DNA from: Flavobacteriales bacterium
GTDB lineage: Bacteria > Bacteroidota > Bacteroidia > Flavobacteriales_D > Sanyastnellaceae
NCBI GenBank assembly: GCA_947442505.1
Contig: CANEVR010000001.1
Span: forward strand, 30,305 to 94,304
Length of the DNA stretch: 64,000 bases
Direction: 5' to 3'
Shown here: positions 1-64,000 of the stretch, piece after piece
How the letters are laid out: each line of letters begins with the position of its first letter
How positions within the stretch are numbered: the first letter of the stretch is position 1
The notes under the pieces: generated by a model
What the model was told of the DNA's origin: nothing
Seen by the model: only the letters and a program-made list of their open reading frames with translations
Databases searched by the model: none
Position numbers and translations under genes: made by a program

Positions 1-56
1 TTTGATTTGGTTGGCATAATAATTTTATTAAACTAATTTCTTTATTTCAAGATTGA

Positions 57-623
57 TTAACATATCTCCCAGCCTCTTTCATTCTCTTCCCAATTTCCTT
101 TATCATAACCTTTCGGATAATTGAGCTCCACAAAATCATCACCGTTCATAATGCTTCCTTGATGTAAAAAAAAGTAAGCAAATGGTAATACTTGATAGTC
201 ATGCACATCCCGCGCGTCATACAACTCGCCACTATCTCTCATATCTCCCTTTCCGTTTAATAGCCCAGTGATTTTATTCAAATTTGAATTATTATTTGCA
301 ACTTCGTACTCTTTTCCATCTATTTCAACCAAAACATTTTCAGTGTTTAAATTAAAGTTAGAAGGCCCATAATAATACCAACGATCAATACTTGAGAAAC
401 GATAAAAATCGTCTATTGTCTCCGAAATAAAAACTACCCAATTCACAAATTCCTCATCTGATCTCACCACTGATTGAATTCGACCTTGAAGCCATTTGCT
501 ATCATTAAATACTGAATAGGAAAGATGAAAAATATCTGAATAAGCCATTTCTTCATCGAAATTCTTGGACCAAATTCTAATATCAAAACCAAATTCTTTT
601 TTGCGCAATTTAGACATTGACAA
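57..623 (-). CDS. hypothetical protein, 188 aa, no recognisable domain
   Basis: Uninterrupted minus-strand ORF that starts 7 nt after the stop of the BRCT-FISUMP gene. No signal peptide and no motif recognised. Confidence 0.55.
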   Translation of the reverse strand: MSMSKLRKKEFGFDIRIWSKNFDEEMAYSDIFHLSYSVFNDSKWLQGRIQSVVRSDEEFVNWVVFISETIDDFYRFSSIDRWYYYGPSNFNLNTENVLVEIDGKEYEVANNNSNLNKITGLLNGKGDMRDSGELYDARDVHDYQVLPFAYFFLHQGSIMNGDDFVELNYPKGYDKGNWEENERGWEIC

Positions 624-630
624 TTCGTTT

Positions 631-1578
631 TTACTTATTGTTTTCTTTTACACATCTAACATAAAAACCTTCTTCTTCAAAAGGATTTGAATGTGTTGCC
701 TCTCGTTCTTCATTGTTGATATTAACAATCCAAAGTTGACCTGGAAACCAAACAGAACCATTACACCACCATGACACAGAGTAACCTTTTCCACCGAACG
801 AACCGTCATCACATCTCATGCCTCCTGGTTGGGCATTAAACAAAGGCTTTTTAGAACCATTCATATCCTCTTCCCATCCAACCGACGATTTAATTTTTTT
901 TGCTGAGTCCTTACCTAAAACATCTCTCAACTCAGTCCAATCTTCTAAAGTCGAAAGTCTCCACCCCAAAGGGGCAAGACCTCTTTTATCATCAAGGACA
1001 AAAGAATTATAAATTCTTCCAAACGTAACTCCGAACTCATTACTGTTCTCGTAATAGCAACAAGCAGGCTGTCTCTTTTTAAAAGCAGCGAGCCACTCTT
1101 TGGCTGACTTAGCTTCCGGTATCAAATCTCCATTTCTAAAATGTGCAACATCTAAATTCTTTGCCATCCAAATTTGCTTTCCAATCTTAACCTCTTCCAA
1201 AGTGGTTTCAACTGCTACTTTCTTTGCACTCGCTTTACTAACGGTTGGTTTGGTTTTTTCTTTGACAGTGTCCTTCTTCGTAGCGGCTGGCTTGATGATC
1301 TTTTTGCTCGTAGGCTCATTCGCTGCTGCCTTACCCTTCGGCACCATCTTCAAAAATTCCTTCTCTGTTATAATCTTCACCGTTCCCAATTTCTTGGCTT
1401 TTTCCAATTTACTTCCTGCATCTTCGCCCACTACCAAGTAGTTGAGCTTGGCACTCACACCTGAAAGGACTTTACCACCGTTGGCTTCTACCAATGCTTC
1501 GGCTTCATCGCGGGTGAATTCGGTTAATGTTCCTGTGAAGAGGAAGGTTTGGTCTTGGATTTTTGATTGGGTTGGCAT
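631..1578 (-). CDS. BRCT domain (LigA-type) fused to a FISUMP (Fibrobacter succinogenes major paralogous, TIGR02145-like) domain
   Basis: The N-terminal ~80 aa ([57 protein letters not shown]) resemble the C-terminal BRCT domain of NAD-dependent DNA ligase. A Lys-rich linker follows. The C-terminal part ([59 protein letters not shown]) fits the FISUMP pattern. No ligase adenylation or OB domains and no signal peptide. Confidence 0.85.
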
Positions 1579-1639
1579 AACAAAATATTTTTTTTTTAAT
1601 CTCTCGGATACTCTAATAAAACTCTAAAATTAATTATTA

Positions 1640-3544
1640 TTAGAATTGTCGCACTGCTCTAATTTTACAATTTGTGTTTCTCCCTAGAACCAATGATTTT
1701 GTAGGATAATCAGGCAACATTTCCCCTTTTCTAAAAACTCTCTCACCTTGAATGGCATGTGCATGATGACCATGAATCATTTTATCATTGAACCATTTCG
1801 ACATCTCTCCTCCTTGCTGCTCTGCAGTCCAGACAACTCCCGTAGTGACCTCTGTTGAACTCCAATATACTCCAACTAATTTCAAATTGTCAACCAACAC
1901 TTTCAATTCCTTCACTGTAGGCAAATACCAATCACTAAATCCGCTTTGACGACACGCGGAGCACAACCTAGCGGCGGTCGAAACTTGTGTTTCCGTACTT
2001 TTAAAAAAACCTTTTTCAATTAAAGTACTTGCTAATGTAATAATCTTATTTGTGTTAGACTTGCCCGTACTGTCAGAAATTCCATTTCCGTCTGCACCAA
2101 TTTTACCATCTATTCCCCATGGTGCATTTCCAATGTCATCACTTGTACTGACTAAACCGTGTTTACCCGATTTATCCAAATAAAACACCAAACCACCAGC
2201 ATAACGCACACCCACCTTCAACTTATCAGCATTCAATTCAAGCTTTAACTTTTGAAGCAATGTCTTTGACTTCTCTAATGGTTCAGTTTTAGATCTATTC
2301 AAATTTTGAATAATCAATTCGATATTGTCTGCGCTATGGGACACATATGTGGTTGCTTTGATTTCACCAATGAAAGCATCAATTTCCAATTCATGTAAAT
2401 TTATCTCGTTTTGAACATTCGTTATTACATGCTGATATTTACTTACTTCTGCAATTTTTACTTCGTAAGACTCTTTTGAAAGTCCTATTAAATTTTCCAA
2501 GACATCTGCGGCGTCATTCGAATTTATTCCCTTCCAAACATTAATAAGTGCATTTATTTTTTTATCAACACTATCATTCTTTTCTTTTATTAATTTGATT
2601 ACCTCTGCTTCATTAATCAAATCAATTTCTTTAAATGCAGCAATAGCCAGAATAGGCTCTTGATCTATACATAAATCCAGGTTCTCAATAGCATCATTAA
2701 TCTGTCCATTTCTAACTTGGTATTTTGCCAAGAGGAATCGATTCCGCGGATAATCATGAAACTTCAAAGATTTCATCTGGTAATTCACCGACTCGGCAAA
2801 TCGTCCTAATACGTATGATGAAAATGCTGCCTTTTCATATGAATCTGCAACAAGGATTCCAATTTGGCCTACGGAGTTGTATAATTCCGAGTTTACCGTT
2901 AGGAAACCATTCGTTAACACATTAACTAATCTTGTTGCATTACCATCATTTTCAACACTGGCGTATTTTGCGGCCTTAACAAAGTACTCCAAAGCTTTTT
3001 CGGGATTCAAATATTTCTCAACGTATAAATAAATGCATCCAATCCGATGTAAAACAAAATAATCTTGTTTCATCAAAGATTCCGCTTTTGAAAGTTCCTC
3101 CATTGCGTCAACAAACAAATCGACATCTTTTGAAGCATTTACAAAAAATTTAATACCCAACTCAATACACTGCTGTCTCTCTTTCTCGCTATCAGGAACC
3201 CGCAATAACTCAGCAATATTTTTAAGGAGCATATTGCTTAGTCGCTGTTGTTCAATTTGAACATCCAAGTTGCGGTTTAGAAAATTTAGCGTTTCATTAA
3301 TATCAGACATCTGATTAGAAAGCACATTCATGCCCCTTCCGATAGCGTTGCCCAATTGATTAACAGCTTCAACATGTTCTTTAGAAGCTTGTTTGATATA
3401 GGTCCCCACAGCATCTGCCCCATACTTTAAGAGAGCGGTATCTTTCGAATATTCAAGAAAACTATCATAAAGATTAGCATTCTCCTCCCATGGTTTCCAA
3501 TAACCATAGACAAAAAGAGGTTTCATTGGTTTGATATCACTCAT
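1640..3544 (-). CDS. helical/TPR-like coiled-coil protein with a C-terminal DUF1566-like (Lcl C-terminal, lectin-like) domain
   Basis: 634-aa ORF. The C-terminal ~150 aa (GGLVFYLDKSGKHGLV, FSDWYLPTVKELKVL, VYWSSTE, IRAVRQF) fit the DUF1566 pattern. The N-terminal 450 aa are helical repeat or coiled coil. No signal peptide. Confidence 0.7.
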   Translation of the reverse strand: MSDIKPMKPLFVYGYWKPWEENANLYDSFLEYSKDTALLKYGADAVGTYIKQASKEHVEAVNQLGNAIGRGMNVLSNQMSDINETLNFLNRNLDVQIEQQRLSNMLLKNIAELLRVPDSEKERQQCIELGIKFFVNASKDVDLFVDAMEELSKAESLMKQDYFVLHRIGCIYLYVEKYLNPEKALEYFVKAAKYASVENDGNATRLVNVLTNGFLTVNSELYNSVGQIGILVADSYEKAAFSSYVLGRFAESVNYQMKSLKFHDYPRNRFLLAKYQVRNGQINDAIENLDLCIDQEPILAIAAFKEIDLINEAEVIKLIKEKNDSVDKKINALINVWKGINSNDAADVLENLIGLSKESYEVKIAEVSKYQHVITNVQNEINLHELEIDAFIGEIKATTYVSHSADNIELIIQNLNRSKTEPLEKSKTLLQKLKLELNADKLKVGVRYAGGLVFYLDKSGKHGLVSTSDDIGNAPWGIDGKIGADGNGISDSTGKSNTNKIITLASTLIEKGFFKSTETQVSTAARLCSACRQSGFSDWYLPTVKELKVLVDNLKLVGVYWSSTEVTTGVVWTAEQQGGEMSKWFNDKMIHGHHAHAIQGERVFRKGEMLPDYPTKSLVLGRNTNCKIRAVRQF

Positions 3545-3694
3545 ATCTCATCTATTCTTTTTTGTATTTCCCAGCTCCTAAATTTCATAGGTAAAATGCT
3601 CGTTTGAACTTTTGAAGAAGAAAAACTTGATTCCAAATTTTCTTTACACCAAATTTCCACACTTAATTTGGTAATTCTGGCATTTTAAATATGC

Positions 3695-4309
3695 CTAATC
3701 CTTGATTAATCGCAAAGAGTAACCGTTTCCTTTTTCCGATGCTTTGCTTTCAGCTGTTTTACGATCTTCAAACAATCTGAAATCAATAGCCGAGCTCTTG
3801 ACGTAATCTGTCGATGTCCAAAAGTGCATTTGCATTCCACCGCCAAAAAACTCTCCATCTTCAGAGCACATACCAACAGGAGACGCAGCAAATCCGGACT
3901 TATTATCTCCATTGCCATCTTGGGTATTCAAATCATCATCCATAAACTCATCCCAGCCCTTAGTATCCTTTAATGCATGACCACCATTCTCTTCTCCACC
4001 ACATTGTTCTATTAAAACGGAGCATTCTTCGTCGGATGGCACATGCCAACCTTCTGGCGCCAATCCACGGTTGTCATTAACTGCAAACCAGTTGTACAAA
4101 GCCTCTCCGTTCTTCTCAAAGAAATTGTAGCACATCATTGGCTTCTCTTCTTTGACGGCCTTTTTCCACTCCTTTTCATTCTTGGCCAATGGAACTTCAT
4201 CTCCATTTCTGAATTGTACCACAACTACATTTTTTGAGGACCAAACTTGCTTACCAATTTTCACCTCTTCAATGTCCGCATTCGCGTTAATACCACTTTT
4301 TTTACTCAT
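3695..4309 (-). CDS. stand-alone FISUMP-domain protein, 204 aa
   Basis: Motifs VKIGKQVWSSKNVVVVQFRNGD, PMMCYNF, ALYNWFAVNDNRGLAPEGWHVPSDEE and GYSLRLIKD. Paralogous to the C-termini of the 631..1578 and 13858..17100 products. No signal peptide. Confidence 0.8.
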   Translation of the reverse strand: MSKKSGINANADIEEVKIGKQVWSSKNVVVVQFRNGDEVPLAKNEKEWKKAVKEEKPMMCYNFFEKNGEALYNWFAVNDNRGLAPEGWHVPSDEECSVLIEQCGGEENGGHALKDTKGWDEFMDDDLNTQDGNGDNKSGFAASPVGMCSEDGEFFGGGMQMHFWTSTDYVKSSAIDFRLFEDRKTAESKASEKGNGYSLRLIKD

Positions 4310-4425
4310 GATTTATAATTTTACTTTTTCAAATTCGGATTTCTTTTGTTCTATACAAATTCTCTTTCATTCCAAAATCCGATGCTAGATTTCAATTGCT
4401 CTCTACTAATTCCGTTAACACCTTT

Positions 4426-5169
4426 TCATTTTGATTTTAACAAGTGAATAATTTCACTTCTAACGTCCTCTTCTGTCTCGCCATTCAACTCAAAAATGGA
4501 ATCATCGATATAAAAAGGCATTTGCCCTTTGTCTGTGGTTGCATAAAAAATAATCTCACCATCCTTTATTAAAAATTGATGTGTCCCATATATTTCACCA
4601 CTCTCTTCTTCACTAGTTGAATTTCGCTCCATATTTTCTCCGTCAATTGTAGCAGACTTCAAAATTGAAATATCCAAATCTGCCATTTCTTGAAGGAAAC
4701 GATAACAAGTAATTTGACATTTCACTGTCTTACTGGTTGAGTCCATTAATGACTTTTCCGCTATAAAATAGATGGTTTCATTTCTGAAGGTACATAAATA
4801 AACCCCCTTATCTTGAAGCTTGACCTCACTTTCCTCAGATGTTTCAAATTCGAAGTTGTGAGTTGAGAGTGCATTCTTGTCTCCCAATTCTTGAACTTCC
4901 TGTCCGTTGAGGTACAATCCATTTTCATGAAGAACATTGTCGTAGATAAACCAATCATTGAAATATTCACTATCAAGGTATGAGTTTCCTTCAACGAGAA
5001 TTGCAATCGTATTCAGATCCTTTTTGCTCAATTTACCAATGGCAATCTCCATTCCATGACATTCACACAATTCAGTTGGAGAGTTCCGAGCAAAAATGAA
5101 ATCAGTTGTTTCCGCATGATCCCTTTCTTCTCCTTTTAATTGATTTGAACTATCCATATTGAATCGCAT
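4426..5169 (-). CDS. hypothetical protein, 247 aa
   Basis: Long ORF co-directional with its neighbours, acidic, no recognised motif. The start may be the internal MDSSNQ. Confidence 0.55.
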   Translation of the reverse strand: MRFNMDSSNQLKGEERDHAETTDFIFARNSPTELCECHGMEIAIGKLSKKDLNTIAILVEGNSYLDSEYFNDWFIYDNVLHENGLYLNGQEVQELGDKNALSTHNFEFETSEESEVKLQDKGVYLCTFRNETIYFIAEKSLMDSTSKTVKCQITCYRFLQEMADLDISILKSATIDGENMERNSTSEEESGEIYGTHQFLIKDGEIIFYATTDKGQMPFYIDDSIFELNGETEEDVRSEIIHLLKSK

Positions 5170-5194
5170 TTAATATTAGGAATTGCCTAAAAAT

Positions 5195-6679
5195 CTATTT
5201 TTTCAACTCCAAACTCAATGTTGGACCATCTGTTTCCATTTCGTATTTCTTGGTCAAGTCTTTGAAATCTTTTTTAGCAAACTTCCATCCATCAATATCG
5301 AAGTTTATTTCACTAATTTCTATATCCTTAAATGCTAAAATCCCTTCCTTTTTAAACTTAACTTCTGTACCCCAGTAACCTCCAATAACAAAAACAAACT
5401 TATTCAAATGAATTGAACCTAATTCCATGAAATCAGCGATTTCATGGCAATCACTCAACTCAAGCTCTTTCAATTTTTTCAAAGGCGCAATTCCCTTCAA
5501 CGAGGAAATTCTCGACTCATACAATTTCAAATAGTCAAGATTCTCTAGAGATCCAAACCCAGACATATCTGACACATTCCCCATTCCTTTCAAGGTTAGT
5601 TTTTTCAATCCCGAAAGTGCGTTCAAACAACTTGGAGTAAATTTCGATTTATATCCTTCCATTCCTAGTCCGTCTTCACCAATTTCTAATGTTTCTAATT
5701 TGGTCAAACATTTCAAGCTTTCATAATTGGCAAAGCCCTTTCCGCCGTTACGCACATTTGAAGAAACTTCTAAATGGCGTAAATCCTGACAAGTCTCTAC
5801 AAATCCCAAATCAATTGTAATGCTATCTTGACTTGAGGTATGTAATTTCAGACTTTGCAAATTGGACGGCATTTCAATTTTGTTTTTTCCTTTAACAGGA
5901 TATCCAACAATATTCAGTTCCAAATCTTTCAAGGATAGCAAATCCTTAAAGAAAACCAGATCATCCTTTGACTCTTCGTCAACAGAGAATATTAAGGACT
6001 CCAATCCCTTTAAATCAGACCAATTGATTTTTGCCTTTGACTCGCAACTACCCATCTCCAACTTTTGAATTCCGATTGGCAAATCCAATCTCGCAAATTT
6101 TGCACTCCAGTTTATTTCAGCGATGGTTGATTGAGATAAATCTAAACTTTTATCAGAAATTGCCGGCGCATTAATTCTAAAATATTTCAATTTGATTTTC
6201 TCTAAATCCTTCAATTCAATTTTAAATTCAGACCAAGTCTCGATTTCAAATCTTTCCAATTTTGGGCAAGCCTCGTACAGATTTTCTGAATTAAAATCAT
6301 CAACCTCTAGAATAACAGACAGTTCGATTATTTCTGCCCCGATAATTTCCATGAATTTCTGAAATTGAGAAAATCTCAAACCTTGTAAATGAACTTTAAC
6401 AATGGGTAATTCAAATTCCCAACTGGATTTATCTTTCAGTAATGCATCTAAATCCTCGAATGAAGTCGCATCATAAATACTTATTGAAACTCCACTATAA
6501 AATCCAGTTTTCGATTCTTCTTCAAAGTTATCAATGTCAATACTGATGAAATCATCTTTGTAATGTTCCTCTCCTTTGGCGTTTTGAACAAGATCAAATG
6601 AAATTGCGTCATATGTCTTAAGTGTAGATACCAATCCTACTGGGCTCCCTTTTTTACTCTTTGCGTTTGCTTTTGCCAT
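5195..6679 (-). CDS. leucine-rich repeat (LRR) protein
   Basis: Repeated LxxLxLxx(N/C)xL units (LQSLKLHTS, LRHLEVSS, LTKLETLEIGE, LKKLTLKG, LENLDYLKLYES, LKKLKELELSDC). I moved the start to ATG 6679 (MAKANAKSKK) because the longest ORF (to 6760) would overlap the upstream gene by 34 nt. No signal peptide. Confidence 0.8.
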   Translation of the reverse strand: MAKANAKSKKGSPVGLVSTLKTYDAISFDLVQNAKGEEHYKDDFISIDIDNFEEESKTGFYSGVSISIYDATSFEDLDALLKDKSSWEFELPIVKVHLQGLRFSQFQKFMEIIGAEIIELSVILEVDDFNSENLYEACPKLERFEIETWSEFKIELKDLEKIKLKYFRINAPAISDKSLDLSQSTIAEINWSAKFARLDLPIGIQKLEMGSCESKAKINWSDLKGLESLIFSVDEESKDDLVFFKDLLSLKDLELNIVGYPVKGKNKIEMPSNLQSLKLHTSSQDSITIDLGFVETCQDLRHLEVSSNVRNGGKGFANYESLKCLTKLETLEIGEDGLGMEGYKSKFTPSCLNALSGLKKLTLKGMGNVSDMSGFGSLENLDYLKLYESRISSLKGIAPLKKLKELELSDCHEIADFMELGSIHLNKFVFVIGGYWGTEVKFKKEGILAFKDIEISEINFDIDGWKFAKKDFKDLTKKYEMETDGPTLSLELKK

Positions 6680-6726
6680 TTCTATTTCTTTTTTGTGTTT
6701 GTATTTTTCTTGCAGATTTATCAATA

Positions 6727-7611
6727 TCAATCTGGAATTGTTTTCAATTGAGTATACCACTCAGGTGCTAATCCCAAATAGTTAACACCAGAGGCCAATG
6801 AATCTCTGAAATCGTATATTAAATCATAAACCTCTTCACTATCCCATTCCTTATCACCATCTTCATTCTTCTTCTTTTTAAGGCCGCTGTCTTTTGCGAG
6901 TTTAACAAAATAAGGAACGTCATCGAAATAATATGGATCTTCCCAATCACTGACAGTCGAATATTCGAAAGAAACCTTTCCTTTAGTGAAAACACAGAAA
7001 GACAACTCCCAAAGATTACGATCGAGATAAACAACTTTAAAATCTGACTTGGAATGTTTCGCTAAATCCTTGAAAAAGTTTTCATTCAAACGTATCGTAT
7101 CTTCAACATCCTGAAATAAATAGTTTATCATTAATTTACCTTCAGACTCATGAAAGTAAAAAAATGAATCATCTTCAGAGGTAATATCTTCAAACGAACG
7201 AATTGAATCTGTCACCATTAAAATCTTTTCTGTAATTGCAATGGTGCAGTACTTTTTGAACAACTTCTTTAAATCTGAAAGATTCAAATTGAGAAGAATT
7301 TCATTTTTATCTTGCTCCCCATTGTCTTCACTTATTGTACTTATACTCGATTTTAACGAGCTTGATTTTGACTTCGGTACCATCTTTAAAAACTCCTTCT
7401 CAGTTAAAATATTCACAGTTCCCAATTTCTTGGCTTTTTCCAATTTACTTCCTGCATCTTCGCCCACTACCAGGTAGTTGAGCTTGGCACTCACACCTGA
7501 AAGGACTTTACCGCCATAGGCTTCTACCAATGCTTCAGCTTCGTTCCTAGTAAATTCAGTTAATGTTCCTGTGAAGAGGAATGTTTTGTCTTGAATCTTC
7601 GATTTACTCAC
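6727..7611 (-). CDS. BRCT domain (LigA-type) fused to an unrecognised ~190-aa C-terminal domain
   Basis: The N-terminal 80 aa are nearly identical to those of the 631..1578 product ([56 protein letters not shown]). The C-terminal half is unrelated to FISUMP. Confidence 0.85.
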
Positions 7612-7767
7612 GCTTTAAAACTATGTAAATTCATAACTTAATTGAATTAAAATCGCATCTAAATATACACCAACAAAAGTAATCTCTCTATTAAGAATAC
7701 AACAAATTGAACATTAAACAAATGTCCAATAAACTAAATGTTCTGAAATTGAATAACCCCTAAAAAA

Positions 7768-8271
7768 TCACCTAATCGTCACCACCTCTGGATAGGGGAT
7801 CAACATCTCACAAACAGAGGCCACTTGATCTTTCATGATCATCGATAAGCCCAAGATCAAAGCCGCACTGATGATGGCTGAGGCTATGTTGTTCTTGCGG
7901 ATCTCTTCCCACTCATTGACATGCGTCAATTGAAACAACACCATTATTCCTCCCGCTATCACCAACATCGAAAACAATATGCCAATGATCAAGAACATCA
8001 TCACATATCCCAAACTGGTGCTGATGGTGGCGAAACTTACTTCCGATTGATTGATGAACCGAATGGCATTCATCCCTGGCCCAACTATGGAGCCCACCAA
8101 CAATGATGTCGATAACAATATCCCCGCCTGAAGCGTCGCAAAAGATGTATTCAACTCCTCCAACTGAAAGGCTTTCTTCAAATAAAAGTTCAATACCTTG
8201 TACACCATAAACAAAGCCACTACCCCCATCATAAAGGCAATACCAGCCTGCATTAAAATCACTGTATTCAT
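7768..8271 (-). CDS. DUF350-like (YjfL-like) integral membrane protein
   Basis: Four predicted TM helices. The second half carries the DUF350-type signature THVNEWEEIRKNNIASAIISAALILG (compare E. coli YjfL, ITPHNEWQLIKNNNTAASLAF). Last gene of a coupled operon, 15 nt after the upstream stop. Confidence 0.7.
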   Translation of the reverse strand: MNTVILMQAGIAFMMGVVALFMVYKVLNFYLKKAFQLEELNTSFATLQAGILLSTSLLVGSIVGPGMNAIRFINQSEVSFATISTSLGYVMMFLIIGILFSMLVIAGGIMVLFQLTHVNEWEEIRKNNIASAIISAALILGLSMIMKDQVASVCEMLIPYPEVVTIR

Positions 8272-8286
8272 TTTTCTTGTTGTTTT

Positions 8287-9771
8287 TTAATATAATACTA
8301 CATTCCAATTGTCCATGTCCGTGTGCTCCGGAGCAATCATTCCAACCCTAAATCCTTTGGCCGTTAACTCCACGCCAAAATGTCTCACCCCATCCACTTT
8401 CTTGTAGTGCGCTGAATTGGCCGGTACCGCCACTCCCATGATGGAATGTCCATACTCCCGACTTACCCAAACACTGCTCTCAATCCCCAATCGCTTCAAC
8501 AATGTATACCCCAACAAACTGCGCGTATCACAGTCGCCTTTCATGTTGTGCACAAACTCATAAGGACTCTGCACCCCTCCAACCACCTCCGGCAAACAGG
8601 GTCTTCCCTCTGAATGGTATTGCGCCACAAATCCTCCCTGTCCACTGGCCTCTTGGCAACTGCCATCGTGCACCAAATAGTAAGGAATCTCCTGTATAAA
8701 CGTCACCACCATCTCTGCTGTCTCCAAGACGTTGAGCGATTTGCTCTTGCGCTGACCGTCAAAATACTGAACCAAACTGTCCACTTTGTGTTGGTCGTGG
8801 TCATAAAAGTCAAAATACAAATCATGCCAGAAAGTAAGCTCATTGCCCACCGGAACATTCACCCAATGGTTGTGCAATTTCTTAGAATCTTCAAATGCTA
8901 AAGTTCCAGTAGTGTATCGGGCTTGAAAATCCCTTGGCTGAAAGTCGCTCCATCGCACCTCATGATCCACCAAGTAATTCCAAGGCTGCGGAGCCATGGT
9001 ATCTTGCTTGGGATCCAATCTTTGGTCTTCCAACTGCACATTTCCTTTCTTCGTCTTCAAAGGATCTTCTTGCCATTTGGATTTCAACCAACCTCCCAAC
9101 GATTGAAACAGTCCAATCAGTAAGCCCAAGATAAACAACCACCGCAATGCTTTGAATAATCCTCCGATACAACCCATTGGAGCCATACATCCCTTTCTCA
9201 TGCAACCTTTGGCATTGGCCAATGGGACGGTTGAACCCTGATTCCCAGCAATTAAATCGGGAACCAACAATGGATTGTCTGTTACCCCAACATTAGCATT
9301 TCCCAATACAGTGGTTGACTGAGGAGTGACTTTGCTGGCCGCTGTCGCAGGTACTATGGTTTTGGGCGGAGTCGGTTTTGGGATCGAGAAAAATACCTCT
9401 CCATATGCCACCCCCTTGGTTGTCCCCAAATGCAACGAACCCATTGAACGCACATTGGTTCTTTCTGCAGATCGCGGTCCTGCCTGCTCGCGAAAAACAA
9501 CGTGCTCAATGGGTTTGGCGTATGACTTCCCATCGGGCATTTCCAAAATCAAATCAACACTGCGAAAACCTTTGGGCTTAATCTTGGGAACATAAATAAA
9601 ATCACCCACCTTTTCTTGCTCAGGTAAACGATCATACACCTGCACAACACTGCTGATCTCCAACCACTCCCACTTCAATTGTGCAAATTGATGACCATGA
9701 CCACCCTGATTCCATTGCTTGGAAAAGGCTCCACGATATTTTCCTTTGAAATGAAAATACTCCTTACTCAT
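8287..9771 (-). CDS. single-pass membrane protein with a C-terminal transglutaminase-like/cysteine-peptidase-like domain
   Basis: N-terminal ~190-aa soluble domain, then a Cys/Gly-rich segment (KGCMRKGCMAPMGCIGG) and a TM helix. The C-terminal domain has a Cys...His arrangement (MKGDCDTRSLLGYTLLKRLGI ... EYGHSIMGV) typical of the transglutaminase-like fold. The start overlaps the upstream stop by 8 nt (ATGAGTAA). Confidence 0.65.
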   Translation of the reverse strand: MSKEYFHFKGKYRGAFSKQWNQGGHGHQFAQLKWEWLEISSVVQVYDRLPEQEKVGDFIYVPKIKPKGFRSVDLILEMPDGKSYAKPIEHVVFREQAGPRSAERTNVRSMGSLHLGTTKGVAYGEVFFSIPKPTPPKTIVPATAASKVTPQSTTVLGNANVGVTDNPLLVPDLIAGNQGSTVPLANAKGCMRKGCMAPMGCIGGLFKALRWLFILGLLIGLFQSLGGWLKSKWQEDPLKTKKGNVQLEDQRLDPKQDTMAPQPWNYLVDHEVRWSDFQPRDFQARYTTGTLAFEDSKKLHNHWVNVPVGNELTFWHDLYFDFYDHDQHKVDSLVQYFDGQRKSKSLNVLETAEMVVTFIQEIPYYLVHDGSCQEASGQGGFVAQYHSEGRPCLPEVVGGVQSPYEFVHNMKGDCDTRSLLGYTLLKRLGIESSVWVSREYGHSIMGVAVPANSAHYKKVDGVRHFGVELTAKGFRVGMIAPEHTDMDNWNVVLY

Positions 9772-11056
9772 TCACCTCAGTGCTTTTGGTTTCTGTTGTC
9801 TCAGTGTTGGTCAATTGAACCTCTACCCTTCTATTCAATGCTCTGCCCTCTACCGTGTCATTGGTCGTTCTTGGCTGACTTTCTCCCTTGCCGACTGCCT
9901 GCACCCGCGCACCATCCACTCCAAAACTCAGCAATACCTTTTTCACCGTCTCGGCACGCGCCTGGGACAAATTCAAATTGGCGGTTGCATCCCCCACATT
10001 ATCTGTATGTCCCACAATGGTGGCCTGCACCTTTGGATGCTCATTCAGATACTCTGCCAGTTGCTGAATGCTGCTGATGGAGTATGGAAGCAAATTGGCA
10101 CTGTTGGTATAGAATTGTACGTTGGGCAATTCAATGGCCTCTGTCTTTGAAATCGTTGTGGTATCCTTAAATTTCTTGATGATGTCTTCTTTGGATTTTT
10201 CATCCACATAAACTGTGTCATGAATCACCCGCGGACCCTGTGTACGTTCCATTTGATCCGAACATCCTTTCAATAAGCTAAACAACAAAAGCAAAAGCGC
10301 CAATAGTCCTAAAATACCACAACCTATTTTTCCGCAGCCACCTTGCAAGCAGCCTCCTCCGACTCCACCGGCACTCAAACATCCACCTGGCCCAGCTCCT
10401 ATGCCGCCAGGAGACAACATCATGCCCAAAGGACCACAACCCCGACGCTGTGATAATCGAGAAACGGAACCCATACAGCCCTTGCGTGATTGAAGCAATG
10501 TATCTCGATCAGCAATCAATTTCAATTGGTCTTCCTTCTCCTTTTCAGACCATTGGGGAATGGCACAATATCCTTGCCCCTGCAACCGGCCATGCCATAA
10601 ACCCTCTTTGTAGGCCAAAAACTCAAACCCTTGGTAGGCATTGCCTGCTGCATTGGGCGCAAACTCCACATAGATTTCCGAAGCCACTTCTTTGGTCGCT
10701 ACCGTTTTTCTTTCCAGCTCTATGGGATGGGATTCTTCCAGCAAAACATGGGGCTCGACTTGGAAAGGAGTATCCTGAGAAACATGACGCAGATGTTGTT
10801 CTTTTTGCCAATCAACCACTGAAGCGGATAAGCGATTGTCCTTGGCCTTAAAATATTCTTCCTTGGAAATTTCAGATTCAACAACCAATCGGAAACGTTG
10901 CTCCAATTGAATGGGCGCATGTTTGTATACACCGCCCATGGTTTGGGCTTTCTCAGCAATGAATTGCGAGAAAAAAACACCTTTGTAATATTTGATTTTA
11001 ACCTCTTCCATCACAATGCCTTGACCCATTGGTTCCAAGAAACGTCGGTTCCCCAT
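9764..11056 (-). CDS. single-pass membrane protein with a C-terminal OmpA-like peptidoglycan-binding domain
   Basis: The C-terminus (NVQFYTNSANLLPYS...LNEHPKVQATIVGHTDNVGDATANLNLSQARAETVKKVL...GESQP...GRALNRRVEVQL) is a canonical OmpA/MotB-type domain. It is preceded by a Gly/Cys-rich stretch and the TM helix ILGLLALLLLLFSLL. The more likely start is ATG 11011 (MEEVKIKYY), which overlaps the upstream TGA by 1 nt (TGATG). Confidence 0.85.
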   Translation of the reverse strand: MGNRRFLEPMGQGIVMEEVKIKYYKGVFFSQFIAEKAQTMGGVYKHAPIQLEQRFRLVVESEISKEEYFKAKDNRLSASVVDWQKEQHLRHVSQDTPFQVEPHVLLEESHPIELERKTVATKEVASEIYVEFAPNAAGNAYQGFEFLAYKEGLWHGRLQGQGYCAIPQWSEKEKEDQLKLIADRDTLLQSRKGCMGSVSRLSQRRGCGPLGMMLSPGGIGAGPGGCLSAGGVGGGCLQGGCGKIGCGILGLLALLLLLFSLLKGCSDQMERTQGPRVIHDTVYVDEKSKEDIIKKFKDTTTISKTEAIELPNVQFYTNSANLLPYSISSIQQLAEYLNEHPKVQATIVGHTDNVGDATANLNLSQARAETVKKVLLSFGVDGARVQAVGKGESQPRTTNDTVEGRALNRRVEVQLTNTETTETKSTEVNE

Positions 11057-11889
11057 TCACGCTGCTTGGTTTGTTTTAATATTGAATTGAAAGGTGCATC
11101 TTCATAGGGACTGAGGTCTTGCAACCTTTTGGAGTAAAAAGGGAAACGTTGGCTCAGCCGCAATTGACTCTCTTCTAAAGTCTCCGCATAATCGATTTGA
11201 ATATCTCGAATGGCTTTTTCAGATGCACGCTGAGCATACACAAAACTTTTGTTGTGTTTGATAACAACCATGAAAAAGAAAGGAAAAGCCACCATGATCA
11301 TCCAAAAACCAATCTCAGCGCGCTTTCCCGCATTTGACCACCATTGACGAAACACATAAAATGGATAATTGGCCTGCAGCAATTCTCTTTTCAAAGCCAC
11401 CGACATGTTGCTCTGTCCACCTTGTTTTTCAGCTGAAGCTTGAAAAACCTCCATTCGCTTCTGGCGATTCATGTCCTGAGAAGATGTGTGATGAAAAGCG
11501 CTGACCAGAGGAAAGGCCATGGAAACGGCAATGCATCCCACAAAAATCCAACGGACACCATTGGCAAAAGTGAACCATGAGCCGAAGGCAAGCACTTTCT
11601 TCCAGCGAGAAGCCTTCACCAAGGATACTTCATTCTTCTTGACCAATGGAAGAGAAATCATGGTAATGATGGCAATGCGCAAAATAGAGAAATGAATAAA
11701 CCCCATTAAAAACGCCATGGACACCACACCCAACCAAGACGCTGTCATCATCCAACCAAAATAACCATTGGACACTATAGACAGAACAATTACCGCCACA
11801 AACGACCATATGGTACAATGGTACATGAATCGTTCATTGCCGGATAACTGCGCAAACAAATCAGGATCTAACCCAATGATTTTCTTCAT
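11011..11889 (-). CDS. polytopic membrane protein, possibly a diverged DUF4407-like protein
   Basis: 292-aa ORF with at least five hydrophobic helices. The N-terminus (LDPDLFAQLSGNERFMYHCTIWSFVAVIVLS) resembles the start of DUF4407 proteins. ATGA overlap with the upstream gene at 11886..11889. Confidence 0.65.
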   Translation of the reverse strand: MKKIIGLDPDLFAQLSGNERFMYHCTIWSFVAVIVLSIVSNGYFGWMMTASWLGVVSMAFLMGFIHFSILRIAIITMISLPLVKKNEVSLVKASRWKKVLAFGSWFTFANGVRWIFVGCIAVSMAFPLVSAFHHTSSQDMNRQKRMEVFQASAEKQGGQSNMSVALKRELLQANYPFYVFRQWWSNAGKRAEIGFWMIMVAFPFFFMVVIKHNKSFVYAQRASEKAIRDIQIDYAETLEESQLRLSQRFPFYSKRLQDLSPYEDAPFNSILKQTKQREWGTDVSWNQWVKAL

Positions 11890-13127
11890 GCCTTGGGCGT
11901 TGTGTTGTCCTCTTGGTAGAAACGTTCAGGGTGATCATTCAACTCTTTGACTTTCTTTTGCGACCACACCCCAATAATCTTCTTGGACAAATCTTCTTGG
12001 GCCTTCAATTTTTCGACTTTTTCTTTTCGGTCATTTTCGACTTCCAAGAAATTGGTCTTTTCAATCAACACCATGCCATTGCGACCTTCAAAAATTTGGT
12101 CCTCTTTCACAATACCATTCTTCACATACATTCTGTAGTTGTAATTTTCAACCATGTAATCGTATGGTCCTTTGTTCATCATCATCTTGAAGAAAATAGG
12201 ACCCATCTCGATGGACAAGAAAATGAGGGTTAGGGCTATACCCAAACCAAAGCCGATTTCATGTGCAATTTCGATGCGCTCCAATAAACCATCCAGATTC
12301 TCTGCGTTCTTTTTATTATCAACGTTCAATTCCTTTTCTTGATCCGCCAACTTCTGATCCCGTTGTTTTTTAAGACCACTCAATTCTGCAGCATGCTTTT
12401 GATCATAGGCTTGAACATCTTTGATTTTCTCATTCTTAAAAACCTCTAGCTGCTTGGCTCTAGGACCGTAACCTGCCTCACCTGCTCTTCCTTGCATTTG
12501 ATCCAAATATTCCTGCTCTGCATCTTTTTGACGTTGAACCAGCACGTTGCGATCGTCCTCCAATTTCTTGATGTCCTTATCGATCAGGATAATTTGCTCT
12601 TTGAACTTGGCATAGGTATTCTTGTTGAACTCGTCCAATTTCTCTTGTTGCTTTTTACGCAACTCCACATTGATTTCGGTCTCGATGATTTTCAATTCCA
12701 GTGGTTTGGAAATCGTAATACCCAGAATCAAGGCAATGATCAAACGAGGAACGGCTTGACCAAATTCTTTTAGTGTGATGCTATCCGTTCCATCCCCTTT
12801 ACCGGTGCTGGAGACGATGAAGCGATCGAGATTAAAAATCAATGCGCCCCAGCACAAACCAAAAACGGCCGAACCAATCATCCACCCTGTTGAAGAGACA
12901 TCATCCCCGGCCATGCCTTTGGGACCAAAAGCGGTATTGAAAGCGAAACCTCCCGCAAAGGTGGCCAATAGACCGGTAGAAAAAACAATGCCGCCAATTC
13001 CTGCATATTTGACGCGGTCTTGGGCCGGAGAGCGCATCAGGAAAAACTGATCGGCACCTGCGCACCACCACAAAAAACGGGTGATGAAATTGACTTTTTG
13101 TGTGGGATATTCTTGTTGATTAATCAT
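11886..13127 (-). CDS. DUF4407 family membrane protein with a central coiled coil
   Basis: Motifs FLWWCAGADQFFLMRSPAQDRVKYAGIGGIVFSTGLLA, NLDRFIV and PRLIIALILGITISKPLEL, followed by a ~150-aa Lys/Glu/Gln-rich coiled coil and another TM helix. I chose the start at ATG 13127 (MINQQEY) because it forms an ATGA overlap with the upstream ORF stop (13124..13127). The longest ORF reaches 13211. Confidence 0.8.
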   Translation of the reverse strand: MINQQEYPTQKVNFITRFLWWCAGADQFFLMRSPAQDRVKYAGIGGIVFSTGLLATFAGGFAFNTAFGPKGMAGDDVSSTGWMIGSAVFGLCWGALIFNLDRFIVSSTGKGDGTDSITLKEFGQAVPRLIIALILGITISKPLELKIIETEINVELRKKQQEKLDEFNKNTYAKFKEQIILIDKDIKKLEDDRNVLVQRQKDAEQEYLDQMQGRAGEAGYGPRAKQLEVFKNEKIKDVQAYDQKHAAELSGLKKQRDQKLADQEKELNVDNKKNAENLDGLLERIEIAHEIGFGLGIALTLIFLSIEMGPIFFKMMMNKGPYDYMVENYNYRMYVKNGIVKEDQIFEGRNGMVLIEKTNFLEVENDRKEKVEKLKAQEDLSKKIIGVWSQKKVKELNDHPERFYQEDNTTPKA

Positions 13128-13726
13128 ATGGTTTGAATAAATTGACGAATAAAAATTTCTGGATTTACATTTTCCTCTAGGGCCTGTTCGCTCAATTCTC
13201 CCACTGGCCAATCACATGCCACAGAAGGGGGACTGGCTATATCGTTCAATTGACACTGAGGCAAAACCCAATCGGTAGATGGCGTAACAACATGACAAGG
13301 GGGAATAGTTTCGGGAGTCGCAATTGGGGCCGTTCTGCAAGACACATCAAGGAACTGAGGTTCATGTTCAGCCATCGACCAATCCGACGGCAACACTTCC
13401 AAATGTTGCACCTCCCAACGCACCACTTTTCTTTTGGGAAAAGAAATGAGAAAAGGAAAGAAGAACAAGGTGGCTCTGGGAGAATTAAAATTGGCCAGGT
13501 TCTGAAATTGGTCGTTGCCTTTTTTGACAAACCACCTTTTAAATCGATATCCTCTTCCTGGTCTTTTGTACCAGGGCTTAGACTGCCCATTGCGATAGTA
13601 GACCAACACCCACCGAGCATCAGAGGTCCATGACAAAGTAAAAAGTTTGTCGTGAAAGCAATGCGAAGGGGCATCGATCTGTCTCATCATGAACTCAAAT
13701 AAACAAAATTCGATGAAAAAAGACAA
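13124..13726 (-). CDS. hypothetical protein (up to 200 aa), first gene of the coupled operon
   Basis: The ORF's TGA overlaps the ATG of the DUF4407 gene (ATGA), which supports this frame over the alternative ORF 13246..13674. The start may be the MMRQ methionines at ~13690. No recognised domain. Confidence 0.5.
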   Translation of the reverse strand: MSFFIEFCLFEFMMRQIDAPSHCFHDKLFTLSWTSDARWVLVYYRNGQSKPWYKRPGRGYRFKRWFVKKGNDQFQNLANFNSPRATLFFFPFLISFPKRKVVRWEVQHLEVLPSDWSMAEHEPQFLDVSCRTAPIATPETIPPCHVVTPSTDWVLPQCQLNDIASPPSVACDWPVGELSEQALEENVNPEIFIRQFIQTI

Positions 13727-13857
13727 CTTAAGTTATAAACAAAAAAAATAGCGAGGAGAAAATTAAAGATCCCTATTCGACAGTATTTGATCTTACAACT
13801 CAACCGATCCAGATAAATCAACATTTGCAGCACAACGATTCCTTCCAGAATTTTAAT

Positions 13858-16800
13858 TTACTCCTTGATGCATAAAACTGGGAAACCCATTCCCCTGGGG
13901 TAAGATTCCCGTATCATTTTATCCGTCCTCATTTCATATGCATATCCATTTAAACGACCTTCAGAAGAAGTCCACCAAGCGTGATTGGGCGAAATACTAA
14001 AAGTACCCGTTTCTTTTCTTCTAGATCCAAGATTCCAACCCTTTGAAGCCGCTAATTTTTCTTTAGCCACTTCTTCATCTCCAAAGAATGTGATAAGATT
14101 TGACCAGTCCTGAGCATCCGCTATTCGCCATCCATGTGGAGCCAATCCACGCTCGTCATTAACCGCATACCAATTGTATAACCTTCCTTCTTCTTTGCCA
14201 ATAGACTCATCATTCTTGTAGTAACACCATGCAGGTTGTCCTTCTTCGTTTGCCTTGACCCAATCCGATTTGTCTTTGGCATGAGGTATCAGGTCTCCAT
14301 TTCTAAAAACCGCATTATCTAAATTATCTTGAGCCCAAAAGACATCAGTCTGACCTTTCATTTTTTTCCCTAAAGGAATTTTAACGGTAGCCATGTTTTC
14401 CGGCTCCATGTCCAACTGACTCGGCGCTTTGCCTTTTGTGATTTTCTTCTTTTCGACCTCATTCACACTCTCCTTTGTGGGAACAGGCGGCTGGATATCT
14501 AATGAAATATTGGGGACATTTGGTCGATTAGCAATATTATTTAACTCACCATGTTGACTTTCTGAACCCGAGTTGGATTTTGGTGTCTCACTTTTTTTCA
14601 ATGGAGTCTCGCTTGCCTTAAGAATTTCCTTATTGAATTTAATGGTGTAGTGCTGAAAAACTTTAGGAACATTTGGAAGAGGGTTCCAAATCCTGAAGGA
14701 GGGCTCTTCAGTCCATTTATAATTGGATTTATAAAATGGTACCTTAAGTTCCCTTGAATTTAGTTTGCCTCCAGCTGAGCGTATTGTCGTGTTAATTTTA
14801 ACATCTTCTCTCTCCATATAATCCTTTATATCTCGTTTGGATTGCTTTAACTTGCTGTCCACCCAGTTTATTAAAACCTTCACATCTTCAGGACATTCAT
14901 CTTCAAGGTCTAGGGAAAGCTTAAATAAATCCTCATAAAATTCATTTACTCTGCCCAAAGCACCTTTTGCCATAGCGATATTATAACGTGCAATCAAAAC
15001 ATAATTTCTGAAATATTTTACTTTTTCCCAAAATTCAATTGCCAGAGGAAAATCCTCTGAATAAAAAGAAATCGCACCAAATAAAAAATTATGACGATCT
15101 TTATCCCAAATAATATTGGATTCTTCAAATAAAATTCTGTTAAACCTTTTGGTTTCGATAATCTTTTCCTCAATCCCATCAATTTCCCTTGAGATGACAT
15201 GTAGTAATAAAATATCTTCCAAATAAAAAATCTCATTCAAATGAGACAATAAAAAAATCTCTTGATTTTTAGATTGATGATCTACAATTCCCTTTTTGAA
15301 CTTATCCCTTCTCCCATTGAAATAAGCATACTCCTCACGAATACTGGACCGATAATCCCAAATCATATTTTCCGAATCACCTGAGCCCAACTTTTTCATC
15401 TTTAGAAAAATTAAATTCCGCCTTATAACTATTGCCTTAAAATCAGAAATTTCATCCATTAATATCAATGAGTTTATCCAATTCTCTTCGTTGTAATTAA
15501 GATGAACCCCTACAATTTCTGCAAACTCCACATTCTTCATTTCACCTATAATTTGAGTCAAACCAAACACATTTGAATTCTTATTCAATTGCGTTGAAAT
15601 CGTAGTAATAAAAAACTTGATTCGTCTAATTCCAACATTTTCAATTAGTAGTTCTTTAAACCTTAGCTTGAGAATATTCAAAGAATAATATGCAAATAAT
15701 ATTACCAAGAAGATTACGGACCCAATTGCAAAATAAATATCAAGCAGCAAAAAAACTCCCACAGAAACACTAAGAAAAGCTGAAAATGAAAGAAGCATCC
15801 TTAACTTTCTTTCCAAGTTGAATCTATTTATATCAAATAATTTTAACAGTTGCCAACCAATACCAAAATCTGGTGCCAAATAAAAATACTGTGGTAGAAA
15901 ACTAATAACCATCCTAAAAAACAAATTGTATTGCACCTTATCTTTTCTTTTCACAGCATCATGAAATAAAAAAACAATCGATTCGTAAACGACACCCACC
16001 AATATTTTAGCCTCTTCATTTGATAGAACCGAAAAATCGGAATTGCGCAATTCAATGATTCTGTTGTGAAAGAAAATGAGAGATTCACGATCCGATACAT
16101 TCTTCAGTTTAGCGCTTAACCCAGACCCAAAATCATAATCTGAAATTTGTTCATCTTTTTCAATTTGCAATTCTTTTTCTAATTTCCTTGCTACCAGCAT
16201 CTCCTCATACCACTGTTGAATACCAACTTTCTCATCTTCCATCATTTCTTCCAAAGCAGCAGTTTTACTTTTGAGGTAATTCAAATAAATGGGGTTGGCC
16301 ATTTTTTTCCAATCTTCATAAGGAAATCCTGATAAATCAGTAATATTATCAACCTCAATTGTCTGAGATTCCGAACTCAAATAATTTTGAAATACGCCTT
16401 TGTCTCCATTCCGTTGATTCCAAAATACCAAAGAGTAATTGAGTCCCATGTCATCCTCACTTCTGATTCCTAAGACAAATGGCATCAGGCATAATTCGCT
16501 ACCGTCCAAAGACCATTCTTCATTGTTATAGACTGAATCAGGTTTAATGACAATAAAGTGTTGATTTAAATTGGACAGACCTTTTGTATTGATAATTCTC
16601 GCAGCGCTTATCTCATTCGCGTCAGCCACAATCAAGCTTGTTTTCTTGTAAAACGGAGAATTAAGGATAATTTCAAAACAAGTTTTAATCTCTGAGATAT
16701 GATCCTTGTTCAATACAATGGAAGCATGTGCATCTTGATTACGAATCTTAATCAATTTTTGCAAATACTCCTGGGTTTGATCATAATTTTTAGCAAAATC

Positions 16801-17100
16801 AGTCCATAAAGAGTTTTCTTCCTGTGATTTCAGTATGATCCTATTGACCATAGTCGACATGGCATTACAAAAGCCCAATGACGGTGGCTTTTGATACATT
16901 TGAACCAATTGAACCCTCAGGTTCATAGGAATCTCACTTTTCAGCTCCTTTAGCAACCATCCAGTATGAAAAGCAGCATTGAACTTAACACAAGCCTCCA
17001 GTAAACCTTTAAACATATTTTTTTGTACATCTATACTTTTTGACCTTCGTAACTCTTGGAAAGCAGCATGGAAAGGATACTCTATTCTGATTTTACTCAT
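13858..17100 (-). CDS. 1080-aa protein: N-terminal HEPN-like module, central TM hairpin, helical region, C-terminal FISUMP domain
   Basis: The N-terminal module is paralogous to those of the two STAND genes (PPSLGFC ... IKIRNQDAHAS, with R120-x4-H125 at nt 16726..16743). Two adjacent TM helices lie near aa 435-480 (LLSFSAFLSVSVGVFLLLDIYFAIGSVIFLVILFAYY). The C-terminus has FWAQDNLDNAVFRNGD, PAWCYYKND, GRLYNWYAVNDERGLAPHGWRIADAQDW and GFPVLCIKE. No P-loop seen. Confidence 0.85.
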   Translation of the reverse strand: MSKIRIEYPFHAAFQELRRSKSIDVQKNMFKGLLEACVKFNAAFHTGWLLKELKSEIPMNLRVQLVQMYQKPPSLGFCNAMSTMVNRIILKSQEENSLWTDFAKNYDQTQEYLQKLIKIRNQDAHASIVLNKDHISEIKTCFEIILNSPFYKKTSLIVADANEISAARIINTKGLSNLNQHFIVIKPDSVYNNEEWSLDGSELCLMPFVLGIRSEDDMGLNYSLVFWNQRNGDKGVFQNYLSSESQTIEVDNITDLSGFPYEDWKKMANPIYLNYLKSKTAALEEMMEDEKVGIQQWYEEMLVARKLEKELQIEKDEQISDYDFGSGLSAKLKNVSDRESLIFFHNRIIELRNSDFSVLSNEEAKILVGVVYESIVFLFHDAVKRKDKVQYNLFFRMVISFLPQYFYLAPDFGIGWQLLKLFDINRFNLERKLRMLLSFSAFLSVSVGVFLLLDIYFAIGSVIFLVILFAYYSLNILKLRFKELLIENVGIRRIKFFITTISTQLNKNSNVFGLTQIIGEMKNVEFAEIVGVHLNYNEENWINSLILMDEISDFKAIVIRRNLIFLKMKKLGSGDSENMIWDYRSSIREEYAYFNGRRDKFKKGIVDHQSKNQEIFLLSHLNEIFYLEDILLLHVISREIDGIEEKIIETKRFNRILFEESNIIWDKDRHNFLFGAISFYSEDFPLAIEFWEKVKYFRNYVLIARYNIAMAKGALGRVNEFYEDLFKLSLDLEDECPEDVKVLINWVDSKLKQSKRDIKDYMEREDVKINTTIRSAGGKLNSRELKVPFYKSNYKWTEEPSFRIWNPLPNVPKVFQHYTIKFNKEILKASETPLKKSETPKSNSGSESQHGELNNIANRPNVPNISLDIQPPVPTKESVNEVEKKKITKGKAPSQLDMEPENMATVKIPLGKKMKGQTDVFWAQDNLDNAVFRNGDLIPHAKDKSDWVKANEEGQPAWCYYKNDESIGKEEGRLYNWYAVNDERGLAPHGWRIADAQDWSNLITFFGDEEVAKEKLAASKGWNLGSRRKETGTFSISPNHAWWTSSEGRLNGYAYEMRTDKMIRESYPRGMGFPVLCIKE

Positions 17101-17113
17101 GATATATTAATCT

Positions 17114-17121
17114 TACATTTG
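17114..17121 (+). promoter_or_regulatory. candidate Bacteroidota -7 promoter box (TAcaTTTG) for the 17182 gene
   Basis: Exact match to the TAnnTTTG consensus, 60 nt upstream of the ATG, in the 81-nt divergent intergenic region. Motif match only. Confidence 0.3.
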
Positions 17122-17181
17122 TAAATATAGTGAATCGAAAAAGATAAGATTCTCTATAAAACGAATACCCACATTTTAAAA

Positions 17182-20100
17182 ATGAGTTTCAAATGCACCA
17201 ACATTGAATGTACTGCACCGGAGAATAAAAAGGGCAGAGAATACCCTTCGGCCATGGAATGTCCATTTTGTGATGTTCCTTTGGTTGAATTTTCAAGTTT
17301 TAATGAGGTTGATTTACAACTTATCAATACACTCCCCTACATCATCGCCTATCCCCTTAAAAGAACGCTGGAAGAAAAACATCCCTGGACGAAAATCAAT
17401 TTGTTCAAGGATACGTTTTTGAATTACCTAAAATATCTGGGATTGCTGACTGCATCCGAATTCTTCAACAGCCCCTTCAAAGACAAACGCATGGTGGCCT
17501 TGTTTCAGCAATCATTGTCAGAGCCTTCCTTTGGAACATGGAACCAATACATTAGAGAAACTTTGGCATTCTTGAAAGAAAAAGAACACTCCTTCTTTAT
17601 TCCTGAATTGGCGGAGCACTATGAAAAAGTGGAGACAGGTAAGAAAAGAAAATTGTACAAAGGCGAAATTGAATTTATCGATGGCAATGGAGATGTCCAA
17701 ATCAAAAAACAAGAAGCTACCGCAATTGGAATGCTTATCAATTTCAGAAACCGTTATTTGGGACATGGATTGACTTTGGACGCAGACACGGCTGAAAAAC
17801 TGTGGGCAGAATATTCTCCTATGTTTTTTGAAATTCTCAGAGAGCTGAAGTTCACGCTAGATTATAAGATGTACAAGTATGAAAATGATGAGACGTTTCT
17901 CTTGCAATCTGCCCAAATCGTTCAAAAAGAAAACAACAGAAAAAGCAATCAAGTTTGGTTGGAAAGTCCTACGGGTGAGGTGATGGATATACTTCCCTTT
18001 TACGTCGTTCCGGGAGAGTTAACGATCCGAAAAGAAGATAAGGAGCAAATATTGGCTTATGAATCCTACACAGGGAAGTCCATCAAGTTCTTTAGTCCGG
18101 AAGGTACTGAGAAGCAAACCTCAGGAAGAATTCTCGAAAAACTGAATTTGCTTTTGCGCGACAAGCAGAAAGAAAAAGCCTATTCACCCGAAGAATTTAC
18201 CAAGGAAATTTTTCTTTCCCGAGTTGCCGAGGAGAACAAACTCATTCTCGATACGCTCATTGCAGAGAAGAAAGTCATTCCGGGAGTTTATGTCCACCGT
18301 GAAGACATGGAGATCAAACTCCGCGAATGGATTGGTGCTCGAGCAAACATTTTCGTTATTGCTTCAGAAGCTGGTAGCGGAAAAACCAATTTGTTGGTGG
18401 AAATACAGAAGCAATACGCGGAGCGTGAATTGCCGACATTACTCATTCGAGCCGGCCGAATGGAGAAAACAACCATTCATGCACAGTTGTGCTACCTGTT
18501 GAATATTGATGAACATTGTAATCTAAACCAATACCCTGCCATTGCCGGGACGCAAGAGGCACCCACCTTTGTCCTGATCGATGGACTAAACGAGGCACTC
18601 GAATCGGAAAAACTTTGGACCGAACTATTTGAAATCTCCAAACACTTTGAACCCGGTAGTTTGAAGTTTGTGATTACAAGTCGGGCGAACTCCAAGGTAG
18701 GTTTAAATCGTTATACATTCGATGCGAACGACAAGCATTTTATTTATGGTAAAAATAACCAGCGCGAAAATGACCTAGGCGACTATGCACACTGGCTAAC
18801 AACTCTCAATATGGCAGAAATAAAATCTGCCTGGGAAAACTATTCGCAAAATGAAAGAAACAAATACAAACCCTTATTCTTATTTGATGATCTTGCTGCA
18901 TTTGATCGCGCATTATACAACCAAATTAGTAACCCTTTAATATTGAGACTATTTCTAGAAACCTATCACAATAAATCTCTTCCGAAGAAAGGTAACAAAC
19001 AACTAAATATATGGGCTGACTGGCTTGCAAACTTTTCTGAGGATGAAATTATTTTTTTAAAGTATCTGTCTCAGGCCGTTTGGGATAAAGGAGTAAACGA
19101 ATTATTATTAGATGATTTACTTAGCAAAGCGAATCTTAAGCCATACTTAACCACCGATATTATAAACGCTCCATATCATCGCCTTAAAAACATTGGTTGG
19201 ATAACACGATTTACTAAAGAATTGAATGTTTATTTATCTTTTACAGTTGAAGGGGCACTGCTCTATATTATGGGGGCAATCTTGAAGGAACAACAATTAT
19301 ATACGGATATTGAAATCATTAAAAACACTCTCAAAAAAGGATCGAAAATTCAACAATCTGCTATTGAAGTTTTGTTAAGTCAACTTTCACTATTGAATGA
19401 CCTCAAAATTCCGCGTATTCTTACTGATGCAGGTCAAGAATATCAATACGCTTGTGTCAATCCTTTGATTTTGTATATACGAAATTATGGAGTGAAATCT
19501 TTTGTAGACTTTTTTTTCACTCCGTCAAACGTTAACTACTGGTATTCGGCTCTATTATTATCTAATACATTATCTGATCTAGAGGAAAAATTGTTGAGAA
19601 AGGAGTTTTTAATTCAATTAATGCCTTTAAATACTTTTGTTTCCAGACCCGAAATTGAGATAGGAATTAAAACTTGTGATTTGTTGGATTGGGAGCAAGC
19701 CCATAATTACGTAAGTATTATTGATAAAAATTGCAACTCAAATGATTTATCTACTGTCAAAGTTGAACTTGATTCGTTTTTATTGGTTGAGTTAGGTCAT
19801 CTTGAATTACATTATGGCAACTATGATCAAGCATTAAACTACTACAAAAAATCTCTTGAAATAGATGAAAATAAATTTGGCAAAAATATAGATATAGGTA
19901 CAACCTACTATTTTATTGGAACGGCCTATAGCGCAAAAAGCGAGTATATAAAAGCAATTGAATATTTCGAAAAAGCAATTAATACTTATCGAATTTTTCT
20001 AGACGAAAATCATATTTTCTTTTTTCGAATTTATAATGACCTTGGATTACTATTAGGCTCAATACAACAAAATAATAAGGCTCTATTAACACTCGAAAAA

Positions 20101-21348
20101 TCTCTTCAAATAGCCATTAAAAATCATGGAACACAGCACTCAAGTGTCGCCGCAGCTTATAATAATTTGGGGGTGGTTTGGCACTACATGAGTGAACGTG
20201 AAAAAGTCCTACCTTACTTTGAAAAGTGTCTTGAAATAACTTTAGCTGTATATGGCGAAAATCATCTAATAGCTTCTGATTCATATTTAAATATTGGTCA
20301 TGAATGGAAGTTATTGGGGAACAACGAAAAGGCCCTAAGCTTTTACGAAAAATCCTTAAGAATAAGACTCTTAAAATTAGGTGACAAACACCCTAAAATT
20401 GCAGATACATATTTAAAAATCGGAGATCTATTTAATGTCGATATGCCTATTAGCTCAACAATCGAATATTACGAAAAAGCCCTAAATATTTATTTAGATA
20501 ATTTAGACCCAAACCACGATTCTATTGCAAACCTATATAATAGTATGGGAAATTATTATAGGAAAATAAGTGAATTTGACAAGGCCATAGAATTCTGTGA
20601 AAAGAGCTGTGAAATTTACATAAATACTTTTGGAGACCAGCATCCCTGGGTTTTTTCAATTTACAATAATATAGGGAAAATCTATCGTGATAAAGGTGAT
20701 AAACTCAACGCGTTAGATTTTCTTCTTAAAGGTTTAAATGGCAAATTAACAACTTTAGCTGATAATCATCTTTCTTTAACTCATTCGTATAATTCGATAG
20801 CCATTCTCTATGAAAATCTTGAAGATTATGATAAAGCTTTGGATTATTATGAAAAATGTCTACAAATTGAACTTAATAACTTTGGAGATAACAACATAAA
20901 TGTAGCAAATTCTTATAAAAATATTGGTAATGTGTGGGAAAGTAAGGGCCATTATTCTAAAGCTATAGAATTCTTTCAAAATGCCTTGGATATAGAAATA
21001 AAAGTTTTGAAGGAGGATCATTCAGAAGTAGCGATGTTGTATTTAGCCATTGGAGAATGTTACCAAAATTCAAATGATTTTGATTCAGCAATTCAAGCCT
21101 TTAAAAGTGGATTTAGCTTTTCCAAGACAGGACGATTCCCATATCGTATCGCAGAATGTATGGAAAATCTCAATGAATATGATAGTGCATTTAGATACTT
21201 TTTACAATCAGCAGAAATTAAAATAGAAGATCATGATTTAGGCATTGAAGCTGAGGCAACACAAGAATCGATTAAGGCTTGTATTCGGCTGGCGAAAGAA
21301 TTGGGTAAGGAAAGTGAGTTGCCGGAATGGATAAAGGAGAACTATTAG
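17182..21348 (+). CDS. STAND/NACHT-type NTPase: Zn-ribbon, HEPN-like module, P-loop NTPase, C-terminal TPR array
   Basis: CTNIEC...ECPFC four-Cys ribbon at the N-terminus. HEPN-like module (EPSFGTW ... INFRNRYLGHG, with R189-x5-H195 at nt 17746..17766). Walker A SEAGSGKT at nt 18364..18387 and Walker B-like FVLIDGLNEA. From about aa 860 there are roughly 12 or more TPR units of the kinesin-light-chain type (YYKKSLEI, YFEKAINT, YFEKCLEI, FYEKSLRI, YYEKALNI, YYEKCLQI). Confidence 0.9.
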   Translation: MSFKCTNIECTAPENKKGREYPSAMECPFCDVPLVEFSSFNEVDLQLINTLPYIIAYPLKRTLEEKHPWTKINLFKDTFLNYLKYLGLLTASEFFNSPFKDKRMVALFQQSLSEPSFGTWNQYIRETLAFLKEKEHSFFIPELAEHYEKVETGKKRKLYKGEIEFIDGNGDVQIKKQEATAIGMLINFRNRYLGHGLTLDADTAEKLWAEYSPMFFEILRELKFTLDYKMYKYENDETFLLQSAQIVQKENNRKSNQVWLESPTGEVMDILPFYVVPGELTIRKEDKEQILAYESYTGKSIKFFSPEGTEKQTSGRILEKLNLLLRDKQKEKAYSPEEFTKEIFLSRVAEENKLILDTLIAEKKVIPGVYVHREDMEIKLREWIGARANIFVIASEAGSGKTNLLVEIQKQYAERELPTLLIRAGRMEKTTIHAQLCYLLNIDEHCNLNQYPAIAGTQEAPTFVLIDGLNEALESEKLWTELFEISKHFEPGSLKFVITSRANSKVGLNRYTFDANDKHFIYGKNNQRENDLGDYAHWLTTLNMAEIKSAWENYSQNERNKYKPLFLFDDLAAFDRALYNQISNPLILRLFLETYHNKSLPKKGNKQLNIWADWLANFSEDEIIFLKYLSQAVWDKGVNELLLDDLLSKANLKPYLTTDIINAPYHRLKNIGWITRFTKELNVYLSFTVEGALLYIMGAILKEQQLYTDIEIIKNTLKKGSKIQQSAIEVLLSQLSLLNDLKIPRILTDAGQEYQYACVNPLILYIRNYGVKSFVDFFFTPSNVNYWYSALLLSNTLSDLEEKLLRKEFLIQLMPLNTFVSRPEIEIGIKTCDLLDWEQAHNYVSIIDKNCNSNDLSTVKVELDSFLLVELGHLELHYGNYDQALNYYKKSLEIDENKFGKNIDIGTTYYFIGTAYSAKSEYIKAIEYFEKAINTYRIFLDENHIFFFRIYNDLGLLLGSIQQNNKALLTLEKSLQIAIKNHGTQHSSVAAAYNNLGVVWHYMSEREKVLPYFEKCLEITLAVYGENHLIASDSYLNIGHEWKLLGNNEKALSFYEKSLRIRLLKLGDKHPKIADTYLKIGDLFNVDMPISSTIEYYEKALNIYLDNLDPNHDSIANLYNSMGNYYRKISEFDKAIEFCEKSCEIYINTFGDQHPWVFSIYNNIGKIYRDKGDKLNALDFLLKGLNGKLTTLADNHLSLTHSYNSIAILYENLEDYDKALDYYEKCLQIELNNFGDNNINVANSYKNIGNVWESKGHYSKAIEFFQNALDIEIKVLKEDHSEVAMLYLAIGECYQNSNDFDSAIQAFKSGFSFSKTGRFPYRIAECMENLNEYDSAFRYFLQSAEIKIEDHDLGIEAEATQESIKACIRLAKELGKESELPEWIKENY

Positions 21349-21367
21349 TATAATTGTAAAAAAAATT

Positions 21368-21931
21368 ATGAGAGCAAAAACATACAAAAGCACAAACGGT
21401 TTTACCTCACCGCAATCACTTTCCGATTTTGGAATTGAAGTTTCTAATGGAAAAGAAACAAAATACTTAGGTTTAGAGGAATTTAATTTTTGCTCAATCC
21501 TAAAATCATATTCCTTCAATGGAAAGCATATCGCTTTTATTCCTTGTTTCAGCATCAATAGAGGAGCTGCTATTATTGAAGAATTAGACCTTTTCTTTCA
21601 TGATGGCCAAGGTGTTACCTTACACTACGCTACTCTTCACGGAGTTACTCAAATTCAAGCTCCGGAAATCCCAGCGATACGTAAAGATTTAATTGCTGTG
21701 GGTCTTCCAGAATTCGTTCATAACTCTATTGAATTTCAACATAATTACGGCCCATTGTTCAATCCTGCGATTAAAATTTGGAAAAAGTGTTTTGACACCA
21801 ATATTATCACTGCCAAAAGAACCGATGATAGGTTTGTTGTCAATACCTTTTATGAGAAAGTGGTTTTACATAATCCAAAAAGAAAAGTTAATTGGACTAA
21901 CTTAAAACGTGCAAGACAACTTCATCCATGA
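21368..21931 (+). CDS. hypothetical protein, 187 aa, downstream partner of the STAND-TPR gene
   Basis: The ORF starts 19 nt after the STAND-TPR stop on the same strand. No recognised motif. Confidence 0.6.
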   Translation: MRAKTYKSTNGFTSPQSLSDFGIEVSNGKETKYLGLEEFNFCSILKSYSFNGKHIAFIPCFSINRGAAIIEELDLFFHDGQGVTLHYATLHGVTQIQAPEIPAIRKDLIAVGLPEFVHNSIEFQHNYGPLFNPAIKIWKKCFDTNIITAKRTDDRFVVNTFYEKVVLHNPKRKVNWTNLKRARQLHP

Positions 21932-21960
21932 ATTCATAGTCCTAGTAACATTAGAGTTCT

Positions 21961-22695
21961 TTATGCATCAGCATTTACGATAAAACCCAAATTCTTTTCT
22001 TGAAGTAAATCATTCAGGTTTTCTATTTTAAAATGAACAACCTGGCTCCAATTTAATATGTTTCGATCCGTGCGTCTAGCCAAAGCTTCATTAAAAGGAA
22101 TTTTATACAATTCTAGTAATTTGTAGTTTGGATCAAAAACCACAATTACAATATAGTTTATTATTGCGTCTGTTGAGTATTCAATTGGTGTCCATCTCGC
22201 ATTTGTCGTTAAAGATTTTGCATGTGATTTTACTTGAAACTTAATACCATCAGCATTTTCTAAATCCCAAAATTGATTGATTCCGTTTGCAGATATATTA
22301 GCATCAAATATTACACTTGCTACCCACTCGCCCAATTGACCTGTAATATCCTTTTGGTTTCTCAATATTCCAACTTCTTTCAATGCATTATAAGACTCAA
22401 TAAAAGATGTGAATAATACAGACATCATTTCAAAACTTCTATTTGAAAAGTTTACGTTTTGATTACTGTCAATTCGTTGAACAACATCCTCTTCAGCTCC
22501 ATTATAGGCCTCCGGTGAAAACAAAAGAATTTCATTACCCACAACTTCCGATTTCCATCCATCTGCAAGCAGCGAAAAATACAAAGCATGGGTTATTTTG
22601 TTTGTGGGTCCGACGTTTAACCTCCACCACTTTTTCAAACCAATTTTAACGGCATTACCTTCTTTTATTGTTATTACAAAAAATTTCTTAATCAT
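21961..22695 (-). CDS. hypothetical protein, 244 aa, downstream partner of the 1815-aa STAND gene; possible PD-(D/E)xK-like nuclease core
   Basis: Starts 11 nt after the stop of the 1815-aa gene. The C-terminal half (GQLGEWVASVIFDANISANGINQFWDLENADGIKFQVKSH) resembles small restriction-endonuclease-fold proteins (E ... D ... xVK). This is a weak, motif-level call. Confidence 0.6.
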   Translation of the reverse strand: MIKKFFVITIKEGNAVKIGLKKWWRLNVGPTNKITHALYFSLLADGWKSEVVGNEILLFSPEAYNGAEEDVVQRIDSNQNVNFSNRSFEMMSVLFTSFIESYNALKEVGILRNQKDITGQLGEWVASVIFDANISANGINQFWDLENADGIKFQVKSHAKSLTTNARWTPIEYSTDAIINYIVIVVFDPNYKLLELYKIPFNEALARRTDRNILNWSQVVHFKIENLNDLLQEKNLGFIVNADA

Positions 22696-22706
22696 AATTT
22701 CTATTC

Positions 22707-25700
22707 TTAATTCAAGTCTTTAATTCTAATTTCAAACTCCTCCTCCGTAATCTTCCCCTTAGCCACCTGCTTAGCCCAGAGTTCAATTTGCTCCCGGTCG
22801 TCTTCATCGGCGATTTCGTGAAGCCATTCGATGAGGTTGGTGGAGGATTGAACTATATTATTTTTTGATATTAAATAAGTGCATGCCAAGTCCAAAGCCC
22901 ACTGAATTTCTAGTGTACGATTAAGTCGTTCTAAATTCGGGTTATTCTCCTCAATTAAAATAGCATGAGCTGCATACTTATGAAGGAGAATTTCTATACT
23001 ATCTGAATCATGGGCCAACATGCGAAGAGCGATTTGTAAACAATCTTTATCTGCTTCATTTTCTTTCAAGGCCATAGTCCAGCCCTTCAGATAATGCAAA
23101 CGAACGTCGCTATTGTTAAATACATTGGCCGTGAGTAAAGAGGATAGAAAGCCTTGTCTTTCATAAACAGATTCGGCAACTGCATACAGACATCTATGTT
23201 GCTGCAATGTATCTTCAATCTCTAGAGTGACAATCTCTAAATCAATCCATTTTTCATCTTGAGACATAGTCTTCAGCAAAAATTGTATCGCCTCTATCTT
23301 ATCATTAGATCGTTTATCAATGAATTTAACTACCATAACACCATACTCATAATTACCCAATTGTAAATACAACTTCGATATTTGCTTGTACTCAAAATCT
23401 CTTGCCGTATCCCTAGGAATCAATTCCATCCAAACAACATGTGATGCCTTTTCTTCTAGTTCAATAGCAAAGTTAAAATTGTAATCTTCCTTAGCTTTGA
23501 CTGCCAACTTCAAATAAATAATTGAAAGACTATAATCATCTTTGACTTGTTCTATTAATTTGATTTGAAACTCTGTCAAACAATTGGCATCTTTATTATA
23601 TGTCTCTACTATAAACTCACTTAAGAAAAAGAACTTATCTTCATCATCCAATTCCGAAATTGTTTTAAAAAACAATTCAATATCACCTTGGCGATATATT
23701 TCTTTTGCGATGTCTCCTTTGTAAATATCTATATTACCAAATTCAATACAATCAATCAACTTCAACGCATCTTTGAAATGACCTTGAAACGCCATTTCCC
23801 TACTTAAAGTTTGAAACACATAAAATCTTGCTTCTTTATTTTCAATTTGATTCGCCATCTCCTGTGCACGAATCAAGCAATCATTAGCTTCAAAAAAGCA
23901 ATTTAATTCATAATAAATAGTGGAAATCTTAGATAAGAAAATGGAAATTATCTCATTAGAATCCGTGAGAATAATATCAGCAATAGCACGCTCCACTAAC
24001 GCTATTTGCTTCGAACTGCGCAATACATGAAGAACTAATTCAATTTCTTCCCTCTTATAATCCTTTAGATCACAATAAAATGAAAAAATATAATTAAATG
24101 TAATTTCGTAGTCTTCATTTTTTATACAATCCTCAATATTTTTTTTCAATTCGTTCAACATTTTTTTATCATTGCTATGAGCATGTATAAAATCAAAAGC
24201 CTCTTGCCTTCGTCCTGAAAGAAATAATCGTCTAAATAGAACACTTTTCCCTTTGGATACATATTCACCTGATTCGAATTCAAATCTAGATTCAAGAAGA
24301 AGAAACACTAGATTATTGGATGCTACATTCTCTCCACACTGAATAAAGATTATTGCCAAATCCCCCAATATTGATTTACATTCTCTTGATAATAGAAATT
24401 GTTTTCCGCACTTTTCAATCAAATCCAAAATGAATTTTGCAGCATAAATTACCCGAGATTTTTTGATCAGCAGAATTGCACTTTGAATCGCCAAATCTAT
24501 CCTTTGTGGGTATGAACTAATTGATTCAATAGAAGTTAATGCTTCATTTAAAAACAAATCAGAATAGTATTTCATCTCTTGCCTCAACAGTTCTTTTGAA
24601 ATTTTATTTAGCAAAACAACCCTTTCTCCATTCTCGAGTTTCTGGATTAATTTCAAAGCATTATCAAAGTCCCCTTTTTCAGCTAAGTCGAATATTGCCA
24701 TTTCTAAGAATACCAAAAGGCCATCGGATATCTCTATTTCGTCAAATAATTCTATAGCCCTATGAACAGCCTCATTTTTTATAAAAGCAATTGCAATAAA
24801 ACACTGTATTCTTCTTCTAAAATAACCCTTTACAGCAACCGTACGTTTCAGCTTTTCTCCCGGTAAAAAGTAATCATCGATTTGAGCTGCCAGCGGTATA
24901 ACTATTTCTAAAATTTCAATAGCCTTTGAATGAAATTTAACTTGACTAAGATTCTTAGCTAATTCCAATAAAATATTACAACGGTAAAAGATGATTTCCT
25001 CTAATTCAACGCATAATAAAACTTCATTTATTAGTTCATCACACCAAATAGCGTCCAAGCCTATGATAAACGAAATTGCATTCGATCTATAATATGGCAT
25101 TGTAACTAATCTTGCGTATCCAATAGCCTCTAAATAAATTGACCTATTATCTATAAAAATACTTTTAGCCTGAGAAAAAACAACCATTTCAGCCAAAGTC
25201 TTGCTCTTCCAAAAATTGGTATTTATAGATCTAGCTATTGAAAATGCAAAATCAACTTCCCCTAATTTTAAAAAGGCTAACGCCAACTCTTTCTGCGATT
25301 CGCCTCTATAGCCATTGTCTTGTAAATCATTTGATAATTTATTTATTTCATCCAATACAGAAAAGGCATCTTCTTTGCAGAATTCATTAATTCTTTTACA
25401 AATCGCTATTATTGCGGCACTCTTCGAACCTTCATTTAGTATCTTGCTCATGCACTCCAATGCACGAGACCAATCACCAATGTCAAAAAAATGAATAACT
25501 ATCTTAGTCAATTCATCGTGTAAATAACTGTCAGTAAAGGAATAGTGACCAAAACTTAATATTAATTGAACACAGTCATTTAACTGGGCAATTGCCTGAC
25601 TTTTTAAATTCAATTTTTTTAAGTGATTTATTAAAAATTCTCTTTGATAAAAGTTGTAATTCTCAGATTGTGATTCAATTACAAATTTGTAAACTTCAAG

Positions 25701-28154
25701 CTCAAATAAACCATTTGGAGCGTCCAAATCGAACCAATTCAACCAATTATGGTCATATTTACCTTTCTTAAATAATATACGCCAATCTAAATCAGACAAA
25801 TCCAATTCGAACGCAAGACTGAGTACTATTTTAACGGGAAAAAAATCATTCCAATTCAGCACACTATGATCTGTTGGCAATTGCTCATCCAAATGGTTCA
25901 ACAACTTTTCAATTGCATCCTTCCTAAATGGCTTATCCTTGCTTTCCAATAAGGTGAGCTCCATCAAACAAAGCATGTACAAAATGAATTTACGCTGTAG
26001 GCCTTCTTTGTCTGCGCCTCCGAAGCTCTCAATCCTTTTCAACGCCAAATCAATTTCACCCGCAGCGACCATTGCCACAATCTGAGGAGCATCGTTGGCT
26101 TCTTCATATTTCAAATCAACCAAACACAAGGCCGCCTCCAATTGATCATCATAACGTTTGACATCGGATGCCTTCAACAAGGACAATCGGAAGAGTGCGT
26201 TGGTAGCTTCAAATCCCCTAAGCACTTTCTTCTGTGTCGCCTGGTACTCCGTATCATACATCAACTTCAATAGAGTTTCACCATGTTGCTCTTTGGCGCT
26301 CTCGTGCAAATGCGCTGCATAATGTTCCAGTGCATATCGCTGTTCCCAATCGCCTTTCAATTCCTTCCATCCAGCACAAAAAGCAATAATTCTTTGTTGT
26401 GCTTCTGACACTTCTCTGGCGTGCTCTTTCACCAAATATTCTCGGAAACTTTCATGAAACAACTGATAATCCAACACCTCCTCCGTGAGTGGATTTTCAT
26501 ACAGCACTTCCTTGAGCGTACTCCCAATTCGCATGAGTGTCGCGCTGCCTATCCCATTGATCAATCCCAAATGTGACATGGTCAAATAATCCTTAGCGGC
26601 CGCAAAGGTGAACAAACCACTCAATAAGGCTTCGCCATCAACATCGTTGGCATAGCGGAGCAAAATGGCTTTGTAATATTCGTCAATCTTGGAGGGCAAT
26701 GCCTGAACATCATTCAAAGCGATTCCATTATTTTCAATGGCATCACACAGCAATTTTAAGTACAAAGGATTTCCCTGGGAACGCTGCTGCACAGCATCAA
26801 TCCACAAACTATCTCGCTCTACTTCGTATTTATTGGCTACCTCATAAATCAGCGCACGAATATCCTCCTTACCCAACCCAGTAAGTTCTAATTTTTCATG
26901 TTGCTCCGGAGGCAACGTACCCCATAGATCGTCGATACTCTTGTGTCCACCGGGCCTTGAACCATAGATGATCAATACATTCTCGAAGTTCTCTCTTGGC
27001 AGGTAAACCGGAACATTGGCCTCGGTCCCCTCATCCAAACCATCAATCAAGAAAATGAGCTTCTTGCCTTGGCTGTGTTCATTCCACTGTCGCCATTTGC
27101 TGAAAAGTTGATATTGCAAATCAAAAATCAATTTGCCTTCCGCACGAATTTCTCTTCCCTGAGGAAACAATTCATCCGTGCGCTTGATGAGGTATTGAAA
27201 CAAATACTCAGCTTGCGCCTGTTGGGTTCCCCGACGAATAAAATATTCAACAATGGAGAAATTTTGAGCTTCCTTAAATCCCTTGAGATCTTTAAAGAAC
27301 TGAGCAATCAATGCAGACTTACCGATACCCGGATTCCCCTGAATGGAGAAATACCCTTTGTTCTTTTCTACAACAAAATCCAAGAGCCGCTTACGCTCGA
27401 TGGTGCGCCCCTTAAATGATTCTGTAAGTTCCTCGATCCGTTGAAAAAACTCATTATTCCCAGATTTCTTCCATTCGTTCAAAGGAAGATGAGACAGAAA
27501 TTCTTGGTAAAAATCCTTTTCCCGATAATGTTTGCCCAAAGGATAATTGAGTAATCCAATCTTATCATTCTTAATATCATTGAAGAATGCTAATGAGGCT
27601 TCAGTTTTTTCATCTCTGAAAATTAAAATAGGATGCAACGAAAGTTCAGTACTAATGGAACACAGGCGCACCTTCCCTTCTCTTACATCCAACGATGATT
27701 CTTGCAGCCACTGTGATTGCAAAAGCTTCAACAAGAATAATTCGAACTTTACTATATCTGCTACACAAGCCTCATCCGATGGTGTAGCACCGTGCGCATA
27801 TCCATTTCGAAAGGCAATAACATTGGTCTTATCGTTATTCAATGCCTTATCCAATGCTGCAAATTCTTCAGGAAAATGGGAAATGCTCCACTGAAATTGA
27901 TCTTTCTCGAGCTCCTCAAATAAAACGCGACTAAAAAGTTGCCAAGTTCCCAAAGATGGCGTTCTTAATCCTTGAGAAAGTAGTCCTTTTGCAGCATCGC
28001 TCAAGTTGTTTTGTCGCACATATTCAGAAATAATGACAGCAGTATGAGTTTTAATGATGCTTTCAAAAAGATCAATCATTCGGTGCACCTTGCGAAAGGG
28101 CTGGGACTCTTTTTGGTATAAGTCGTATAGAAATGTCAAATGGGGAAATCTCAT
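22707..28154 (-). CDS. 1815-aa STAND/NACHT-type NTPase: HEPN-like module, P-loop NTPase, ~1200-aa helical repeat region
   Basis: HEPN-like module (TPSLGTW ... IAFRNGYAHG, with R116-x4-H121 at nt 27792..27809). Walker A GNPGIGKS at nt 27315..27338 and Walker B IFLIDGLDEG. The long C-terminal alpha-helical repeat region has no clean TPR consensus. Confidence 0.9.
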   Translation of the reverse strand: MRFPHLTFLYDLYQKESQPFRKVHRMIDLFESIIKTHTAVIISEYVRQNNLSDAAKGLLSQGLRTPSLGTWQLFSRVLFEELEKDQFQWSISHFPEEFAALDKALNNDKTNVIAFRNGYAHGATPSDEACVADIVKFELFLLKLLQSQWLQESSLDVREGKVRLCSISTELSLHPILIFRDEKTEASLAFFNDIKNDKIGLLNYPLGKHYREKDFYQEFLSHLPLNEWKKSGNNEFFQRIEELTESFKGRTIERKRLLDFVVEKNKGYFSIQGNPGIGKSALIAQFFKDLKGFKEAQNFSIVEYFIRRGTQQAQAEYLFQYLIKRTDELFPQGREIRAEGKLIFDLQYQLFSKWRQWNEHSQGKKLIFLIDGLDEGTEANVPVYLPRENFENVLIIYGSRPGGHKSIDDLWGTLPPEQHEKLELTGLGKEDIRALIYEVANKYEVERDSLWIDAVQQRSQGNPLYLKLLCDAIENNGIALNDVQALPSKIDEYYKAILLRYANDVDGEALLSGLFTFAAAKDYLTMSHLGLINGIGSATLMRIGSTLKEVLYENPLTEEVLDYQLFHESFREYLVKEHAREVSEAQQRIIAFCAGWKELKGDWEQRYALEHYAAHLHESAKEQHGETLLKLMYDTEYQATQKKVLRGFEATNALFRLSLLKASDVKRYDDQLEAALCLVDLKYEEANDAPQIVAMVAAGEIDLALKRIESFGGADKEGLQRKFILYMLCLMELTLLESKDKPFRKDAIEKLLNHLDEQLPTDHSVLNWNDFFPVKIVLSLAFELDLSDLDWRILFKKGKYDHNWLNWFDLDAPNGLFELEVYKFVIESQSENYNFYQREFLINHLKKLNLKSQAIAQLNDCVQLILSFGHYSFTDSYLHDELTKIVIHFFDIGDWSRALECMSKILNEGSKSAAIIAICKRINEFCKEDAFSVLDEINKLSNDLQDNGYRGESQKELALAFLKLGEVDFAFSIARSINTNFWKSKTLAEMVVFSQAKSIFIDNRSIYLEAIGYARLVTMPYYRSNAISFIIGLDAIWCDELINEVLLCVELEEIIFYRCNILLELAKNLSQVKFHSKAIEILEIVIPLAAQIDDYFLPGEKLKRTVAVKGYFRRRIQCFIAIAFIKNEAVHRAIELFDEIEISDGLLVFLEMAIFDLAEKGDFDNALKLIQKLENGERVVLLNKISKELLRQEMKYYSDLFLNEALTSIESISSYPQRIDLAIQSAILLIKKSRVIYAAKFILDLIEKCGKQFLLSRECKSILGDLAIIFIQCGENVASNNLVFLLLESRFEFESGEYVSKGKSVLFRRLFLSGRRQEAFDFIHAHSNDKKMLNELKKNIEDCIKNEDYEITFNYIFSFYCDLKDYKREEIELVLHVLRSSKQIALVERAIADIILTDSNEIISIFLSKISTIYYELNCFFEANDCLIRAQEMANQIENKEARFYVFQTLSREMAFQGHFKDALKLIDCIEFGNIDIYKGDIAKEIYRQGDIELFFKTISELDDEDKFFFLSEFIVETYNKDANCLTEFQIKLIEQVKDDYSLSIIYLKLAVKAKEDYNFNFAIELEEKASHVVWMELIPRDTARDFEYKQISKLYLQLGNYEYGVMVVKFIDKRSNDKIEAIQFLLKTMSQDEKWIDLEIVTLEIEDTLQQHRCLYAVAESVYERQGFLSSLLTANVFNNSDVRLHYLKGWTMALKENEADKDCLQIALRMLAHDSDSIEILLHKYAAHAILIEENNPNLERLNRTLEIQWALDLACTYLISKNNIVQSSTNLIEWLHEIADEDDREQIELWAKQVAKGKITEEEFEIRIKDLN

Positions 28155-28323
28155 GAAGTCAACAGCATTTTTTAATTAGTAGTCAAGGATGAAATATAAT
28201 ACAAAAATTAAAAATGCTACAGCTATTCATCCACAATTAATCAATAGAATTGACTACATGAGTGCGATCCCAATTGCGCGATCATTATTGTTGGACGCTA
28301 GACATAATCTAACTAGAATGGAA

Positions 28324-28512
28324 TTAAAAAACCACCAACACCAAAACAAACAAGAACAACAATAAAAGAAAAGAAAAAATGGTACACCCCAGTTGAATCA
28401 AATAACTCTCCAACTCCAACTGTAAGGTTTGTTCAAATTCTTCCATACCAAAATGAACCATAAGTACACGCACTACCACGGTTCCAAACATCATAAAAAG
28501 AAATAGACTCAT
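28324..28512 (-). CDS. small two-TM membrane protein, 62 aa, paralog of the 36226..36417 product
   Basis: Hydrophobic-acidic-hydrophobic layout. It aligns with the 63-aa product at 36226..36417 (shared MF.T...R...V..G..F..T...E.ESY.IQL). Conservation of the frame in two copies supports coding. Confidence 0.5.
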   Translation of the reverse strand: MSLFLFMMFGTVVVRVLMVHFGMEEFEQTLQLELESYLIQLGCTIFSFLLLLFLFVLVLVVF

Positions 28513-29034
28513 CGTTTTTAGATTTAGAGGTGAATAAAATGTTATACTTCAACACAACACAAAAAAATCAGATAAAAAAACTTGAGGAAAGGATAGCAGA
28601 TACCCAATACAATTATAATGAAGACAATTGCGGTTTTGTTTCAAAATGAAAGTTCTCGAATTCTCTTATTACGATATTCTTACATTGAAACAAAACTGCA
28701 AAACATCAATATAATTTTGTATTCTCAATCGCTATTCGAAATTCTAACTCCTTATGTCTATCTTATCCGTGTGCTTATTCCTTATCCTGTCCCACTATAT
28801 AGGTCAGATCGTTTGTTGGGTCAATGACGATGATAGACTACCACTATTTGTTGGCGCTTTATTTATCATCAAAATAGCGCTTGCACTTGCACTTGTTTTA
28901 ACAATCTGATATATGGGAGCTGAACTCATTGAGGCTTTAACGCAAGGAAAATTAACGTAATCATGAACTAAAATATTTTGAATCCCTAGAAAAATCTAAT
29001 ATATTTATCACTAAACCGACTAAACCAAAAATAT

Positions 29035-30819
29035 ATGCCAATCCCAGCTAACGCAACATTCAATCAAGTCAAACAATGGCTTGAAAAAAAATTACATGAT
29101 TCGAGAAGCATCTCAGCTGATCGCTCTCAAACACGATCAGTACCTCAAACAAAGGGGATTTATTTTTGGTTTATGAAACAAAGTTGCTACAAGCAATTAT
29201 CATCACTAATCAGCATAACTCCCGTTGAAAATCGAATAACTAAAACAATCAATGGCGAGAAATACGACCTTGTCTATTTAGGTACAGCAGGTGTCCGACC
29301 CAATACAAGCGGAATAAACAATGGTCACCTCAAAGAAAGACTAAAATGGCATTTGGCGAATAATATGTCAATCAGTGCATTTTGCAATGGAACGATGTCA
29401 ACTTTCAGAAGAACCATTGGACCTTTATTGGGAAATGATTTGTTCGGAAACAGTATGCAAGACAGAATCGATCAATTGCTTTACGAAAACTTCATTGTTT
29501 ACTGGATTGAATATCCTGGAAGTTTCAAGGATGTAGTAGAAGCAGTAAATCAAGATGAAGAGATTCTTATCCAAACAATCAGACCATTATTCAACCTTAA
29601 AAATAATCCCAACGCTAATATTGCGCATACATCCACTTATAAAATTCAGCAAAAAAGACTTCAATGTGAAAGTGTGAATAAGGCAAAGTATTGTAATGAC
29701 AAAGGACTTAAAGCCTCAGAACCATTGAAATCAAACCCTCCTACCCCCAAAACGCCAACTACAATTCAATTGGAAATACTGGAATGTGTTGAGTTTAAAG
29801 TGAGGAAGCATGAAAACATTTCACAAGTTTCTTCTAGGATAACCAATTTACCAAATGGCCCCTGCACTATTGAGTTATATAGTAAGGACAGGCAAAATAG
29901 GAAACTATACATCAATGGAAATCCGAGAACCGTACGAAAAGAAGGGAGAACTGTATCGCAATTTTTCAATTCGCCTGATGGCAACACACCAAAATGGCGC
30001 TTGGTTCAAGATGAGATGAATGATAAAAAGAATCCCATTGATATCATCACTGTGCGTGTTTGTAAACTTGGCAGCAGTTCCAATCCAGAAACGAAACCCA
30101 AAGTAAAAACGCAAACTCACAAACCAGTAATGACTTCTGCACAAATTTTTATCGATGATATTATCAAAAAAATTCCAAGTTTAACTGAACCGAAAAATAA
30201 AAAACTACTGATTATTAATTGCTGCGACGCAAAATCCATGCAGCCCAATAATCTTACCAATGCACATCATACAAACTATAACTTCGGGGCAGCCCTTAAT
30301 AATGCGCGGTTGATTCGGTTGACAGCTTACCAGGCAATGAATGCCAATTATTTCAATGGAAAAAAAAGAAATAATACACCTGTCAATCGCGCCTACTTCA
30401 TGGGGGCGATCAATCCAAATAACAGAAGACCTGTTTTTGATACTTACGGCAGCAATCATTCTCCATTTTTTAAACCCAACATCAAAGCACTCTACATTAA
30501 TAAAATACAAAATTCAAACTTACATATTCTTATTATTTCTGGTCTTTACGGGCTTTTACATCATAGTGACTACATCAACGATTATCACTTGGAAATCAAT
30601 AAAGGCAACAATGTGTGGGGAGCGACTATTTTGAATGCAATTAACGAATTCATTATTCAAAACAACATCGATAATCATCATGTTTTTTATTGCCTATCTC
30701 CTACATATCTACCTTTTATAGGGCACCCCAATGCGCATTGGAAGAATTTATGGAGAAATTTAGGCGGACGTGGGTATAATCAAGCCGCAGAATTAATTGA
30801 ATTTTTAAATCGAATCTAA
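29035..30819 (+). CDS. fusion protein: N-terminal GIY-YIG nuclease-like domain, Lys/Pro-rich linker, C-terminal YaaA/DUF328-like domain
   Basis: N-terminus: KGIYFWF ... YDLVYLGTAG ... LKERLKWHL ... EEILIQTIRPLFNLKNN, which matches the GIY / Y-x-G / R / E...N elements of the GIY-YIG fold. C-terminus: LLIINCCDAKS and LHILIISGLYGLLHHSDYINDYHLEI, which closely match the E. coli YaaA signatures ILISPAKT and [24 protein letters not shown]. Confidence 0.75.
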   Translation: MPIPANATFNQVKQWLEKKLHDSRSISADRSQTRSVPQTKGIYFWFMKQSCYKQLSSLISITPVENRITKTINGEKYDLVYLGTAGVRPNTSGINNGHLKERLKWHLANNMSISAFCNGTMSTFRRTIGPLLGNDLFGNSMQDRIDQLLYENFIVYWIEYPGSFKDVVEAVNQDEEILIQTIRPLFNLKNNPNANIAHTSTYKIQQKRLQCESVNKAKYCNDKGLKASEPLKSNPPTPKTPTTIQLEILECVEFKVRKHENISQVSSRITNLPNGPCTIELYSKDRQNRKLYINGNPRTVRKEGRTVSQFFNSPDGNTPKWRLVQDEMNDKKNPIDIITVRVCKLGSSSNPETKPKVKTQTHKPVMTSAQIFIDDIIKKIPSLTEPKNKKLLIINCCDAKSMQPNNLTNAHHTNYNFGAALNNARLIRLTAYQAMNANYFNGKKRNNTPVNRAYFMGAINPNNRRPVFDTYGSNHSPFFKPNIKALYINKIQNSNLHILIISGLYGLLHHSDYINDYHLEINKGNNVWGATILNAINEFIIQNNIDNHHVFYCLSPTYLPFIGHPNAHWKNLWRNLGGRGYNQAAELIEFLNRI

Positions 30820-30849
30820 TTATTCACAGAATACAAATCAATCAAGAAT

Positions 30850-32031
30850 ATGACAGACCAAATTGAGGACACCTTTTTTGAAGACTACTTATCGTTCGAA
30901 AAATTTCCAAATTCATTGTACTACATTGCACCGGGGTTTGATTTTGAACCCCTGTGGAGAATGTCACATTTATGTGACACCTTCTTCTATGCAAATTTGT
31001 ATTACACTTTGGATAAAGTTCAAACCAGTATTTACAATCAACTTCAAAATTCTAAGAATGTCGAAATTGTTTCTTTGGAGATTGATGAGCGCTTTGATGA
31101 AACAACACATTTCGATCTTCATCCCAACTTCAGAAAACATTTCAAAGAAGCATCATCACTGCTCTCTCCAACTGAGCAAAGAGGCTATATCAACACTTTT
31201 GTGCCTGCATTGCATGAAAGTCAATGGATGATCACCGTTAAACTTAGAAGAAAGTCTACAGACCGCATAATAACTCTTTTCTACTTCACTGGTGAAGGTT
31301 TAGCTTCCTATGTTGCACTCAGTAAAAATGGAGCATCTGCACCCCGAGTAATTTGCACCATTCAGTCTGGAATTTTAGAAAGACCCAACGGATTAATGTC
31401 CCGCCTGCTCAACTCGTTCGAAAAAAAGCCTTTATTGTGGATAAGAGGTTTTGAAGAAACTTCTGACAAGTGGCTATACTCAGATGCTTTCAATGAAGAC
31501 AACTTGTACAATCATGTTGGACTCGACTTCATTCATGAATGGATTGTACCTGCATCTTACTTAGGTTTTTATGAGGATGCTCCCAGCAGAAGGTTTTGCA
31601 AAGGGTTTATTACCCAACAGACCTTTGATGAAAATCTTCAAATCCCTAAAGTGAATGTAAATAATCATGTTATCCATTTCAATGGTATTGAAAATATCCA
31701 ATGGCGCAACAACAATGATCATCGCTCTGCACTTTTTATTTTCAAGAATGTTTATGCCCCTTTTGAAACTATATTGGATAAGTGCGATGATGTCAGTTTC
31801 TGGGAAGAATGTTTATACCCATCATTTCGCAAAGACTCCTCTAAGGAATGCATCGATTTTTTGAGAAAAATTGATTCCCTCAACAAATACAAAGAAATTC
31901 ACTTCATTCCTTTCGGTATGGAGGATGAAGGGAAATTGTACCAAGACTTTTTCAATGAAAATCACAATGCGCAATTCCATATGTATCTGCATCGCCCCAT
32001 GGACTTTTATGACTTAAAGCCCGGTCAATAA
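30850..32031 (+). CDS. hypothetical protein, 393 aa, downstream partner of the GIY-YIG::YaaA-like gene
   Basis: The ORF starts 30 nt after the upstream stop on the same strand. No recognised motif. Confidence 0.65.
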   Translation: MTDQIEDTFFEDYLSFEKFPNSLYYIAPGFDFEPLWRMSHLCDTFFYANLYYTLDKVQTSIYNQLQNSKNVEIVSLEIDERFDETTHFDLHPNFRKHFKEASSLLSPTEQRGYINTFVPALHESQWMITVKLRRKSTDRIITLFYFTGEGLASYVALSKNGASAPRVICTIQSGILERPNGLMSRLLNSFEKKPLLWIRGFEETSDKWLYSDAFNEDNLYNHVGLDFIHEWIVPASYLGFYEDAPSRRFCKGFITQQTFDENLQIPKVNVNNHVIHFNGIENIQWRNNNDHRSALFIFKNVYAPFETILDKCDDVSFWEECLYPSFRKDSSKECIDFLRKIDSLNKYKEIHFIPFGMEDEGKLYQDFFNENHNAQFHMYLHRPMDFYDLKPGQ

Positions 32032-32044
32032 TTATGAAGCCTGA

Positions 32045-32224
32045 GCGAAGAAAACAGCAGCGCTAAATTATTACATTCAATCTGGTGAAATAAGAAAAAA
32101 TGATCCTGATTTCGGCATTGAAGCTGAGTTAACACAGGAATCCATTAAGGCTTGTATTCGGTTGGCGAAAGAATTGGGGAAGGAAAGTGAGTTGCCTGAT
32201 TGGATGAAAGAAATAAAAAATTAA
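32045..32224 (+). pseudogene. relic 3' end of a STAND-TPR gene, paralogous to the end of 17182..21348
   Basis: The in-frame translation NYYIQSGEIRKNDPDFGIEAELTQESIKACIRLAKELGKESELPDWMKEIKN* aligns with the last ~55 aa of the 1388-aa protein (RYFLQSAEIKIEDHDLGIEAEATQESIKACIRLAKELGKESELPEWIKENY*). Nt 32114..32203 against 21240..21332 have only a handful of mismatches. An upstream in-frame stop sits at 32042 and there is no start codon, so only the tail survives. Confidence 0.75.
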
Positions 32225-32286
32225 AGTCGAATATTAGCGACATCGCAGTAAACTTTTATATTTATAGAAAACTAAAACTCAAAACA

Positions 32287-32943
32287 ATGGCCTATATCGC
32301 AAAACTCGTCTGCAACCGATTGGGTTGGACAGTTCCCTCTGGACTTGATGCAAAATCTGATAATGTTGAATACGGCCCATTTGAGGCTCAAGTTCATTTT
32401 GGATTTGAAGAATGGCTGTATAATGAAACCCACTCCATTGAATTGGAAGATGGCCGTTACTATTTTGGATTCGTCGAGTGCTTTCGAAATAGTAGAAATT
32501 TCAATCCGATAGCTCAATTACATCTATTCACTCAGTTGTTTTCAAATTCTGCCAACCCTAATCAAGTCAACACCAAAAGATATGTGGGTTCTTTGTCAGG
32601 AGTTTATCCTATTACAAAAGATGTCTACGCTCAAATTATTAACTCTCATCCAGGAATCGTGGATAGAATGAGAAAGGAATTAATCACAGCACTCGCGAAT
32701 GACCCCGTTTTACAAGAAGCCCTTGTCGAATTTGACGAAGCCGCAGAAAATCAAGATTTATTCAATTGTCTTTACGTCCGACGTAATCGACATCGCAAAC
32801 CTGCCGTAGCTCACAATTGGGAGTACCTTCAAATTCAACAAGGATTGCAAAAACACTTACCCAATAATTTTGGACTGACCGAAATCGGGCAGGATTTTAT
32901 TCAGAAGCTCCAAAACAACCAAAACACACCTCAGATTCCATAA
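32287..32943 (+). CDS. hypothetical protein, 219 aa
   Basis: The supplied ORF starts at TTG 32200 inside the relic. ATG 32287 (MAYIAKLVCNRLGWTVPSG ... FGFEEWLYN) is the more likely start. Family not recognised. Confidence 0.6.
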   Translation: MAYIAKLVCNRLGWTVPSGLDAKSDNVEYGPFEAQVHFGFEEWLYNETHSIELEDGRYYFGFVECFRNSRNFNPIAQLHLFTQLFSNSANPNQVNTKRYVGSLSGVYPITKDVYAQIINSHPGIVDRMRKELITALANDPVLQEALVEFDEAAENQDLFNCLYVRRNRHRKPAVAHNWEYLQIQQGLQKHLPNNFGLTEIGQDFIQKLQNNQNTPQIP

Positions 32944-33020
32944 AGAAATAATAGATATCCAAATTTGTTTTTAGTGAGCTTTCTCTCTTGGGATTAAAAG
33001 CATCCTTATTTTCTCAACAA

Positions 33021-34058
33021 TCAAATAAGATGAATCGAATTATTCAAAACCATTTGATATACTTCTTGTCTGTATTGCGTTGTAGGGCTTCCGTTAGCAA
33101 TTAGCTGATGGTTGATTGTCAAATATTGACTAACATTCTGCCCCATTTGAAGCTGAGGTAATCCCAACAAATTAGCTTTATAATTAATCCATTTACGGAA
33201 GAAAGAACTTTTAAACATTTGGATCGCTGCAGCACCAGCAGGACTTGGAAGATTAATAATTCGAATTGTCTTATTTTCTGATTTTAACCACCATACGACT
33301 CCACCTTCTTGTTGCAGAACAGCCATTTGCAAGCCTGTATTATTTATTGGGTAATACGGCCCATTGCCTGAAATGTCACCAGATACTGTAAACGCATCAA
33401 GACCACCACAACAGTCCTCTAATATCCACCTAAACCCAGTCAATGTTGAAACGGAATTCGATAAAAACGAATCTAACTTTCCGCTCGTAAATAGGACAGT
33501 CCTAATCGAAGAACTTGAATCAAATAACCGACTTAAGTTACAATTAACCACAATGTTTTTCAAATCGCTATCCGCAGCACTTCTCATGTTTTTTCGCTGA
33601 ACAAAAGAAAATACATCTGAAATAGAAATATCATGCAATGCTAATTGTTGCTGTAGAAAAGGGATTGCAATATTCCCTTGAATGCCTGGAAATAAATAAT
33701 TCCACAAGCTATTCATGTTCCCATAGAAGAAATGCGTTGGATTATTGTTTTGAACATTTGGATTTGGTAAATTATTCAAAGGCAAATTATTCAAATAGGA
33801 AGATGGAGGAAATGTACCCAAAAGTATAGTATGGCGTTGAAAATCGCAGTCGGCAGCATACAAATCAATGTAAGGGTGTTTCTCTATAGGTCCGGGGGAT
33901 TTAGGCTGCTGAATTAGACCTAAATAAGTATCTAAATGCTCGTAGACATTATTAATAACACTACCCCAATTCCGTATTACCAAATCTGTTAAAGCTGGTG
34001 TATTTGCTACTCCATTTTGGATTAGGAAATTATAAATGGCTTGATTTCTTTTTCTCAT
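33021..34058 (-). CDS. uracil-DNA glycosylase superfamily-like protein (family 6 / deoxyinosine glycosylase-like motifs), enlarged to 345 aa
   Basis: Motifs in the expected order: ILLGTFPPSSY (aa 78-88, nt 33795..33827), FFYGNMNSLWNYL, ISDVFSFVQRKNMRSAADSDL, VLFTSGK, and NLPSPAGAA (aa 269-277). The protein is roughly twice the size of typical family members, with an N-terminal extension and inserts. Confidence 0.6.
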   Translation of the reverse strand: MRKRNQAIYNFLIQNGVANTPALTDLVIRNWGSVINNVYEHLDTYLGLIQQPKSPGPIEKHPYIDLYAADCDFQRHTILLGTFPPSSYLNNLPLNNLPNPNVQNNNPTHFFYGNMNSLWNYLFPGIQGNIAIPFLQQQLALHDISISDVFSFVQRKNMRSAADSDLKNIVVNCNLSRLFDSSSSIRTVLFTSGKLDSFLSNSVSTLTGFRWILEDCCGGLDAFTVSGDISGNGPYYPINNTGLQMAVLQQEGGVVWWLKSENKTIRIINLPSPAGAAAIQMFKSSFFRKWINYKANLLGLPQLQMGQNVSQYLTINHQLIANGSPTTQYRQEVYQMVLNNSIHLI

Positions 34059-34209
34059 AATTATTTATTTCAATTAATCATTTTTATTACGCTAAAACAT
34101 TAACAAGGTAATTAATTTTTTACCCGATCATCGAACTCATCCTCGGGCGTTGATTCGGTTTATTGATTGTACACTTAAACCTAATAGCAGAAAACCCTAC
34201 GATTTCTTC

Positions 34210-34217
34210 TATATTTG
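34210..34217 (+). promoter_or_regulatory. candidate Bacteroidota -7 promoter box (TAtaTTTG) for the EF-hand gene
   Basis: Exact TAnnTTTG match ending 25 nt upstream of ATG 34242. Motif match only. Confidence 0.35.
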
Positions 34218-34241
34218 TTGGAATATATAATACACGCAATC

Positions 34242-35591
34242 ATGGGAAATTTCAAACTTTGGGATGACATAGATTCTGAAGATTTCGAATTATATGAACA
34301 AAAGAAATCAATTATAGCTGATGTTTTAATAAATTTATACCAACAAGAAAAAAATAAACCCAATGTTATTGACGATGTTGAGGTATATCGTTTACAAAAC
34401 AAAACTTCTTTCTTCGGCTCTTCAATTTGGGAGGGAGTAATTCCGATATCCTCAAATGTTATTTTTGGATTGAGGTCAGGCGTGGTTTTTAAGGATGATT
34501 CAATTGTTTTTCTAACCGGTAAAGAGTTCCATAAATATTTTGATATTTCATATTTTAGTGATTTGGATCGGTTAAAAGTAAAAGGGAATCATATCCTTGG
34601 ATATCCCGAAGATATCTATAAAATAACCTGCAGTTCAGAGGACATAGCTTTTATTTTAGAATTCCAAAAACGACTTCGGAAAGCAAAGGAGAAGTTTAAT
34701 TTTAGTACCAGTGAAAGTATTAATAAAGAACACTCTCAATCTGAAATGCAAAAAGATAGGCTTAAGGAATTAAAGGACCAAGAAATGTCGAAATTGGATG
34801 AGAATGGGGATGGAGAAATTGACCTAATGGAATATTTAGATTTTTCAAAAACGCTTCAGAAAAATCAGTCAATAATTGCAGGTATTGACAATTCTCACAT
34901 TCATAAGTTCATAAAGCTGTCAAATTATTTGAAGGAGAAGCATAATAATATTAAATCACTATACAATTCATTAAGAAGTAATACTAAGGAGATATTAGTA
35001 ACCGAAGAAAATTATCTCGATGATGAAATAATTAGGGGAATAGATGAAGATGAGCTCCAAAGTACTCTAATTCTATTGGATTTGGCTGATTCTGCCGACG
35101 AAGCTGGTCATTTTGAAAAGCCCTTCCTAATTGAATTAAATAATGAGGATTTGCTTTACAGAATTGAGTTGATAAAGAATCTCAACAATTTAGTGTACTC
35201 ATACAACTTAATGATTTTTCACTCTTTCAATATGATTAGTTCCTTAGTAAGTGGTGACCTAATTTCATACTATGAGATTTATGAAATGTTTGACAAGCTA
35301 GGTGTTTATAATTCTAATTGGGAAAATGAAGTGGCTCAGAAACTCAAATCCATTGGTAATAAGTTAGACGAACTATTTTCCTCAATTAATGAAATGGAGG
35401 AAAATTTAGTTAAGGAAATGAAAAGTATGAACTATACAATGCACGAAGGTTTCTCAAAACTTACTTCAACTGTAAATAAACAGTTACAAGAAATTGATTC
35501 AACTATGAAGTGGGGGAACTTGATATCGACTATTCAAACTTATCAATTGTACAAGATTAATAAACAAACGAAACCACAGCTGAAAAAATAA
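34242..35591 (+). CDS. EF-hand-containing coiled-coil protein
   Basis: Canonical EF-hand loop DENGDGEIDLMEY. The C-terminal half is helical or coiled coil. I chose the start at ATG 34242 (MGNFKLWDD) over the TTG at 34215. Confidence 0.65.
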   Translation: MGNFKLWDDIDSEDFELYEQKKSIIADVLINLYQQEKNKPNVIDDVEVYRLQNKTSFFGSSIWEGVIPISSNVIFGLRSGVVFKDDSIVFLTGKEFHKYFDISYFSDLDRLKVKGNHILGYPEDIYKITCSSEDIAFILEFQKRLRKAKEKFNFSTSESINKEHSQSEMQKDRLKELKDQEMSKLDENGDGEIDLMEYLDFSKTLQKNQSIIAGIDNSHIHKFIKLSNYLKEKHNNIKSLYNSLRSNTKEILVTEENYLDDEIIRGIDEDELQSTLILLDLADSADEAGHFEKPFLIELNNEDLLYRIELIKNLNNLVYSYNLMIFHSFNMISSLVSGDLISYYEIYEMFDKLGVYNSNWENEVAQKLKSIGNKLDELFSSINEMEENLVKEMKSMNYTMHEGFSKLTSTVNKQLQEIDSTMKWGNLISTIQTYQLYKINKQTKPQLKK

Positions 35592-35757
35592 TGTTTGACA
35601 GGAATTTATCGAATTTTTTAAGGCTAAATTTTAAAAGACACAATTTTTTCGGAGAGATTTCAATTTGGTATCCCTTTTGTGTTGAAAACCGCTGCTTGAA
35701 TCACCGCACTCTTGTGATGAAAGTTAAAAAAGTGAATGAACTGATTTTTTCGATTCG

Positions 35758-36102
35758 TTAGATAGCATAGTAAACCTTACAAGGTTTATTTCTTTTTCGA
35801 CAATAACGAATTCCGTTCGAAGTACCCTTGCAGAGTCCATCCCAAAAGGCGATGCACAAATCATAATTGTCAATGATCTCTTTGCTCCTCATTACTCCGG
35901 CACTTTTACCATAGGCAGCCCAATTGGGTTCAAAGATCAATGTTGGGATTGAATGAGCAATGGCCCACTCTTCTGCCATTTTGTCTGCCCCTCTGCACCC
36001 TCCAGAAATCAAAAATGTTATTTGAGGCAAATACTCAATAAGAACTTCACTCAACAGTCTTCGATTATCAAAATCTCGACTTTCTATTACAGCAATTTTC
36101 AT
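35758..36102 (-). CDS. SLOG-superfamily protein (DUF2493/YspA-like), 114 aa
   Basis: Motifs ISGGCRGADKMAEEWA, NWAAYGKSAGVMRSKEII and IAFWDGLCKGTSNGI match the DUF2493 pattern (GGARGAD ... W..yGk.AG..RN ... aFWDG.S.GT). Confidence 0.8.
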   Translation of the reverse strand: MKIAVIESRDFDNRRLLSEVLIEYLPQITFLISGGCRGADKMAEEWAIAHSIPTLIFEPNWAAYGKSAGVMRSKEIIDNYDLCIAFWDGLCKGTSNGIRYCRKRNKPCKVYYAI

Positions 36103-36225
36103 ACTATCTAGAATTACAAATTAAACTATAAATGAGCAAGGTCTTTTCAGGCCATAAACCATGAAGATGCTCACTTCTAAATACCCAAGAAAGGATTGAA
36201 AAGACACCGCAGAATTCATGAATCA

Positions 36226-36417
36226 TCACGGAATCAACATCAACAACAACACGTACACTAAAATGATAACAAAATAATAGTAAGTTGAATAGGACAATTG
36301 AATCACATACGACTCCATCTCCATCCAAAAGGTTTTTCCAAATACATCCCACCCCGCATACACAATAAACAAGCGGGCGAAAATGGTCCAAAACATCAAA
36401 GAGAGTAATCCATTCAT
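36226..36417 (-). CDS. small two-TM membrane protein, 63 aa, paralog of the 28324..28512 product
   Basis: See 28324..28512. I preferred this frame over the overlapping ORF 36104..36391 because only this one has a paralog. Confidence 0.5.
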   Translation of the reverse strand: MNGLLSLMFWTIFARLFIVYAGWDVFGKTFWMEMESYVIQLSYSTYYYFVIILVYVLLLMLIP

Positions 36418-36663
36418 TGTTTAGAAATTTTTAGGGTTAATAAAAAGTTACACTTCTATACAACACTACCAAACAATAAAAACGAAACGAAACATTTACA
36501 CAACTATTCTAATACGCAATCATGCATCCCTCTATTGCATTTCTGCTTTAAAATAACTTTTTCCTCTTTTTTCTAAAATATTTTATCTATTGCAACAAAA
36601 CTGCAAACAATTGGTTGTATATTTAAAATTCTCGCCAAGTAACCCCTTAAATAATATATATAT

Positions 36664-36930
36664 ATGATGAAAAAAATGGTGAAGTTAAGTTTTGGGAAGT
36701 GGAAGGTGGTAAAGTTTAGTGGTAGTTATTATGTGAATTTTTTTGTGGAGAAGGATTTGTTTGTGGTGATTGATGGTGAAAAGTATTTTAAGATTAAAAA
36801 AGGGAAGTTGAGAAGTTTGGGGATGAAGTATTTTGAAAAGAAAAAAGAGGAATCCTATGAAGGTGTTGAATCCTCCCCCGAACTCATCCGTCTCATCAAA
36901 CTTCTCGTCGAACTCAATCAGGCCGCTTAA
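36664..36930 (+). CDS. questionable 88-aa ORF; its first ~63 codons lie in a cytosine-free tract
   Basis: An ORF exists, but the composition is bizarre: no C in 36647..36853, so no Pro, His, Gln, Thr or Ala are encoded there. It could equally be non-coding. Confidence 0.3.
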   Translation: MMKKMVKLSFGKWKVVKFSGSYYVNFFVEKDLFVVIDGEKYFKIKKGKLRSLGMKYFEKKKEESYEGVESSPELIRLIKLLVELNQAA

Positions 36931-36963
36931 TCCATCCCCATACCGTTCTGGTATTCCTGATTA

Positions 36964-37075
36964 TTGAGTAAAGAGTATTGAGTATTCAGTAACGAGTAAC
37001 GAGTAACGAGTAACGAGTAACGAGTATCCAGTATCCAGTATCCAGTATCCAGTATCCAGTATCCAGTAATGAGTA
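36964..37075. repeat. 16 tandem heptamers NNNAGTA (ttg, aag, ttg, ttc, acg x5, tcc x6, atg)
   Basis: Counted directly: 16 x 7 = 112 nt with an invariant AGTA core. There are two internally perfect sub-arrays, (ACGAGTA)5 and (TCCAGTA)6. Confidence 0.95.
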
Positions 37076-37105
37076 CTATCTACTCTCTACTGTGAGCTGT
37101 GAACT

Positions 37106-37217
37106 CATTCCTTCATTCCTTCATTCCTTCATTCCTTCATTCCTTCATTCCTTCATTCCTTCATTCCTTCATTCCTTCATTCCTTCATTCCTGCATCCCT
37201 TCATCCCTTCATCCCTT
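37106..37217. repeat. 14 tandem octamers (CATTCCTT x10, CATTCCTG x1, CATCCCTT x3)
   Basis: Counted directly: 14 x 8 = 112 nt, ending 30 nt before the NADAR start codon. The + strand is G-free across 37102..37192. Confidence 0.95.
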
Positions 37218-37246
37218 TAAGTATAACCCCTAAATACACAAACTTT

Positions 37247-37720
37247 ATGGCAAACATCTCTTTTACAAAAGTCAACCTCCCTTACGGTTGGTTGGGAAAC
37301 ATGGCTCCTTCCACCATCACTTGGAACGGAAAAACCTGGAGAACATGTGAAGCAGTTTTTCAAGCAATGAGATTCTCTAACCCAGAAATCCAAGAAATCA
37401 TTCGGTTGGAAAAAAGTCCCATGTCTTGTAAGATGAAATCAAAAAAGTACAAATCTGAAATGACAGTGGAACCCATGTCCAAACAGGATGTTCAAAACAT
37501 GAAAACCTGTCTCCTTCTCAAATTCACTCAAAACCCGGTTCTACTTCAAAAACTTCTTTTAACCAAAAATCATGTTCTAATTGAAGACATTGGATCAAGG
37601 AAAGGTGAACGTCACCTCTTTTGGGGAATGAGAAACAAAGGAGGTCTGTGGGAAGGAAAGAACATTTTGGGAAAACTTTTGATGGAAGTACGTGAGGAAC
37701 TAAAACATAACGTCTCATAA
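37247..37720 (+). CDS. NADAR (DUF1768/YbiA-like) domain protein
   Basis: Aligns by eye along its whole length with E. coli YbiA: GWLGNMAPSTITWNGKTWRTCEAVFQAMRF vs GDFSNFAAWPIKVDGKTWPTSEHYFQAQKF; SPMSCKM vs SPMVAARM; WEGKNILGKLLMEVREEL vs GKGKNRLGYLLMELREQL. Confidence 0.85.
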   Translation: MANISFTKVNLPYGWLGNMAPSTITWNGKTWRTCEAVFQAMRFSNPEIQEIIRLEKSPMSCKMKSKKYKSEMTVEPMSKQDVQNMKTCLLLKFTQNPVLLQKLLLTKNHVLIEDIGSRKGERHLFWGMRNKGGLWEGKNILGKLLMEVREELKHNVS

Positions 37721-37802
37721 CCCTTGAAGGTCAAAAAGACCTTCCCAACATCTATTTATCTTTTTAAAAAAAATTACCCATCATTTAATAAAAACAAACA
37801 CC

Positions 37803-38924
37803 ATGAAAATCTTTGAAAACTTGTCCGAAGCAAAATCCTTCATCGCGTCATTCATTCATGATCAAAAATGGACCACACAAATCAATAACTACAGTTATCG
37901 TCAATACTACAGAACTCGTATTTATCCCGAAAAACCCTTATTGAACTATTTCAACAAAGTCAGTATCACTCCATCTTCATATACCTTCTCCCGAATTTTT
38001 GATCGTGTCCCTAGGGAAAACCACAATTCCATTATTACTGCCTTTCACGATGGAGACATCGAATATGAGAAAATGGACCTGATCACTGAAGACATCTACT
38101 ATGAAATCACTCAACCACAACCCACCAGTGCCTCTCAATGGTTCACCATCTTCGAATCCTTTTTCTCCTCTTCCTACCTATCAAATAACAACATCCACCC
38201 AAACACCCTCGACCAACTTCTCAATCAAGAAAAAGAAGAAAAAGTCATGAGATGGGAAGAAATCCGACACGACCTCCGAATCATTCTTTCGTTCTCCCTG
38301 TATGATCATGAAGTTCAAATATCATTCTGTGACATGGACAAAAGAAATGACCAATTTGTCCGAACCAATTGGAATCCCGTCACCGCATACTATGAAGGTA
38401 AATTCTTATATCGTCCCAAGTTCTTTGACCGTTTTTGTAATCGACACGATGTCGCATTCATGGAATGGCAAGGTTATCCTCAACATCCTTTGGCCAACCT
38501 GAACGAACAAGTGTTCAACATCCAGTTCAATGAATACAGTGAAGGTCAATGGGATCGCATCTTTTCAAGAAGTCGTTCCAATCTTAAAAAGGAATTAATC
38601 AATGTACTCTCCCACATTCATTTGACCATTGGAAAAGACATCCTGGGGAATTTTACCAATGACTTGAAAACATTATCCCTTCAAGCCCCTACTCCAGAAG
38701 AACAAAAAGACGCCAAAGTCAAAAAAATGTACGGAGACCGATTGTACTTCTATACACCAGAAAACGACATCTTCATCTACTACGGTCCCATCATCACCAG
38801 AGACTATAATGGAACCCAATTTCTTATTTACACCTTGCGCATTCGTGTTGTTCCATTTGACAACCAAAAGTGGGATGAGCGCCATTGCTACGCTCATCCC
38901 TTGGTTTATGAAATGGACAAATAA
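37803..38924 (+). CDS. hypothetical protein, 373 aa, downstream of the NADAR gene
   Basis: Long ORF 82 nt after the NADAR stop on the same strand. No recognised motif. Confidence 0.65.
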   Translation: MKIFENLSEAKSFIASFIHDQKWTTQINNYSYRQYYRTRIYPEKPLLNYFNKVSITPSSYTFSRIFDRVPRENHNSIITAFHDGDIEYEKMDLITEDIYYEITQPQPTSASQWFTIFESFFSSSYLSNNNIHPNTLDQLLNQEKEEKVMRWEEIRHDLRIILSFSLYDHEVQISFCDMDKRNDQFVRTNWNPVTAYYEGKFLYRPKFFDRFCNRHDVAFMEWQGYPQHPLANLNEQVFNIQFNEYSEGQWDRIFSRSRSNLKKELINVLSHIHLTIGKDILGNFTNDLKTLSLQAPTPEEQKDAKVKKMYGDRLYFYTPENDIFIYYGPIITRDYNGTQFLIYTLRIRVVPFDNQKWDERHCYAHPLVYEMDK

Positions 38925-38931
38925 ATCCAAA

Positions 38932-39900
38932 TTACTTCCCAATCGATTGAGCCAGGCGAGAGGACAAGTCCCGAATGTCCTCCACCCTGGCCAATTGTTT
39001 TAGCCAATGTTGGGGTATCTCATCTTCCCCGTAAGCAATACCGGCCAAACCACCCACCACAGCTCCCGTGGTATCCGAATCTTCGCCCAGATTCACTGCT
39101 TTTAGGACCGCTTCTTCAAATGATTGGGTATGCAACAGACACCAAATGGCCGCTTCCAAGGTATCAATGACGTATCCACTGCTCGAAATCGTTTCTATTC
39201 CTCTCTTCCACAAATCACCTGACAATATCCCGGAGAAGTGAATCAACTCCGATGGATCGAGCAACGACTCGCGCTCAATCAAAGACTGGATAGATCCGTT
39301 GGTCTCAGCATAAGCATCATCCACCCGCATGCCTCTCAACATCCGAACGGCCAACTCAATGAAATAAATGCAAGCAAAGATGGATCGTGGATGGCGATGG
39401 GTGATGGAGGATACTTGCCTCACGATTTCCATTCTGTCCTTTCTGTCCATATCAATGGTAAAGAAGGCCAACGGTAAAATGCGCATCAATGACCCATTGC
39501 CATTGCTCATCTCATCTGCCCCTCCTGCCAACGCTGGAGAAACGCCGGCCTCGATATTCTGCAATGCTTTTCTTGTTGCTATCCCAATGTCAAAGACATC
39601 GCCATCTGCGGACCAATACGCTCTGCGGTACCATTGAACAAAACGATTCGAGATATCGTTCAAATCAAAACCACTGATCAACGACTCTGCCAAGCAAAAG
39701 GTCAAGGACGAATCATCCGACCATGTTCCTGGAGGCAAATCATAGGTTCCATACCCCGTCATGTCGCGGACAGGTGACTCCAAAAGGGAGGATCTTGAAC
39801 GAAATTCAAAGGGAACGCCCAAAGCATCTCCAATGGCCACCCCCAAAAGGGCAGATTGCACTTGGTGATTCCAATCACCAGCTGTTTTGTTATTTATCAT
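38932..39900 (-). CDS. ADP-ribosylglycohydrolase (ARH/DraG family)
   Basis: N-terminal LGVAIGDALGVPFEF and C-terminal GEDSDTTGAVVGGLAGIAYG..IP..W are the family's metal-site signatures. Confidence 0.9.
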   Translation of the reverse strand: MINNKTAGDWNHQVQSALLGVAIGDALGVPFEFRSRSSLLESPVRDMTGYGTYDLPPGTWSDDSSLTFCLAESLISGFDLNDISNRFVQWYRRAYWSADGDVFDIGIATRKALQNIEAGVSPALAGGADEMSNGNGSLMRILPLAFFTIDMDRKDRMEIVRQVSSITHRHPRSIFACIYFIELAVRMLRGMRVDDAYAETNGSIQSLIERESLLDPSELIHFSGILSGDLWKRGIETISSSGYVIDTLEAAIWCLLHTQSFEEAVLKAVNLGEDSDTTGAVVGGLAGIAYGEDEIPQHWLKQLARVEDIRDLSSRLAQSIGK

Positions 39901-39928
39901 TGTTAATCATTTACTTATCATTCATTCA

Positions 39929-41596
39929 TCAAAACCCAATCCCCCTCCTACTCACCGTTGTACTATAACTCAACTCTTGTTGACACAATTGACTGAGGCA
40001 ATCCATGCGGTTGATGCGGGGATGAGTGATGGTTTCAAGGACAAACTTCCTGCGGATGTTCATCAATTGACCGCCAGTCAAAGAAAACTGCTGCGCCAAA
40101 GTCTTGACCTCAGGTCGTTTCATGTCGGTCTTAAAGGCACTCCACATCATTCTTTCCTGCGTCGCGGTATCGGGATGACCGATTTCTACCTTCCACAAAA
40201 AGCGTCGCTCAAATGCTTGATCCATGTTTTTGTTCAAATTGGTAGTGGCAACCAAAATACCCTTGAAATTCTCCATCTCTTGCAGGAAAATATTCTGCAT
40301 GGCATTCATCGCCATATCCACGGACCGCTCAACATCCAGTCGCTTTGATATCAAGGCATCGGCTTCATTGAAAAGCAATATGGGCATCCGCTCTTGACCT
40401 TCAGCCCATTTGTAATACTCGTCAAAAATCTTTTTGGCATTGCGCTCTGTATCCCCCAAGTACTTCCCTCGGATTTGACTGATGTCCACCATGAAAACAG
40501 ATCGTTTATTCTTCCGCGCCCATTGCATCACACTGGCTGTTTTGCCTGTACCAGGCTGACCATACAATAAAATGGTAACTCCCTTACCCAATTTTCTTTT
40601 GCTCAATGCTTGAGTCACGCGCTGATACGAAGATTGGCTGAGCAACTTACCCAAGGAATTCAACTGCTGTTCTTCTGCGGCATTAAAAAACAAGATCTCG
40701 TCTGTAATCGTATCCCAACTCAACTTCCTTCCCACAGAACTGCGTCCCTCTCCTTCTTGAGCTGCAGGCGGTGTCTCCCATACGATTTCCGGATAAAAAA
40801 CCCTCATCGCCAAAGGTGTTGCCTTGTACTCTTCGTCAATAAATGGATCAATGCTTGTCCCCAATTTCACCAACGATTGACTAATCAAAACAGCCTCGTC
40901 TTTGTTCAATCGTTGTTTCCAAATACAACGATCCGAATCGGTATCCGACAATGTATCACAAATGGCCTCTAACGGAAGACCGGACTGCGTGCGCATCTGC
41001 TGGTCGACCAAAACCATCAACGCCACAGCATTGCCAATTTCCAACTTCCAATCGTCTTTTATTTTACGCACAAATCCCACCTTGGGATGGGCCTGCATCC
41101 AATCCTCCACATTTTGCTCGACTTTGCGTGCAGTAAGGACCTTGTTCTTGGCCGCCTGCATCCAGGTATTGAACTTCAAGAAGAATTGATGGGTTTCATT
41201 CTTTCCATCGGTCTCCACTTCTTGATTGAACAACCGTTGTAAAAAAGCCGAAGATGCAGCAACGCTATCAAACTGCACCCCATTTTTCCTTTTGGAGGTG
41301 ATGAATCCATCTTGCGTCCACTGATACCACAATGGGTGAATCCATTCCCAATCCCTTATACCCCATTGATAAGTATCCAAAACTCCCATGGAGGACTCCT
41401 CACCCGATCGCAATGTTTTCAAAACAATGCCGGCCAAAAGCAAGGCCTCACGGTCACTGGATAATCCCAATTCACTTTTGAACGATTCAAATTCAGGATG
41501 ATCGTCAAACGACTCATTTAAGAATTTGGTCATCAATTCAAGTCCTGGATATAAGTCCATTTTTTCAAATAAAGGAAGGAAGTTTGTTTTGGGCAT
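39929..41596 (-). CDS. AAA+ ATPase (classical AAA clade) with an unrecognised ~330-aa N-terminal region
   Basis: Walker A LLYGQPGTGKT, Walker B ILLFNEADAL, sensor-1 region VATTNL and the second region of homology DQAFERRF. It ends 28 nt upstream of the ARH gene on the same strand. Confidence 0.85.
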   Translation of the reverse strand: MPKTNFLPLFEKMDLYPGLELMTKFLNESFDDHPEFESFKSELGLSSDREALLLAGIVLKTLRSGEESSMGVLDTYQWGIRDWEWIHPLWYQWTQDGFITSKRKNGVQFDSVAASSAFLQRLFNQEVETDGKNETHQFFLKFNTWMQAAKNKVLTARKVEQNVEDWMQAHPKVGFVRKIKDDWKLEIGNAVALMVLVDQQMRTQSGLPLEAICDTLSDTDSDRCIWKQRLNKDEAVLISQSLVKLGTSIDPFIDEEYKATPLAMRVFYPEIVWETPPAAQEGEGRSSVGRKLSWDTITDEILFFNAAEEQQLNSLGKLLSQSSYQRVTQALSKRKLGKGVTILLYGQPGTGKTASVMQWARKNKRSVFMVDISQIRGKYLGDTERNAKKIFDEYYKWAEGQERMPILLFNEADALISKRLDVERSVDMAMNAMQNIFLQEMENFKGILVATTNLNKNMDQAFERRFLWKVEIGHPDTATQERMMWSAFKTDMKRPEVKTLAQQFSLTGGQLMNIRRKFVLETITHPRINRMDCLSQLCQQELSYSTTVSRRGIGF

Positions 41597-41905
41597 ATGG
41601 GTTATTGTTTGTGATAAATAAAATTCAACACTTTGCGATATTGTTGCAATTTTTAAATATTGTTCAAAACGTTATGATATTTTCTGAATCGACACCATCA
41701 GCTTGACTTAATCATGCTGGCAGGAAAAATCACTTCCTTGCCAACCGACACATCTTTATCTGTGTGATATTCAGAAACAATCTGACAAACGAAAACTTCT
41801 GCGATTTATTGGGAAAGAAAAAAAATAATCCAAATCCCAGAAATGATCACAGATTGCAACAATATCGCAAATCTGTTTCGCAACTTTGCATTCAAATCTT
41901 AATCT

Positions 41906-42151
41906 ATGGCTTTTATCTCTCTCCTCTTTGTTGTTGTTTTTATCATTGTCACGATGGCCTGGGGCGTTTCGCTTTGGATGCGAATTGATGAGAATTTTCC
42001 CTTTCAAGATTTCCCCCTGCGACATGTGTTACTAAAAATTTTCATGATTTGCATTTTCTTTCCAGCCTTGATTTTATTGGCTTTGGTCTTGATTTCATCC
42101 TTGGCTGATAAAAAAACACTTGACAAAAATTTCGATTTATATTATATTTAA
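41906..42151 (+). CDS. possible small membrane protein, 81 aa
   Basis: Two clear hydrophobic helices. No other support. Confidence 0.3.
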   Translation: MAFISLLFVVVFIIVTMAWGVSLWMRIDENFPFQDFPLRHVLLKIFMICIFFPALILLALVLISSLADKKTLDKNFDLYYI

Positions 42152-42529
42152 ATCCATGACGAACTATCCAACAACTTTGGTCTTCTAATTCCCGCTCTCT
42201 TCTTCATCCCTCTCTGTTCCATTCATTGGAGCCTGGGATTTCCATGTTTTTAAAATTCTTAAACCCCAATACATGCAAAATGAAAAACCTGTTTTTTACT
42301 TATTACTCTCTCAACGTCCGACCACTGATACTGTTCCTAATGTTCGGAAAGTCATCAAACTTAATGGCCTTGCCACTACCCCGCTATTATGGGAGGAAGC
42401 CCTTTTGGATGAATCTGAAACTGTACCAGGATTGCCAAGGGTAAAGGTTAGAAACCTATTCGTGTGTTTATGTCTTAATTAAATCAATCTATTCTTTATT
42501 CAATTATTGTTCAACTTAAAAACATCAAC

Positions 42530-42832
42530 ATGAAAAAAACAAGAATCAACTTTTTCTCCATGCAAGTACCTCCGGTGAATGCCGTATTCAAAAAACAATT
42601 CGATGAAATGATGCAGCAAATTCCGGATGGACCTGGATGCTGCGTGGTCATTGGATACTGCGGAACGGAATCTAAAATCATTGATTTGATCAAAACATCT
42701 GATCGCCTGCGCAAAGCCATCAAGGGAGGAACTAAACTTTGGGGAGAGACGAAAATCAGTCGCTACCGATGGATTCAAGAACAAGTGAAACAAAATCAAT
42801 ACGACAGCATTAAAATTCAAATCATCGACTAA
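42530..42832 (+). CDS. hypothetical protein, 100 aa
   Basis: The ORF ends 5 nt before the next same-strand gene. No motif recognised. Confidence 0.5.
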   Translation: MKKTRINFFSMQVPPVNAVFKKQFDEMMQQIPDGPGCCVVIGYCGTESKIIDLIKTSDRLRKAIKGGTKLWGETKISRYRWIQEQVKQNQYDSIKIQIID

Positions 42833-42837
42833 TTCCT

Positions 42838-43872
42838 ATGCAAGAACAAATCATCATCTTTATAAAATCTCCCCTACAGTCCATTTGGTATGCGGAGATC
42901 CCCAATTACCCTGGCGCCCATGACGATTTAGAAATGGTTGACTCAGCGGGTACTTTCTTGTCGCAATTGGACAAAGGACTGGGTATCGTACAAGTCAAAA
43001 TCAGCGATGAGCCCGATGATATGGTCGATGTCATCTTGGAGAAAACAGAAGAGACCAAGGACGAAAAAGGAGCCCACTACAATATCGCTTCTGGCTACCA
43101 ACACGTGGATTCTATTTGGCTATGTGGAGTTTTGGAATATGTATTCGGAACATTCCCTAACCACCTTTATTTGGAAATACTCCCCATACAGGAATGCAGA
43201 GACATCACTGAGGAGGCCTTTTTCAAAGCGGGTCGCCATTACCAATTGGATGAGAACAGAGTGAACAGAGAATGGAATTTGTTGTCCCGAACCAATAAGT
43301 GGCGGTTCTGGCATTTCTTAGCTTTATGGGCAGATTACGCCAATGAGCGGAAAATGGGTTGGATGCCAGGGGATAGACAAATGTTTCAATTCGAAAGTTT
43401 TAGATATTTCATGCCAGAGAATAAACTCAAGAACTGCCTGACTTTCCCTGAGCTATATATTTCTACCACCAAAAACTTTCCTTATCAATTCCCCATTGTT
43501 ATCAACCATGAAAATATCCAAGAACTAAAAGCGTTCATTCAGGATTATTTCAAAAACGAGGTACCTTTTGTTGAAGTCTATTCCTATCTCGATGTGGCTT
43601 GGAGCAAATTGGAAGTTCAAGAGGCAGATGTATATATTGAAGATGTCATGGAAAAGGCCTTTAACATAACGCAGTGGGATTACAACGAGATTGATTTGTG
43701 GCGAAGGGTTGTTGGCAAAAAAGACAAATGGTCCAAGGCACTGCTGTATGGCAATTTGAATATGCATCAAAAGGAACAAATGGAAGAATTGGAAAACACC
43801 ATTCACCAAACACCCCCTAGCATCAATGAGAAAGTGTGGTGGGAGTTGCATGAAAAAATGAAAAAACAATAA
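42838..43872 (+). CDS. hypothetical protein, 344 aa
   Basis: Long ORF, tightly spaced between the 100-aa ORF and the DUF2779 gene. No motif recognised. Confidence 0.65.
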   Translation: MQEQIIIFIKSPLQSIWYAEIPNYPGAHDDLEMVDSAGTFLSQLDKGLGIVQVKISDEPDDMVDVILEKTEETKDEKGAHYNIASGYQHVDSIWLCGVLEYVFGTFPNHLYLEILPIQECRDITEEAFFKAGRHYQLDENRVNREWNLLSRTNKWRFWHFLALWADYANERKMGWMPGDRQMFQFESFRYFMPENKLKNCLTFPELYISTTKNFPYQFPIVINHENIQELKAFIQDYFKNEVPFVEVYSYLDVAWSKLEVQEADVYIEDVMEKAFNITQWDYNEIDLWRRVVGKKDKWSKALLYGNLNMHQKEQMEELENTIHQTPPSINEKVWWELHEKMKKQ

Positions 43873-43892
43873 GAACAAACAAAAAAAACAAT

Positions 43893-45830
43893 ATGAACAA
43901 CTTGAACAAAAAATTCTATTACGACGATTTCAGTCGAAAGTATCCCATGAGCAGTCTGATTGTCAACAGCAAGTCTAAAATGCTGACCAAATCCAAATTC
44001 AAATTGGGTTTGGAATGCACAGGTAAGCTGTTTTACTCGTTGGATAAACAATACAACAATGTTCAAATGGACGACAGCTTCATGAAATCACTGGCAGAAG
44101 GCGGATTTCAAGTTGAAGAATATGCGCGTCAGCATTACCCTGGAGGCATCTTCATTGAAGCCGATCATCACGAGTATGCTTTTGCCCATGAAGACACGAT
44201 GCAACTACTGAGAAAAAGAGAGCATGTTGTTCTCTTTGAGGCAGGATTCAAGTTTGAGCATCTTTTTATTCGTGCAGACATCGTTGTTAAAAAAGGCAAC
44301 CACATTCAATTGTTGGAAGTAAAGGCCAAGTCTTATGATGAACACAATACCAAGAAGGCCATCTTAAAAGACAATGGCCAATTGAGCTCTGAATGGAAAC
44401 CCTACTTGTTTGATCTTGCCTTTCAGACCTATGTGATGCAACAATGTTTACCCGGCTATACCATCGAGTCATTCTTGATTTTGGCGGATAAGAATAAGGT
44501 GGCAAAGGTTGATGGCTTAAACCAAAACTATCGTGTCACACAATCACCTGATGTTCCAAGACACATTGCGGTGATGGATGCCTCGCCGGTAGATTGGCAA
44601 GATTCTATCCTTATCCGCTTGGATCAAACCGAGGTGGTTCGCCGCATCTTGAACAATGAAGAAGATTACAGACCGGGATATTCCTTTCACCAGGCCTTGG
44701 CGGAGATGATTCCCATTGTCAGAGATCGCATTTACCCCAACCATCAGGTCAAACAAAGTACTTGCAAGAAATGTGAATTCAGGAAAAAGGACTTCAGTGA
44801 TGCTGGTGTATCGGGTATGGAGCGTTGTTTTAAAGAACAAAGAGGTATAAATCCTGAAGCATTGTATGAACCCAACTTGTTGGATGTTTGGGATTTGAGA
44901 AATAGTCAATTGTTCGATGCTGGTCATTTCGCCTTGTCCGAAATCACCGAAGATCTATGGGCCAAAGAGGAAAAAGAAGATCATTTCTCGCACTCCCACC
45001 GGCAATGGGTTCAGATAGCCGCAACGCAGACGGCACCTGCCACCCATGTTTTGGCTGCCCCTCTGCGCGAAGAGATGAAAACATGGCAGTTCCCTTTGCA
45101 CTTCATCGATTTTGAGACCACTCGATCAGCGCTGCCCTTTTATGCAGGCAGAAAACCATACGAGCAGATTGCTTTTCAATATTCACATCACATCATGCAA
45201 TCCGATGGCAGCGTGGTACATCAAGGGCAATCATTGGTGGCCAATGGGAGCTTTCCCAACTTTGCCTTCATTCGCCAGTTACGCGATAGTCTGCAACAGG
45301 ACAAAGGCAGCGTCATGACTTATTCCCAACACGAGAACACCGTGGTAAAGGAAATCAAAGAACAACTGCTTCGTTCACAAGAAGCGGATCGCGATGAATT
45401 GATCGCCTTTATTGACGAATTGATGGAGGGACGCTTGGTGGATTTGCTGAAGGTGGTGAAAAAATACTATTATCATCCATACATGAAAGGTTCCAATTCC
45501 ATCAAAGATGTATTGCCCACCATCCTCCGAACCAGTGCGCCTTTGCAAGCCAAGTATGGACAAACCATCGAACAAATCGGATTGAGCAGTTTGAATTTTG
45601 ACTCAACGCACACCTGGTTGCCTGCAGGGGTTACCAATCCATACAAAACACTCACCCATATTCAAGATGGCGGAGCTGCCATGATAGCCTACGCCCGATT
45701 GATGTACACTGACATCAGTGATGAAGATCGGAATGAAAACCAAAAGTCGTTGCTGCAATACTGCGAGTTGGACACCTTGGCGATGGTGATGCTGTATGAA
45801 CATTTAAGAGAACTTACAGGAGAAGAATGA
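43893..45830 (+). CDS. DUF2779 family protein (N-terminal PD-(D/E)xK nuclease-like core plus C-terminal RNase-H-like/exonuclease-like region)
   Basis: Family signatures: LTKSKFKLGLECTGKLFY near the N-terminus, IRADIVVKKGNHIQLLEVKAKS (D ... ExK), HFIDFETTRSALPFYAGRKPYEQIAFQYSHH and YCELDTLAMVMLYEHL. The true start may be an internal Met. Confidence 0.8.
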   Translation: MNNLNKKFYYDDFSRKYPMSSLIVNSKSKMLTKSKFKLGLECTGKLFYSLDKQYNNVQMDDSFMKSLAEGGFQVEEYARQHYPGGIFIEADHHEYAFAHEDTMQLLRKREHVVLFEAGFKFEHLFIRADIVVKKGNHIQLLEVKAKSYDEHNTKKAILKDNGQLSSEWKPYLFDLAFQTYVMQQCLPGYTIESFLILADKNKVAKVDGLNQNYRVTQSPDVPRHIAVMDASPVDWQDSILIRLDQTEVVRRILNNEEDYRPGYSFHQALAEMIPIVRDRIYPNHQVKQSTCKKCEFRKKDFSDAGVSGMERCFKEQRGINPEALYEPNLLDVWDLRNSQLFDAGHFALSEITEDLWAKEEKEDHFSHSHRQWVQIAATQTAPATHVLAAPLREEMKTWQFPLHFIDFETTRSALPFYAGRKPYEQIAFQYSHHIMQSDGSVVHQGQSLVANGSFPNFAFIRQLRDSLQQDKGSVMTYSQHENTVVKEIKEQLLRSQEADRDELIAFIDELMEGRLVDLLKVVKKYYYHPYMKGSNSIKDVLPTILRTSAPLQAKYGQTIEQIGLSSLNFDSTHTWLPAGVTNPYKTLTHIQDGGAAMIAYARLMYTDISDEDRNENQKSLLQYCELDTLAMVMLYEHLRELTGEE

Positions 45831-45838
45831 AATCAAAG

Positions 45839-47089
45839 TCATCTCACAATCTGCAACCGCTGAAATGAAGCTCCTAACTTCAAAAAGTAAATTCCTTCGG
45901 GCAATTGTTCAACGTTGATGACTTGGTTTTCTGAAACGATACGATCACGCATTATCAATTCGCCAAGTGCATTGTACACTTCATATAGTTCACAGGAATT
46001 ACTTTTGTTGATTTTTAAAACAACTGATGAAGACGCAGGATTGGGGAAGAGTTGAAATCTTGTCTGCGATACCTCCCGGATGTTTTGGGGAACCATACTC
46101 AAAACATTGGAGCGCGAGAAGACCAAGGCGCGGTCGGGATTGCAACTCACCCCTTCCAATTCAATCATGTAATTCCATTCATCTGCTGGAGGATTGAAAT
46201 CGGTGTAGGACAAAATGTTACTGGCCACCGTCGCGATGAGATTCATGCTGCCAACATTATTGCCTCTGTAAATATTGTAACTCGTAAAATCTGCGCCTTC
46301 GTAAGCGGACCAATTGAGATTGATGTTGTTGTTCAATCCGGGGGAGGTGGTCAAATGAATCGTCTTGTGTATCCCTCCAAAAGGTTCATAAACAAAACCG
46401 CAGCTGTCTTTCAAACCAATCTTGTATCGATTGGCCTGCACCTGCGGATTGGAGTTGATGTCTTCAAAAGTTCCGGATGCTGAGAAATCCACTAACCCAA
46501 TTTGTTCAAAAACATTGAGCACATTCGTTTCTTTGTAAACAACAACCTCTTGCACAACACTATTGGTGACCGGCTCCCAGATAATGTGATTGTATCCTGA
46601 GGTAACATCAACGGTGACCAAACAAATGGTAATAGATGGCGGATTAGAAGGATCGATGCAGCCCGCTCCGCAGGCCAAACATTGGTTCCAACAAACTACA
46701 GGAATGGCAATATTCACATCTCCAATGGTGATGGAACGATTCCCATTGAGCGACTGCGCGCAGAAAACATCTGGAGAAAAAAACTCAGGATTAGACCAAT
46801 CGTTTCCATTAACAAACTTGTATTCATACAGACCTGCAACCAAATCAACAGTCACCGACCAAATTCCATTTCCTCCATCAGCAAGAGCAATGCCACCAGG
46901 ATTCCAATTGGGCAAATCGTTGTCAATTACTCCATCTCCATTGACATCAGAAAAGCTACCCGCCAAATGAACCCCATTGGGACTTACCGTTTGACCGGAC
47001 ATATCCACTTGAAAAGTCACCTGAACCGCATTGGTAATAAAAGACAACCCCAATACCATTAAACAAACCAAACCCATCTTTTTCGTCAT
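45839..47089 (-). CDS. secreted protein with a CBM20/48-like N-terminal beta-sandwich and a type IX secretion C-terminal sorting domain
   Basis: Signal peptide MTKKMGLVCLMVLGLSFITNA. VTFQVDMS...NGVHLAGSF...GNGIWSVTV...YEYKFVNGNDW resembles starch-binding-type modules. The C-terminus FQLFPNPASSSVVL...YEVYNALGELIM...LPEGIYFLKL matches the T9SS CTD (Por_Secre_tail). Confidence 0.8.
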   Translation of the reverse strand: MTKKMGLVCLMVLGLSFITNAVQVTFQVDMSGQTVSPNGVHLAGSFSDVNGDGVIDNDLPNWNPGGIALADGGNGIWSVTVDLVAGLYEYKFVNGNDWSNPEFFSPDVFCAQSLNGNRSITIGDVNIAIPVVCWNQCLACGAGCIDPSNPPSITICLVTVDVTSGYNHIIWEPVTNSVVQEVVVYKETNVLNVFEQIGLVDFSASGTFEDINSNPQVQANRYKIGLKDSCGFVYEPFGGIHKTIHLTTSPGLNNNINLNWSAYEGADFTSYNIYRGNNVGSMNLIATVASNILSYTDFNPPADEWNYMIELEGVSCNPDRALVFSRSNVLSMVPQNIREVSQTRFQLFPNPASSSVVLKINKSNSCELYEVYNALGELIMRDRIVSENQVINVEQLPEGIYFLKLGASFQRLQIVR

Positions 47090-47209
47090 TGCGCTTTATT
47101 TGATAAGTAGGAAATGTAGGTATAGTTACACTTGAACAGAAAAATTTATAAAATGATGTCGCTCCGCTGGAGCTTTGATCTAGGTTCTGACGCTAATTAT
47201 AATCAGTAA

Positions 47210-47229
47210 GGGCGTATTGCAATACGCCC
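47210..47229. repeat. perfect 20-bp palindrome GGGCGTATTGCAATACGCCC
   Basis: Read directly. The reverse complement of the first 10 nt equals the last 10 nt. It is a GC-rich island in an AT-rich intergenic region. Confidence 0.9.
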
Positions 47230-47286
47230 CTACCCCGGAGCTAACGAAATCTCAAAAAGAAGTTAGAATTAATCCCCAACTACTTA

Positions 47287-47410
47287 TCACTTCATCTCCT
47301 CATCACTTCATCTCCTCATCACTTCATCTCCTCATCACTTCATCTCCTCATCACTTCATCTCCTCAACTCCTCATCACTTCATCACTTCATCTCCTCATC
47401 ACTTCATCAC
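47287..47410. repeat. 16-nt tandem repeat TCACTTCATCTCCTCA (5 perfect copies, two half units, one more copy, one partial)
   Basis: Counted directly. The + strand has no G across 47267..47427. The array abuts and overlaps the stop of the Fic gene. Confidence 0.95.
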
Positions 47411-48360
47411 CTTTTCCTCTTCCTAATGTCATGATACTGCATTACGGCTTCTGCCGTGGTGAGCCAATTGCGTCCTTCCTTGTAGCCCGCTATTTTTCCC
47501 TGCCTGACCAATAAACTCAAATACTCTTGTCCATAGGGTACTTCAATCTCTTGAACAATATTGGATATCGGAAGATAACTTTCATTGTCATTGTCCAAAT
47601 GACTGAGGTAAATGTCCAACGACCGCTCAACCGCTTGAAGAATCAACAACAACAATTTCTCGTAGTTGCCTTGATTGGCCTTGTTCAGGGCATCGTAATA
47701 TTTCTTTCTGTCTTGTTGCAGGATGATGGCGGGAGGATAACCCGCACGCATCAGCAACAAGTTGAACATCAAGCGAACCGTTCTGCCATTGCCGTCAAAG
47801 AAAGGATGAATCCAAACCATTCGGTGATGAAACATCATGGCCTTGATCAAAACGGGAATATTGTTTTTTTCATTGACCCATTCCAACAACTCATTCATCA
47901 GGTCATCCACCTTCAGCGCATTGGGTGGTGTGAAATTGGCACCCATGATGCGAACACCGGCATTGCGGTACCTTCCGCCAAACTCCAATTCGATGTTTTT
48001 TAATACAACACGATGGATGTCGAAAATCTGTGATGCAGCAAGCAATCCCTTTTTCTGGACCATGCCTTCCAGAATCTCAATGGCCTCATGGTGGTTGAGG
48101 GTTTCAAAGTGCTCTCTCAAGGTCTTACCTCCTACCGTGATGCCATCCGACAAAACGATGCGGGTTTCCTGTAAGGTCAGCGTATTGCCCTCGATGCCAT
48201 TGGAATGGCAGGTCCATTCCAACATCAGCGACTCCCGCAGCCGATGTATAGCGGCCGATGCAATGGGACGTAATTTATCCAATCGATCTTTTTTCTGATC
48301 AATTCGATCCAGCATAAACTGCCACTTTTCTTGTCCCGTTGGATAATCTTTCCAATTCAT
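47407..48360 (-). CDS. Fic family protein (class II, with an N-terminal inhibitory S-x-x-x-E-G motif)
   Basis: Fic motif HPFFDGNGRTVRL. The upstream SNGIEGN matches the (S/T)xxxE(G/N) inhibitory helix. The C-terminal ~70 aa look like a winged helix. Confidence 0.9.
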   Translation of the reverse strand: MNWKDYPTGQEKWQFMLDRIDQKKDRLDKLRPIASAAIHRLRESLMLEWTCHSNGIEGNTLTLQETRIVLSDGITVGGKTLREHFETLNHHEAIEILEGMVQKKGLLAASQIFDIHRVVLKNIELEFGGRYRNAGVRIMGANFTPPNALKVDDLMNELLEWVNEKNNIPVLIKAMMFHHRMVWIHPFFDGNGRTVRLMFNLLLMRAGYPPAIILQQDRKKYYDALNKANQGNYEKLLLLILQAVERSLDIYLSHLDNDNESYLPISNIVQEIEVPYGQEYLSLLVRQGKIAGYKEGRNWLTTAEAVMQYHDIRKRKR

Positions 48361-48426
48361 AGCGCAAATATCGGATAAATACTTTAATTACACAATCCGA
48401 TATTCATCTATTTTCAAGCTTGATTC

Positions 48427-49542
48427 TTATGGCATAACGAAGCTTCTAAAATTCTCCCGATCGATAACATGACCTTGAGCTTCGTATCCTTTCAAAAAAG
48501 CAGGTGGCAACTTCTTTCCCTTTCCTTTCCATTTGAACTCATATGCTGTAATTGTACCATCTTTTGATTCAACAAAATCGATTTTTTGCTTTTGAATATT
48601 TCGCCAAAAATAGTTTTGTGTATTCCTCAAGTGATAATGCTGATACTTGATTCGTTCCGCGATCAAAAAATTTTCCCACAACGCCCCTTTATCTGATCGC
48701 ACATCTAATGGATTCAAATTGTTGATGAGCATATTGCGAATGCCGTTGTCATAAAAGTAAATTTTTCGATTGAACTTAATCTCATTTCTTTGATTCCCTG
48801 AAAAACTAGACAATTTGAAAACGATGAAAGTTTTCTCTAATAAATCAATATATCTTGCCACAGTTGCTTTATCAACCTCCAACAAATTGGCAAGTTCGTT
48901 GTAAGAGACTTCACTACCCATTTGAAGTGCCAATGCTTTAAGCAGTTTATCCAATAAATCTGGTTTTCTGATTCCTGAAATTGATAAGACATCTTTATAC
49001 AAATAACTTTCTGTAAGGTTCTTCAAAACCAAAGCTGCATCTGATCTATTGTTGATTACATCTGGATACATACCGAAAATCAAACGTTCCTCTAGCTGAC
49101 GTTCTGCATCTAAAAAACCTATATCACCCTCAAATTCCTCCCAACTTATTGGCATTAAATTGAATTCAAACTTTCGTCCTGTCAATGACTCTTGGGTTGC
49201 ATTGTTGATGTCCAATGCCGATGACCCACTGATCATTACTTGAACATCAGAAATCTGATCAATAATAATCTTAGCCAACAACCCAACATTTGGAATTCGC
49301 TGAGCTTCATCGATAAAAACAATTTTCTTTTGACCCATTATTCGCTCTAAAACAGATTTTCCCGCATTGGTCAACAACCCACGCACTTCGGGGTCATCTC
49401 CATCAATGAACAAATAATCCGAATCATTAATGCACAGCTTCACAAGTGTCGTTTTACCCACCTGTCTTGGCCCAATTAAAACAATGGCCTTACCCTTAAA
49501 CATTCTGTCTCGAATGACAGAAAACAAAATTCTCAGTATCAT
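48427..49542 (-). CDS. AAA-type ATPase with DUF4143 (AAA_14 + DUF4143 architecture)
   Basis: P-loop LIGPRQVGKTTLV, Walker B-like IVFIDEAQ, and a C-terminal region typical of DUF4143 ATPases. I chose the start at ATG 49542 (MILRILFSVIRDRMFKGKAIV) over the longest ORF (49665). Confidence 0.8.
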   Translation of the reverse strand: MILRILFSVIRDRMFKGKAIVLIGPRQVGKTTLVKLCINDSDYLFIDGDDPEVRGLLTNAGKSVLERIMGQKKIVFIDEAQRIPNVGLLAKIIIDQISDVQVMISGSSALDINNATQESLTGRKFEFNLMPISWEEFEGDIGFLDAERQLEERLIFGMYPDVINNRSDAALVLKNLTESYLYKDVLSISGIRKPDLLDKLLKALALQMGSEVSYNELANLLEVDKATVARYIDLLEKTFIVFKLSSFSGNQRNEIKFNRKIYFYDNGIRNMLINNLNPLDVRSDKGALWENFLIAERIKYQHYHLRNTQNYFWRNIQKQKIDFVESKDGTITAYEFKWKGKGKKLPPAFLKGYEAQGHVIDRENFRSFVMP

Positions 49543-49695
49543 AATCCCCAAATATAGTATATAATCAGAGAATATAATCCCTAAAAAACATATATAATTG
49601 GGGATTTCAGTTTTCGATTTAAAAAATCGCCCGTTTTCACAACTATATAGAACACTAAAAGACAATCACTTACTTTAAACCCATTCCATTTTGGT

Positions 49696-49747
49696 TAATT
49701 TGGTCAGTGGACGAACCAAATTCACGTGAATTTAGTCAGTAGACTGA
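49696..49747. repeat. two direct copies of AATTTrGTCAGTrGAC (49696..49711 and 49728..49743) with embedded inverted repeats
   Basis: Read directly. AATTTGGT (49696..49703) pairs with ACCAAATT (49714..49721). GTCAGT-AG-ACTGAC is a palindrome at 49734..49747. Confidence 0.7.
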
Positions 49748-49802
49748 CAAAATTTATCCAATCTTCCAACTCTGGCTTTGAATTTGAATCAATAGGGATA
49801 AA

Positions 49803-49828
49803 CCAAAAAAGAGGCTCTCGCCTCTTTT
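49803..49828 (-). terminator. candidate intrinsic terminator downstream of hbd
   Basis: The minus strand reads AAAAGAGGC-GAGA-GCCTCTTTT followed by TTGG, a 9-bp stem with a 4-nt loop and a T-run, 24 nt after the hbd stop. Confidence 0.55.
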
Positions 49829-49851
49829 CCTTTATTGTAAGCAATAACAAA

Positions 49852-50736
49852 CTATTTAAAATGTACAGCTGTTGCTGTCTTGGTTGCTGGATCCACTTTG
49901 TAGAAGCCTTCGCCGCTCTTGTCACCTAGCTTGCCCGCTTGAACCATGTTGACCAACAAGGGACATGGTGCGTATTTGGGATTGCCAAATCCGTCGTGCA
50001 TGACACGCAAGATAGCCAAGCAAACATCCAATCCGATGAAATCCGCCAAACGCAATGGGCCCATGGGATGTCCCATGCCCAACTTCATGACTGTATCAAT
50101 TTCCTCTACTCCAGCCACGCCTTCGAACAAAGTGTAAATGGCTTCGTTGATCATGGGCATCAAAATACGGTTGGCTACAAAACCAGGATAGTCATTGACC
50201 TCGACGGGGACTTTTTGCAATTGCTTGGACATTTCAAACACCGATTCTGTAACCGCGTCTGATGTGCTATAACCACGAATCACCTCCACCAATTTCATGA
50301 CAGGAACGGGATTCATGAAGTGCATGCCTATCACTTGCTCTGGACGCTTGGTTACTGAAGCAATCTTGGTGATTGAAATGGAGCTGGTATTGGAGGCCAA
50401 GATGCAAGCCGCTGGAGCGAACTCATCCATGGATTGAAAAATCTTCAATTTCAAATCCACATTCTCTGTTGCCGCCTCCACTGCTAAATCAGCATTGGCA
50501 ATTCCTGTCTTTAAATCCGTAACCAAACTCAAATTGACCAATGTGGCGTTCTTGGCTGCTTCATCGATGATTCCTTTGGAAACCTGACGATCCAAATTCT
50601 TGGTAATGGTCTGCAAGGCGCGATCCAATTGGGCTTGATTGACATCTACTAAGTTGACCTTGTTGCCATATTGTGCAAAAACGTGAGCAATTCCATTTCC
50701 CATGGTACCTGCTCCGATAACTGTAATATTCTTCAT
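49852..50736 (-). CDS. hbd: 3-hydroxybutyryl-CoA / 3-hydroxyacyl-CoA dehydrogenase
   Basis: N-terminal Rossmann motif ITVIGAGTMGNGIA, and full-length resemblance to the Hbd/PaaH family (SNTSS, MHFMNPVP, GFVANR, GPLRLADFIGLD). Confidence 0.9.
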   Translation of the reverse strand: MKNITVIGAGTMGNGIAHVFAQYGNKVNLVDVNQAQLDRALQTITKNLDRQVSKGIIDEAAKNATLVNLSLVTDLKTGIANADLAVEAATENVDLKLKIFQSMDEFAPAACILASNTSSISITKIASVTKRPEQVIGMHFMNPVPVMKLVEVIRGYSTSDAVTESVFEMSKQLQKVPVEVNDYPGFVANRILMPMINEAIYTLFEGVAGVEEIDTVMKLGMGHPMGPLRLADFIGLDVCLAILRVMHDGFGNPKYAPCPLLVNMVQAGKLGDKSGEGFYKVDPATKTATAVHFK

Positions 50737-50774
50737 GATTTTAATTTCAGGGGCGAAAATACATCAGGATGGTA

Positions 50775-51230
50775 TTACTCCAACTGACGCCAAGCGGTTT
50801 CTCCGTCACGCGTGATTTGTAAGATCCAATACAGCACGGCAACACCGATAAAGGGAACCAAAGCATCTGTCCATTGACGGGTGACCCAAAACAAAAGTGC
50901 TGCGCTGAACATGGAAGAAATAACCACCAAATGAAAACCCAATTTCCTTTTGCGGTACAACAAAATGGTTCCAGCAATGGTGATTAAACCAATGTAGCCT
51001 GACCATTCATAGTATGGCGGATTGAGATAATCGACTCCATCCATCTTGGCCATCATCTCACTCATGGTGATGCTCACCAAACTACTTATTGCATTTCCTA
51101 CAATAAGCAATATCAACCAAGTAACCACACAACCATGTCTTCTACCCGTAGGCGGAATGGTAGGCTGTTCTGGTGTGGTTTTCAAGGGGGCTTGCTCTTC
51201 TTTCTGTTCTGACTCTGTCCAATTTTCCAT
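50775..51230 (-). CDS. membrane protein, 151 aa
   Basis: Four hydrophobic helices. No family recognised. Confidence 0.55.
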   Translation of the reverse strand: MENWTESEQKEEQAPLKTTPEQPTIPPTGRRHGCVVTWLILLIVGNAISSLVSITMSEMMAKMDGVDYLNPPYYEWSGYIGLITIAGTILLYRKRKLGFHLVVISSMFSAALLFWVTRQWTDALVPFIGVAVLYWILQITRDGETAWRQLE

Positions 51231-51320
51231 GGGTCAAAAATAGTTATTTTAATTCTTCCTCGATTTATGGTGTGTTTTTACCCGCTTGGATTATTTTTGT
51301 GCCACTTACGAAATAAAGAT

Positions 51321-52298
51321 ATGCGCGAAATTCAATTTAGAGAGGCCATCTGTGAGGCCATGTCAGAAGAAATGAGAAGAGACTCCTCTGTATTCCTTTT
51401 GGGAGAAGAGGTGGCTGAGTACAATGGTGCTTACAAGGCTTCCAAAGGCATGCTCGACGAATTTGGTCCCAAGCGCGTTATAGATACTCCTATTGCTGAA
51501 TTGGGTTTTGCCGGTATTGCAGTAGGAGCTGCCATGAACGGTTTGCGTCCTGTTGTGGAATTCATGACCTGGAACTTCGCTATTTTGGCGGCTGACCAAA
51601 TCATCAACTCTGCAGCGAAAATGTTGCAGATGTCAGGTGGACAATACAATGTTCCCATTGTATTTCGTGCACCAAACGGAACTGCTGGTCAATTGGCCGC
51701 AACCCATAGCCAAAGCTTTGAAGCTTTTTACGCACACGTTCCCGGTTTGAAAGTCATTACCCCTTCTAATCCATATGATGCGAAAGGTTTGTTGAAAGCA
51801 GCCATCCGAGACAATGACCCTGTGTTATTCATGGAGTCCGAGAAAATGTATGGTGACAAGGGAATGGTTCCAGATGGAGAGTATATTTTGCCCATCGGTG
51901 TGGCGGATATCAAGCGCGAAGGAACGGATGTTACTTTGGTTTCTTTCGGGAAAATCATGAAGACTGCCCTGGCTGCTGCTGAAGAGTGTGAGAAAGAAGG
52001 CATCAGCGTCGAGGTCATCGATTTGCGTACGATTCGTCCTTTGGACATCGACACCATCATCAACTCTGTTAAGAAGACCAATCGATTGATCATATTGGAA
52101 GAAAGTTGGCCCGTGGCGAGCATCTCTACTGAGATTGCTTACCGTGTTCAACGCAACGCATTTGATTATTTGGATGCACCCATCCGCAGATTGACCCAAA
52201 CAGATACTCCTTTTGCTTTTGCCCCAACTTTGATTGAAGCAGCATTGCCACAAATCAAAGACGTGGTTCAAGCAGCCAAGGAAGTTTGCTATAAATAA
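51321..52298 (+). CDS. pdhB: 2-oxoacid (pyruvate) dehydrogenase E1 component, beta subunit
   Basis: Start at MREIQFREAI. Typical E1-beta sequence (VFLLGEEVAEYNGAYK, DTPIAELGFAGIAVGAAMNGLRPVVEFMTWNF, NPYDAKGLLKAAIRDNDPV, IDLRTIRPLD). Confidence 0.9.
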   Translation: MREIQFREAICEAMSEEMRRDSSVFLLGEEVAEYNGAYKASKGMLDEFGPKRVIDTPIAELGFAGIAVGAAMNGLRPVVEFMTWNFAILAADQIINSAAKMLQMSGGQYNVPIVFRAPNGTAGQLAATHSQSFEAFYAHVPGLKVITPSNPYDAKGLLKAAIRDNDPVLFMESEKMYGDKGMVPDGEYILPIGVADIKREGTDVTLVSFGKIMKTALAAAEECEKEGISVEVIDLRTIRPLDIDTIINSVKKTNRLIILEESWPVASISTEIAYRVQRNAFDYLDAPIRRLTQTDTPFAFAPTLIEAALPQIKDVVQAAKEVCYK

Positions 52299-52311
52299 CA
52301 ATTCTTCAAAT

Positions 52312-53343
52312 ATGACGATGTCTTCTTCTCAATCGGAATCCAGAAAGAAGGCCATCGAAGCATTGCGCCGACATCAGCAACAATGGACCGCTGATCAGTT
52401 GGCGCAGCGTGTTTTAGAGGGAGATCGTGATGCCCTATCTACCGCCATCACCTGGTGCGAGAGCACATTGCCCCTACACCGCGAAAAAGCCCATGAAGTA
52501 TTGGATCAGATTATGCCACGTAGTGGGCAGTCCTTTCGATTGGGAATTACTGGTGTTCCAGGAGTAGGCAAAAGTACTTTGATTGAGACCTTGGGATTGA
52601 TGTGGATAGCGCAAGGCCATCGAGTGGCGGTATTGGCCATCGATCCTTCCAGCCCCATTACGCAAGGAAGCATTTTGGGAGACAAAACCAGAATGGAACA
52701 GCTCTCCGTTCATGCTTCTGCTTATGTTAGACCAACAGCTACCGCAAATGAATTGGGCGGAGTTGCTGCACGCACCCATGAAGCCATTCTGCTGTGTGAA
52801 GCAGCGGGATACGACCGCATCATCATAGAGACGGTTGGCGTGGGGCAAAGTGAGACGGCGGTCTATCACATGACCGATTGTTTTTTATTGTTGATGTTGG
52901 CAGGAGCAGGAGATCAATTGCAAGGCATCAAACGCGGAATTATGGAGATGTGTGATATCATGGCCATTACCAAAGCCGAAGGAGAGAATGAACGACCTGC
53001 GGAGCGCGCCAAAGCAGAATACCAGAATGCACTGCATTTGTTTCCAGAAAGATCAGACAGTTGGTTTCCACCGGTAATCACCGTTTCTGCTTTGCAGCAC
53101 AAAGGCATGGACACATTAATGGATGCATTGACGCGATATGAAACTTGGTCTAAGGAAAGAACTTGGACACAAAAGCGAAAAGACCAATTGCTCTATCAGA
53201 TGGAGCAAGAATGGGTAAGGCAATTGAAACAAAGCAAAATGCAAGATTCTAATTTTGTATTAAAATTCAAATCGCTGCAAGAGTTGGTGAGTCGAAATGA
53301 AATCAGTTTATCCTCAGCAGTGCAGCAATTGGTGAGGGATTGA
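52312..53343 (+). CDS. meaB: methylmalonyl-CoA mutase-associated G3E GTPase (MeaB/ArgK)
   Basis: P-loop GITGVPGVGKST, then DPSSP..GSILGDKTRM, ETVGVGQSE and the NKAD-equivalent ITKAEG. I chose the start at ATG 52312. Confidence 0.9.
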   Translation: MTMSSSQSESRKKAIEALRRHQQQWTADQLAQRVLEGDRDALSTAITWCESTLPLHREKAHEVLDQIMPRSGQSFRLGITGVPGVGKSTLIETLGLMWIAQGHRVAVLAIDPSSPITQGSILGDKTRMEQLSVHASAYVRPTATANELGGVAARTHEAILLCEAAGYDRIIIETVGVGQSETAVYHMTDCFLLLMLAGAGDQLQGIKRGIMEMCDIMAITKAEGENERPAERAKAEYQNALHLFPERSDSWFPPVITVSALQHKGMDTLMDALTRYETWSKERTWTQKRKDQLLYQMEQEWVRQLKQSKMQDSNFVLKFKSLQELVSRNEISLSSAVQQLVRD

Positions 53344-53357
53344 AGCGGTATCCCGCA

Positions 53358-53418
53358 GTGCAGGCTGTAAGGCCTGCACGAGGAATACAAGCGGAAAGCC
53401 CGACCCCGCAAGGCGGGG
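53358..53418. other. two GC-rich hairpins in a convergent intergenic region; possible bidirectional terminator or REP-like element
   Basis: GTGCAGGC-tgtaag-GCCTGCAC (53358..53379) and CCCCGC-aag-GCGGGG (53404..53418). Neither is followed by a T-run. Confidence 0.35.
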
Positions 53419-53434
53419 GCACCACCAAAAAGCA

Positions 53435-54847
53435 TTAGTGATTGATGAGCAACTTCACAAAAAACATGCGACCTTCTTGTTGAATTTGAACGCTGTAAAA
53501 ACCGTTGGGAAGCTCTCTGAACGTGATGATTCCTGAGTTGTTTTGCTTTGTCAACACGACTTGCCCCATGGCATTCAACACCCAAATTTGAGCAGAGGAT
53601 TGGTTGTCATTCAGCACCACCACAGGATCTATTCCGTTGTTGTATAAGTCAAAATGGAATTTAGGAATTTCACGAACAAAAACGGTATTGGTGTCGGAAG
53701 TATCCGTGGTATCAACGATTTCCGTGGTGTCAATGGGAATATAGGTGAGGTCATGAAAGTCAATCATCTCCACCCAATAAGGATGATCAATGAAAGGATT
53801 GCGGTTCATTTGGATGGACTGAATATAGTCATTGCGTGCACGCTCGTATCCATCCGGAAGGTCGGAGAAATGCCAATTCAAGAGTGTTTCAACCGACTGA
53901 GGAGCTTCGCTCAATGCAGGCAACACGACATTGTTCAATTGATCAAAGGTCCAATCGAGGTTTTCCAAACCGTCATATCGCAATGACATATAGAGTAAGG
54001 CGCGAGCGGCATCCCCTTTTTGAATTTCGCGGGGTTCATAGACCACTTGATTGAGGTCATTGAAGCCCAATTTTCCGAGGTGAAAAGATGAAGAAATGGT
54101 TTCTACTTCGCCCAAAGGATGGTTGCTTCTCACACCATTGGCATTGTTTTGTTGGGTTGGAAACAAGTGGTGTTGATCGGCATACTCATCTGTGCCTGTA
54201 CCGGAATAACTGGGCATCCAACTGTGGCAGTAGGTGTGCTCGCGGCTGATGGGCAACCAATCGAACGGAGGGGTGTAGACATGATGGAATTGAGAGTAGA
54301 CGCAAGTGACCACTTTTTGCTCATCTGCCGTATCCTCAGCGGCAAAATCTGCAATCATGGTCTCGTCATAATTGTTGTAACTGATTTTGACATAAGGTGA
54401 ACGAATGCGATCTTTCAAATCATCCACGAAGGTGGCTTGGGTGGAGTCAATGTCCGCATAATAATCCGCCATCATGTTGAAAGGGGTATTGATGACAAAA
54501 GGTTCGTCATAGACCATGTAAACAGGACTTCCACCGCCATTCTCTTTTGTATACAATTGATAGAAATAAGCATTGCTCGCGCGCAAAGATTTTTGCAAGA
54601 AACTAGGAACGGTTCCGGCATAGGCCACTTGATCATCTCCAAGATAATCCCCTTGCTGATAGTCAATACCGTCCTCTGGAGCGCTCAATGCAGGGCTATT
54701 TCCACGAACCAGTAAATAGCCCAAAACGTTGGTCGCAGCTGGCCAATTAAGTTGCGCTTTAAAAGAAGTTATACCAGACACTTGAACTTGTGAAAGAGAC
54801 AATAAACCCAAACACAAAAAAAACACCAACGCTATAACTCTATGCAT
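53435..54847 (-). CDS. secreted endonuclease I family nuclease with a T9SS C-terminal sorting domain
   Basis: Signal peptide present. Endonuclease_1 motifs (REHTYCHSW, DQHHLFPTQQNNANGVRSNHPLG, GDAARALLYMSLRY, NRNPFIDHPYW). The C-terminus (WVLNAMGQVV...LPNGFYSVQI...FVKLLINH) is the T9SS CTD. Confidence 0.85.
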   Translation of the reverse strand: MHRVIALVFFLCLGLLSLSQVQVSGITSFKAQLNWPAATNVLGYLLVRGNSPALSAPEDGIDYQQGDYLGDDQVAYAGTVPSFLQKSLRASNAYFYQLYTKENGGGSPVYMVYDEPFVINTPFNMMADYYADIDSTQATFVDDLKDRIRSPYVKISYNNYDETMIADFAAEDTADEQKVVTCVYSQFHHVYTPPFDWLPISREHTYCHSWMPSYSGTGTDEYADQHHLFPTQQNNANGVRSNHPLGEVETISSSFHLGKLGFNDLNQVVYEPREIQKGDAARALLYMSLRYDGLENLDWTFDQLNNVVLPALSEAPQSVETLLNWHFSDLPDGYERARNDYIQSIQMNRNPFIDHPYWVEMIDFHDLTYIPIDTTEIVDTTDTSDTNTVFVREIPKFHFDLYNNGIDPVVVLNDNQSSAQIWVLNAMGQVVLTKQNNSGIITFRELPNGFYSVQIQQEGRMFFVKLLINH

Positions 54848-54868
54848 ACACCTTAGGATTAAAATTAT

Positions 54869-55249
54869 TTATTCTCCCTGTTTAAAATACAACCAACCCA
54901 TTTTCAGCCAACCTGCAATCATCAGCACTCCACCAATGGGGGTAATCGGGCCAATAAAAGCATTGATGGGCCAATTAAAAATGGCATTAAAAACCAACAA
55001 ATAAATGGAACCGCTAAAAAGGCATACACCAATAAAAACCAGTCGAATGGCTGACGATCTGCTTGGCGAAAAATCACCTGAAAACCTCACCACCATTAGC
55101 GCTACAGTCATGATTAAATGATACATAACACCTATCTTGAAAGATTCGATGCGCTCAGCATCAACCAACTTTTTTAGACCATGCGCACCAAATGCACCTA
55201 GAACAATGGCCAAAGCCAAAAAGAAAAGCAATGTTGATTTCTTAGACAT
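54869..55249 (-). CDS. DUF423 membrane protein
   Basis: 126 aa with four TM helices and the GAFGAHGLK signature. Confidence 0.8.
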   Translation of the reverse strand: MSKKSTLLFFLALAIVLGAFGAHGLKKLVDAERIESFKIGVMYHLIMTVALMVVRFSGDFSPSRSSAIRLVFIGVCLFSGSIYLLVFNAIFNWPINAFIGPITPIGGVLMIAGWLKMGWLYFKQGE

Positions 55250-55284
55250 GGCAACAAAAGTAGGCTAAAATAAATTGGTCAGTT

Positions 55285-58200
55285 TTGAAAGATTCCTTAT
55301 ATTTCGTGATTAAACAAACCGAATCAGTGAAAGTGAAACTAAAGATTTATATAGGCTTAATCTTTTTGTTGCTCAGTGTGTCGATGTCTGCGCAGACCAA
55401 AAAAGATGAAGCCAAGTTGGCCAAAGAAGCCCTAGGTTTTTTTGATGCCCGTCAATATGTTGATGCGTTTCCGATGTACTCCCAGTTGGTGGCCTTGAAT
55501 CCTTCCAATGCCGATTATGCCTATTTCTTCGGTGTTTGTGCTACCTATTGCGATGTTGATAAGACCAATGCTGTTAAGTATTTGAAGCAAGCGATCAAAG
55601 GCAATTATTCCGCACCTGAAGTCTATTATTTTCTGGGACGCGCCTTGCACCTCAGTTATCAATTTGGAGAAGCATGTGCAGCCTATGAAACTTTCCTCGA
55701 TGTCGCTACTCCAGAAGTTATTCGCAGGTATGATGCATTGCGTCAAATTCAAATGTGTATTTACGGAACACGGTTATTAGCCAACCCCAAAGAGTTGATG
55801 GTGAAGAAAAGAACGGAGGCTGAGCGCATTAATTTCTTCCGTTACATGCAACTGGAGGCCGTTGGTGGTAAGATCATCACAACACCCAATGAGCTTTTGC
55901 AAAGCAGAGACAAGAAATCCGCTAATCCGCATTTGATCTATTTGAATGGCACGCCCAAGAATATCTATTTTTCAATGCTGACGGATACCGCAGGATTGGA
56001 CATATTTCAAGCAGAGCTCAAATCAGACGGAACATATGGCACGCCAACTCCTTTGAGCGGTAAGGTGAATACAAGTTTTGACGAAGACTATGCCTTCCTT
56101 CATCCCAATGGCAGAAGTTTATATTTTGCATCAAAGGGACACAACAGCATGGGAGGATATGATATATTTCGTTCCGATGTTGACTCATTAACCAGGAAAT
56201 GGAAGAAGCCTGTCAATCTTGGATTTGCATTCAACACGCCTGATGATGATTTGTTTTTCATATCTGATGCCGACAACAAGACCGCGATTTTTGCTTCTGG
56301 TAGAACCAGTGATTTGAATCACTATTCGCTTTACCAAACGGCATTTGAGGGCACGCCCATTGACATCATCTATGCCAAGGCAAAGTTCACCAATCTCAAC
56401 AATCCGGAGAACAATGTAGCGCAATTGGTGGTGAAGGATTTGGAGACAGGAGAGATTGTGGGAGACGTTACTTCTGATGTGAAAACCGGCGCTTTTGATG
56501 TTTACTTTCCTAAGCCGGGTCGCTATTCCTACAGCGTTACATTGCCCGATGGCACAGAACAATTGGTAGCAGAATTTGATGTACAACCAGGAAGATCTGG
56601 TTCTGTATATTTTCCACAGCAGGTGAATGTGTCCAAAAATGATGAAGGCAAAGATGTTGTTACGGTGAAAAATGGACAAGACTTGGCCTTGGACGGAGGA
56701 ATGGAAAAAGCTGTTGCCGGACTTTTGCGCAGCAAGTCGCAACTCCCCGTGTCCAAGCAGGCTGAAGACATGGCCAACATGGAACGCAGCATGACCAATG
56801 CTCCAGCATTGGCGGGATTTTCCAAAGGAAAAACAGCAGAGGATATATTGAACGACATGAAGGCCGAGGCAAAAGCTTTGAGTGCAGCCCAGCCCGTTGT
56901 TCAGCAACAAAAACAATCGGCTTATCAGTTGGCCAACCAACAAATCAAGTTGTCTCAAATCACAATGAATCAATCTGACTCATTGATTAAATTGGTAAGT
57001 GACAAAGTAGATGCGGCCAAGGCGAAAGGAAATCCGTACATTTTCACAGATGCGGATCGTGAAACTTTGAACCAAGCCCAGCAGCTACGAGAGGAGTCGG
57101 AAGCACATCGACTGAAAGCAAAAGGAGCAATGGAATTGGCGGAACAATTGAGTGCCTACCAAGCCACGTTGGAGCCTACTTCAAAAGAGTTGCTCTCCCG
57201 TTCCACCAAACTTCAGAGTTACTTAAAAGACAACAATGTAGAAGGTGCTGTTGAAGTTTTGACAGAGGAGCGCAAACGCCTTCTGGCAGAACAATCAAGA
57301 CCAAAAAAACCAAACAACGCTTTGCCTCAACGTGCCAAATCCTCAGCACGTGATCACCAGGGCAACGAGGAGTTGTACACAAAAACTCTTCAAGAGTTGA
57401 ATGCCGCTGAGGCCAAAGTTATTCTTGATCAGAAGTCTGGAGCACCATCATTGGCGCAGTCGCAAGCCACTGCGAAAAATAAGAAAACGGAACTGTTGCA
57501 AATGGATCCCAAGGTTAAAAAGACCTATGATGAGGCAGCCTCTTCTAAACTTTCCAATGGCATATATACCCAAATGACCAACAATGAATCATTGGGATTG
57601 AGTGAGTCCGAAAAGATCAATTATGATCCTGCCGCTGTGGCACAATTGCAAAACCAAATGAAAGGTTTGGAAAGTAAATCCAGCGGACCATTTGCGGCGC
57701 AACCAGTGTACGATCTGGCCAAGGTTTCTCCTTACCGCAATTACAGCATCAACGATGTTAAAGACCCTGGCACACAAAAATCAACCATTACTCCAGCAAA
57801 TCAAGGATTGGCTGTCAATGGTGAGGTCAAAACAAATGAAACCGGCTCTTCCAATGGCAATGAGAAGAAAATGACCGATAATGGCAGCAGCGGTGAAACC
57901 AAGGTGGACATTACTGTCCCTGCTGATACTGCTGGAAAGAAAAACAACCTAGAAGTAAAAACAACCGTTTCTCCCGAAGGTGCAAAAGTTGAAACAACAG
58001 TGACCTCCGATGGAGACCCGGAAGTAAAAAGCAAAGTCAATGCAACAACCGTTGATCCAAGCAACAAAACTGAGGATAACAAGGATTTGGAATTGGCGTT
58101 GAAATCGTCTAAAATCATGAAGCAAATCATTGACAGCGCGCAATTCAAAGAGTACGATGCATTGTATGCTTATGAGGAGTTAAAGGCTATGGATCGACTG

Positions 58201-60111
58201 AAAAAATATCCTGATTTGACCAGTCTATTCAAGCAAAGAGCGAAATTGGATTCCATCAATCAAGTGATTGCACAGGCTGAGTTGAGCATTAAAAATGAAT
58301 CCGATCCTGCCAAGAAACAAAGTTTGATCAATGGACAAGGGCAGCTCATTGCACAGCGATCAACCATAGAATTGGCGAACAAAGAAATCTTTAGGGGATT
58401 GGCTAGAAATGAAACCGAAGCCAGCAAAGGTCCAGCTATGAAGCGCTATGAAGAGTCGTTGGCCGCGCTTAAAAATGAACCTATCCTTTCAGCTTTCATT
58501 AATCAATTGAGAAATGATATAGATTCAGTGAGTGACCTGGCGTTGATTGACCGCAAGAAAGCTGATGTTGCCTCCAATGATGTTGAGAAGGCCAAAGCGC
58601 TTCGCAGTGCATTTGCCAAAGAACTCATGGTGGCTGACATGTATGCACACATGAAAAAAGCATTGGATGCCATGGCCATATTTGCATTGTACAACACTGC
58701 TGATGAGGCGTTCTTGTTGTCCAATGACGAGGCGGCCATTCGCGCCAAATACTCCACACATTCTGTTAAGGTTGAAGTACCCGAGGAAACTACCATTGAA
58801 GAAAGTGGCAAAGATGAAAGTGGCAATGCTGAAGTCATGCGTGATCTGCAATCCCTCACTTTTAGTGATGAGCAGATGAAGAAAAATGGTATTAAGCTGA
58901 CGCAAGAAAGCTATACCAAAGAGAACGTCAGTGATTTGTTCATGCCCAAAGCGGAGCGCGTTGATAAGCCGTTCTTTGTTAAAATGAATAAATCTGCCTA
59001 CGGCGCTCAAAATCCCATTCCAGTAGATGAGCAAATGCCCATGGGTATTGTTTACACGGTTCAGGTTGGTGCTTTCAGAAACCCAATCCCTAACAACACA
59101 TTCAATGAATTTGCTCCAGTAATGGGACAAAAATTGAACAATGGATTTACACGCTACATGGCTGGATTATTCCCTGACAAAAAATCTGCGATACAAGCCC
59201 GCAACGAAATTCGCATGATGGGCTACAGTGATGCGTTTGTTGTGGTATACAAAGACGGAAAGCGCGTGGGCATGAATACCGTTCCTGCCACCCCAAACAA
59301 TGAAAAGGTCAACACGCAAGCTACACCACCTACAGCTCCAAAATCAACAACCACTTCAGGCACAAAAACCATCGCCGCAACCAATGTTAGCGATGAAGAA
59401 GGATTCTTCACCATTCAAGTGGGAGTCTTTGGTAGACCTGCTTTGGAAGGTGAAATCGGCATAGGCAATTTGAACATGGAATACGATGCAGGTAAAAACT
59501 TGTACCGCTATTCTACTGGTATTTATTACAAAAAATCTGAAGCGCAAGCAGCCTTACCAGGTGTCAAAGCGAAAGGATTTGAAGATGCTTTTATTACTGC
59601 CTATAAAAAAGGAAAGAAAGTGTCTGTTGCACAACTTGGCGAAAATGATTTTCAACCCAAGAGCGAGCCCAAAGCTCCTGTTCAACCTGTGGAAAATGTG
59701 AAAACGCCAAAGCCAGAAAACCCAATAACGGAGCCTGCTGTGCAAGAAAAGAAATCGGCACCAAAAGGAGCTGCTGATTTGAACAAAGACTGGGATGAGA
59801 GTGACCCCAACAAGATTTTCTACTTCCGATTAGAAGATGTTTACGGAACCTACAAGTGTTGTGAATCGAGTGATTCAATCTGCAACAATCCAGACAACAG
59901 GAATGCCATCAAACGATTGACATTGATCTCCAACGGAAGCGGAGTTGCCATAGATGGCAACAACAAAACCACCAATTTCAAATGGAAGTATGTGAAAAAT
60001 GATCCCATGCCCATCCAAGAAATGGAATCGATTTTGGGTCCCAATTACTCCTTCTACTACCGAAATGGCAATATCCATTTGGGCGATTTTTGCAAACCCA
60101 AAGACCAGTAA
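55285..60111 (+). CDS. large envelope protein: signal peptide, TPR, PD40/TolB-like repeats, long coiled coil or low-complexity region, two C-terminal SPOR domains
   Basis: Signal-like KLKIYIGLIFLLLSVSMSAQ; the likely true start is GTG 55327. PD40-like GRSLYFASKG..GGYDIF. SPOR-like YTVQVGAFRNP...MGYSDAFVVVY and FTIQVGVFGRP...KGFEDAFITAY. Confidence 0.85.
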   Translation: MKDSLYFVIKQTESVKVKLKIYIGLIFLLLSVSMSAQTKKDEAKLAKEALGFFDARQYVDAFPMYSQLVALNPSNADYAYFFGVCATYCDVDKTNAVKYLKQAIKGNYSAPEVYYFLGRALHLSYQFGEACAAYETFLDVATPEVIRRYDALRQIQMCIYGTRLLANPKELMVKKRTEAERINFFRYMQLEAVGGKIITTPNELLQSRDKKSANPHLIYLNGTPKNIYFSMLTDTAGLDIFQAELKSDGTYGTPTPLSGKVNTSFDEDYAFLHPNGRSLYFASKGHNSMGGYDIFRSDVDSLTRKWKKPVNLGFAFNTPDDDLFFISDADNKTAIFASGRTSDLNHYSLYQTAFEGTPIDIIYAKAKFTNLNNPENNVAQLVVKDLETGEIVGDVTSDVKTGAFDVYFPKPGRYSYSVTLPDGTEQLVAEFDVQPGRSGSVYFPQQVNVSKNDEGKDVVTVKNGQDLALDGGMEKAVAGLLRSKSQLPVSKQAEDMANMERSMTNAPALAGFSKGKTAEDILNDMKAEAKALSAAQPVVQQQKQSAYQLANQQIKLSQITMNQSDSLIKLVSDKVDAAKAKGNPYIFTDADRETLNQAQQLREESEAHRLKAKGAMELAEQLSAYQATLEPTSKELLSRSTKLQSYLKDNNVEGAVEVLTEERKRLLAEQSRPKKPNNALPQRAKSSARDHQGNEELYTKTLQELNAAEAKVILDQKSGAPSLAQSQATAKNKKTELLQMDPKVKKTYDEAASSKLSNGIYTQMTNNESLGLSESEKINYDPAAVAQLQNQMKGLESKSSGPFAAQPVYDLAKVSPYRNYSINDVKDPGTQKSTITPANQGLAVNGEVKTNETGSSNGNEKKMTDNGSSGETKVDITVPADTAGKKNNLEVKTTVSPEGAKVETTVTSDGDPEVKSKVNATTVDPSNKTEDNKDLELALKSSKIMKQIIDSAQFKEYDALYAYEELKAMDRLKKYPDLTSLFKQRAKLDSINQVIAQAELSIKNESDPAKKQSLINGQGQLIAQRSTIELANKEIFRGLARNETEASKGPAMKRYEESLAALKNEPILSAFINQLRNDIDSVSDLALIDRKKADVASNDVEKAKALRSAFAKELMVADMYAHMKKALDAMAIFALYNTADEAFLLSNDEAAIRAKYSTHSVKVEVPEETTIEESGKDESGNAEVMRDLQSLTFSDEQMKKNGIKLTQESYTKENVSDLFMPKAERVDKPFFVKMNKSAYGAQNPIPVDEQMPMGIVYTVQVGAFRNPIPNNTFNEFAPVMGQKLNNGFTRYMAGLFPDKKSAIQARNEIRMMGYSDAFVVVYKDGKRVGMNTVPATPNNEKVNTQATPPTAPKSTTTSGTKTIAATNVSDEEGFFTIQVGVFGRPALEGEIGIGNLNMEYDAGKNLYRYSTGIYYKKSEAQAALPGVKAKGFEDAFITAYKKGKKVSVAQLGENDFQPKSEPKAPVQPVENVKTPKPENPITEPAVQEKKSAPKGAADLNKDWDESDPNKIFYFRLEDVYGTYKCCESSDSICNNPDNRNAIKRLTLISNGSGVAIDGNNKTTNFKWKYVKNDPMPIQEMESILGPNYSFYYRNGNIHLGDFCKPKDQ

Positions 60112-60114
60112 AAC

Positions 60115-62142
60115 ATGTTGAAGAAATATCTTATCATTGGTCTGCTCACAGTGGTCACTATTGCTGTGAATGGGCAAGAAGGATGTGAACATGTCCCTCT
60201 TCCCAAGGCGCTCAAAGCGCTTGAGCAATCCAAAGACAAAGACAAAAATGCTGCAGAGAAAAAAGCAGCAGTTCAAAAATCATTGGAGATCGATCCTGAA
60301 TGTTTGCCATGCTTGCATCAACTCGGAGAAATGACTTTTTTCAGAGCGAAGAGCGGTGGAATGGACTTTGCGGAGTCCAAAGAAATTTTTAAATCGCTCA
60401 TCGAAAAATGCGACGTCTACCATCCAGAACCATTCTACTATCTGGGAGCAATGGCCTATGCCGACAAAGAATACGACGATGCCATCAAATACTTTGAGTT
60501 GTTCTTAAGATTCCCTTCCGATGACCCCACCAAGCTCGGAAAACAGTATGAAAAAAAATATGCCGAGGTAGAGGAAGCCTTGCCGCATGTCAAAGCCTAC
60601 AGAGAAATTTATCAGAACAAAACCCCATTTGATCCTGAAAAAGTTGTTGGCGTTTGCACAGACAAGGAAGAATATTTGCCCCTACTCTCCCCCGATGGAG
60701 AACTCATTTTCTATACCCGACAATTTCAAAAGCAGGCAAAAGGTGATGTAGAACCCAGAATGGTCGAGGAATTGACATGGTCCAAAAGGAAAAACATCAA
60801 TGAAGATTTTGATGGTGGAGCTGCCCTTCCCTCCCCTTTCAATGTGGGGCAAAACTATGGCGGCATTACCATCTCCATTGACAACAAAGAAATGATTGTT
60901 GCCCGTAAAAATCCCAAACCCAAGAATCCTGGGAACTTTGATTTGTTCAGCACACAATACATCAAAAAAACAGATAAGGACGGCAACAAATATTACGAGT
61001 GGCAGGAGTTGGTGGATCTTGGACCCAATGTCAATACAGACAATGGCTGGGAAGGACAACCCACATTGAGCGGAGATGGCAACACCCTTGTGTTTGTTAC
61101 CGTTCGTGAAGGATGCTTGAAAGATGGCAGTGGCAACCCTACCCACGACTTGTTTTATAGTACAAAACAACCCGATGGATCATGGGGCGTAGCACAACCG
61201 ATGAAAGGTCCCATCAACACCAAAGGACAGGAGAAAGCACCCTATTTTCATGCCGATAGCAAAACCCTTTATTTCTCCAGTGACGAGCACTTGGGTGTAG
61301 GTGGAATGGACATTTTTTACACCAAAATCAACGATGACTTTTCTTGTGGCGACATCAAAAATATTGGTGCGCCCATTAATGATGAGAATGATCAGATTGG
61401 CGTCATCGTGAGCAGTGATGGAGAGTTGGGTTATTTTGGCGCCAAGAAATTCAGGGGAGAAAGAACTTGGGACATCTATTCATTCACCATGCCTCCGCAA
61501 GCCAAACCAGAGAAAGTGATGTTGGTCAAAGGAGAAGTAAAGGACAAAGAAGGAGAACCCGTCAGCAATGCAGAAGTTGAATTAAAATACACCAACTCAG
61601 GTGAGGTCGAAAAAGTAAAAGTGAACGAAGACGATGGAACCTATGCCACCATCATGAAAGTAGGAACCAAAGAAGATGTTGTCTTAAGTGTCAAAGGAGA
61701 TGACATTGCCTTTAACACCCGCGTCATTGCCCACAAGGAAGATACTGTCCCTCCAGTTGTGGTGAAATTGGATATGAAAACTGAAACCTTGGAAGGCGAC
61801 AAACCCTTTGCCATCAATGACATTCAATACGGCAGCAACAAGGCGGAATTGATGGAATCCAGTTTTATCATATTGAAAGAATTTGCTAACTACCTGAATG
61901 AACATCCCAACATGGAAGTCGAGATACGCGGACATACCGATGCCTCGGGCAGTGACCAAGCCAATCTTGCGTTGTCCATGGAACGGGCATTTGAGGTAAT
62001 GAATTTCTTGGCCAAGAATGGCGTTGATGGCAAACGACTTTCTGCAAAAGGATTTGGTGAAACCATGCCCGTTGCCTCCAATGATACCGAGGAAGGTAGA
62101 TCCAAGAACCGCAGAACGGAGTTTTTTGTGAAGAAGTTGTAA
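60115..62142 (+). CDS. OmpA family protein with TPR and PD40/TolB-like repeats
   Basis: Signal peptide present. PD40-like segments (DGELIFYT, DGNTLVFVT, SKTLYFSSDE..GGMDIF). The C-terminal OmpA domain has IQYGSNKAEL...EVEIRGHTDASGSDQANLALSMERA...GRSKNRRTEF. Confidence 0.9.
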   Translation: MLKKYLIIGLLTVVTIAVNGQEGCEHVPLPKALKALEQSKDKDKNAAEKKAAVQKSLEIDPECLPCLHQLGEMTFFRAKSGGMDFAESKEIFKSLIEKCDVYHPEPFYYLGAMAYADKEYDDAIKYFELFLRFPSDDPTKLGKQYEKKYAEVEEALPHVKAYREIYQNKTPFDPEKVVGVCTDKEEYLPLLSPDGELIFYTRQFQKQAKGDVEPRMVEELTWSKRKNINEDFDGGAALPSPFNVGQNYGGITISIDNKEMIVARKNPKPKNPGNFDLFSTQYIKKTDKDGNKYYEWQELVDLGPNVNTDNGWEGQPTLSGDGNTLVFVTVREGCLKDGSGNPTHDLFYSTKQPDGSWGVAQPMKGPINTKGQEKAPYFHADSKTLYFSSDEHLGVGGMDIFYTKINDDFSCGDIKNIGAPINDENDQIGVIVSSDGELGYFGAKKFRGERTWDIYSFTMPPQAKPEKVMLVKGEVKDKEGEPVSNAEVELKYTNSGEVEKVKVNEDDGTYATIMKVGTKEDVVLSVKGDDIAFNTRVIAHKEDTVPPVVVKLDMKTETLEGDKPFAINDIQYGSNKAELMESSFIILKEFANYLNEHPNMEVEIRGHTDASGSDQANLALSMERAFEVMNFLAKNGVDGKRLSAKGFGETMPVASNDTEEGRSKNRRTEFFVKKL

Positions 62143-62166
62143 CGCGATAATCCTTATTTTAGCCAC

Positions 62167-62637
62167 ATGAAAAAAATTATCTGCATCGCAATCGCGGCGC
62201 TACTATCATACACCACTGCAAAAGCCCAAGATGGCTGTTTTTTCGGTGAGCAATTCATCCACTCCAAGACCTCTGATTTGGTCGACCTATATGGCAAAAT
62301 GGAGAAAATGGACAGTGTAGATGTTGTATTGTCTGCCAAAACTGTGACCACTTGCAAAAAGGCGGGATGTTGGATGGAAATTTGCACCAAGGAAAATAAC
62401 CTGAGCACACGAGTATTCATGAAGGACCATGCTTTTGGTGTTCCTTTGGAAGGATGTGAAGGAAAAGACGCCATCATCCATGGCCGCGCTTTTCGATACA
62501 AATTGTCCGTTGAATACCTTCGCCATTTGGCCGAAGATGCGGGTAAAACCAAAGAAGAAATAGAAAAAATCACTGAACCGGAAACAGCGATTGGCTTAGA
62601 TGCTTGGGGCGTGTGGATGGATGTTAAATGCAATTGA
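62167..62637 (+). CDS. DUF4920-like secreted protein
   Basis: Signal peptide MKKIICIAIAALLSYTTAKA and the CKKAGCWM motif typical of DUF4920. Confidence 0.65.
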   Translation: MKKIICIAIAALLSYTTAKAQDGCFFGEQFIHSKTSDLVDLYGKMEKMDSVDVVLSAKTVTTCKKAGCWMEICTKENNLSTRVFMKDHAFGVPLEGCEGKDAIIHGRAFRYKLSVEYLRHLAEDAGKTKEEIEKITEPETAIGLDAWGVWMDVKCN

Positions 62638-63881
62638 TTTTGGAGAATTTAGATCACCCCCTGTCCGCTTATTTATCCAATGGGATTCGGTTTGTACACC
62701 AACCGATGAAGCGAGCCATTGGCCATTGTGGATTGATGATAGGATGCGGCAGCCGCGACGAATTTCCCTTGGAGCATGGATTGGCCCATTACATTGAGCA
62801 CGGCTTATTCAAAGGAACCAAGAAAAGAAACAATACCCAGGTCTTATCTCGACTTGATGCCGTAGGCGGAGAAATCAATGCCTTCACAGCCAAAGAGGAA
62901 ACATGGATACATGCTTCCTTTTTGAATGAGCATACAGAAAGAGCCATTGAGTTGATCGCGGACATCGCTTTGAACAGCGTTTTCGACGATGAGGAGATGG
63001 CCAAGGAAAAGGATGTCATCATTGATGAGATCAATGGTTATAAGGACTCACCTACTGATATGTTGTTTGAAGAGTTGGACGACATGGTATTTCCCAATCA
63101 TCCCATAGGCAGAAGCATATTGGGCACGGAAGAAAGTGTCAAAGGATTTAAGCAGAAGGATGTTGTCTCCTTTTACAAAAGATGTTTTGTGAACCAAAAC
63201 ATGGTATTCAGTTATGCTGGACCCATTGCCTTTGAAAAGATGTTTCATTGGTTGGAGAAATATTTTGAGCGCGTGCCCAGTCAAACGGCGCAGTTCAATC
63301 GACCCGATTATCCGGCTTATGCCAAGGCGCATTTGAAGGTGAACAAAGAAATACACCAAGCCCATTATGGCATGGCGTGCAGAGCACCGCATTTGCATGA
63401 CAAGGAGCGACATGCGTTCATATTGCTCAACAACCTATTGGGTGGGCCAGCGATGAACAATATCTTGAATTTAAAGATCCGTGAGAAGTATGGCATCGCG
63501 TATCAAGTTGATTCCAATTATTCCCCATTCACGGATACGGGGGTATTCTCCATCTATTTGGGAACGGAGGTGCATCAATTGGAGAAGGCGTTGACGCTGA
63601 TTGAAAAAGAATTGGAATTGTTGCGCGAGAAACCATTTGCCCCCAAAACCTTGAATGGGTATAAAACACAACTCAAGGGACAATTGGCCTTGGCTCAAGA
63701 CAGTGGATCGTCGTTGATGTTCAACAATGGAAAAAGCTTATGGGTGTACAACCGCATCCATACGATGCAGGAGGTGTTTGACGTTGTGGATCAAATCACA
63801 CCGGAGGACATTCAGGCGGTGGCTCAGAAGTATTTGGATCCAAAGAAGTTCACATCGTTGACGTATTTGCCGGTGCATTGA
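62628..63881 (+). CDS. M16 family (pitrilysin/insulinase-like) zinc peptidase
   Basis: Inverted zinc motif HxxEH in GLAHYIEHGLFKGT, and full-length resemblance to the M16B family. Confidence 0.9.
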   Translation: MQLILENLDHPLSAYLSNGIRFVHQPMKRAIGHCGLMIGCGSRDEFPLEHGLAHYIEHGLFKGTKKRNNTQVLSRLDAVGGEINAFTAKEETWIHASFLNEHTERAIELIADIALNSVFDDEEMAKEKDVIIDEINGYKDSPTDMLFEELDDMVFPNHPIGRSILGTEESVKGFKQKDVVSFYKRCFVNQNMVFSYAGPIAFEKMFHWLEKYFERVPSQTAQFNRPDYPAYAKAHLKVNKEIHQAHYGMACRAPHLHDKERHAFILLNNLLGGPAMNNILNLKIREKYGIAYQVDSNYSPFTDTGVFSIYLGTEVHQLEKALTLIEKELELLREKPFAPKTLNGYKTQLKGQLALAQDSGSSLMFNNGKSLWVYNRIHTMQEVFDVVDQITPEDIQAVAQKYLDPKKFTSLTYLPVH

Positions 63882-64000
63882 GGTCGGTGCGGCTGAGTTG
63901 AAGATAAGCCTGCGAGTATACTGAGGATAGGGATTGAAGTTCTGTTAGAAATTTACATGCTTTGAGTGGGCAGATTTGTCCAAGGGGAGGATTTGGTTTC

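What the first reader, a model, noticed from the sequence alone, without database searches (positions are those of the whole stretch)
1..7611. Constant BRCT head with swapped tails: a recombining gene family sharing a 97-nt near-identical core
Two minus-strand genes about 5 kb apart (631..1578 and 6727..7611) open with the same ~80-aa LigA-type BRCT domain. Their C-terminal halves are unrelated: a FISUMP domain in one and an unrecognised ~190-aa domain in the other. At the DNA level, 1382..1478 and 7418..7514 differ at 2 of 97 positions, while the BRCT codons on either side are visibly more diverged. That pattern fits recent gene conversion or cassette exchange better than an old duplication. 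The first 17 nt of the window, reverse-complemented, read ATGCCAACCAAATCAAA (MPTKS). This mirrors the start of the 631..1578 gene (MPTQSK), so a third BRCT-headed gene probably begins at position 17 and runs off the left edge. A constant N-terminal module joined to exchangeable C-terminal modules, each followed by a small unknown ORF, is the architecture of polymorphic conflict proteins. I am not aware of a BRCT head described in that role. Speculatively, some eukaryotic BRCT domains bind ADP-ribose/PAR, and this island also encodes NADAR and ARH enzymes at 37.2-39.9 kb.
Basis: partly seen in the sequence, partly recalled or inferred. Interest (0 to 1): 0.65.

Follow-up and report, generated by a model that had tools for sequence, protein, structure and literature searches.

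The report
Recombining BRCT-headed gene family
A freshwater Bacteroidota genome carries a cluster of genes that all begin with the same DNA-ligase-derived BRCT domain but end in different domains; recombination keeps the heads alike and reshuffles the tails, and the family appears undescribed and has no known function.

Summary
Genes 631..1578 and 6727..7611 share an ~80-aa LigA-type BRCT head. 1382..1478 and 7418..7514 differ at 2 of 97 nt, while the flanks are 83-85% identical (permutation p about 0.0005-0.002). A 100%-identical contig extends the left edge and shows the predicted third gene (BRCT plus Lcl_C-like tail, 209 aa). The three heads form a mosaic (max-chi-square p=0.0015), which indicates gene conversion. 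Across related loci, heads cluster by genome rather than by tail (90% vs 80% DNA identity, p<5e-5). In a near-identical strain, gene A's tail is 97.8% identical but its head core only 78%. Another strain fuses a BRCT head to a homologue of the window's head-less 247-aa ORF. Recombination and module shuffling are therefore real. The polymorphic-toxin reading is not supported: no toxin or trafficking domain was found, and the downstream ORFs are not conserved partners. The head matches the Bacteroidota LigA BRCT consensus at about 80%. In 8 of 9 informative loci the array adjoins an ATP-dependent DNA ligase and two unknown proteins. The tail of 6727..7611 models confidently but has no structural neighbour. 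Function is inferred only: a shared DNA-nick/end (or LigA-partner) targeting head on exchangeable binding tails.

The parts
1..17 (-). First 17 nt (MPTKS) of gene C, the third BRCT-headed gene. It is 209 aa (BRCT + linker + Lcl_C-like tail) and runs off the left edge.
   Evidence: sequence; contig L081, 100% identical over the overlap, carries the whole gene at L081:3526-4155.
57..623 (-). 188-aa ORF downstream of gene A, with no recognisable domain. It is conserved only in a near-identical strain (88% aa in L104) and absent from the other related loci.
631..1578 (-). Gene A: BRCT head, disordered linker, FISUMP tail (315 aa).
1336..1578 (-). Gene A head (BRCT, LigA/RFC1 class). The repeat copy shared with gene B covers 1336-1568.
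1382..1478 (-). Gene-conversion tract, gene A copy. It differs from 7418-7514 at 2 of 97 nt; copy C differs from A at 9 of 95 compared sites (8 of them where A=B) in the corresponding stretch.
1192..1335 (-). Gene A linker, rich in K/A/T/S/P. It was exchanged together with the head in strain L104 (79.7% identity against 97.8% for the tail).
646..1191 (-). Gene A FISUMP (PF09603 / TIGR02145) tail.
1640..3544 (-). 634-aa ORF with a weak Lcl_C-like C-terminus and weak matches to phage protein families (phrog_4245, unknown function, E 6e-12; tail-fibre phrog_1491, E 0.002). Strain-specific array member without a BRCT head.
3695..4309 (-). Head-less FISUMP protein (204 aa). Orthologues in L001 (74%) and L086 (73%).
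4426..5169 (-). 247-aa head-less ORF. Its homologue (49% identity) forms the middle of a BRCT-headed, DUF4116-tailed protein in strain L103.
5195..6760 (-). LRR protein. Orthologues in L084 (78%) and L001 (59%). The true start is probably the ATG at about 6679, so the overlap with gene B is an ORF-calling artefact.
6727..7611 (-). Gene B: BRCT head, linker and a ~195-aa tail of unknown fold family (294 aa, GTG start).
7372..7611 (-). Gene B head (BRCT).
7418..7514 (-). Gene-conversion tract, gene B copy.
6730..7320 (-). Gene B tail domain. The AF2 model has pLDDT 93 and pTM 0.88, with no PDB or BFVD structural neighbour. It is conserved as BRCT+tail from 93% down to 36% identity, and also occurs without a head.

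Best explanation
The region is part of a tandem array of cytoplasmic modular proteins found in a group of uncultured, mostly freshwater Bacteroidota. A BRCT-headed member has three parts. The first is an ~80-aa N-terminal BRCT domain that closely copies the C-terminal BRCT of Bacteroidota NAD-dependent ligase LigA (the DNA-binding LigA/RFC1/PARP1 class). The second is a 20-50-aa disordered linker. The third is one of many C-terminal modules: FISUMP or Lcl_C-like lectin-fold domains, DUF4116 repeats, a ~195-aa domain with no structural neighbour, a second BRCT, or others still unclassified. SHOWN: heads within one genome are homogenised by short-tract gene conversion, and the 97-nt core is one such tract between genes A and B. 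Whole modules (head+linker, or tails) are exchanged, gained and lost between close strains. The array therefore evolves as constant head plus shuffled tails. INFERRED: the head is a common targeting module that brings different binding tails to one site. That site is most likely nicked or 5'-phosphorylated DNA, or whatever partner the LigA BRCT contacts. The array probably works with, or alongside, the accessory DNA-end-processing genes next to it: an ATP-dependent ligase with two conserved unknown proteins, an OGG-like glycosylase, and in one lineage an SbcCD-like nuclease and a helicase-nuclease. All of this sits inside a variable defence/conflict island. It is not a secreted polymorphic toxin system.
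For: Heads and tract: (2 of 97 differences against 83-85% identical flanks; p 5e-4 to 2e-3). Third copy. Mosaic among A, B and C: nt 0-90 A=C (B is odd one out 11:1), nt 90-185 A=B (C odd at 8 sites, B at 0), nt 185-231 A=C (6:2); max-chi-square permutation p=0.0015. Concerted evolution: in the T17/MPTK-head clade, within-genome head DNA identity is 90.1% (n=10) against 80.3% between genomes (n=95), label-permutation p<5e-5. Genome-specific signatures are visible, for example [11 protein letters not shown] in the window, AKAKALKTVSII in L001 and FMFTG...GGTIL in L004/L089. The same tail types (Lcl_C-like, FISUMP, B) nevertheless occur in several genomes. B, FISUMP and DUF4116 tails each occur with both main head alleles. 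Module exchange between strains: L104 gene A tail 97.8% identical against head 84.8%, core 78.4%, linker 79.7% (p=3e-11). L103 has one ORF with BRCT, a 247-aa-ORF homologue and 7 DUF4116 repeats. Gene order differs between the window, L084, L001 and L104 despite orthologous anchors. Head identity: PDB sequence hits to RFC1 and LigA BRCT (E 3e-13 to 8e-10). Foldseek matches to RFC1 and LigA BRCT at rmsd 1.7-2.4 A. NCBIfam LigA models match only through their last ~75 residues. 76 of 80 genome hits are the C-termini of ~700-aa LigA proteins at 65-83% identity, and the head consensus is about 80% identical to that LigA BRCT consensus. T15, G16, R23 and K57 are invariant in 56 head proteins and align with RFC1 ITG, R and SK. 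The TGT motif is a PARP1 BRCT DNA-contact motif (PMC12212138). Linker: pLDDT below 50 for aa 80-97. N-termini lack hydrophobic signal sequences. Context: the ligase + ~203 aa + ~232 aa trio lies beside the BRCT genes in L001, L024, L082/83, L084/85, L086, GCA_041443045.1, L088 and L089/90, which is 8 of 9 loci with enough flank. The ligase has the KxDG motif. In L024 the BRCT gene is a stand-alone 83-aa domain about 420 nt upstream of the ligase. OGG-like PF21790 lies between array and ligase in L084 and L001, and just beyond the window's left edge. In L089 the BRCT-B gene sits between a helicase-nuclease and an SbcD/SbcC-like pair. The island also holds NACHT and TPR STAND NTPases, GIY-YIG, NADAR and ARH.
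Against: No functional evidence exists for any member. DNA binding by the head is inferred from homology alone, and K36 of the GGK motif is not conserved in the L004 heads. The ligase trio also occurs without any BRCT gene within 8 kb (L092, L094). One BRCT locus (L087) has no ligase within 10 kb. Adjacency could therefore reflect a shared insertion hotspot rather than a shared function. The trio's two small proteins and the B tail have no detectable relatives of known function. A cytoplasmic role for FISUMP/Lcl_C lectin-like domains is unprecedented to my knowledge. Some within-genome heads are not homogenised (L089:722 and L089:10001 are 64-67% identical to the others), so conversion is not universal. 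Part of the genome-wise clustering could come from lineage-specific duplication followed by tail replacement rather than from conversion.
Confidence: 0.6

Rival explanations
1. Polymorphic toxin or effector system. In this view the BRCT head is a constant delivery or trafficking module, the tails are exchangeable toxins, and the small downstream ORFs are cognate immunity genes.
For: The constant-N / variable-C architecture with recombination at the junction is real. The setting is a conflict island. Small ORFs of unknown function are interspersed.
Against: No tail matches a toxin or enzyme family; the classifiable tails are binding or repeat domains. There is no signal peptide and no PAAR, Rhs, LXG, VgrG or T9SS-type domain, and the head is a cytoplasmic DNA-ligase domain. 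Downstream genes are not conserved with tail type. BRCT-B is followed by LRR (window), an OGG-like gene (L002), a 208-aa ORF (L001), a 77-aa ORF (L082) or an SbcD-like gene (L089). BRCT-FISUMP is followed by the 188-aa ORF, an OGG-like gene, or 217- or 224-aa ORFs. The same tail domains occur as free-standing proteins.
Confidence: 0.05
2. No recombination. In this view the near-identical core reflects stronger purifying selection or a nucleotide-level constraint (an embedded RNA or regulatory element), or simply a recent duplication.
For: The core encodes the most conserved part of the BRCT ([32 protein letters not shown]), which is identical at protein level in all three copies.
Against: The excess identity lies at synonymous sites (1 of 31 against 15 of 41). 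The third copy, C, encodes the same amino acids but differs from A at 9 of 95 core positions. There is therefore no nucleotide-level constraint, and the three copies give conflicting trees along the sequence. A simple recent duplication cannot explain flanks at 83-85% identity next to a core at 98%. It also cannot explain a 97.8%-identical tail on a 78%-identical head core in L104.
Confidence: 0.04
3. The head is a protein-protein adaptor or a LigA decoy rather than a DNA binder. It would either dock the tails onto a common protein partner (the neighbouring ATP-dependent ligase trio, LigA's own partners, or another BRCT), or mimic the host LigA BRCT so that factors attacking LigA are intercepted. 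Concerted evolution would then keep all heads matched to that partner.
For: Head similarity to Bacteroidota LigA BRCT is very high, and heads carry genome-specific signatures shared by all copies. BRCT-BRCT and BRCT-ligase pairings are established in eukaryotes (XRCC1-Lig3, Lig4-XRCC4; PMC10386641). A stand-alone BRCT lies next to a BRCT-less ligase in L024. Some family members have two BRCTs.
Against: No BRCT is present on the ligase, on the trio proteins or on the STAND NTPases of the window. The phosphate-pocket residues typical of DNA-binding BRCTs are invariant. Genome-specific signatures are also what neutral gene conversion produces. The host ligA gene could not be examined.
Confidence: 0.25
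4. The BRCT array and the ATP-dependent ligase trio are unrelated cargo that accumulate at the same genomic hotspot, and the heads have no connection with ligation or repair.
For: The trio occurs without BRCT genes in L092 and L094. The space between the conserved flank (ARH, AAA, DUF6717) and the array varies from about 1.4 kb in L001 to about 31 kb in the window. Array content differs in every locus.
Against: The two are adjacent in 8 of 9 BRCT loci from at least three divergent lineages (ligases only 55% identical). They are often on the same strand with short gaps or overlapping starts. A ligase-derived domain next to a ligase that lacks it is unlikely to be coincidence. OGG-like and SbcCD-like genes also recur.
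Confidence: 0.3

Closest known systems
C-terminal BRCT domain of bacterial NAD-dependent DNA ligase LigA (same class as the RFC1 and PARP1 BRCTs)
   Same: Sequence: 65-83% identity to Chitinophagales/Sphingobacteriales LigA BRCTs, about 80% between consensuses. Fold: Foldseek rmsd 1.7-2.4 A. The TG(T), R and SK motifs are conserved.
   Different: Here the domain is N-terminal, is detached from any ligase catalytic module, is multi-copy within a genome, is fused to non-ligase tails and is homogenised between paralogues.
Polymorphic toxin systems (CDI, Rhs, LXG and similar), recalled from Zhang et al. 2012 Biol Direct as own knowledge
   Same: A constant N-terminal region, exchangeable C-terminal modules, recombination at the junction and a tandem arrangement in variable islands.
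   Different: No toxin domain, no secretion or trafficking module and no conserved downstream immunity partner. The tails are binding or repeat domains that also exist as free proteins.
Effector-associated (adaptor) domains of NTP-dependent conflict systems (Kaur et al. 2020, PMC7159879)
   Same: One small domain recurs at the N-terminus of many otherwise unrelated proteins within conflict islands that also hold STAND NTPases, LRR and TPR proteins.
   Different: The same adaptor should also sit on the NTPase core, and no BRCT is found on the window's NACHT or TPR STAND proteins. That paper does not mention BRCT at all (0 occurrences).
Eukaryotic BRCT scaffolds that partner ATP-dependent ligases (XRCC1-Lig3, XRCC4-Lig4; PMC10386641)
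   Same: BRCT-bearing non-catalytic proteins are associated with an ATP-dependent DNA ligase and with end-processing enzymes.
   Different: The association here is genomic adjacency only. The bacterial ligase has no BRCT of its own, and homology with XRCC1 or XRCC4 is absent (the Foldseek hits to XRCC4 are noise at E 0.1, TM 0.1).
Anti-phage protein GAPS2 (bioRxiv 10.1101/2023.03.28.534373; NCBIfam NF047932) and PADLOC candidate PDC-S48
   Same: These are small defence or candidate-defence proteins whose C-terminal ~70 residues weakly match this BRCT head (E 2e-5 and 6e-6). GAPS2 was shown experimentally to protect against phages.
   Different: The scores are far below family cut-offs (24.8 against 330 bits). 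The BRCT-like part is C-terminal there. The GAPS2 authors reported no recognisable domain.
FISUMP (TIGR02145/PF09603) and Lcl_C/DUF1566 lectin-fold proteins, which to my knowledge include targets of diversity-generating retroelements (own knowledge)
   Same: Gene A's tail is a bona fide FISUMP domain. Gene C and the 634-aa ORF have weak Lcl_C-like ends.
   Different: Typical members are secreted proteins or lipoproteins, whereas these have no signal peptide and carry a DNA-ligase BRCT head. No reverse transcriptase was seen among the ORFs scanned, although not every ORF in the window was scanned.

Membership tests
BRCT domain, LigA/RFC1 DNA-binding class | Significant match to the BRCT profile and to LigA/RFC1 BRCT sequences | tested here: met
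   Pfam PF00533 E 7e-11 (42.7 bits against a cut-off of 21.3). PDB matches to RFC1 (2ebu, 2k6g; E 3e-13) and LigA (1l7b, 1dgs, 2owo). NCBIfam LigA models match through their last ~75 positions.
BRCT domain, LigA/RFC1 DNA-binding class | BRCT fold (beta-alpha-beta-beta-alpha-beta-alpha) | tested here: met
   The AF2 model of gene B (head pLDDT about 70-76) superposes on RFC1 and LigA BRCTs at rmsd 1.7-2.4 A over 76-78 columns, probability 1.00.
BRCT domain, LigA/RFC1 DNA-binding class | Conserved phosphate-pocket / DNA-contact residues (T-G in the beta1-alpha1 loop, Arg in alpha1, S-K at the start of alpha2) | tested here: met
   T15, G16, R23 and K57 are invariant in 56 head proteins and align to RFC1 ITG, R and SK. 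TGT is a DNA-contact motif in PARP1 BRCT (PMC12212138). The roles of the RFC1 residues are recalled from Kobayashi et al. 2006/2010 and could not be verified in the library.
BRCT domain, LigA/RFC1 DNA-binding class | Binds nicked or 5'-phosphorylated DNA | not testable with these tools
   Needs EMSA or fluorescence anisotropy with purified head.
NAD-dependent DNA ligase LigA | Adenylation, OB, Zn-finger and HhH domains upstream of the BRCT | tested here: not met
   LigA equivalog scores are 74.6 bits against a cut-off of 369, and only model positions 590-664 are matched. The BRCT starts at residue 5 of the protein.
FISUMP (TIGR02145 / PF09603) family, gene A tail | Full-length match to the FISUMP profile above the curated cut-off | tested here: met
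   PF09603 E 2e-31, 109.9 bits against 33.9, profile positions 1-187 of 187. TIGR02145 70.9 bits against 41.65.
Polymorphic toxin system | C-terminal toxin domain | tested here: not met
   No toxin or enzyme family was hit in the tails of genes A, B or C, or in 56 family members. 22 of 53 tails remain unclassified.
Polymorphic toxin system | N-terminal secretion or trafficking module, or a signal peptide | tested here: not met
   The N-terminus is the BRCT itself with no hydrophobic leader. No secretion-system genes were identified among the scanned neighbours.
Polymorphic toxin system | Cognate immunity gene immediately downstream that co-varies with the tail | tested here: not met
   Downstream genes differ among loci with the same tail type. 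The 247- and 634-aa ORFs lack full-length homologues in the fetched loci, and the 188-aa ORF recurs only in near-identical strain L104.
Effector-associated adaptor domains of STAND/NTPase conflict systems | The same adaptor domain is present on the NTPase core protein of the locus | tested here: not met
   tblastn of the head against the whole window finds only genes A and B. The NACHT and TPR-STAND proteins show no BRCT.
Anti-phage GAPS2 family (NF047932) | Whole-protein score above the curated cut-off | tested here: not met
   24.8 and 19.8 bits against a cut-off of 330. Only the C-terminal model positions 122-188 are matched.
Multigene family under concerted evolution by gene conversion | Paralogues within a genome are more alike than orthologues between genomes, with mosaic tracts | tested here: met
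   90.1% against 80.3% head DNA identity, permutation p<5e-5. Three-copy mosaic p=0.0015. Exceptions exist in L089.

The most novel reading that the evidence does not exclude
The BRCT-headed proteins form a diversifying intracellular receptor array. A LigA-derived head parks interchangeable lectin-like, DUF4116 or unknown binding tails on DNA nicks or 5'-phosphate ends, for example the ends of incoming phage DNA. Alternatively the head acts as a decoy of the host LigA BRCT. In either case the array works in trans with a BRCT-less ATP-dependent ligase trio and an OGG-like glycosylase as a previously undescribed DNA-end-centred defence or repair system. Within-genome gene conversion keeps all heads matched to one target.
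Probability: 0.15. Interest if true: 0.85.

Novelty: new variant of a known kind. Interest (0 to 1): 0.6.

Why it matters
If the reading holds, a housekeeping DNA-ligase domain has been exapted as the common head of a rapidly shuffling protein family in bacterial conflict islands. That would be a new type of constant module alongside the secretion and adaptor domains already known. It gives a clean natural example of concerted evolution of one domain inside otherwise unrelated genes. It also flags three uncharacterised and abundant protein families: the B tail, and the ~203-aa and ~232-aa partners of an accessory ATP-dependent ligase (the 232-aa family has about 1,500 homologues, none of them named). 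Finally it offers a testable link between BRCT-mediated DNA-break recognition and bacterial defence or repair, reminiscent of eukaryotic BRCT scaffolds that partner ATP-dependent ligases.

Tried and rejected
(1) Identifying the B tail. Pfam, NCBIfam, PADLOC and PHROGs gave no hit. Foldseek of a confident tail-only model against PDB gave a best E of 0.098 at TM about 0.1, and against BFVD a best E of 0.02 at TM below 0.3. The XRCC4 hits there are noise.
(2) Identifying the ligase-trio partners. Pfam at E<0.1, PHROGs, PADLOC, NCBIfam and PDB sequence search gave nothing. A homologue search for the 232-aa protein returned 1,505 proteins, of which every one of the 120 listed is unnamed or called 'hypothetical' and has no Pfam domain. 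I suspected from reading the sequence that the 203-aa protein was Ku-like, but Pfam did not support this, so I dropped the idea.
(3) Testing whether the 214-230-aa family directly upstream of the ligase is OGG-like. hmmsearch gave E about 0.01 and hhalign gave probability 40%. This is inconclusive.
(4) Phage origin. IMG/VR and INPHARED hold only LigA C-termini at 62% identity or less.
(5) Literature. No paper combines BRCT with DUF4116 or Fib_succ_major. Papers on BRCT with polymorphic toxins or with conflict systems were irrelevant. One search on GAPS2 OR BRCT was wasted.
(6) Single-linkage BLAST clustering of tails chained through linkers and multi-domain proteins. I replaced it with classification against reference domains.
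(7) ADP-ribose link. ARH belongs to a conserved flank shared with L001, and nothing ties it specifically to the BRCT genes.
(8) The host ligA of the same genome could not be retrieved, because the genome scan and the contig look-ups were exhausted.

Full report
OBSERVATION. The two minus-strand ORFs exist as described: 631..1578 (gene A, 315 aa, ATG) and 6727..7611 (gene B, 294 aa, GTG; its 93%-identical homologue P0001 starts at the same place). Both open with a Pfam BRCT domain. Gene A ends in a full-length FISUMP domain (PF09603, E 2e-31). Gene B's tail hits nothing in Pfam, NCBIfam, PADLOC or PHROGs. The heads form a 233-nt direct repeat at 90% identity. 1382-1478 and 7418-7514 differ at exactly 2 of 97 positions (1437 and 1477), whereas the flanking head segments are 84.8% and 83.3% identical. 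The unevenness lies at synonymous sites: 1 of 31 codons in the core against 15 of 41 in the flanks (Fisher p=5.6e-4). It survives a scan-corrected codon permutation (p=5e-4 for the longest run with at most one difference, p=2e-3 for at most two).

THE THIRD GENE. Window 1-22 matches 1562-1583 at 20 of 22 positions. Looking up gene A's exact protein returned contig L081, which is 100% identical to the window over the 2,000 nt compared and runs past the left edge. It shows the predicted gene C: 209 aa, with a BRCT head differing from gene A's at 2 of 81 residues, a linker and a weak Lcl_C-like tail. Gene C is followed by an OGG-like glycosylase (PF21790) and a DUF4116-repeat protein.

GENE CONVERSION. 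With three copies the pattern can be polarised. Over 231 aligned nt, A=C in the first 90 nt (B is the odd one out at 11 sites, C at 1). A=B in nt 90-185 (C odd at 8 sites, B at 0). A=C again in the last 46 nt (6:2). A two-breakpoint maximum chi-square test with label permutation gives p=0.0015. Copy C encodes the same amino acids in the core but differs from A at 9 of 95 nucleotides, so a nucleotide-level constraint cannot explain the A/B identity. The 97-nt core is best read as a short conversion tract between A and B. I could not determine its direction.

CONCERTED EVOLUTION ACROSS GENOMES. A homologue search with gene B returned 1,327 proteins. The BRCT+B-tail architecture is conserved from 93% down to 36% identity. 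The head alone, at 70-90% identity, is joined to FISUMP, DUF4116, a second BRCT, Lcl_C and many unclassified tails. In the listed top 150 of an exhaustive representative search I counted about 45 clusters (at 50% identity) with an N-terminal head, in proteins of 79 to 1,183 aa. Heads fall into alleles (MPTK.../T17, MAKTTT.../K17, FMFTG...). The B, FISUMP and DUF4116 tails each occur with both main alleles. In loci with several heads, all heads share genome-specific signatures: [11 protein letters not shown] in the window, AKAKALKTVSII in L001, VISGVS...GTDAGSKLD in L088 and FMFTG...GGTIL in L004/L089. In the MPTK clade, head DNA identity is 90.1% within genomes and 80.3% between genomes (label permutation p<5e-5). 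13 of 19 heads have their nearest neighbour in the same genome. This holds even though the same tail types are present in different genomes. Homogenisation is not universal: two heads in L089 are only 64-67% identical to the rest.

MODULE EXCHANGE BETWEEN CLOSE STRAINS. An exact-match scan of metagenome contigs with 26 nt of the core gave four short contigs. In L104 the FISUMP tail of the gene A orthologue is 97.8% identical in DNA (12 differences in 546 nt). Its head is 84.8% identical, the head core 78.4% and the linker 79.7% (Fisher p=3e-11 and 4e-13). The L104 head carries the L001-type signature. The same tail therefore sits on two different head+linker modules. In L103 the gene C orthologue (95% identity) is followed by a single ORF of at least 594 aa. 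This ORF consists of a BRCT head, a domain 49% identical to the window's head-less 247-aa ORF (4426..5169) and seven DUF4116 repeats. Gene order also differs among the window, L084 (LRR 78% identical), L001 (LRR 59%, FISUMP-204 74%) and L104. Caveat: L103 and L104 are short metagenome contigs, and chimeric assembly across the repeated heads is not excluded.

WHAT THE HEAD IS. The head matches RFC1 and LigA BRCT domains in PDB by sequence (E 3e-13 to 8e-10) and by structure (rmsd 1.7-2.4 A). NCBIfam LigA models match only through their last ~75 positions, far below their cut-offs. In a scan of one genome per species, 76 of the 80 retained loci were the C-termini of ~700-aa LigA proteins of Chitinophagales and Sphingobacteriales at 65-83% identity. 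Only five loci (L001-L004 and L024) had N-terminal heads. The head consensus and that LigA BRCT consensus differ at about one residue in five. T15, G16, R23 and K57 are invariant in 56 heads and align with the TG, Arg and SK positions of RFC1. From my own knowledge (Kobayashi et al. 2006/2010, not verifiable here), these positions form the 5'-phosphate pocket. TGT is a DNA-contact motif of PARP1 BRCT (PMC12212138). The head is thus a LigA BRCT relocated to the N-terminus of non-ligase proteins. Residues 80-97 of gene B are predicted disordered, the linkers are K/S/T/A/P-rich, and no array protein has a signal peptide.

THE B TAIL. A tail-only AF2 model built on 44 sequences is confident (pLDDT 93, pTM 0.88). 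It has no neighbour in PDB (best E 0.098) or in BFVD (best E 0.02, TM below 0.3). Conserved features include a DFK motif and a basic [13 protein letters not shown] stretch. Its function remains unknown.

CONTEXT. All genes from position 1 to 17.1 kb lie on the minus strand. The window is a conflict island: DUF350/OmpA/DUF4407 genes, a 1,080-aa protein with a FISUMP C-terminus, TPR and NACHT STAND NTPases, GIY-YIG, a YAcAr SLOG domain, NADAR, ARH and an AAA ATPase. GC content is 35% in 1-8 kb against 43-46% in the right-hand third. ARH, AAA, DUF6717 and a 645-aa gene (38.9-45.8 kb) are syntenic with L001, where the BRCT array begins about 1.4 kb after the AAA gene. The window carries about 31 kb of extra cargo in between. 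The most consistent neighbour of the array is a trio: an ATP-dependent DNA ligase (438-448 aa, LigD-like ligase domain, KxDG motif), a ~203-aa protein and a ~232-aa protein. It was found beside BRCT genes in 8 of 9 loci with enough flank, across lineages whose ligases are only 55% identical. In L024 the BRCT gene is a bare 83-aa domain upstream of the ligase. An OGG-like gene lies between array and ligase in L084 and L001, and just beyond the window's left edge. In L089/L004 the BRCT-B gene lies between a helicase-nuclease and an SbcD/SbcC-like pair. Starting from the 232-aa protein instead, two informative loci (L092, L094) have the trio but no BRCT within 8 kb. The link is therefore not obligatory.

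INTERPRETATION. Shown: this is a modular family with a LigA-derived BRCT head. Heads are homogenised by gene conversion, and heads and tails are reshuffled between strains. Inferred (about one chance in three): the head is a shared targeting device for DNA nicks or 5'-phosphate ends, or for a LigA-BRCT partner. It would tether variable binding tails beside an accessory ligase and end-processing module, within a defence or repair island. The polymorphic-toxin reading fails three defining features: toxin tail, trafficking head and cognate immunity gene. The effector-associated-domain analogy fails because no BRCT sits on the STAND NTPases, and that literature does not mention BRCT. The weak similarity of the head to the C-termini of the validated anti-phage protein GAPS2 and of PADLOC candidate PDC-S48 is a lead, not membership. 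I found no paper describing this family, and the source databases call its members hypothetical or TIGR02145-family proteins.

VERDICT. The recombination interpretation is supported, and the toxin and ADP-ribose interpretations are not. I rate it a new variant of a known kind (constant-module/variable-module recombining families) with an unusual constant module and an unexplained, possibly functional, association with an ATP-dependent ligase trio. Interest 0.6.

Noticed in passing
Outside the window: L084:11245-13909, L001:16692-20079, L082:11990-14648, L086:7278-9937, L088:4242-6884, L089:929-3600, L092:6029-8699, L094:6045-8696: A conserved trio: an ATP-dependent DNA ligase (KxDG motif, LigD-like ligase domain), a ~203-aa protein and a ~232-aa protein. 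Neither small protein has any family or PDB match. The 232-aa family has 1,505 homologues, and all 120 listed are unnamed or 'hypothetical'. This looks like an undescribed module and is usually flanked by variable cargo.
   Followed up: partly
L089:6549-14363 (same as L004:13693-20232): A BRCT+B-tail gene is embedded between a 1,144-aa RNase_H_2/SF1 helicase-nuclease and an SbcD-like (Metallophos) plus SbcC-like (SMC_N) pair. Two more BRCT genes lie convergent downstream.
   Followed up: partly
window 7768-13211 (-): A run of DUF350 (167 aa), a 494-aa ORF, an OmpA-like protein (430 aa), a 292-aa ORF and DUF4407 (441 aa). The DUF4407/292-aa/OmpA part recurs in L086 downstream of the ligase trio (76%, 33% and 46% identity). 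It is possibly a membrane-anchored system of its own.
   Followed up: partly
window 13858-17100 (-), 17182-21348 (+), 22707-28154 (-): A 1,080-aa protein with a C-terminal FISUMP domain but no BRCT lies next to two very large STAND NTPases: a 1,388-aa TPR type and a 1,815-aa NACHT type.
   Followed up: no
window 29035-30819, 35758-36102, 37247-37720, 38932-41596: GIY-YIG nuclease with a YaaA-like region, a YAcAr SLOG domain, NADAR, an ADP-ribosylglycohydrolase and an AAA ATPase. ARH, AAA, DUF6717 and the 645-aa gene (38.9-45.8 kb) are syntenic with L001:22-7112. The approximately 31 kb between them and the BRCT array is therefore strain-specific cargo.
   Followed up: partly
window 1-8000 vs 42000-64000: GC content is 35-38% in the BRCT array against 43-46% in the right-hand third of the window. 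GC skew is strongly negative over the minus-strand gene run.
   Followed up: no
window 1640-3544 (-): The 634-aa ORF weakly matches a phage family of unknown function (phrog_4245, E 6e-12) and a tail-fibre family (phrog_1491, E 0.002). It ends in a DUF1566/Lcl_C-like segment and has no homologue in any related locus fetched.
   Followed up: no
window 6679-6760: The listed LRR ORF (GTG at 6760) overlaps gene B by 34 nt. Homologues align only from residue 33-36, so the real start is probably the ATG at about 6679 and the overlap is an ORF-calling artefact.
   Followed up: partly
L082:11330-11986, L086:6589-7281, L088:3571-4245, L104:62-706: A 214-230-aa family sits directly upstream of the ligase where no PF21790 OGG-like gene is present. 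It shares a WGGI motif with the OGG-like proteins, but profile comparison is weak (hhalign probability 40%, E 3e-4).
   Followed up: yes
L004 (JBIICY010000004.1): The 251-kb contig with five BRCT heads is labelled 'Patescibacteria group bacterium'. Its gene content and its BRCT/ligase neighbourhood (shared with L089/L090) resemble the Bacteroidota loci, which suggests a mis-binned or mislabelled MAG.
   Followed up: no
NCBIfam NF047932 (GAPS2), model positions 122-188: The validated anti-phage protein GAPS2 was reported by its authors to have no recognisable domain. The C-terminal part of its family model weakly matches this LigA-type BRCT head (E 2e-5), so GAPS2 may end in a BRCT-like domain.
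   Followed up: partly

Follow-up and report, generated by a model that had tools for sequence, protein, structure and literature searches.

A conserved six-gene envelope block of Bacteroidota with a putative cysteine enzyme and a DUF350 protein at its core

Results

Six co-oriented genes are inherited as one unit

In the 64,000-nucleotide stretch of Flavobacteriales DNA analysed here (the window), six open reading frames, G1 to G6, are tightly packed in the same orientation on the minus strand between positions 7768 and 13690. We asked whether they form a genuine unit, what it encodes, and what it might do. All six are present (Table 1), and every junction on which the first-pass annotation had based a translationally coupled unit was recovered from the sequence: an ATGA overlap at both G1/G2 and G2/G3, TGATG at G3/G4, an overlap of ATGAGTAA at G4/G5, and a separation of 15 nt between G5 and G6. 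For G1, a TTG at 13726 giving 200 aa is also open, and both lengths occur in database gene calls. Public gene calls start G4 at 11056 (430 aa); we favour 11011, because homologue alignments start approximately 7 residues ahead of a conserved YYKG.

A scan of 185,579 species returned 92 relatives, from which 80 species-level loci were kept. The carriers are all Bacteroidota MAGs from several orders, with lakes, rivers and ponds as the recognisable sample names. Co-occurrence as a block outside this genome, as previously suggested, was evident: all six genes were found in order at 41 of the 80 loci, and at the 29 loci cut by contig ends every visible gene was in order. Since this order and median junction gaps of -4 to +4 nt recur in dozens of genomes, the arrangement is far beyond chance, and the six genes are inherited as one unit. 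The block occupies different chromosomal contexts in different genomes, and was not found on viral contigs, on phages (searched with G5) or on plasmids (searched with G2).

The DUF4407, OmpA and DUF350 assignments made at first pass all exceeded Pfam thresholds (G2, G4 and G6, respectively), while G1, G3 and G5 matched nothing in Pfam, NCBIfam or PADLOC and nothing credible in PHROGs. PADLOC recognised G4 alone, via its OmpA domain. Nothing in PADLOC, PHROG, Rfam, PDB or the literature accounts for the whole block, and targeted literature searches revealed no described system corresponding to it. The view that it has no described function agrees with the portions of the literature available to us, in which papers naming DUF4407 likewise give that domain no function.

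Table 1. Positions of the six genes and of their main features in the window.
Feature	Positions	Strand	Description
G1	13124-13690	minus	188 aa from ATG; small soluble protein; first gene of the block
G2	11886-13127	minus	413 aa; DUF4407 membrane protein; Pfam PF14362
G2 insert (likely coiled coil)	12267-12689	minus	residues 147-287, 141 aa, between two hydrophobic segments
G3	11011-11889	minus	292 aa; polytopic membrane protein
G4	9764-11011	minus	415 aa; bitopic; head, one TM, OmpA-like domain
G4 head	10487-11011	minus	~175 aa, predicted cytoplasmic
G4 TM	10271-10327	minus	single TM, family consensus
G4 OmpA-like peptidoglycan-binding domain	9830-10114	minus	Pfam OmpA, E=1.6e-20
G5	8287-9771	minus	494 aa; bitopic; head, TM helix, C-domain
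G5 head	9352-9771	minus	all-beta
G5 TM helix	9073-9174	minus	single TM in window form
G5 C-domain	8290-9039	minus	~250 aa
G5 Cys414	8530-8532	minus	invariant
G5 His442	8446-8448	minus	invariant
G5 Glu468	8368-8370	minus	invariant
G6	7768-8271	minus	167 aa; DUF350 (YjfL-type) 4-TM membrane protein; Pfam PF03994

G2 and G3 form a DUF4407 pair

G2 matched DUF4407 with E=3e-61 (207.7 bits; cut-off 31.3). Three N-terminal hydrophobic segments are followed by the insert and then by a fourth TM; the C-terminal domain comprises approximately 100 aa. With 59 charged residues out of 141 and an invariant G-x-G-P at its centre, the insert likely forms a helical hairpin coiled coil, in line with the coiled coil of ~150 aa expected for this protein; its length in homologues falls into two discrete classes (141-142 and 153-156 aa). 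D101, R102, R128 and E307, all charged and located within or beside TMs, are invariant. G2 is among the best-conserved components (68% median identity in the TM part), reaching 77-93% identity between distant carriers.

Although G3 had no direct Pfam match, its iterated profile recruited G2 proteins, and hhalign of the two families gave a probability of 95.8% (E=7.7e-9) over the N-terminal TM region. Listed previously as a second polytopic membrane protein, G3 is indeed polytopic but not of a separate kind: judged by these profiles, it is a DUF4407 paralogue that has diverged and lacks the long coiled coil.

G4 and G5 carry fast-evolving heads

Membrane topology was derived from hydrophobicity and the positive-inside rule only. 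On this basis G4 and G5 are bitopic as proposed, each with a cytoplasmic head and one TM preceded by a Cys/Gly motif (G-C..G-C..G-C-G, conserved, in G4; G200-C201, invariant, in G5). The OmpA domain of G4, with its conserved N..LS..RA motif, must be periplasmic, and the head is therefore placed in the cytoplasm. NCBIfam and PADLOC matches to G4 were confined to the OmpA region. The G4 and G5 heads aligned over 128 columns with a modest signal (E=2.5e-4, probability 43%, versus <1% for all other domain pairs compared) and are probably homologous.

Iterative HMM searches located the soluble G1 ahead of G2 at 51 related loci. The protein lacks TM segments and matched neither Pfam nor PDB; homologue alignment revealed a conserved, beta-rich N-terminal domain of approximately 115 aa (HGQxFTL ... 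PKKxxIPL) and a variable, Pro-rich C-terminal tail. Median identity was 52-68% for membrane and periplasmic parts versus 18-25% for G1 and the heads, G1 being the fastest-evolving part (18%). Conserved Cys residues lie at the membrane interface in G2, G4, G5 and G6.

A putative cysteine enzyme is followed by DUF350 in every checkable locus

Is the C-domain of G5 transglutaminase-like, as first annotated? Formal thresholds were missed: the best Foldseek matches were the TGase-fold proteins 3kd4, 1g0d and 2f4o at E>=0.075, and among Pfam families the homologues most often reached Transglut_core, with matches for 4 of 27 (best E=0.021). PDB sequence searches gave no relevant match for G5 and none for the C-domain profile. 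The assignment is nevertheless plausible from the predicted topology and an invariant triad. Cys414, His442 and Glu468 are unchanged throughout an alignment of 27 diverse homologues, and in AF2 models Cys414 opens a helix (413-427) followed by strands bearing His442 and leading to Glu468. From these features we infer an active papain/transglutaminase-fold cysteine enzyme.

The C-domain is predicted to be periplasmic because one or three TMs precede it in the few variants inspected (one in the window form, approximately three N-terminal hydrophobic segments in short variants) and because of extra invariant Cys/His pairs (H368-x3-C372 and H386-x5-C392). TM number does not settle its side, since a rough hydrophobicity scan across the wider family (424 homologues; 976 clusters at 50% identity) gave mixed counts, often two or four segments; 589-aa forms carry an extra hydrophobic insert.

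G6 matched PF03994 with 37.7 bits (cut-off 26). It directly follows the G5 C-domain in 73 loci and in every related locus with downstream sequence available, and also does so in short variants without G1-G4; DUF350 even adjoins distant proteins consisting of the G5 C-domain only. The G5 C-domain with DUF350 directly behind it forms the core of the block wherever checkable. A fusion of DUF4407 to the C-domain occurs in one metagenomic ORF, a single case on a 3.5-kb contig. The neighbours of the G5-G6 dyad in short-variant loci include PorP/SprF, an OmpA/PD40/TPR protein and a very long ORF (~2,970 aa).

Optional partners and neighbours vary between genomes

A 4HBT thioesterase, absent from this window, joins the block in 14-22 loci, in 14 of them directly after G6 with a 2-3 nt gap. 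A CorA-like protein adjoins it in 13 loci (PADLOC CorA, E down to 6.6e-16). In line with the defence-island setting described earlier, the block lies in this window between a TPR-STAND gene (weak Avs2 match), an mREase-like gene and a NACHT protein, and a TPR-STAND homologue also lies near the block of relative L008. Elsewhere this setting mostly does not hold: flanks vary, and of 150 genes examined immediately next to the block in other genomes most have no recognisable defence character. A few neighbours match HEPN_STY4199, IetA, PDC-S01/05/23 or dGTPase.

The claim that the block is compositionally foreign needs inverting. Its GC content (0.450) is close to that of the presumed backbone (0.433 at 38-64 kb of the window), its flanks are AT-rich (0.352-0.356), and relatives L009 and L006 carry the block without STAND genes beside it. 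The AT-rich STAND genes, not the block, look like insertions here.

DUF350 has recurrent links to PspA and polyamine operons, and among the genes that recur in YjfL operons are those of amide-forming polyamine enzymes: a GspS-like ATP-grasp ligase and proteins resembling spermidine synthase (10.1101/2020.09.24.301986). These links, the 4HBT gene after G6 and the backbone-like GC content of the block have an envelope leaning.

Discussion

The conserved six-gene envelope block found here is a system without prior description in the literature searched. As a tentative first choice, we propose that it is an inner-membrane module which is anchored to peptidoglycan and whose periplasmic cysteine enzyme is controlled from the cytoplasm. 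The DUF4407 pair, in which charged residues within or beside the TMs are invariant, would serve as membrane scaffold or transducer, and G4 would pin the assembly to peptidoglycan. G5 and G6 would be the catalytic output, the C-domain presumably cleaving or transamidating a periplasmic, peptidoglycan-associated substrate. Its activity may be set by G1 and both heads, the cytoplasmic parts that evolve fast; this would be inside-out control such as LapD exerts over LapG. We lean towards an accessory role in envelope remodelling or stress rather than dedicated phage defence; patchy spread, fast cytoplasmic parts, and STAND and CorA-like neighbours fit a conflict system about as well as maintenance.

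Less probably, the block could be an anti-phage or abortive-infection system at the envelope. The heads and G1, or the peptidoglycan-bound periplasmic parts, would sense infection, the DUF4407 pair would transduce the signal, and the cysteine enzyme would lyse the cell or block entry by cutting or cross-linking peptidoglycan or the tethers of the outer membrane, in a manner Zorya-like in logic only. Patchy spread (92 of 185,579 species over several Bacteroidota orders) and varied chromosomal contexts would suit this, but the block was missing from the viral contigs, phages and plasmids searched. The STAND, mREase-like and NACHT genes of this window, the TPR-STAND homologue in L008, the CorA-like neighbour and the few defence-type matches elsewhere point the same way; most neighbours in other genomes, the backbone-like GC content and the STAND-free loci of L009 and L006 point away. 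While the contrast between fast-evolving cytoplasmic and conserved output parts is favourable, G2 is unusually conserved, PADLOC models match components only via the generic OmpA domain, and the block contains no nuclease, NADase or other classical effector.

A further reading, which we consider rather improbable, gives the G5 C-domain acyl or amine transferase activity (TGase/NAT/LRAT-type chemistry), by which peptidoglycan or envelope proteins would receive polyamines, acyl groups or proteins, with DUF350 as membrane partner or conduit and the optional 4HBT editing thioester intermediates. Its invariable pairing with DUF350 and the conserved membrane-interface Cys in four components agree with such a role, as do the 4HBT gene after G6 at 14 loci and the polyamine enzymes of YjfL operons elsewhere (10.1101/2020.09.24.301986), but the argument is purely associative: the block in this window includes no polyamine or lipid gene, 4HBT is absent here, and sequence cannot tell the chemistry of the C-domain.

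Finally, a LapD/LapG-type switch, in which a tethered periplasmic cysteine protease frees or matures a surface protein or adhesin on a cytoplasmic signal, is very unlikely: the LapG precedent and the PorP/SprF setting of the short-variant dyad would favour it, but no conserved substrate gene accompanies the six-gene block, GGDEF, EAL and PilZ-type domains were not detected with Pfam or NCBIfam, and that setting occurs in few Flavobacterium-type loci only and may be incidental.

Comparison with known systems

The domain order of G4 (head, one TM, periplasmic OmpA-like domain) resembles that of long-form TssL/DotU, whose head is of ~180 aa, and NCBIfam TssL-long and DotU models match it. These matches, however, lie within the OmpA region only and far under cut-offs (78 vs 140 bits; 60 vs 520 bits), the G4 head is apparently related to the all-beta G5 head whereas that of DotU is helical, and no other T6SS gene is present.

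The pairing of a long-coiled-coil membrane protein with a single-TM OmpA-ended protein recalls ZorA/ZorB and MotA/MotB, and G4 matches PADLOC ZorB models (E=2.8e-11), resting mainly on the generic OmpA region. The analogy drawn at first pass nevertheless failed on every diagnostic feature that could be tested, and the block is not a Zorya system. G2 and G3 show no match to models of ZorA or MotA, the coiled coil of G2 is enclosed by TM segments and does not form a C-terminal tail, the G4 TM has no conserved acidic residue, MotB and ZorB have no cytoplasmic head like that of G4 (~175 aa), and ZorC, ZorD, ZorE, ZorF and ZorG are lacking.

Of the suggested link to yjfIJKLMC, the shared DUF350 4-TM protein stands and nothing beyond it. 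PspA-YjfL operons do pair DUF350 with an amide-making or -breaking enzyme and a beta-rich intracellular protein. PspA, DUF2170, DUF2491, DUF1190, ATP-grasp and DUF4178 were not detected in the block with Pfam or NCBIfam, and membership fails; the putative enzyme is instead a periplasm-facing Cys-His-Glu domain, and DUF4407 and OmpA components are added.

Tol-Pal (ybgC-tolQ-tolR-tolA-tolB-pal-cpoB) is likewise an envelope-spanning operon with polytopic inner-membrane proteins, a long-helix protein and an OmpA-type peptidoglycan binder, and the 4HBT gene co-transcribed in 14-22 related loci parallels ybgC at the head of that cluster. The block does not belong to it: no MotA/ExbB-type (TolQ), ExbD-type (TolR), TolA or TolB domains were detected, and peptidoglycan is bound not by an outer-membrane lipoprotein but by G4, which is bitopic in the inner membrane and has a large cytoplasmic head. 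The block further includes a putative TGase-like enzyme and DUF350, and it is patchy and accessory rather than universal, without 4HBT in this window.

LapG, a TGase-like Cys-His-Asp protease of the bacterial periplasm that is controlled from the inside out, and TgpA, a membrane-anchored periplasmic transglutaminase-like protein, differ from G5, which matches neither Transglut_core nor other transglutaminase-like models significantly in sequence or structure and has Glu, not Asp, as third putative catalytic residue; its partners are DUF350, DUF4407 and OmpA proteins rather than a c-di-GMP module. With both, the C-domain shares a predicted periplasmic Cys-His-acid papain/TGase-fold domain at the inner membrane; G5 is membrane-anchored like TgpA and, as proposed here, may be controlled from the cytoplasm across the membrane like LapG.

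Gene structure of the block

The six minus-strand genes of the undescribed envelope operon that the first-pass annotation had proposed for window 7768-13726 were all recovered in an ORF check and are named here G1 to G6 in order of transcription. The junctions quoted for them were verified throughout on the reverse strand, with ATGA at G1/G2 and G2/G3, TGATG at G3/G4, ATGAGTAA at G4/G5 and a 15-nt spacer at G5/G6. Based on hydrophobicity, G4 and G5 each have one transmembrane (TM) segment, G3 and G6 approximately four and G2 three to four, the hydrophobic segments of G2 flanking a highly charged insert of 141 residues. No exact TAnnTTTG motif was found upstream of G1, an Rfam scan of 7300-14200 gave no match, and the window contains no tRNA. 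Sigma-70 promoter and terminator counts were at or below those of shuffled sequences, in a scan whose scope excluded Bacteroidota promoters.

Genes of the block and neighboring features in the window
Feature	Position	Strand	Description
G1	13124-13690	minus	small soluble protein; 188 aa from ATG, 200 aa from TTG at 13726
G2	11886-13127	minus	ORF; DUF4407 with coiled-coil insert
G3	11011-11889	minus	ORF; polytopic membrane protein
G4	9764-11011	minus	head, TM and OmpA domain; start at 11011 favoured by homologue alignments, public gene calls begin at 11056
G5	8287-9771	minus	ORF; head, TM and C-domain
G6	7768-8271	minus	ORF; DUF350
BRCT protein	6727-7611	minus	downstream of G6; 34-nt overlap with LRR gene
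LRR protein	5195-6760	minus	downstream of G6
Two Fib_succ_major/Lcl_C proteins	1640-4309		
1080-aa protein	13858-17100	minus	C-terminal Fib_succ_major; directly upstream of G1
AT-rich region	17182-28154		upstream of block; 1388-aa TPR-STAND protein (weak Avs2 match), 244-aa mREase-like protein, 1815-aa NACHT protein

Conservation of the block as a unit

Homologues of G5 number 424 at the 90%-cluster level, every one labelled "hypothetical". At three looked-up homologues of 35-46% identity, situated in unrelated chromosomal contexts, the same layout was present (small protein, DUF4407, membrane protein of approximately 290 aa, OmpA protein, G5, DUF350). One genome from each of 185,579 species was scanned by pattern, which gave 92 relatives; 80 loci were kept, and in all of these ORFs were called and searched iteratively with the six window proteins. 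All six genes occurred in order in 41 of the 80 loci, while 29 were cut by contig ends, with each visible gene in the expected order; one gene went undetected in four loci, and six held a short G5 and G6 alone. Median inter-gene gaps ranged from -4 to +4 nt over every junction. Co-occurrence outside this genome, on which the first-pass annotation had made its operon depend, is thus borne out by the 41 complete and 29 contig-cut loci. All carriers found were metagenome-assembled Bacteroidota, a range that may be understated because the scan used exact peptide patterns. The submitters' labels, some of them rough at the species level, include Flavobacteriales, Chitinophagaceae, Catalimonadaceae, Hymenobacteraceae, Aquirufa and Arcticibacter, and the recognised sample names were lakes, rivers and ponds.

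Median identity to the window, determined for 43 complete loci, was 68% for the TM part of G2, 60% for G6, 54% for the OmpA domain and 52% for the G5 C-domain (the C-terminal part of approximately 250 aa). It was low for G1 (18%), G3 (21%) and both heads (25%), i.e. the predicted cytoplasmic N-terminal parts of G4 and G5. We conclude that the six genes form a real and compact envelope module, strongly conserved and so far undescribed.

A second assembly with an identical G5 (L086, 2802-4087) has G4 called as 348 aa lacking the OmpA domain, with a gap of 240 nt before G5; this form is a frameshift or assembly variant.

Protein families and relationships within the block

Pfam confirmed the assignment of G2 to DUF4407 (PF14362; 207.7 bits, cut-off 31.3, E=3e-61), over model positions 3-294 of 297, of the G4 C-terminus to OmpA (PF00691; 73.7 bits, cut-off 27.2, E=1.6e-20) and of G6 to DUF350/YjfL (PF03994; 37.7 bits, cut-off 26, E=2.5e-9), the last being annotated at source as 'YjfL (UPF0719 family)'. 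The G4 family consensus keeps the peptidoglycan-binding motifs GHTD..G....N..LS..RA and NRRVEV. None of the Pfam, NCBIfam and PADLOC models matched G1, G3 or G5. When the whole set of six was scanned with PADLOC v2, PHROGs and NCBIfam, the outcome was generic OmpA-domain matches on G4, which for PADLOC were ZorB/MotB models only, and one weak PHROGs match on G1 (E=0.089). PDB sequence-profile searches with G1, G2, full-length G5 and the G5 C-domain returned nothing or low-complexity and coiled-coil noise, with no relevant match for either G5 query.

Relationships between the proteins were visible by profile-profile comparison only, BLASTP giving nothing for the pairs G4/G5 and G2/G3. G3 has no direct Pfam match; its family profile aligned with that of G2 over the N-terminal TM region (hhalign probability 95.8%, E=7.7e-9), and the iterated G3 profile drew in G2 proteins. 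By sequence comparison, G3 is a DUF4407 paralogue lacking the long insert. Homology is also probable between the heads of G4 and G5, which hhalign matched with E=2.5e-4 along almost their full length (128 columns); the other 20 domain pairs all stayed below 1% probability. Common to both heads are an N-terminal (Y/H)(Y/F)KG strand and a C-terminal HG-x-I-x-G / EG-x-I-Y-F-S motif, followed in both proteins by conserved Gly-Cys repeats directly before the TM. A profile search with the G4 head found five fragments only. A relationship of G1 to the heads was rejected (hhalign 0.1%).

The C-domain of G5 as a putative cysteine enzyme

The transglutaminase-like assignment proposed earlier for G5 failed formally, the window protein having no Pfam match at E<=0.1. 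In a scan of 27 homologues at E<=10, no Pfam family came up more often than Transglut_core (PF01841), which touched four (best E=0.021), and DUF553 touched one (E=0.23), all sub-threshold. AF2 models were obtained for full-length G5 (pLDDT 71) and for the C-domain alone (pLDDT 74, pTM 0.69). The top Foldseek matches were the TGase-fold structures 3kd4 (E=0.075) and 1g0d (E=0.33) for the former and 2f4o PNGase (E=0.22) and 3kd4 (E=0.33) for the latter, none of them significant and all with TM-scores of at most 0.26. Foldseek searches of the PDB (two models) and of BFVD gave no match at E<=0.001.

Cys414 (GDCDTRS), His442 (YGHS) and Glu468 (ELT) are invariant in 27 sequences. AF2 predicts a helix at 413-427 and strands at 432-437, 442-447, 456-459 and 462-467, which places Cys414 at the helix N-terminus, His442 at the opening of a strand two strands on and Glu468 after a further strand. 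By invariance and predicted secondary structure, these three residues are a putative triad of the Cys-His-Asp/Glu arrangement that marks the TGase-like superfamily. Because of this invariant arrangement, the C-domain is likely a papain/TGase-fold cysteine enzyme. H368-x3-C372 and H386-x5-C392 are likewise invariant and suggest a metal site or a disulfide.

The core of G5 C-domain and DUF350

Wherever it could be checked, the core consists of the G5 C-domain followed by DUF350. A full HMM search for the C-domain gave 976 clusters at 50% identity (440 at E<=1e-30), and distant homologues from this search still had DUF350 immediately downstream. The two main architectures among 137 new representatives were head, TM and C-domain (51) and TM(s) with C-domain (85). 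The C-domain is preceded by one TM in the window, by approximately three N-terminal hydrophobic segments in the short variants read (approximately 345 aa, no head) and by an extra hydrophobic insert in 589-aa forms.

One 722-aa metagenomic ORF (P0278; L088, 1152-3320) joins DUF4407 (5-286) to the G5 C-domain (490-717) and carries additional TM segments. This single observation, on a contig of 3.5 kb, hints at a direct functional link between DUF4407 and the C-domain. Short G5-G6 dyads of the Flavobacterium type (L062, 8318-9232; L083, 1995-3938; L069, 1-8915) adjoin PorP/SprF and an OmpA/PD40/TPR protein; beside them lie a very large ORF (approximately 2,970 aa) and, downstream on the opposite strand, DUF2130.

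Predicted topology

Since the OmpA domain binds peptidoglycan, the C-terminus of G4 would be periplasmic and its head cytoplasmic. G5 is laid out like G4, and with a cytoplasmic N-terminus the hydrophobic segments ahead of its C-domain might place this domain in the periplasm as well; the argument is weak, since TM counts from a crude scan of the family at large were mixed. For G2, the Lys/Arg distribution favours a topology with the N-terminus in, the insert out and the C-terminus in; the insert (141 or 153 aa) would be a periplasmic helical hairpin of approximately 9-10 nm with a central invariant G-x-G-P. Four charged residues of G2, D101, R102, R128 and E307, are invariant and lie in or at TM segments.

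Conserved cysteines occur at predicted membrane interfaces in four of the six proteins: G2 Cys22 (WWCAGAD, about 13062-13064), the G-C repeats that precede the TM in G4 (residues 176-250) and in G5 (Cys201), and G6 Cys153 (CE..PYP, at the C-terminus). They suggest a candidate shared metal site or lipidation.

Genomic context

In the window, the flanks of the block encode BRCT, LRR and Fib_succ_major proteins. The first-pass annotation had described the block as compositionally foreign, and its GC content argues against this: at 0.450 it resembles the 38-64 kb region of the window (0.433), unlike both flanks (0.352-0.356). In the related locus L009, the 1080-aa gene upstream of G1 (74% identity) is followed directly by homologues of window 32200-34058, so that the window carries approximately 15 kb extra, including both STAND genes. 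L006, another related locus, has homologues of window 39929-41596 and 45839-47089 directly bordering the block. Based on GC content and these two comparisons, the block looks like an older resident within this lineage and the AT-rich STAND genes like insertions.

The BRCT, LRR and 1080-aa Fib_succ_major genes were ruled out as members of the block, being conserved with it in close relatives only. The BRCT/LRR pair also follows the block in L086 and does so in no other species; the 1080-aa gene has the same position in L009 and is lacking in L006, L008 and more distant loci.

The families most often met among 150 immediate neighbours in other genomes were a 4HBT thioesterase (14), a CorA-like protein (six) and DUF6150 (four). 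A separate HMM search placed a 4HBT gene 2-3 nt past the end of G6 in 14 loci and detected one in 22 fetched loci overall. This position recalls that of ybgC at the head of tol-pal. Examples of the 4HBT (hotdog) thioesterase are found at L034 12042-12590 and L069 11287-11829. HMM search for the CorA-like protein identified 13 fetched loci, 11 of them with the gene within approximately 1 kb of the block. It has two TM segments and approximately 444-470 aa (PADLOC CorA E down to 6.6e-16; L036, 12175-14054; L070, 11760-13094; L001, 12208-13620, minus), varies in position and orientation, also occurs beside the short G5-G6 dyad and recurs with an unknown protein of approximately 167 aa. Neither the 4HBT nor the CorA-like gene is present in the window.

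Searches of IMG/VR viral contigs and GenBank phages for relatives of G5 came back empty, as did a search of PLSDB plasmids for relatives of G2. Lak megaphages (MK250015-MK250029; Prevotella phage Lak-B2, MK250021.1, at L091 7977-9233) carry a stand-alone DUF4407 homologue of G2, with 31-33% identity over 81-86% of G2 and E about 1e-27. It is a single 418-aa ORF only with TAG as a sense codon (table 15), and none of G1 or G3-G6 is located nearby.

Possible function of the module

Tentatively, we regard the block as a peptidoglycan-anchored inner-membrane module under inside-out control, with the G5 cysteine enzyme and DUF350 as its output, a reading that is possible and in which every mechanistic step that goes further than gene order, domain content and conservation is inferred. 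The putative periplasmic cysteine enzyme G5, partnered by DUF350, would provide the output, and G4, the OmpA protein probably paralogous to G5, would keep the module at the wall. The DUF4407 pair (G2 and G3) would organise it, and the two heads together with G1 would control it from the cytoplasm. We lean towards a role in envelope remodelling or stress because a 4HBT gene is associated with the block, G2 is very highly conserved, the block resembles the backbone in composition and published work links DUF350 to PspA and polyamine operons (10.1101/2020.09.24.301986).

Envelope-acting phage defence, which the evidence sets apart poorly from the other readings, appears unlikely to us. The STAND genes lie upstream of the block in the window; among the 150 neighbours elsewhere, few defence matches were seen (HEPN_STY4199, IetA, PDC-S01/05/23, dGTPase), the rest being scattered and mostly not recognisable defence genes. 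It is rather improbable that the block is an immune or suicide machine of a new, envelope-acting class, whose core would be homologous neither to that of Zorya nor to that of any other system described so far. Here infection or damage would be sensed by the fast-evolving cytoplasmic heads of G4 and G5 together with G1, and the DUF4407 transducer pair would switch on a peptidoglycan-tethered periplasmic cysteine enzyme acting with DUF350, which would cut or cross-link the wall; if true, signalling would run from the inside out to an extracytoplasmic effector. A pathway for the covalent modification of envelope components with polyamines or acyl groups is quite improbable. Least of all do we expect a LapG-like surface-protein switch, which would be a very improbable role for the block.

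The module as we favour it, anchored to peptidoglycan and controlled from within, could show a new coupling of the cytoplasm to peptidoglycan chemistry, be it repair, remodelling or defence. Three of its six proteins belong to no family, a fourth (DUF4407) has no known role, and the large G5 C-domain family is tied to DUF350 in every checkable locus. Once solved, the module would offer a first way into the function of DUF350/YjfL and of DUF4407, the latter found also in the Prevotella Lak megaphages. With six genes in 6 kb, the block is a clean, compact target for heterologous tests in a tractable Bacteroidota host.

Comparison with known systems

In the portions of the literature available to us, DUF4407 (PF14362) is listed in tables without function and this gene set is not described; a literature search for YjfL together with transglutaminase found nothing. 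Membership of Zorya, MotAB, Tol-Pal, yjfIJKLMC, TssL/DotU or any PADLOC v2 system was tested and failed each time. As the first-pass annotation had stated, diagnostic Zorya components are missing, as judged from Pfam, PADLOC and the G4 TM columns. The ZorA (MotA/ExbB-like) subunit is lacking, G2 and G3 having no PADLOC or Pfam match besides DUF4407, and the PADLOC ZorB match of G4 (E=2.8e-11) is due to its OmpA region. No column of the G4 TM (residues 233-247) has a common D or E, in contrast to the TM aspartate of the ZorB/MotB type, and the effectors ZorC/D, ZorE and ZorF/G found no PADLOC match in G1, G3, G5, G6 or adjacent genes. Tol-Pal differs in that the six proteins have no MotA_ExbB, ExbD, TolA or TolB family match, TolQ and TolR likewise being missing. 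With the yjfIJKLMC and PspA-YjfL operons the block has DUF350 alone in common, and the PspA-family, CesT/Tir-like, ATP-grasp and spermidine-synthase-like partners of YjfL were not detected in it. The TssL/DotU match is confined to the OmpA region of G4 and far below cut-offs. The resemblance to known systems is thus one of logic only, in that a membrane protein with a helical arm would be combined with a peptidoglycan anchor and a putative periplasmic TGase-like enzyme under control from inside.

Follow-up and report, generated by a model that had tools for sequence, protein, structure and literature searches.

A GIY-YIG nuclease joined to a YaaA/DUF6884-like domain in a Bacteroidota genomic island

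The A-B locus and its island

The window, a 64,000-nucleotide stretch of bacterial DNA, carries two neighbouring genes, here called A and B, followed closely by the remains of a third gene. In window coordinates, the features are as follows.

29035..30819, + strand: gene A, an ORF of 594 aa with a GIY-YIG nuclease domain, a middle domain and a YaaA/DUF6884-like domain
29155..29625, + strand: GIY-YIG nuclease domain, residues 41-197, within the folded N-terminal domain 1-222 (Pfam GIY_YIG_2)
29779..30075, + strand: middle domain M, residues 249-347, a small alpha/beta domain (pLDDT ~70-90)
30124..30819, + strand: C-terminal YaaA/DUF6884-superfamily domain, residues 364-594 (profile searches and Foldseek match to 5caj)
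30850..32031, + strand: gene B, an ORF of 393 aa from an uncharacterised family, a facultative partner of A-type genes
32057..32212, + strand: 3'-terminal relic of a STAND-TPR gene, 26 nt past the B stop codon (tblastn and blastn)

Both ORFs have the positions and lengths given by an earlier sequence-only reading and are separated by 30 nt on the same strand. They are real genes with homologues: about 150 for A, down to E 1e-45, and 41 close ones for B, with 381 cluster representatives at E<=1e-3. The pair was also called independently in three assemblies of one organism. Scans for sigma-70 promoters and terminators, which do not cover Bacteroidota promoters, gave nothing above shuffled expectation.

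The relic had been predicted from the sequence, and both searches find it. By tblastn it is 73% identical to the C-terminal 52 residues of the product of the STAND-TPR gene at 17182-21348, and by blastn positions 32078-32211 match 21205-21338 at 85% over 134 nt (E 3e-39), which is the sole internal DNA repeat between 17 and 47 kb. Most of a STAND-TPR gene has been replaced here by the A-B pair. The pair is the only unit that the window shares at this position with three related loci (L006, L039 and L055), and the flanking contexts differ among all four. A search for terminal repeats or target duplications flanking the pair returned only short repeats at chance level.

As had been suggested, the genes around the pair resemble a defence island. 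The island has a low G+C content, and the window carries two STAND NTPases, an IetA-like AAA gene, SoFic, PDC-S01 and an mREase_II-like gene, together with an ADP-ribosylglycohydrolase and a NADAR gene. The proposed SLOG neighbour holds up (YAcAr, E 3.8e-13). The proposed UDG-like glycosylase at 33021-34058 is not supported: it shows short motifs alone, with no sequence match in Pfam, NCBIfam or PDB, and its likeness to a protein that shares motifs with it, encoded close to B in another locus (L031), is not significant (E 0.13).

Elsewhere, genes of the A type have AbiE, IetA-like AAA, SoFic, DrmC, NADAR and ADP-ribosylglycohydrolase among their neighbours. Within 10 kb, 10 of 25 loci have an ADP-ribosylglycohydrolase gene and 4 of 25 a NADAR gene. 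Among the immediate neighbours, the known defence genes are scattered and mixed with some housekeeping ones (MFS, FeoB, glycosidases). Among the 25 top families listed for the 120 nearest neighbours, a single SPOUT match is the sole methyltransferase family. One related locus, L027, holds an SRA-HNH gene.

Three domains in gene A

The AlphaFold model of gene A (mean pLDDT 86.9) has three folded domains joined by two linkers, residues 223-248 and 348-363, which are Lys/Pro-rich as had been noted and disordered in the model. All of the motifs singled out earlier are in place: GIYFWF (41-46), VYLGTAG (80-86), KERLKWH (100-106) and EEILIQTIRPLFN (175-187) in the N-terminal domain, and LLIINCCDAKS (391-401) and ISGLYGLLHHSDYINDYHLEI (501-521) in the C-terminal domain.

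Sequence searches identify the N-terminal domain as a catalytically intact GIY-YIG nuclease, in agreement with the initial assignment. Residues 41-197 match GIY_YIG_2 (PF20815) at E 4.4e-20 and 72.7 bits, well above the cut-off of 22.4, and G41, Y43, Y81, G83, R102, H106, E175 and N187 are unchanged in all 73 aligned relatives. These include the whole GIY-YIG catalytic set (Tyr of GIY, Tyr of YIG, Arg, His, Glu and Asn, here Y43, Y81, R102, H106, E175 and N187), so that none of the catalytic residues is lost in the homologues.

The two-domain picture drawn from the sequence was incomplete, as it overlooked domain M. Six residues of M (C251, F311, M328, T339, V342 and C343) are kept at >=90% across the gene A family, and the domain also occurs in a divergent 513-aa protein of L027. 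M has no match in Pfam or among PDB sequences.

For the C-terminal domain, profile and structure searches both point to the YaaA superfamily, and more precisely to a DUF6884-like branch, with similarity at superfamily level only. Pfam scores for gene A itself fall under their cut-offs: 24.0 bits for YaaA/DUF328 (PF03883, E 3.2e-5, cut-off 29.6) and 17.8 bits for DUF6884 (PF21818, E 3.9e-3, cut-off 30); the NCBIfam YaaA equivalogs score far under theirs. A related protein in L027 passes PF03883 with 40.6 bits, and many family members carry precomputed matches to it. Searched against PDB sequences, the gene A family profile finds E. coli YaaA (5caj, E 2.3e-5), and in Foldseek the gene A model places 5caj_A on top (probability 1.00, E 5.5e-3, 263 columns), at a modest TM of 0.45 on the target. 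The runner-up, at probability 0.06, is noise, which leaves 5caj as the sole credible match. The YaaA claim is therefore upheld, and the searches yield a YaaA-like ('cantaloupe') rather than an unrelated fold. To our knowledge, E. coli YaaA is known neither as an enzyme nor as a base-flipper.

Six residues (C396, K400, Y471, S502, G506 and Y517) are invariant in 57 C-domain sequences, and C396-x3-K400 and S502-x3-G506 correspond to the CxxxK and LSAxxG-type motifs described for DUF6884 by the Pfam curators, who proposed an active site around a flipped base from one AlphaFold3 model (PMC11701544). YaaA itself is cited as binding DNA (Prahlad et al. 2020, via PMC10055390 and PMC8632793). Caulobacter without yaaA is sensitised to MMC, UV and H2O2 (PMC10055390), and DNA baits that carry abasic sites or ribonucleotides enrich the DUF6884 protein YfjM (PMC10220248, Table 1). 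Two further matches are marginal. PADLOC PDC-M57A matches residues 476-539 (E 1.8e-3, 16.6 bits), with none of the other PDC-M57 components detected; phrog_6760, of unknown function, is the only PHROG match (E 0.0068, residues 484-542 of the YaaA-like segment) and has no stretch that passes by itself.

Gene B and the spread of the family

Gene B was described as having no recognisable features, and searches against Pfam, NCBIfam, PADLOC, PHROG and PDB sequences, the last with a B profile, indeed give no match. Its model is a confident alpha/beta fold (pLDDT 86.3, pTM 0.86), and G29, D31, E33, P34, R37, E149, G150, E177, E358, D359, E360 and D385 are invariant. Foldseek finds nothing in PDB at E<0.04, with every TM below 0.25, and only weak methyltransferase-like matches in BFVD, with TM below 0.3. 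The weak matches are mostly SAM methyltransferases (DOT1-like at probability 0.89, FkbM at 0.51, PEAMT and spermidine synthase). Because the profile searches are empty and the structural matches this weak, we considered and dropped the assignment of B as a methyltransferase. Distant relatives of B are fused to GGACT, GNAT, DUF4919 and, in one case, a separate class I methyltransferase domain, with no theme common to these partners.

B adjoins A-type genes in the window and at six other loci (L006, L027, L036, L039, L055 and the P0145 locus), which together span 38-94% B identity. As this amounts to only about 7 of 20 B loci, we regard B as a facultative partner rather than an obligate one. Most A-type loci lack B (it adjoins A, or lies within 4 kb, in 2 of 22 genome loci), and B occurs without A in at least nine loci, among them L031, L033, L038, L040-L046, L057 and L059. 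Nor is B the main partner: A-type genes most often have an HTH-WYL-WCX regulator beside them, present at 14 of 25 loci and absent from the window, in which tblastn finds no WYL gene over the full 64 kb.

The fusion in gene A is no one-off. Its roughly 150 relatives come almost wholly from freshwater Bacteroidota and sit in chromosomal islands of Bacteroidota MAGs, and 22 A-type loci, nearly all in Bacteroidota, occur among 185,579 species genomes; with so sporadic a distribution, the genes are not housekeeping genes, a possibility that had been left for checking. Roughly half of the loci encode the nuclease and the YaaA-like part in two genes side by side, and the fused form swaps with adjacent split genes in 11 loci. 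We therefore treat the nuclease and the YaaA-like domain as a conserved unit. The same pairing occurs once more in L007, as a second, small GIY-YIG and YaaA-like pair. The C proteins of the split form carry an extra N-terminal domain without a Pfam or PDB sequence match. A search of the 2.9 million viral contigs of IMG/VR turned up no relative of either A or B, and a viral origin was rejected. Our literature search found no paper describing YaaA joined with GIY-YIG as a fusion, and nothing on PF20815 or PDC-M57; the fusion of GIY-YIG with a YaaA/DUF6884-type domain is real and hitherto undescribed.

Proposed role and comparison with known systems

We infer that gene A targets DNA, inspects its bases, cleaves it and serves in defence. 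It would be a DNA endonuclease directed to its target by a module that reads lesions or modifications. The YaaA/DUF6884-type C-domain would bind DNA, its invariant Cys-Lys-Tyr-Ser-Tyr pocket would inspect a flipped-out damaged or modified nucleotide, and the flexibly tethered GIY-YIG domain would then nick or cut close by. More speculatively, domain M probably adds DNA contacts or couples the nuclease and YaaA-like domains. The unit would work as a single polypeptide or as two adjacent gene products, and would either restrict modified or damaged invading DNA or carry out damage-triggered self-cutting. The neighbouring WYL regulator would usually control expression of A-type genes, and B may be an accessory enzyme that in some lineages, as here, moves together with the nuclease in a cassette of two genes. 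We rank such a role in conflict first because the genes form a sporadic, horizontally shuffled cassette of Bacteroidota defence-type islands, and hold it tentatively, at somewhat less than an even chance. The WYL regulators, the ADP-ribosylglycohydrolase and NADAR fit a role in DNA damage or repair equally well.

A possible, though doubtful, proposal is that the GIY-YIG/M/YaaA-like unit, with a WYL regulator and sometimes B, is a Bacteroidota immune or toxin-damage-response system in which the YaaA/DUF6884 pocket acts as a base-flipping sensor or enzyme that licenses GIY-YIG cleavage; a candidate ligand for the pocket would be an ADP-ribosylated or hypermodified phage base. If true, this would give the widespread and enigmatic YaaA superfamily its first mechanistic role and define B as a new enzyme fold acting beside the nuclease unit.

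Incision in excision repair is performed by UvrC through its GIY-YIG domain, and gene A could similarly be a repair enzyme: the YaaA-like domain would read a lesion (for example ADP-ribosylated, oxidised or abasic), the nuclease would incise, and a PafBC/DriD-type WYL regulator would induce the system after damage. The role of YaaA in DNA-damage survival in Caulobacter (PMC10055390) and the binding of YfjM to abasic and ribonucleotide baits (PMC10220248) speak for it, as do the WYL-WCX regulators at 14 of 25 loci and the recurrence of two families that remove ADP-ribose, ADP-ribosylglycohydrolase and NADAR, each of which the window also encodes. We nevertheless consider this unlikely, given a spread, gene order and base composition (few and patchy loci, shuffled neighbours, low-G+C islands) unlike those of core repair genes, neighbours that include STAND NTPases, AbiE, SoFic and IetA-like ATPases, and the STAND gene displaced by the cassette. 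WYL regulators also control defence systems, as BrxR and CapW do. The displaced gene, the differing flanks of the cassette and a nuclease tethered, as in I-TevI, by disordered linkers to putative DNA-binding domains would also suit a selfish, free-standing homing-type endonuclease. Such an enzyme would cut alleles that lack the cassette and, through copying during repair, spread itself along with B. This is improbable: relatives are absent from the viral contigs searched, no intron or intein surrounds the genes, the cassette lacks terminal repeats and target duplications, frequent pairing with WYL regulators is atypical of homing endonucleases, and the invariant Cys/Lys/Tyr/Ser pocket suggests chemistry or base inspection over plain sequence reading.

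GIY-YIG restriction enzymes such as Eco29kI and Hpy188I exist, and B might accordingly be pictured as a divergent enzyme that modifies host DNA, such as a methyltransferase-like Rossmann protein, and so shields it from A. The tight linkage on one strand, its recurrence at seven loci of widely differing B identity, the confident fold of B with its many invariant acidic residues and the predominance of SAM methyltransferases among its weak structural matches are in line with a restriction-modification-like pair. Yet most A-type loci lack B, so A needs no B for host protection, and B is often found without A. B also has no methyltransferase Pfam match or motif, its structural matches all stay below a TM of 0.3, and the fusions of its distant relatives, one of them to a separate methyltransferase domain, point away from a DNA methyltransferase. 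We regard this pairing as very improbable.

YaaA/DUF328 and DUF6884 are widespread and linked to DNA binding, to peroxide, MMC and UV survival and to abasic-site baits, and their repeated fusion or pairing with an intact nuclease is a 'Rosetta stone' that argues that the YaaA fold steers activity to particular DNA structures. Cleavage offers a tractable assay for finding the ligand of the fold. A role in defence or damage response would add a reader-nuclease combination of a new kind, along with an island gene set specific to Bacteroidota (WYL, ADP-ribosylglycohydrolase, NADAR, DUF2779, IetA-like AAA and B). The B family numbers several hundred proteins; its structure is predicted with confidence, and it has neither a Pfam model nor a solved relative.

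Compared with known systems, the C-domain of gene A has its fold in common with YaaA (DUF328/UPF0246, 5caj) and DUF6884 (PF21818; B. subtilis YfjM). It shares the S-G-x-x-G...Y-x-L-E segment with YaaA and the CxxxK and LSAxxG-type motifs, there invariant, with DUF6884 (PMC11701544). YaaA and YfjM are widespread stand-alone proteins of ~140-260 aa, whereas the C-domain of gene A is fused to or placed beside GIY-YIG and a further domain, belongs to a family confined to sporadic Bacteroidota islands and scores under both Pfam cut-offs. The marginal match to the PADLOC candidate PDC-M57 (component A) covers only the SGxxG segment. I-TevI, the UvrC N-terminal domain, Eco29kI and Hpy188I have the same Tyr, Tyr, Arg, His, Glu, Asn core, and gene A also resembles them in its flexible linkers to separate, here predicted, DNA-recognition domains. 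It differs from these nucleases in being a GIY_YIG_2 variant, whose GIY and YIG strands are set apart by a long insert, in putative targeting domains that are not zinc-finger, HTH or UvrB-interacting modules, and in lacking a phage or intron setting and a recognisable cognate methyltransferase. As in the WYL-regulated units (BrxR-BREX, CapW-CBASS, PafBC and DriD), an HTH-WYL-WCX gene adjoins the nuclease at 14 of 25 A-type loci; the A-type cargo is new, and the window copy lacks such a gene. The proposed logic is that of Type IV enzymes (ScoMcrA-type SRA-HNH, MspJI and PvuRts1I), in which a base reader, putative in gene A, and a nuclease share one polypeptide. Like them, gene A would need no methyltransferase and sits in what looks like a defence island, but where their readers are SRA, YTH or EVE domains, its putative reader is a YaaA/DUF6884 fold.

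Gene A and its three domains

Genes A and B lie exactly where a sequence-only reading of the window had placed them, with B starting 30 nt after A, and every motif quoted in that reading is found in the sequence.

29035-30819, forward strand: gene A, ORF of 594 aa
30850-32031, forward strand: gene B, ORF of 393 aa

Both are real genes: three assemblies made independently from the window's organism, a Bacteroidota MAG, all have the pair among their gene calls (GCA_947489395.1 and two assemblies of metagenomes), and each gene has homologues (about 150 for A). An AlphaFold model of A (mean pLDDT 86.9) contains three folded domains (residues 1-222, 249-347 and 364-594), joined by two disordered, Lys/Pro-rich linkers (223-248 and 348-363). 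The first matches the GIY_YIG_2 nuclease domain (PF20815, E 4.4e-20, over the curated cut-off), and G41, Y43, Y81, G83, R102, H106, E175 and N187 are invariant in 73 aligned relatives, so that the full catalytic set is kept throughout the family. Judged by this profile match and these residues, the domain is the bona fide member of the GIY-YIG family that it had been taken for. The second domain (M), overlooked earlier, is conserved family-wide and in a divergent 513-aa relative, and has no match in Pfam or PDB sequences.

With the window protein, neither the YaaA model of Pfam (PF03883, 24.0 bits versus 29.6) nor the DUF6884 model (PF21818, 17.8 versus 30) reaches its cut-off. Searched against PDB sequences, a profile of the A family matches E. 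coli YaaA (5caj, E 2.3e-5), and the same structure is the sole credible Foldseek match of the A model (5caj_A, probability 1.00, E 5.5e-3, TM 0.45 on the target), the runner-up having a probability of 0.06. Among 57 C-terminal domains, C396, K400, Y471, S502, G506 and Y517 are invariant. The C-x3-K and S-x3-G motifs correspond to CxxxK and LSAxxG, the motifs by which the Pfam curators describe DUF6884; they regard that family as distantly related to YaaA, propose a base-flipping active site for it and modelled a flipped base in the pocket (PMC11701544). The earlier description of this domain as YaaA-like is right at the superfamily level, because of the 5caj matches and the conserved motifs; the domain belongs to the YaaA/DUF6884 superfamily by fold and motifs, not by the Pfam score of the window protein, and its signature is nearer to DUF6884. 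In databases, some family members carry a wrong name, such as 'cytoplasmic iron level regulating protein YaaA', and others carry no annotation.

Fused and split forms of a sporadic family

The A family occurs in two forms, a fused protein of about 590 aa and a short protein of about 215-350 aa that carries the GIY-YIG domain with or without M. At every short-form locus with enough sequence (L007, L011, L013, L015, L018, L019, L020, L021, L022, L024 and L025, each a related locus in another genome), the next same-strand ORF encodes a YaaA-like domain, and L007 has a second, smaller GIY-YIG and YaaA-like gene pair. These separate YaaA-like proteins of about 350 aa (P0307-P0349, for example L013:11038-12054) add a conserved N-terminal domain of about 95 aa with the motif GVLQPIxLQAI...AICNAMRN...GG.I and no Pfam match, in the position that M occupies in the fused proteins. 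C-terminal domains left unaligned by BLAST (for example in the relatives P0012 and P0025) bear identical motifs. Since the GIY-YIG nuclease and the YaaA/DUF6884-like domain are fused or adjacent in all forms, they constitute the conserved functional unit, and the comparison across loci argues strongly for their acting together.

A scan of one genome per species across 185,579 species gave 22 A-type loci. Nearly all are in freshwater Bacteroidota MAGs (Flavobacteriales, Chitinophagaceae, Spirosomataceae and Crocinitomicaceae), and an Akkermansia MAG has one. A search of 2.9 million viral contigs gave no relatives. A-type genes are therefore sporadic accessory genes, not housekeeping genes.

Gene B and the surrounding island

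B has 41 close relatives, and exhaustive searching with a profile extends the family to 381 representatives of 50%-identity clusters at E<=1e-3. Nothing in Pfam, NCBIfam, PADLOC or PHROGs matches B. The structure is predicted with confidence (pLDDT 86.3, pTM 0.86). Foldseek finds no PDB structure at E<0.04 or TM >0.25, and among viral models only weak methyltransferase-like matches, all with TM <0.3. The invariant residues (G29, D31, E33, P34, R37, E149, G150, E177, E358, D359, E360 and D385) are mostly acidic or glycine, a make-up that suggests an enzyme. We take B to be probably an enzyme, of Rossmann-like alpha/beta architecture. Distant relatives (P0177, P0231, P0259 and P0276) are fused to GGACT/AIG2, GNAT acetyltransferase, DUF4919 or a separate class I methyltransferase domain, and these partners give no clear direction on its chemistry.

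B directly adjoins an A-type gene in the window, at L006 (where the A-type gene has a different C-terminal subfamily), L027 (where its product is the divergent 513-aa GIY-YIG/M/YaaA protein, over the Pfam YaaA cut-off), L036, L039 and L055, and at the P0145 locus, where B lies upstream. Both families are rare and the seven adjacencies span 38-94% B identity, so the association is clearly non-random. To this extent the proposal of a two-gene module holds, but most A-type loci are without B, which lies 4 kb from the A-type gene at L018 and occurs without any A-type gene at L031, L033, L038, L040, L041, L043, L045, L046, L057 and L059. There it is found near the AAA ATPase that also neighbours A-type genes, a SIR2 protein, an integrase, a UvrD-PDDEXK protein or a WYL regulator. 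B is thus a facultative, modular partner of A rather than the obligate second half of a two-gene system.

In the window, the pair lies in a region (~17 to 50 kb) with G+C below that of the flanks.

17182-21348: STAND NTPase-TPR gene
21961-22695, reverse strand: 244-aa mREase_II-like gene between the STAND genes (PADLOC mREase_II, type II methyl-directed restriction enzyme, models, E 7e-7; no Pfam match)
22707-28154: second STAND NTPase-TPR gene
35758-36102: YAcAr/SLOG
37247-37720: NADAR
38932-39900: ADP-ribosylglycohydrolase
39929-41596: IetA-like AAA
47407-48360, reverse strand: SoFic Fic-domain gene (PADLOC, E 8.6e-38)
48427-49665, reverse strand: AAA_14/DUF4143 ATPase adjoining SoFic (PADLOC candidate PDC-S01, E 6.9e-155)
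Within ~17-50 kb: DUF6717 and DUF2779 genes

The low G+C together with the STAND, SoFic, PDC-S01 and IetA-like genes makes 'defence island' a reasonable description. The STAND-TPR relic reported just downstream of B is also genuine: from 26 nt past the B stop codon, 32057-32212 encodes 52 residues 73% identical to the C-terminus of the protein at 17182-21348, and the DNA (32078-32211 versus 21205-21338) is 85% identical, the sole internal repeat in 17-47 kb. At this relic of 134-156 nt lies a boundary of the A-B cassette, left by recombination or insertion. This repeat, and the fact that A-B is the only unit common to the window, L006, L039 and L055 at this position, are consistent with a history in which A and B moved together, as a two-gene cassette, and took the place of most of a STAND-TPR paralogue. 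Past the relic, the next ORF (32200-32943, called as 218 aa) is a separate gene, given its homologue in L038.

A neighbour on the reverse strand (33021-34058), read earlier as UDG-like, has no profile or PDB sequence match for a glycosylase. It and the unrelated-looking L031:4522-5211, both near B genes, have short UDG-type motifs in common (LGTFPP/LGSFNP ... YYG ... PSPAG/SPSG), a similarity that is not significant (E 0.13). Two small hydrophobic ORFs on the reverse strand (28324-28512 and 36226-36417; 62 and 63 aa) are paralogous (33% identity over 61 residues, E 1.5e-14), bracket the stretch with A, B and YAcAr, and are both called as genes in other assemblies. A block of higher G+C (8287-13211, reverse strand) contains genes for an OmpA-domain protein (9764-11056), a DUF4407 protein (11886-13211) and an uncharacterised protein of 494 aa.

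Neighbours and proposed function

Clustering of all ORFs in 25 A-type loci identifies an HTH-WYL-WCX regulator as the commonest immediate neighbour of GIY-YIG/YaaA-like genes, present and usually directly adjacent in 14 loci (L004, L005, L006, L007, L008, L009, L013, L014, L016, L019-L022 and L024); none is detectable in the 64-kb window. An ADP-ribosylglycohydrolase and a ~213-aa protein of no assigned family each occur in 10 of the 25, DUF2779 (Cas4-like PD-(D/E)XK) in 7, an IetA-like AAA ATPase in 6 and NADAR in 4.

Across many Bacteroidota loci (window 35758-41596, L006, L027, L055 and others), a gene set recurs in shuffled order with A-type and B genes: ADP-ribosylglycohydrolase, NADAR, IetA-like AAA ATPase, DUF6717, DUF2779, and proteins of ~373-393 aa (window 37803-38924), ~88 aa (36664-36930) and ~185 aa from unassigned families. 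These genes may belong together in a single, larger island centred on ADP-ribose and DNA, and not to several independent systems.

We infer all functional steps of the reading that we tentatively favour, with somewhat less than even confidence, in which A would be a targeted endonuclease. Its YaaA/DUF6884-type domain would bind DNA, the invariant Cys-Lys-Tyr-Ser-Tyr pocket would inspect a damaged or modified nucleotide, and the tethered GIY-YIG domain would then cut. YaaA is cited as a DNA-binding protein where PMC10055390 and PMC8632793 refer to Prahlad et al. 2020, its loss in Caulobacter causes sensitivity to MMC, UV and H2O2 (PMC10055390), and the B. subtilis DUF6884 protein YfjM is enriched on abasic and ribonucleotide baits (PMC10220248). 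We place a conflict role first, which would be either a type IV-like restriction that acts on modified DNA or a response set off by damage, since the genes are distributed sporadically, in islands and in shuffled order, and are accompanied by WYL regulators and surrounded by defence-type genes. The main rival, a dedicated repair incision enzyme, also fits the WYL regulators, as well as the recurrent ADP-ribose-removing enzymes (ADP-ribosylglycohydrolase and NADAR), and we consider it unlikely, though a good deal less so than two weaker rivals: that A is a homing-type selfish endonuclease, which seems improbable, or that A and B form an R-M-like pair, which seems slightly more improbable still.

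In the literature that could be searched, we found no description of the YaaA/DUF6884 fold as a nuclease partner. The A family offers a solid lead, open to testing, on what this enigmatic fold does, and may be a new island-borne system; its proposed logic of a reader domain joined to a nuclease is like that of type IV restriction enzymes and I-TevI-like tethered nucleases.
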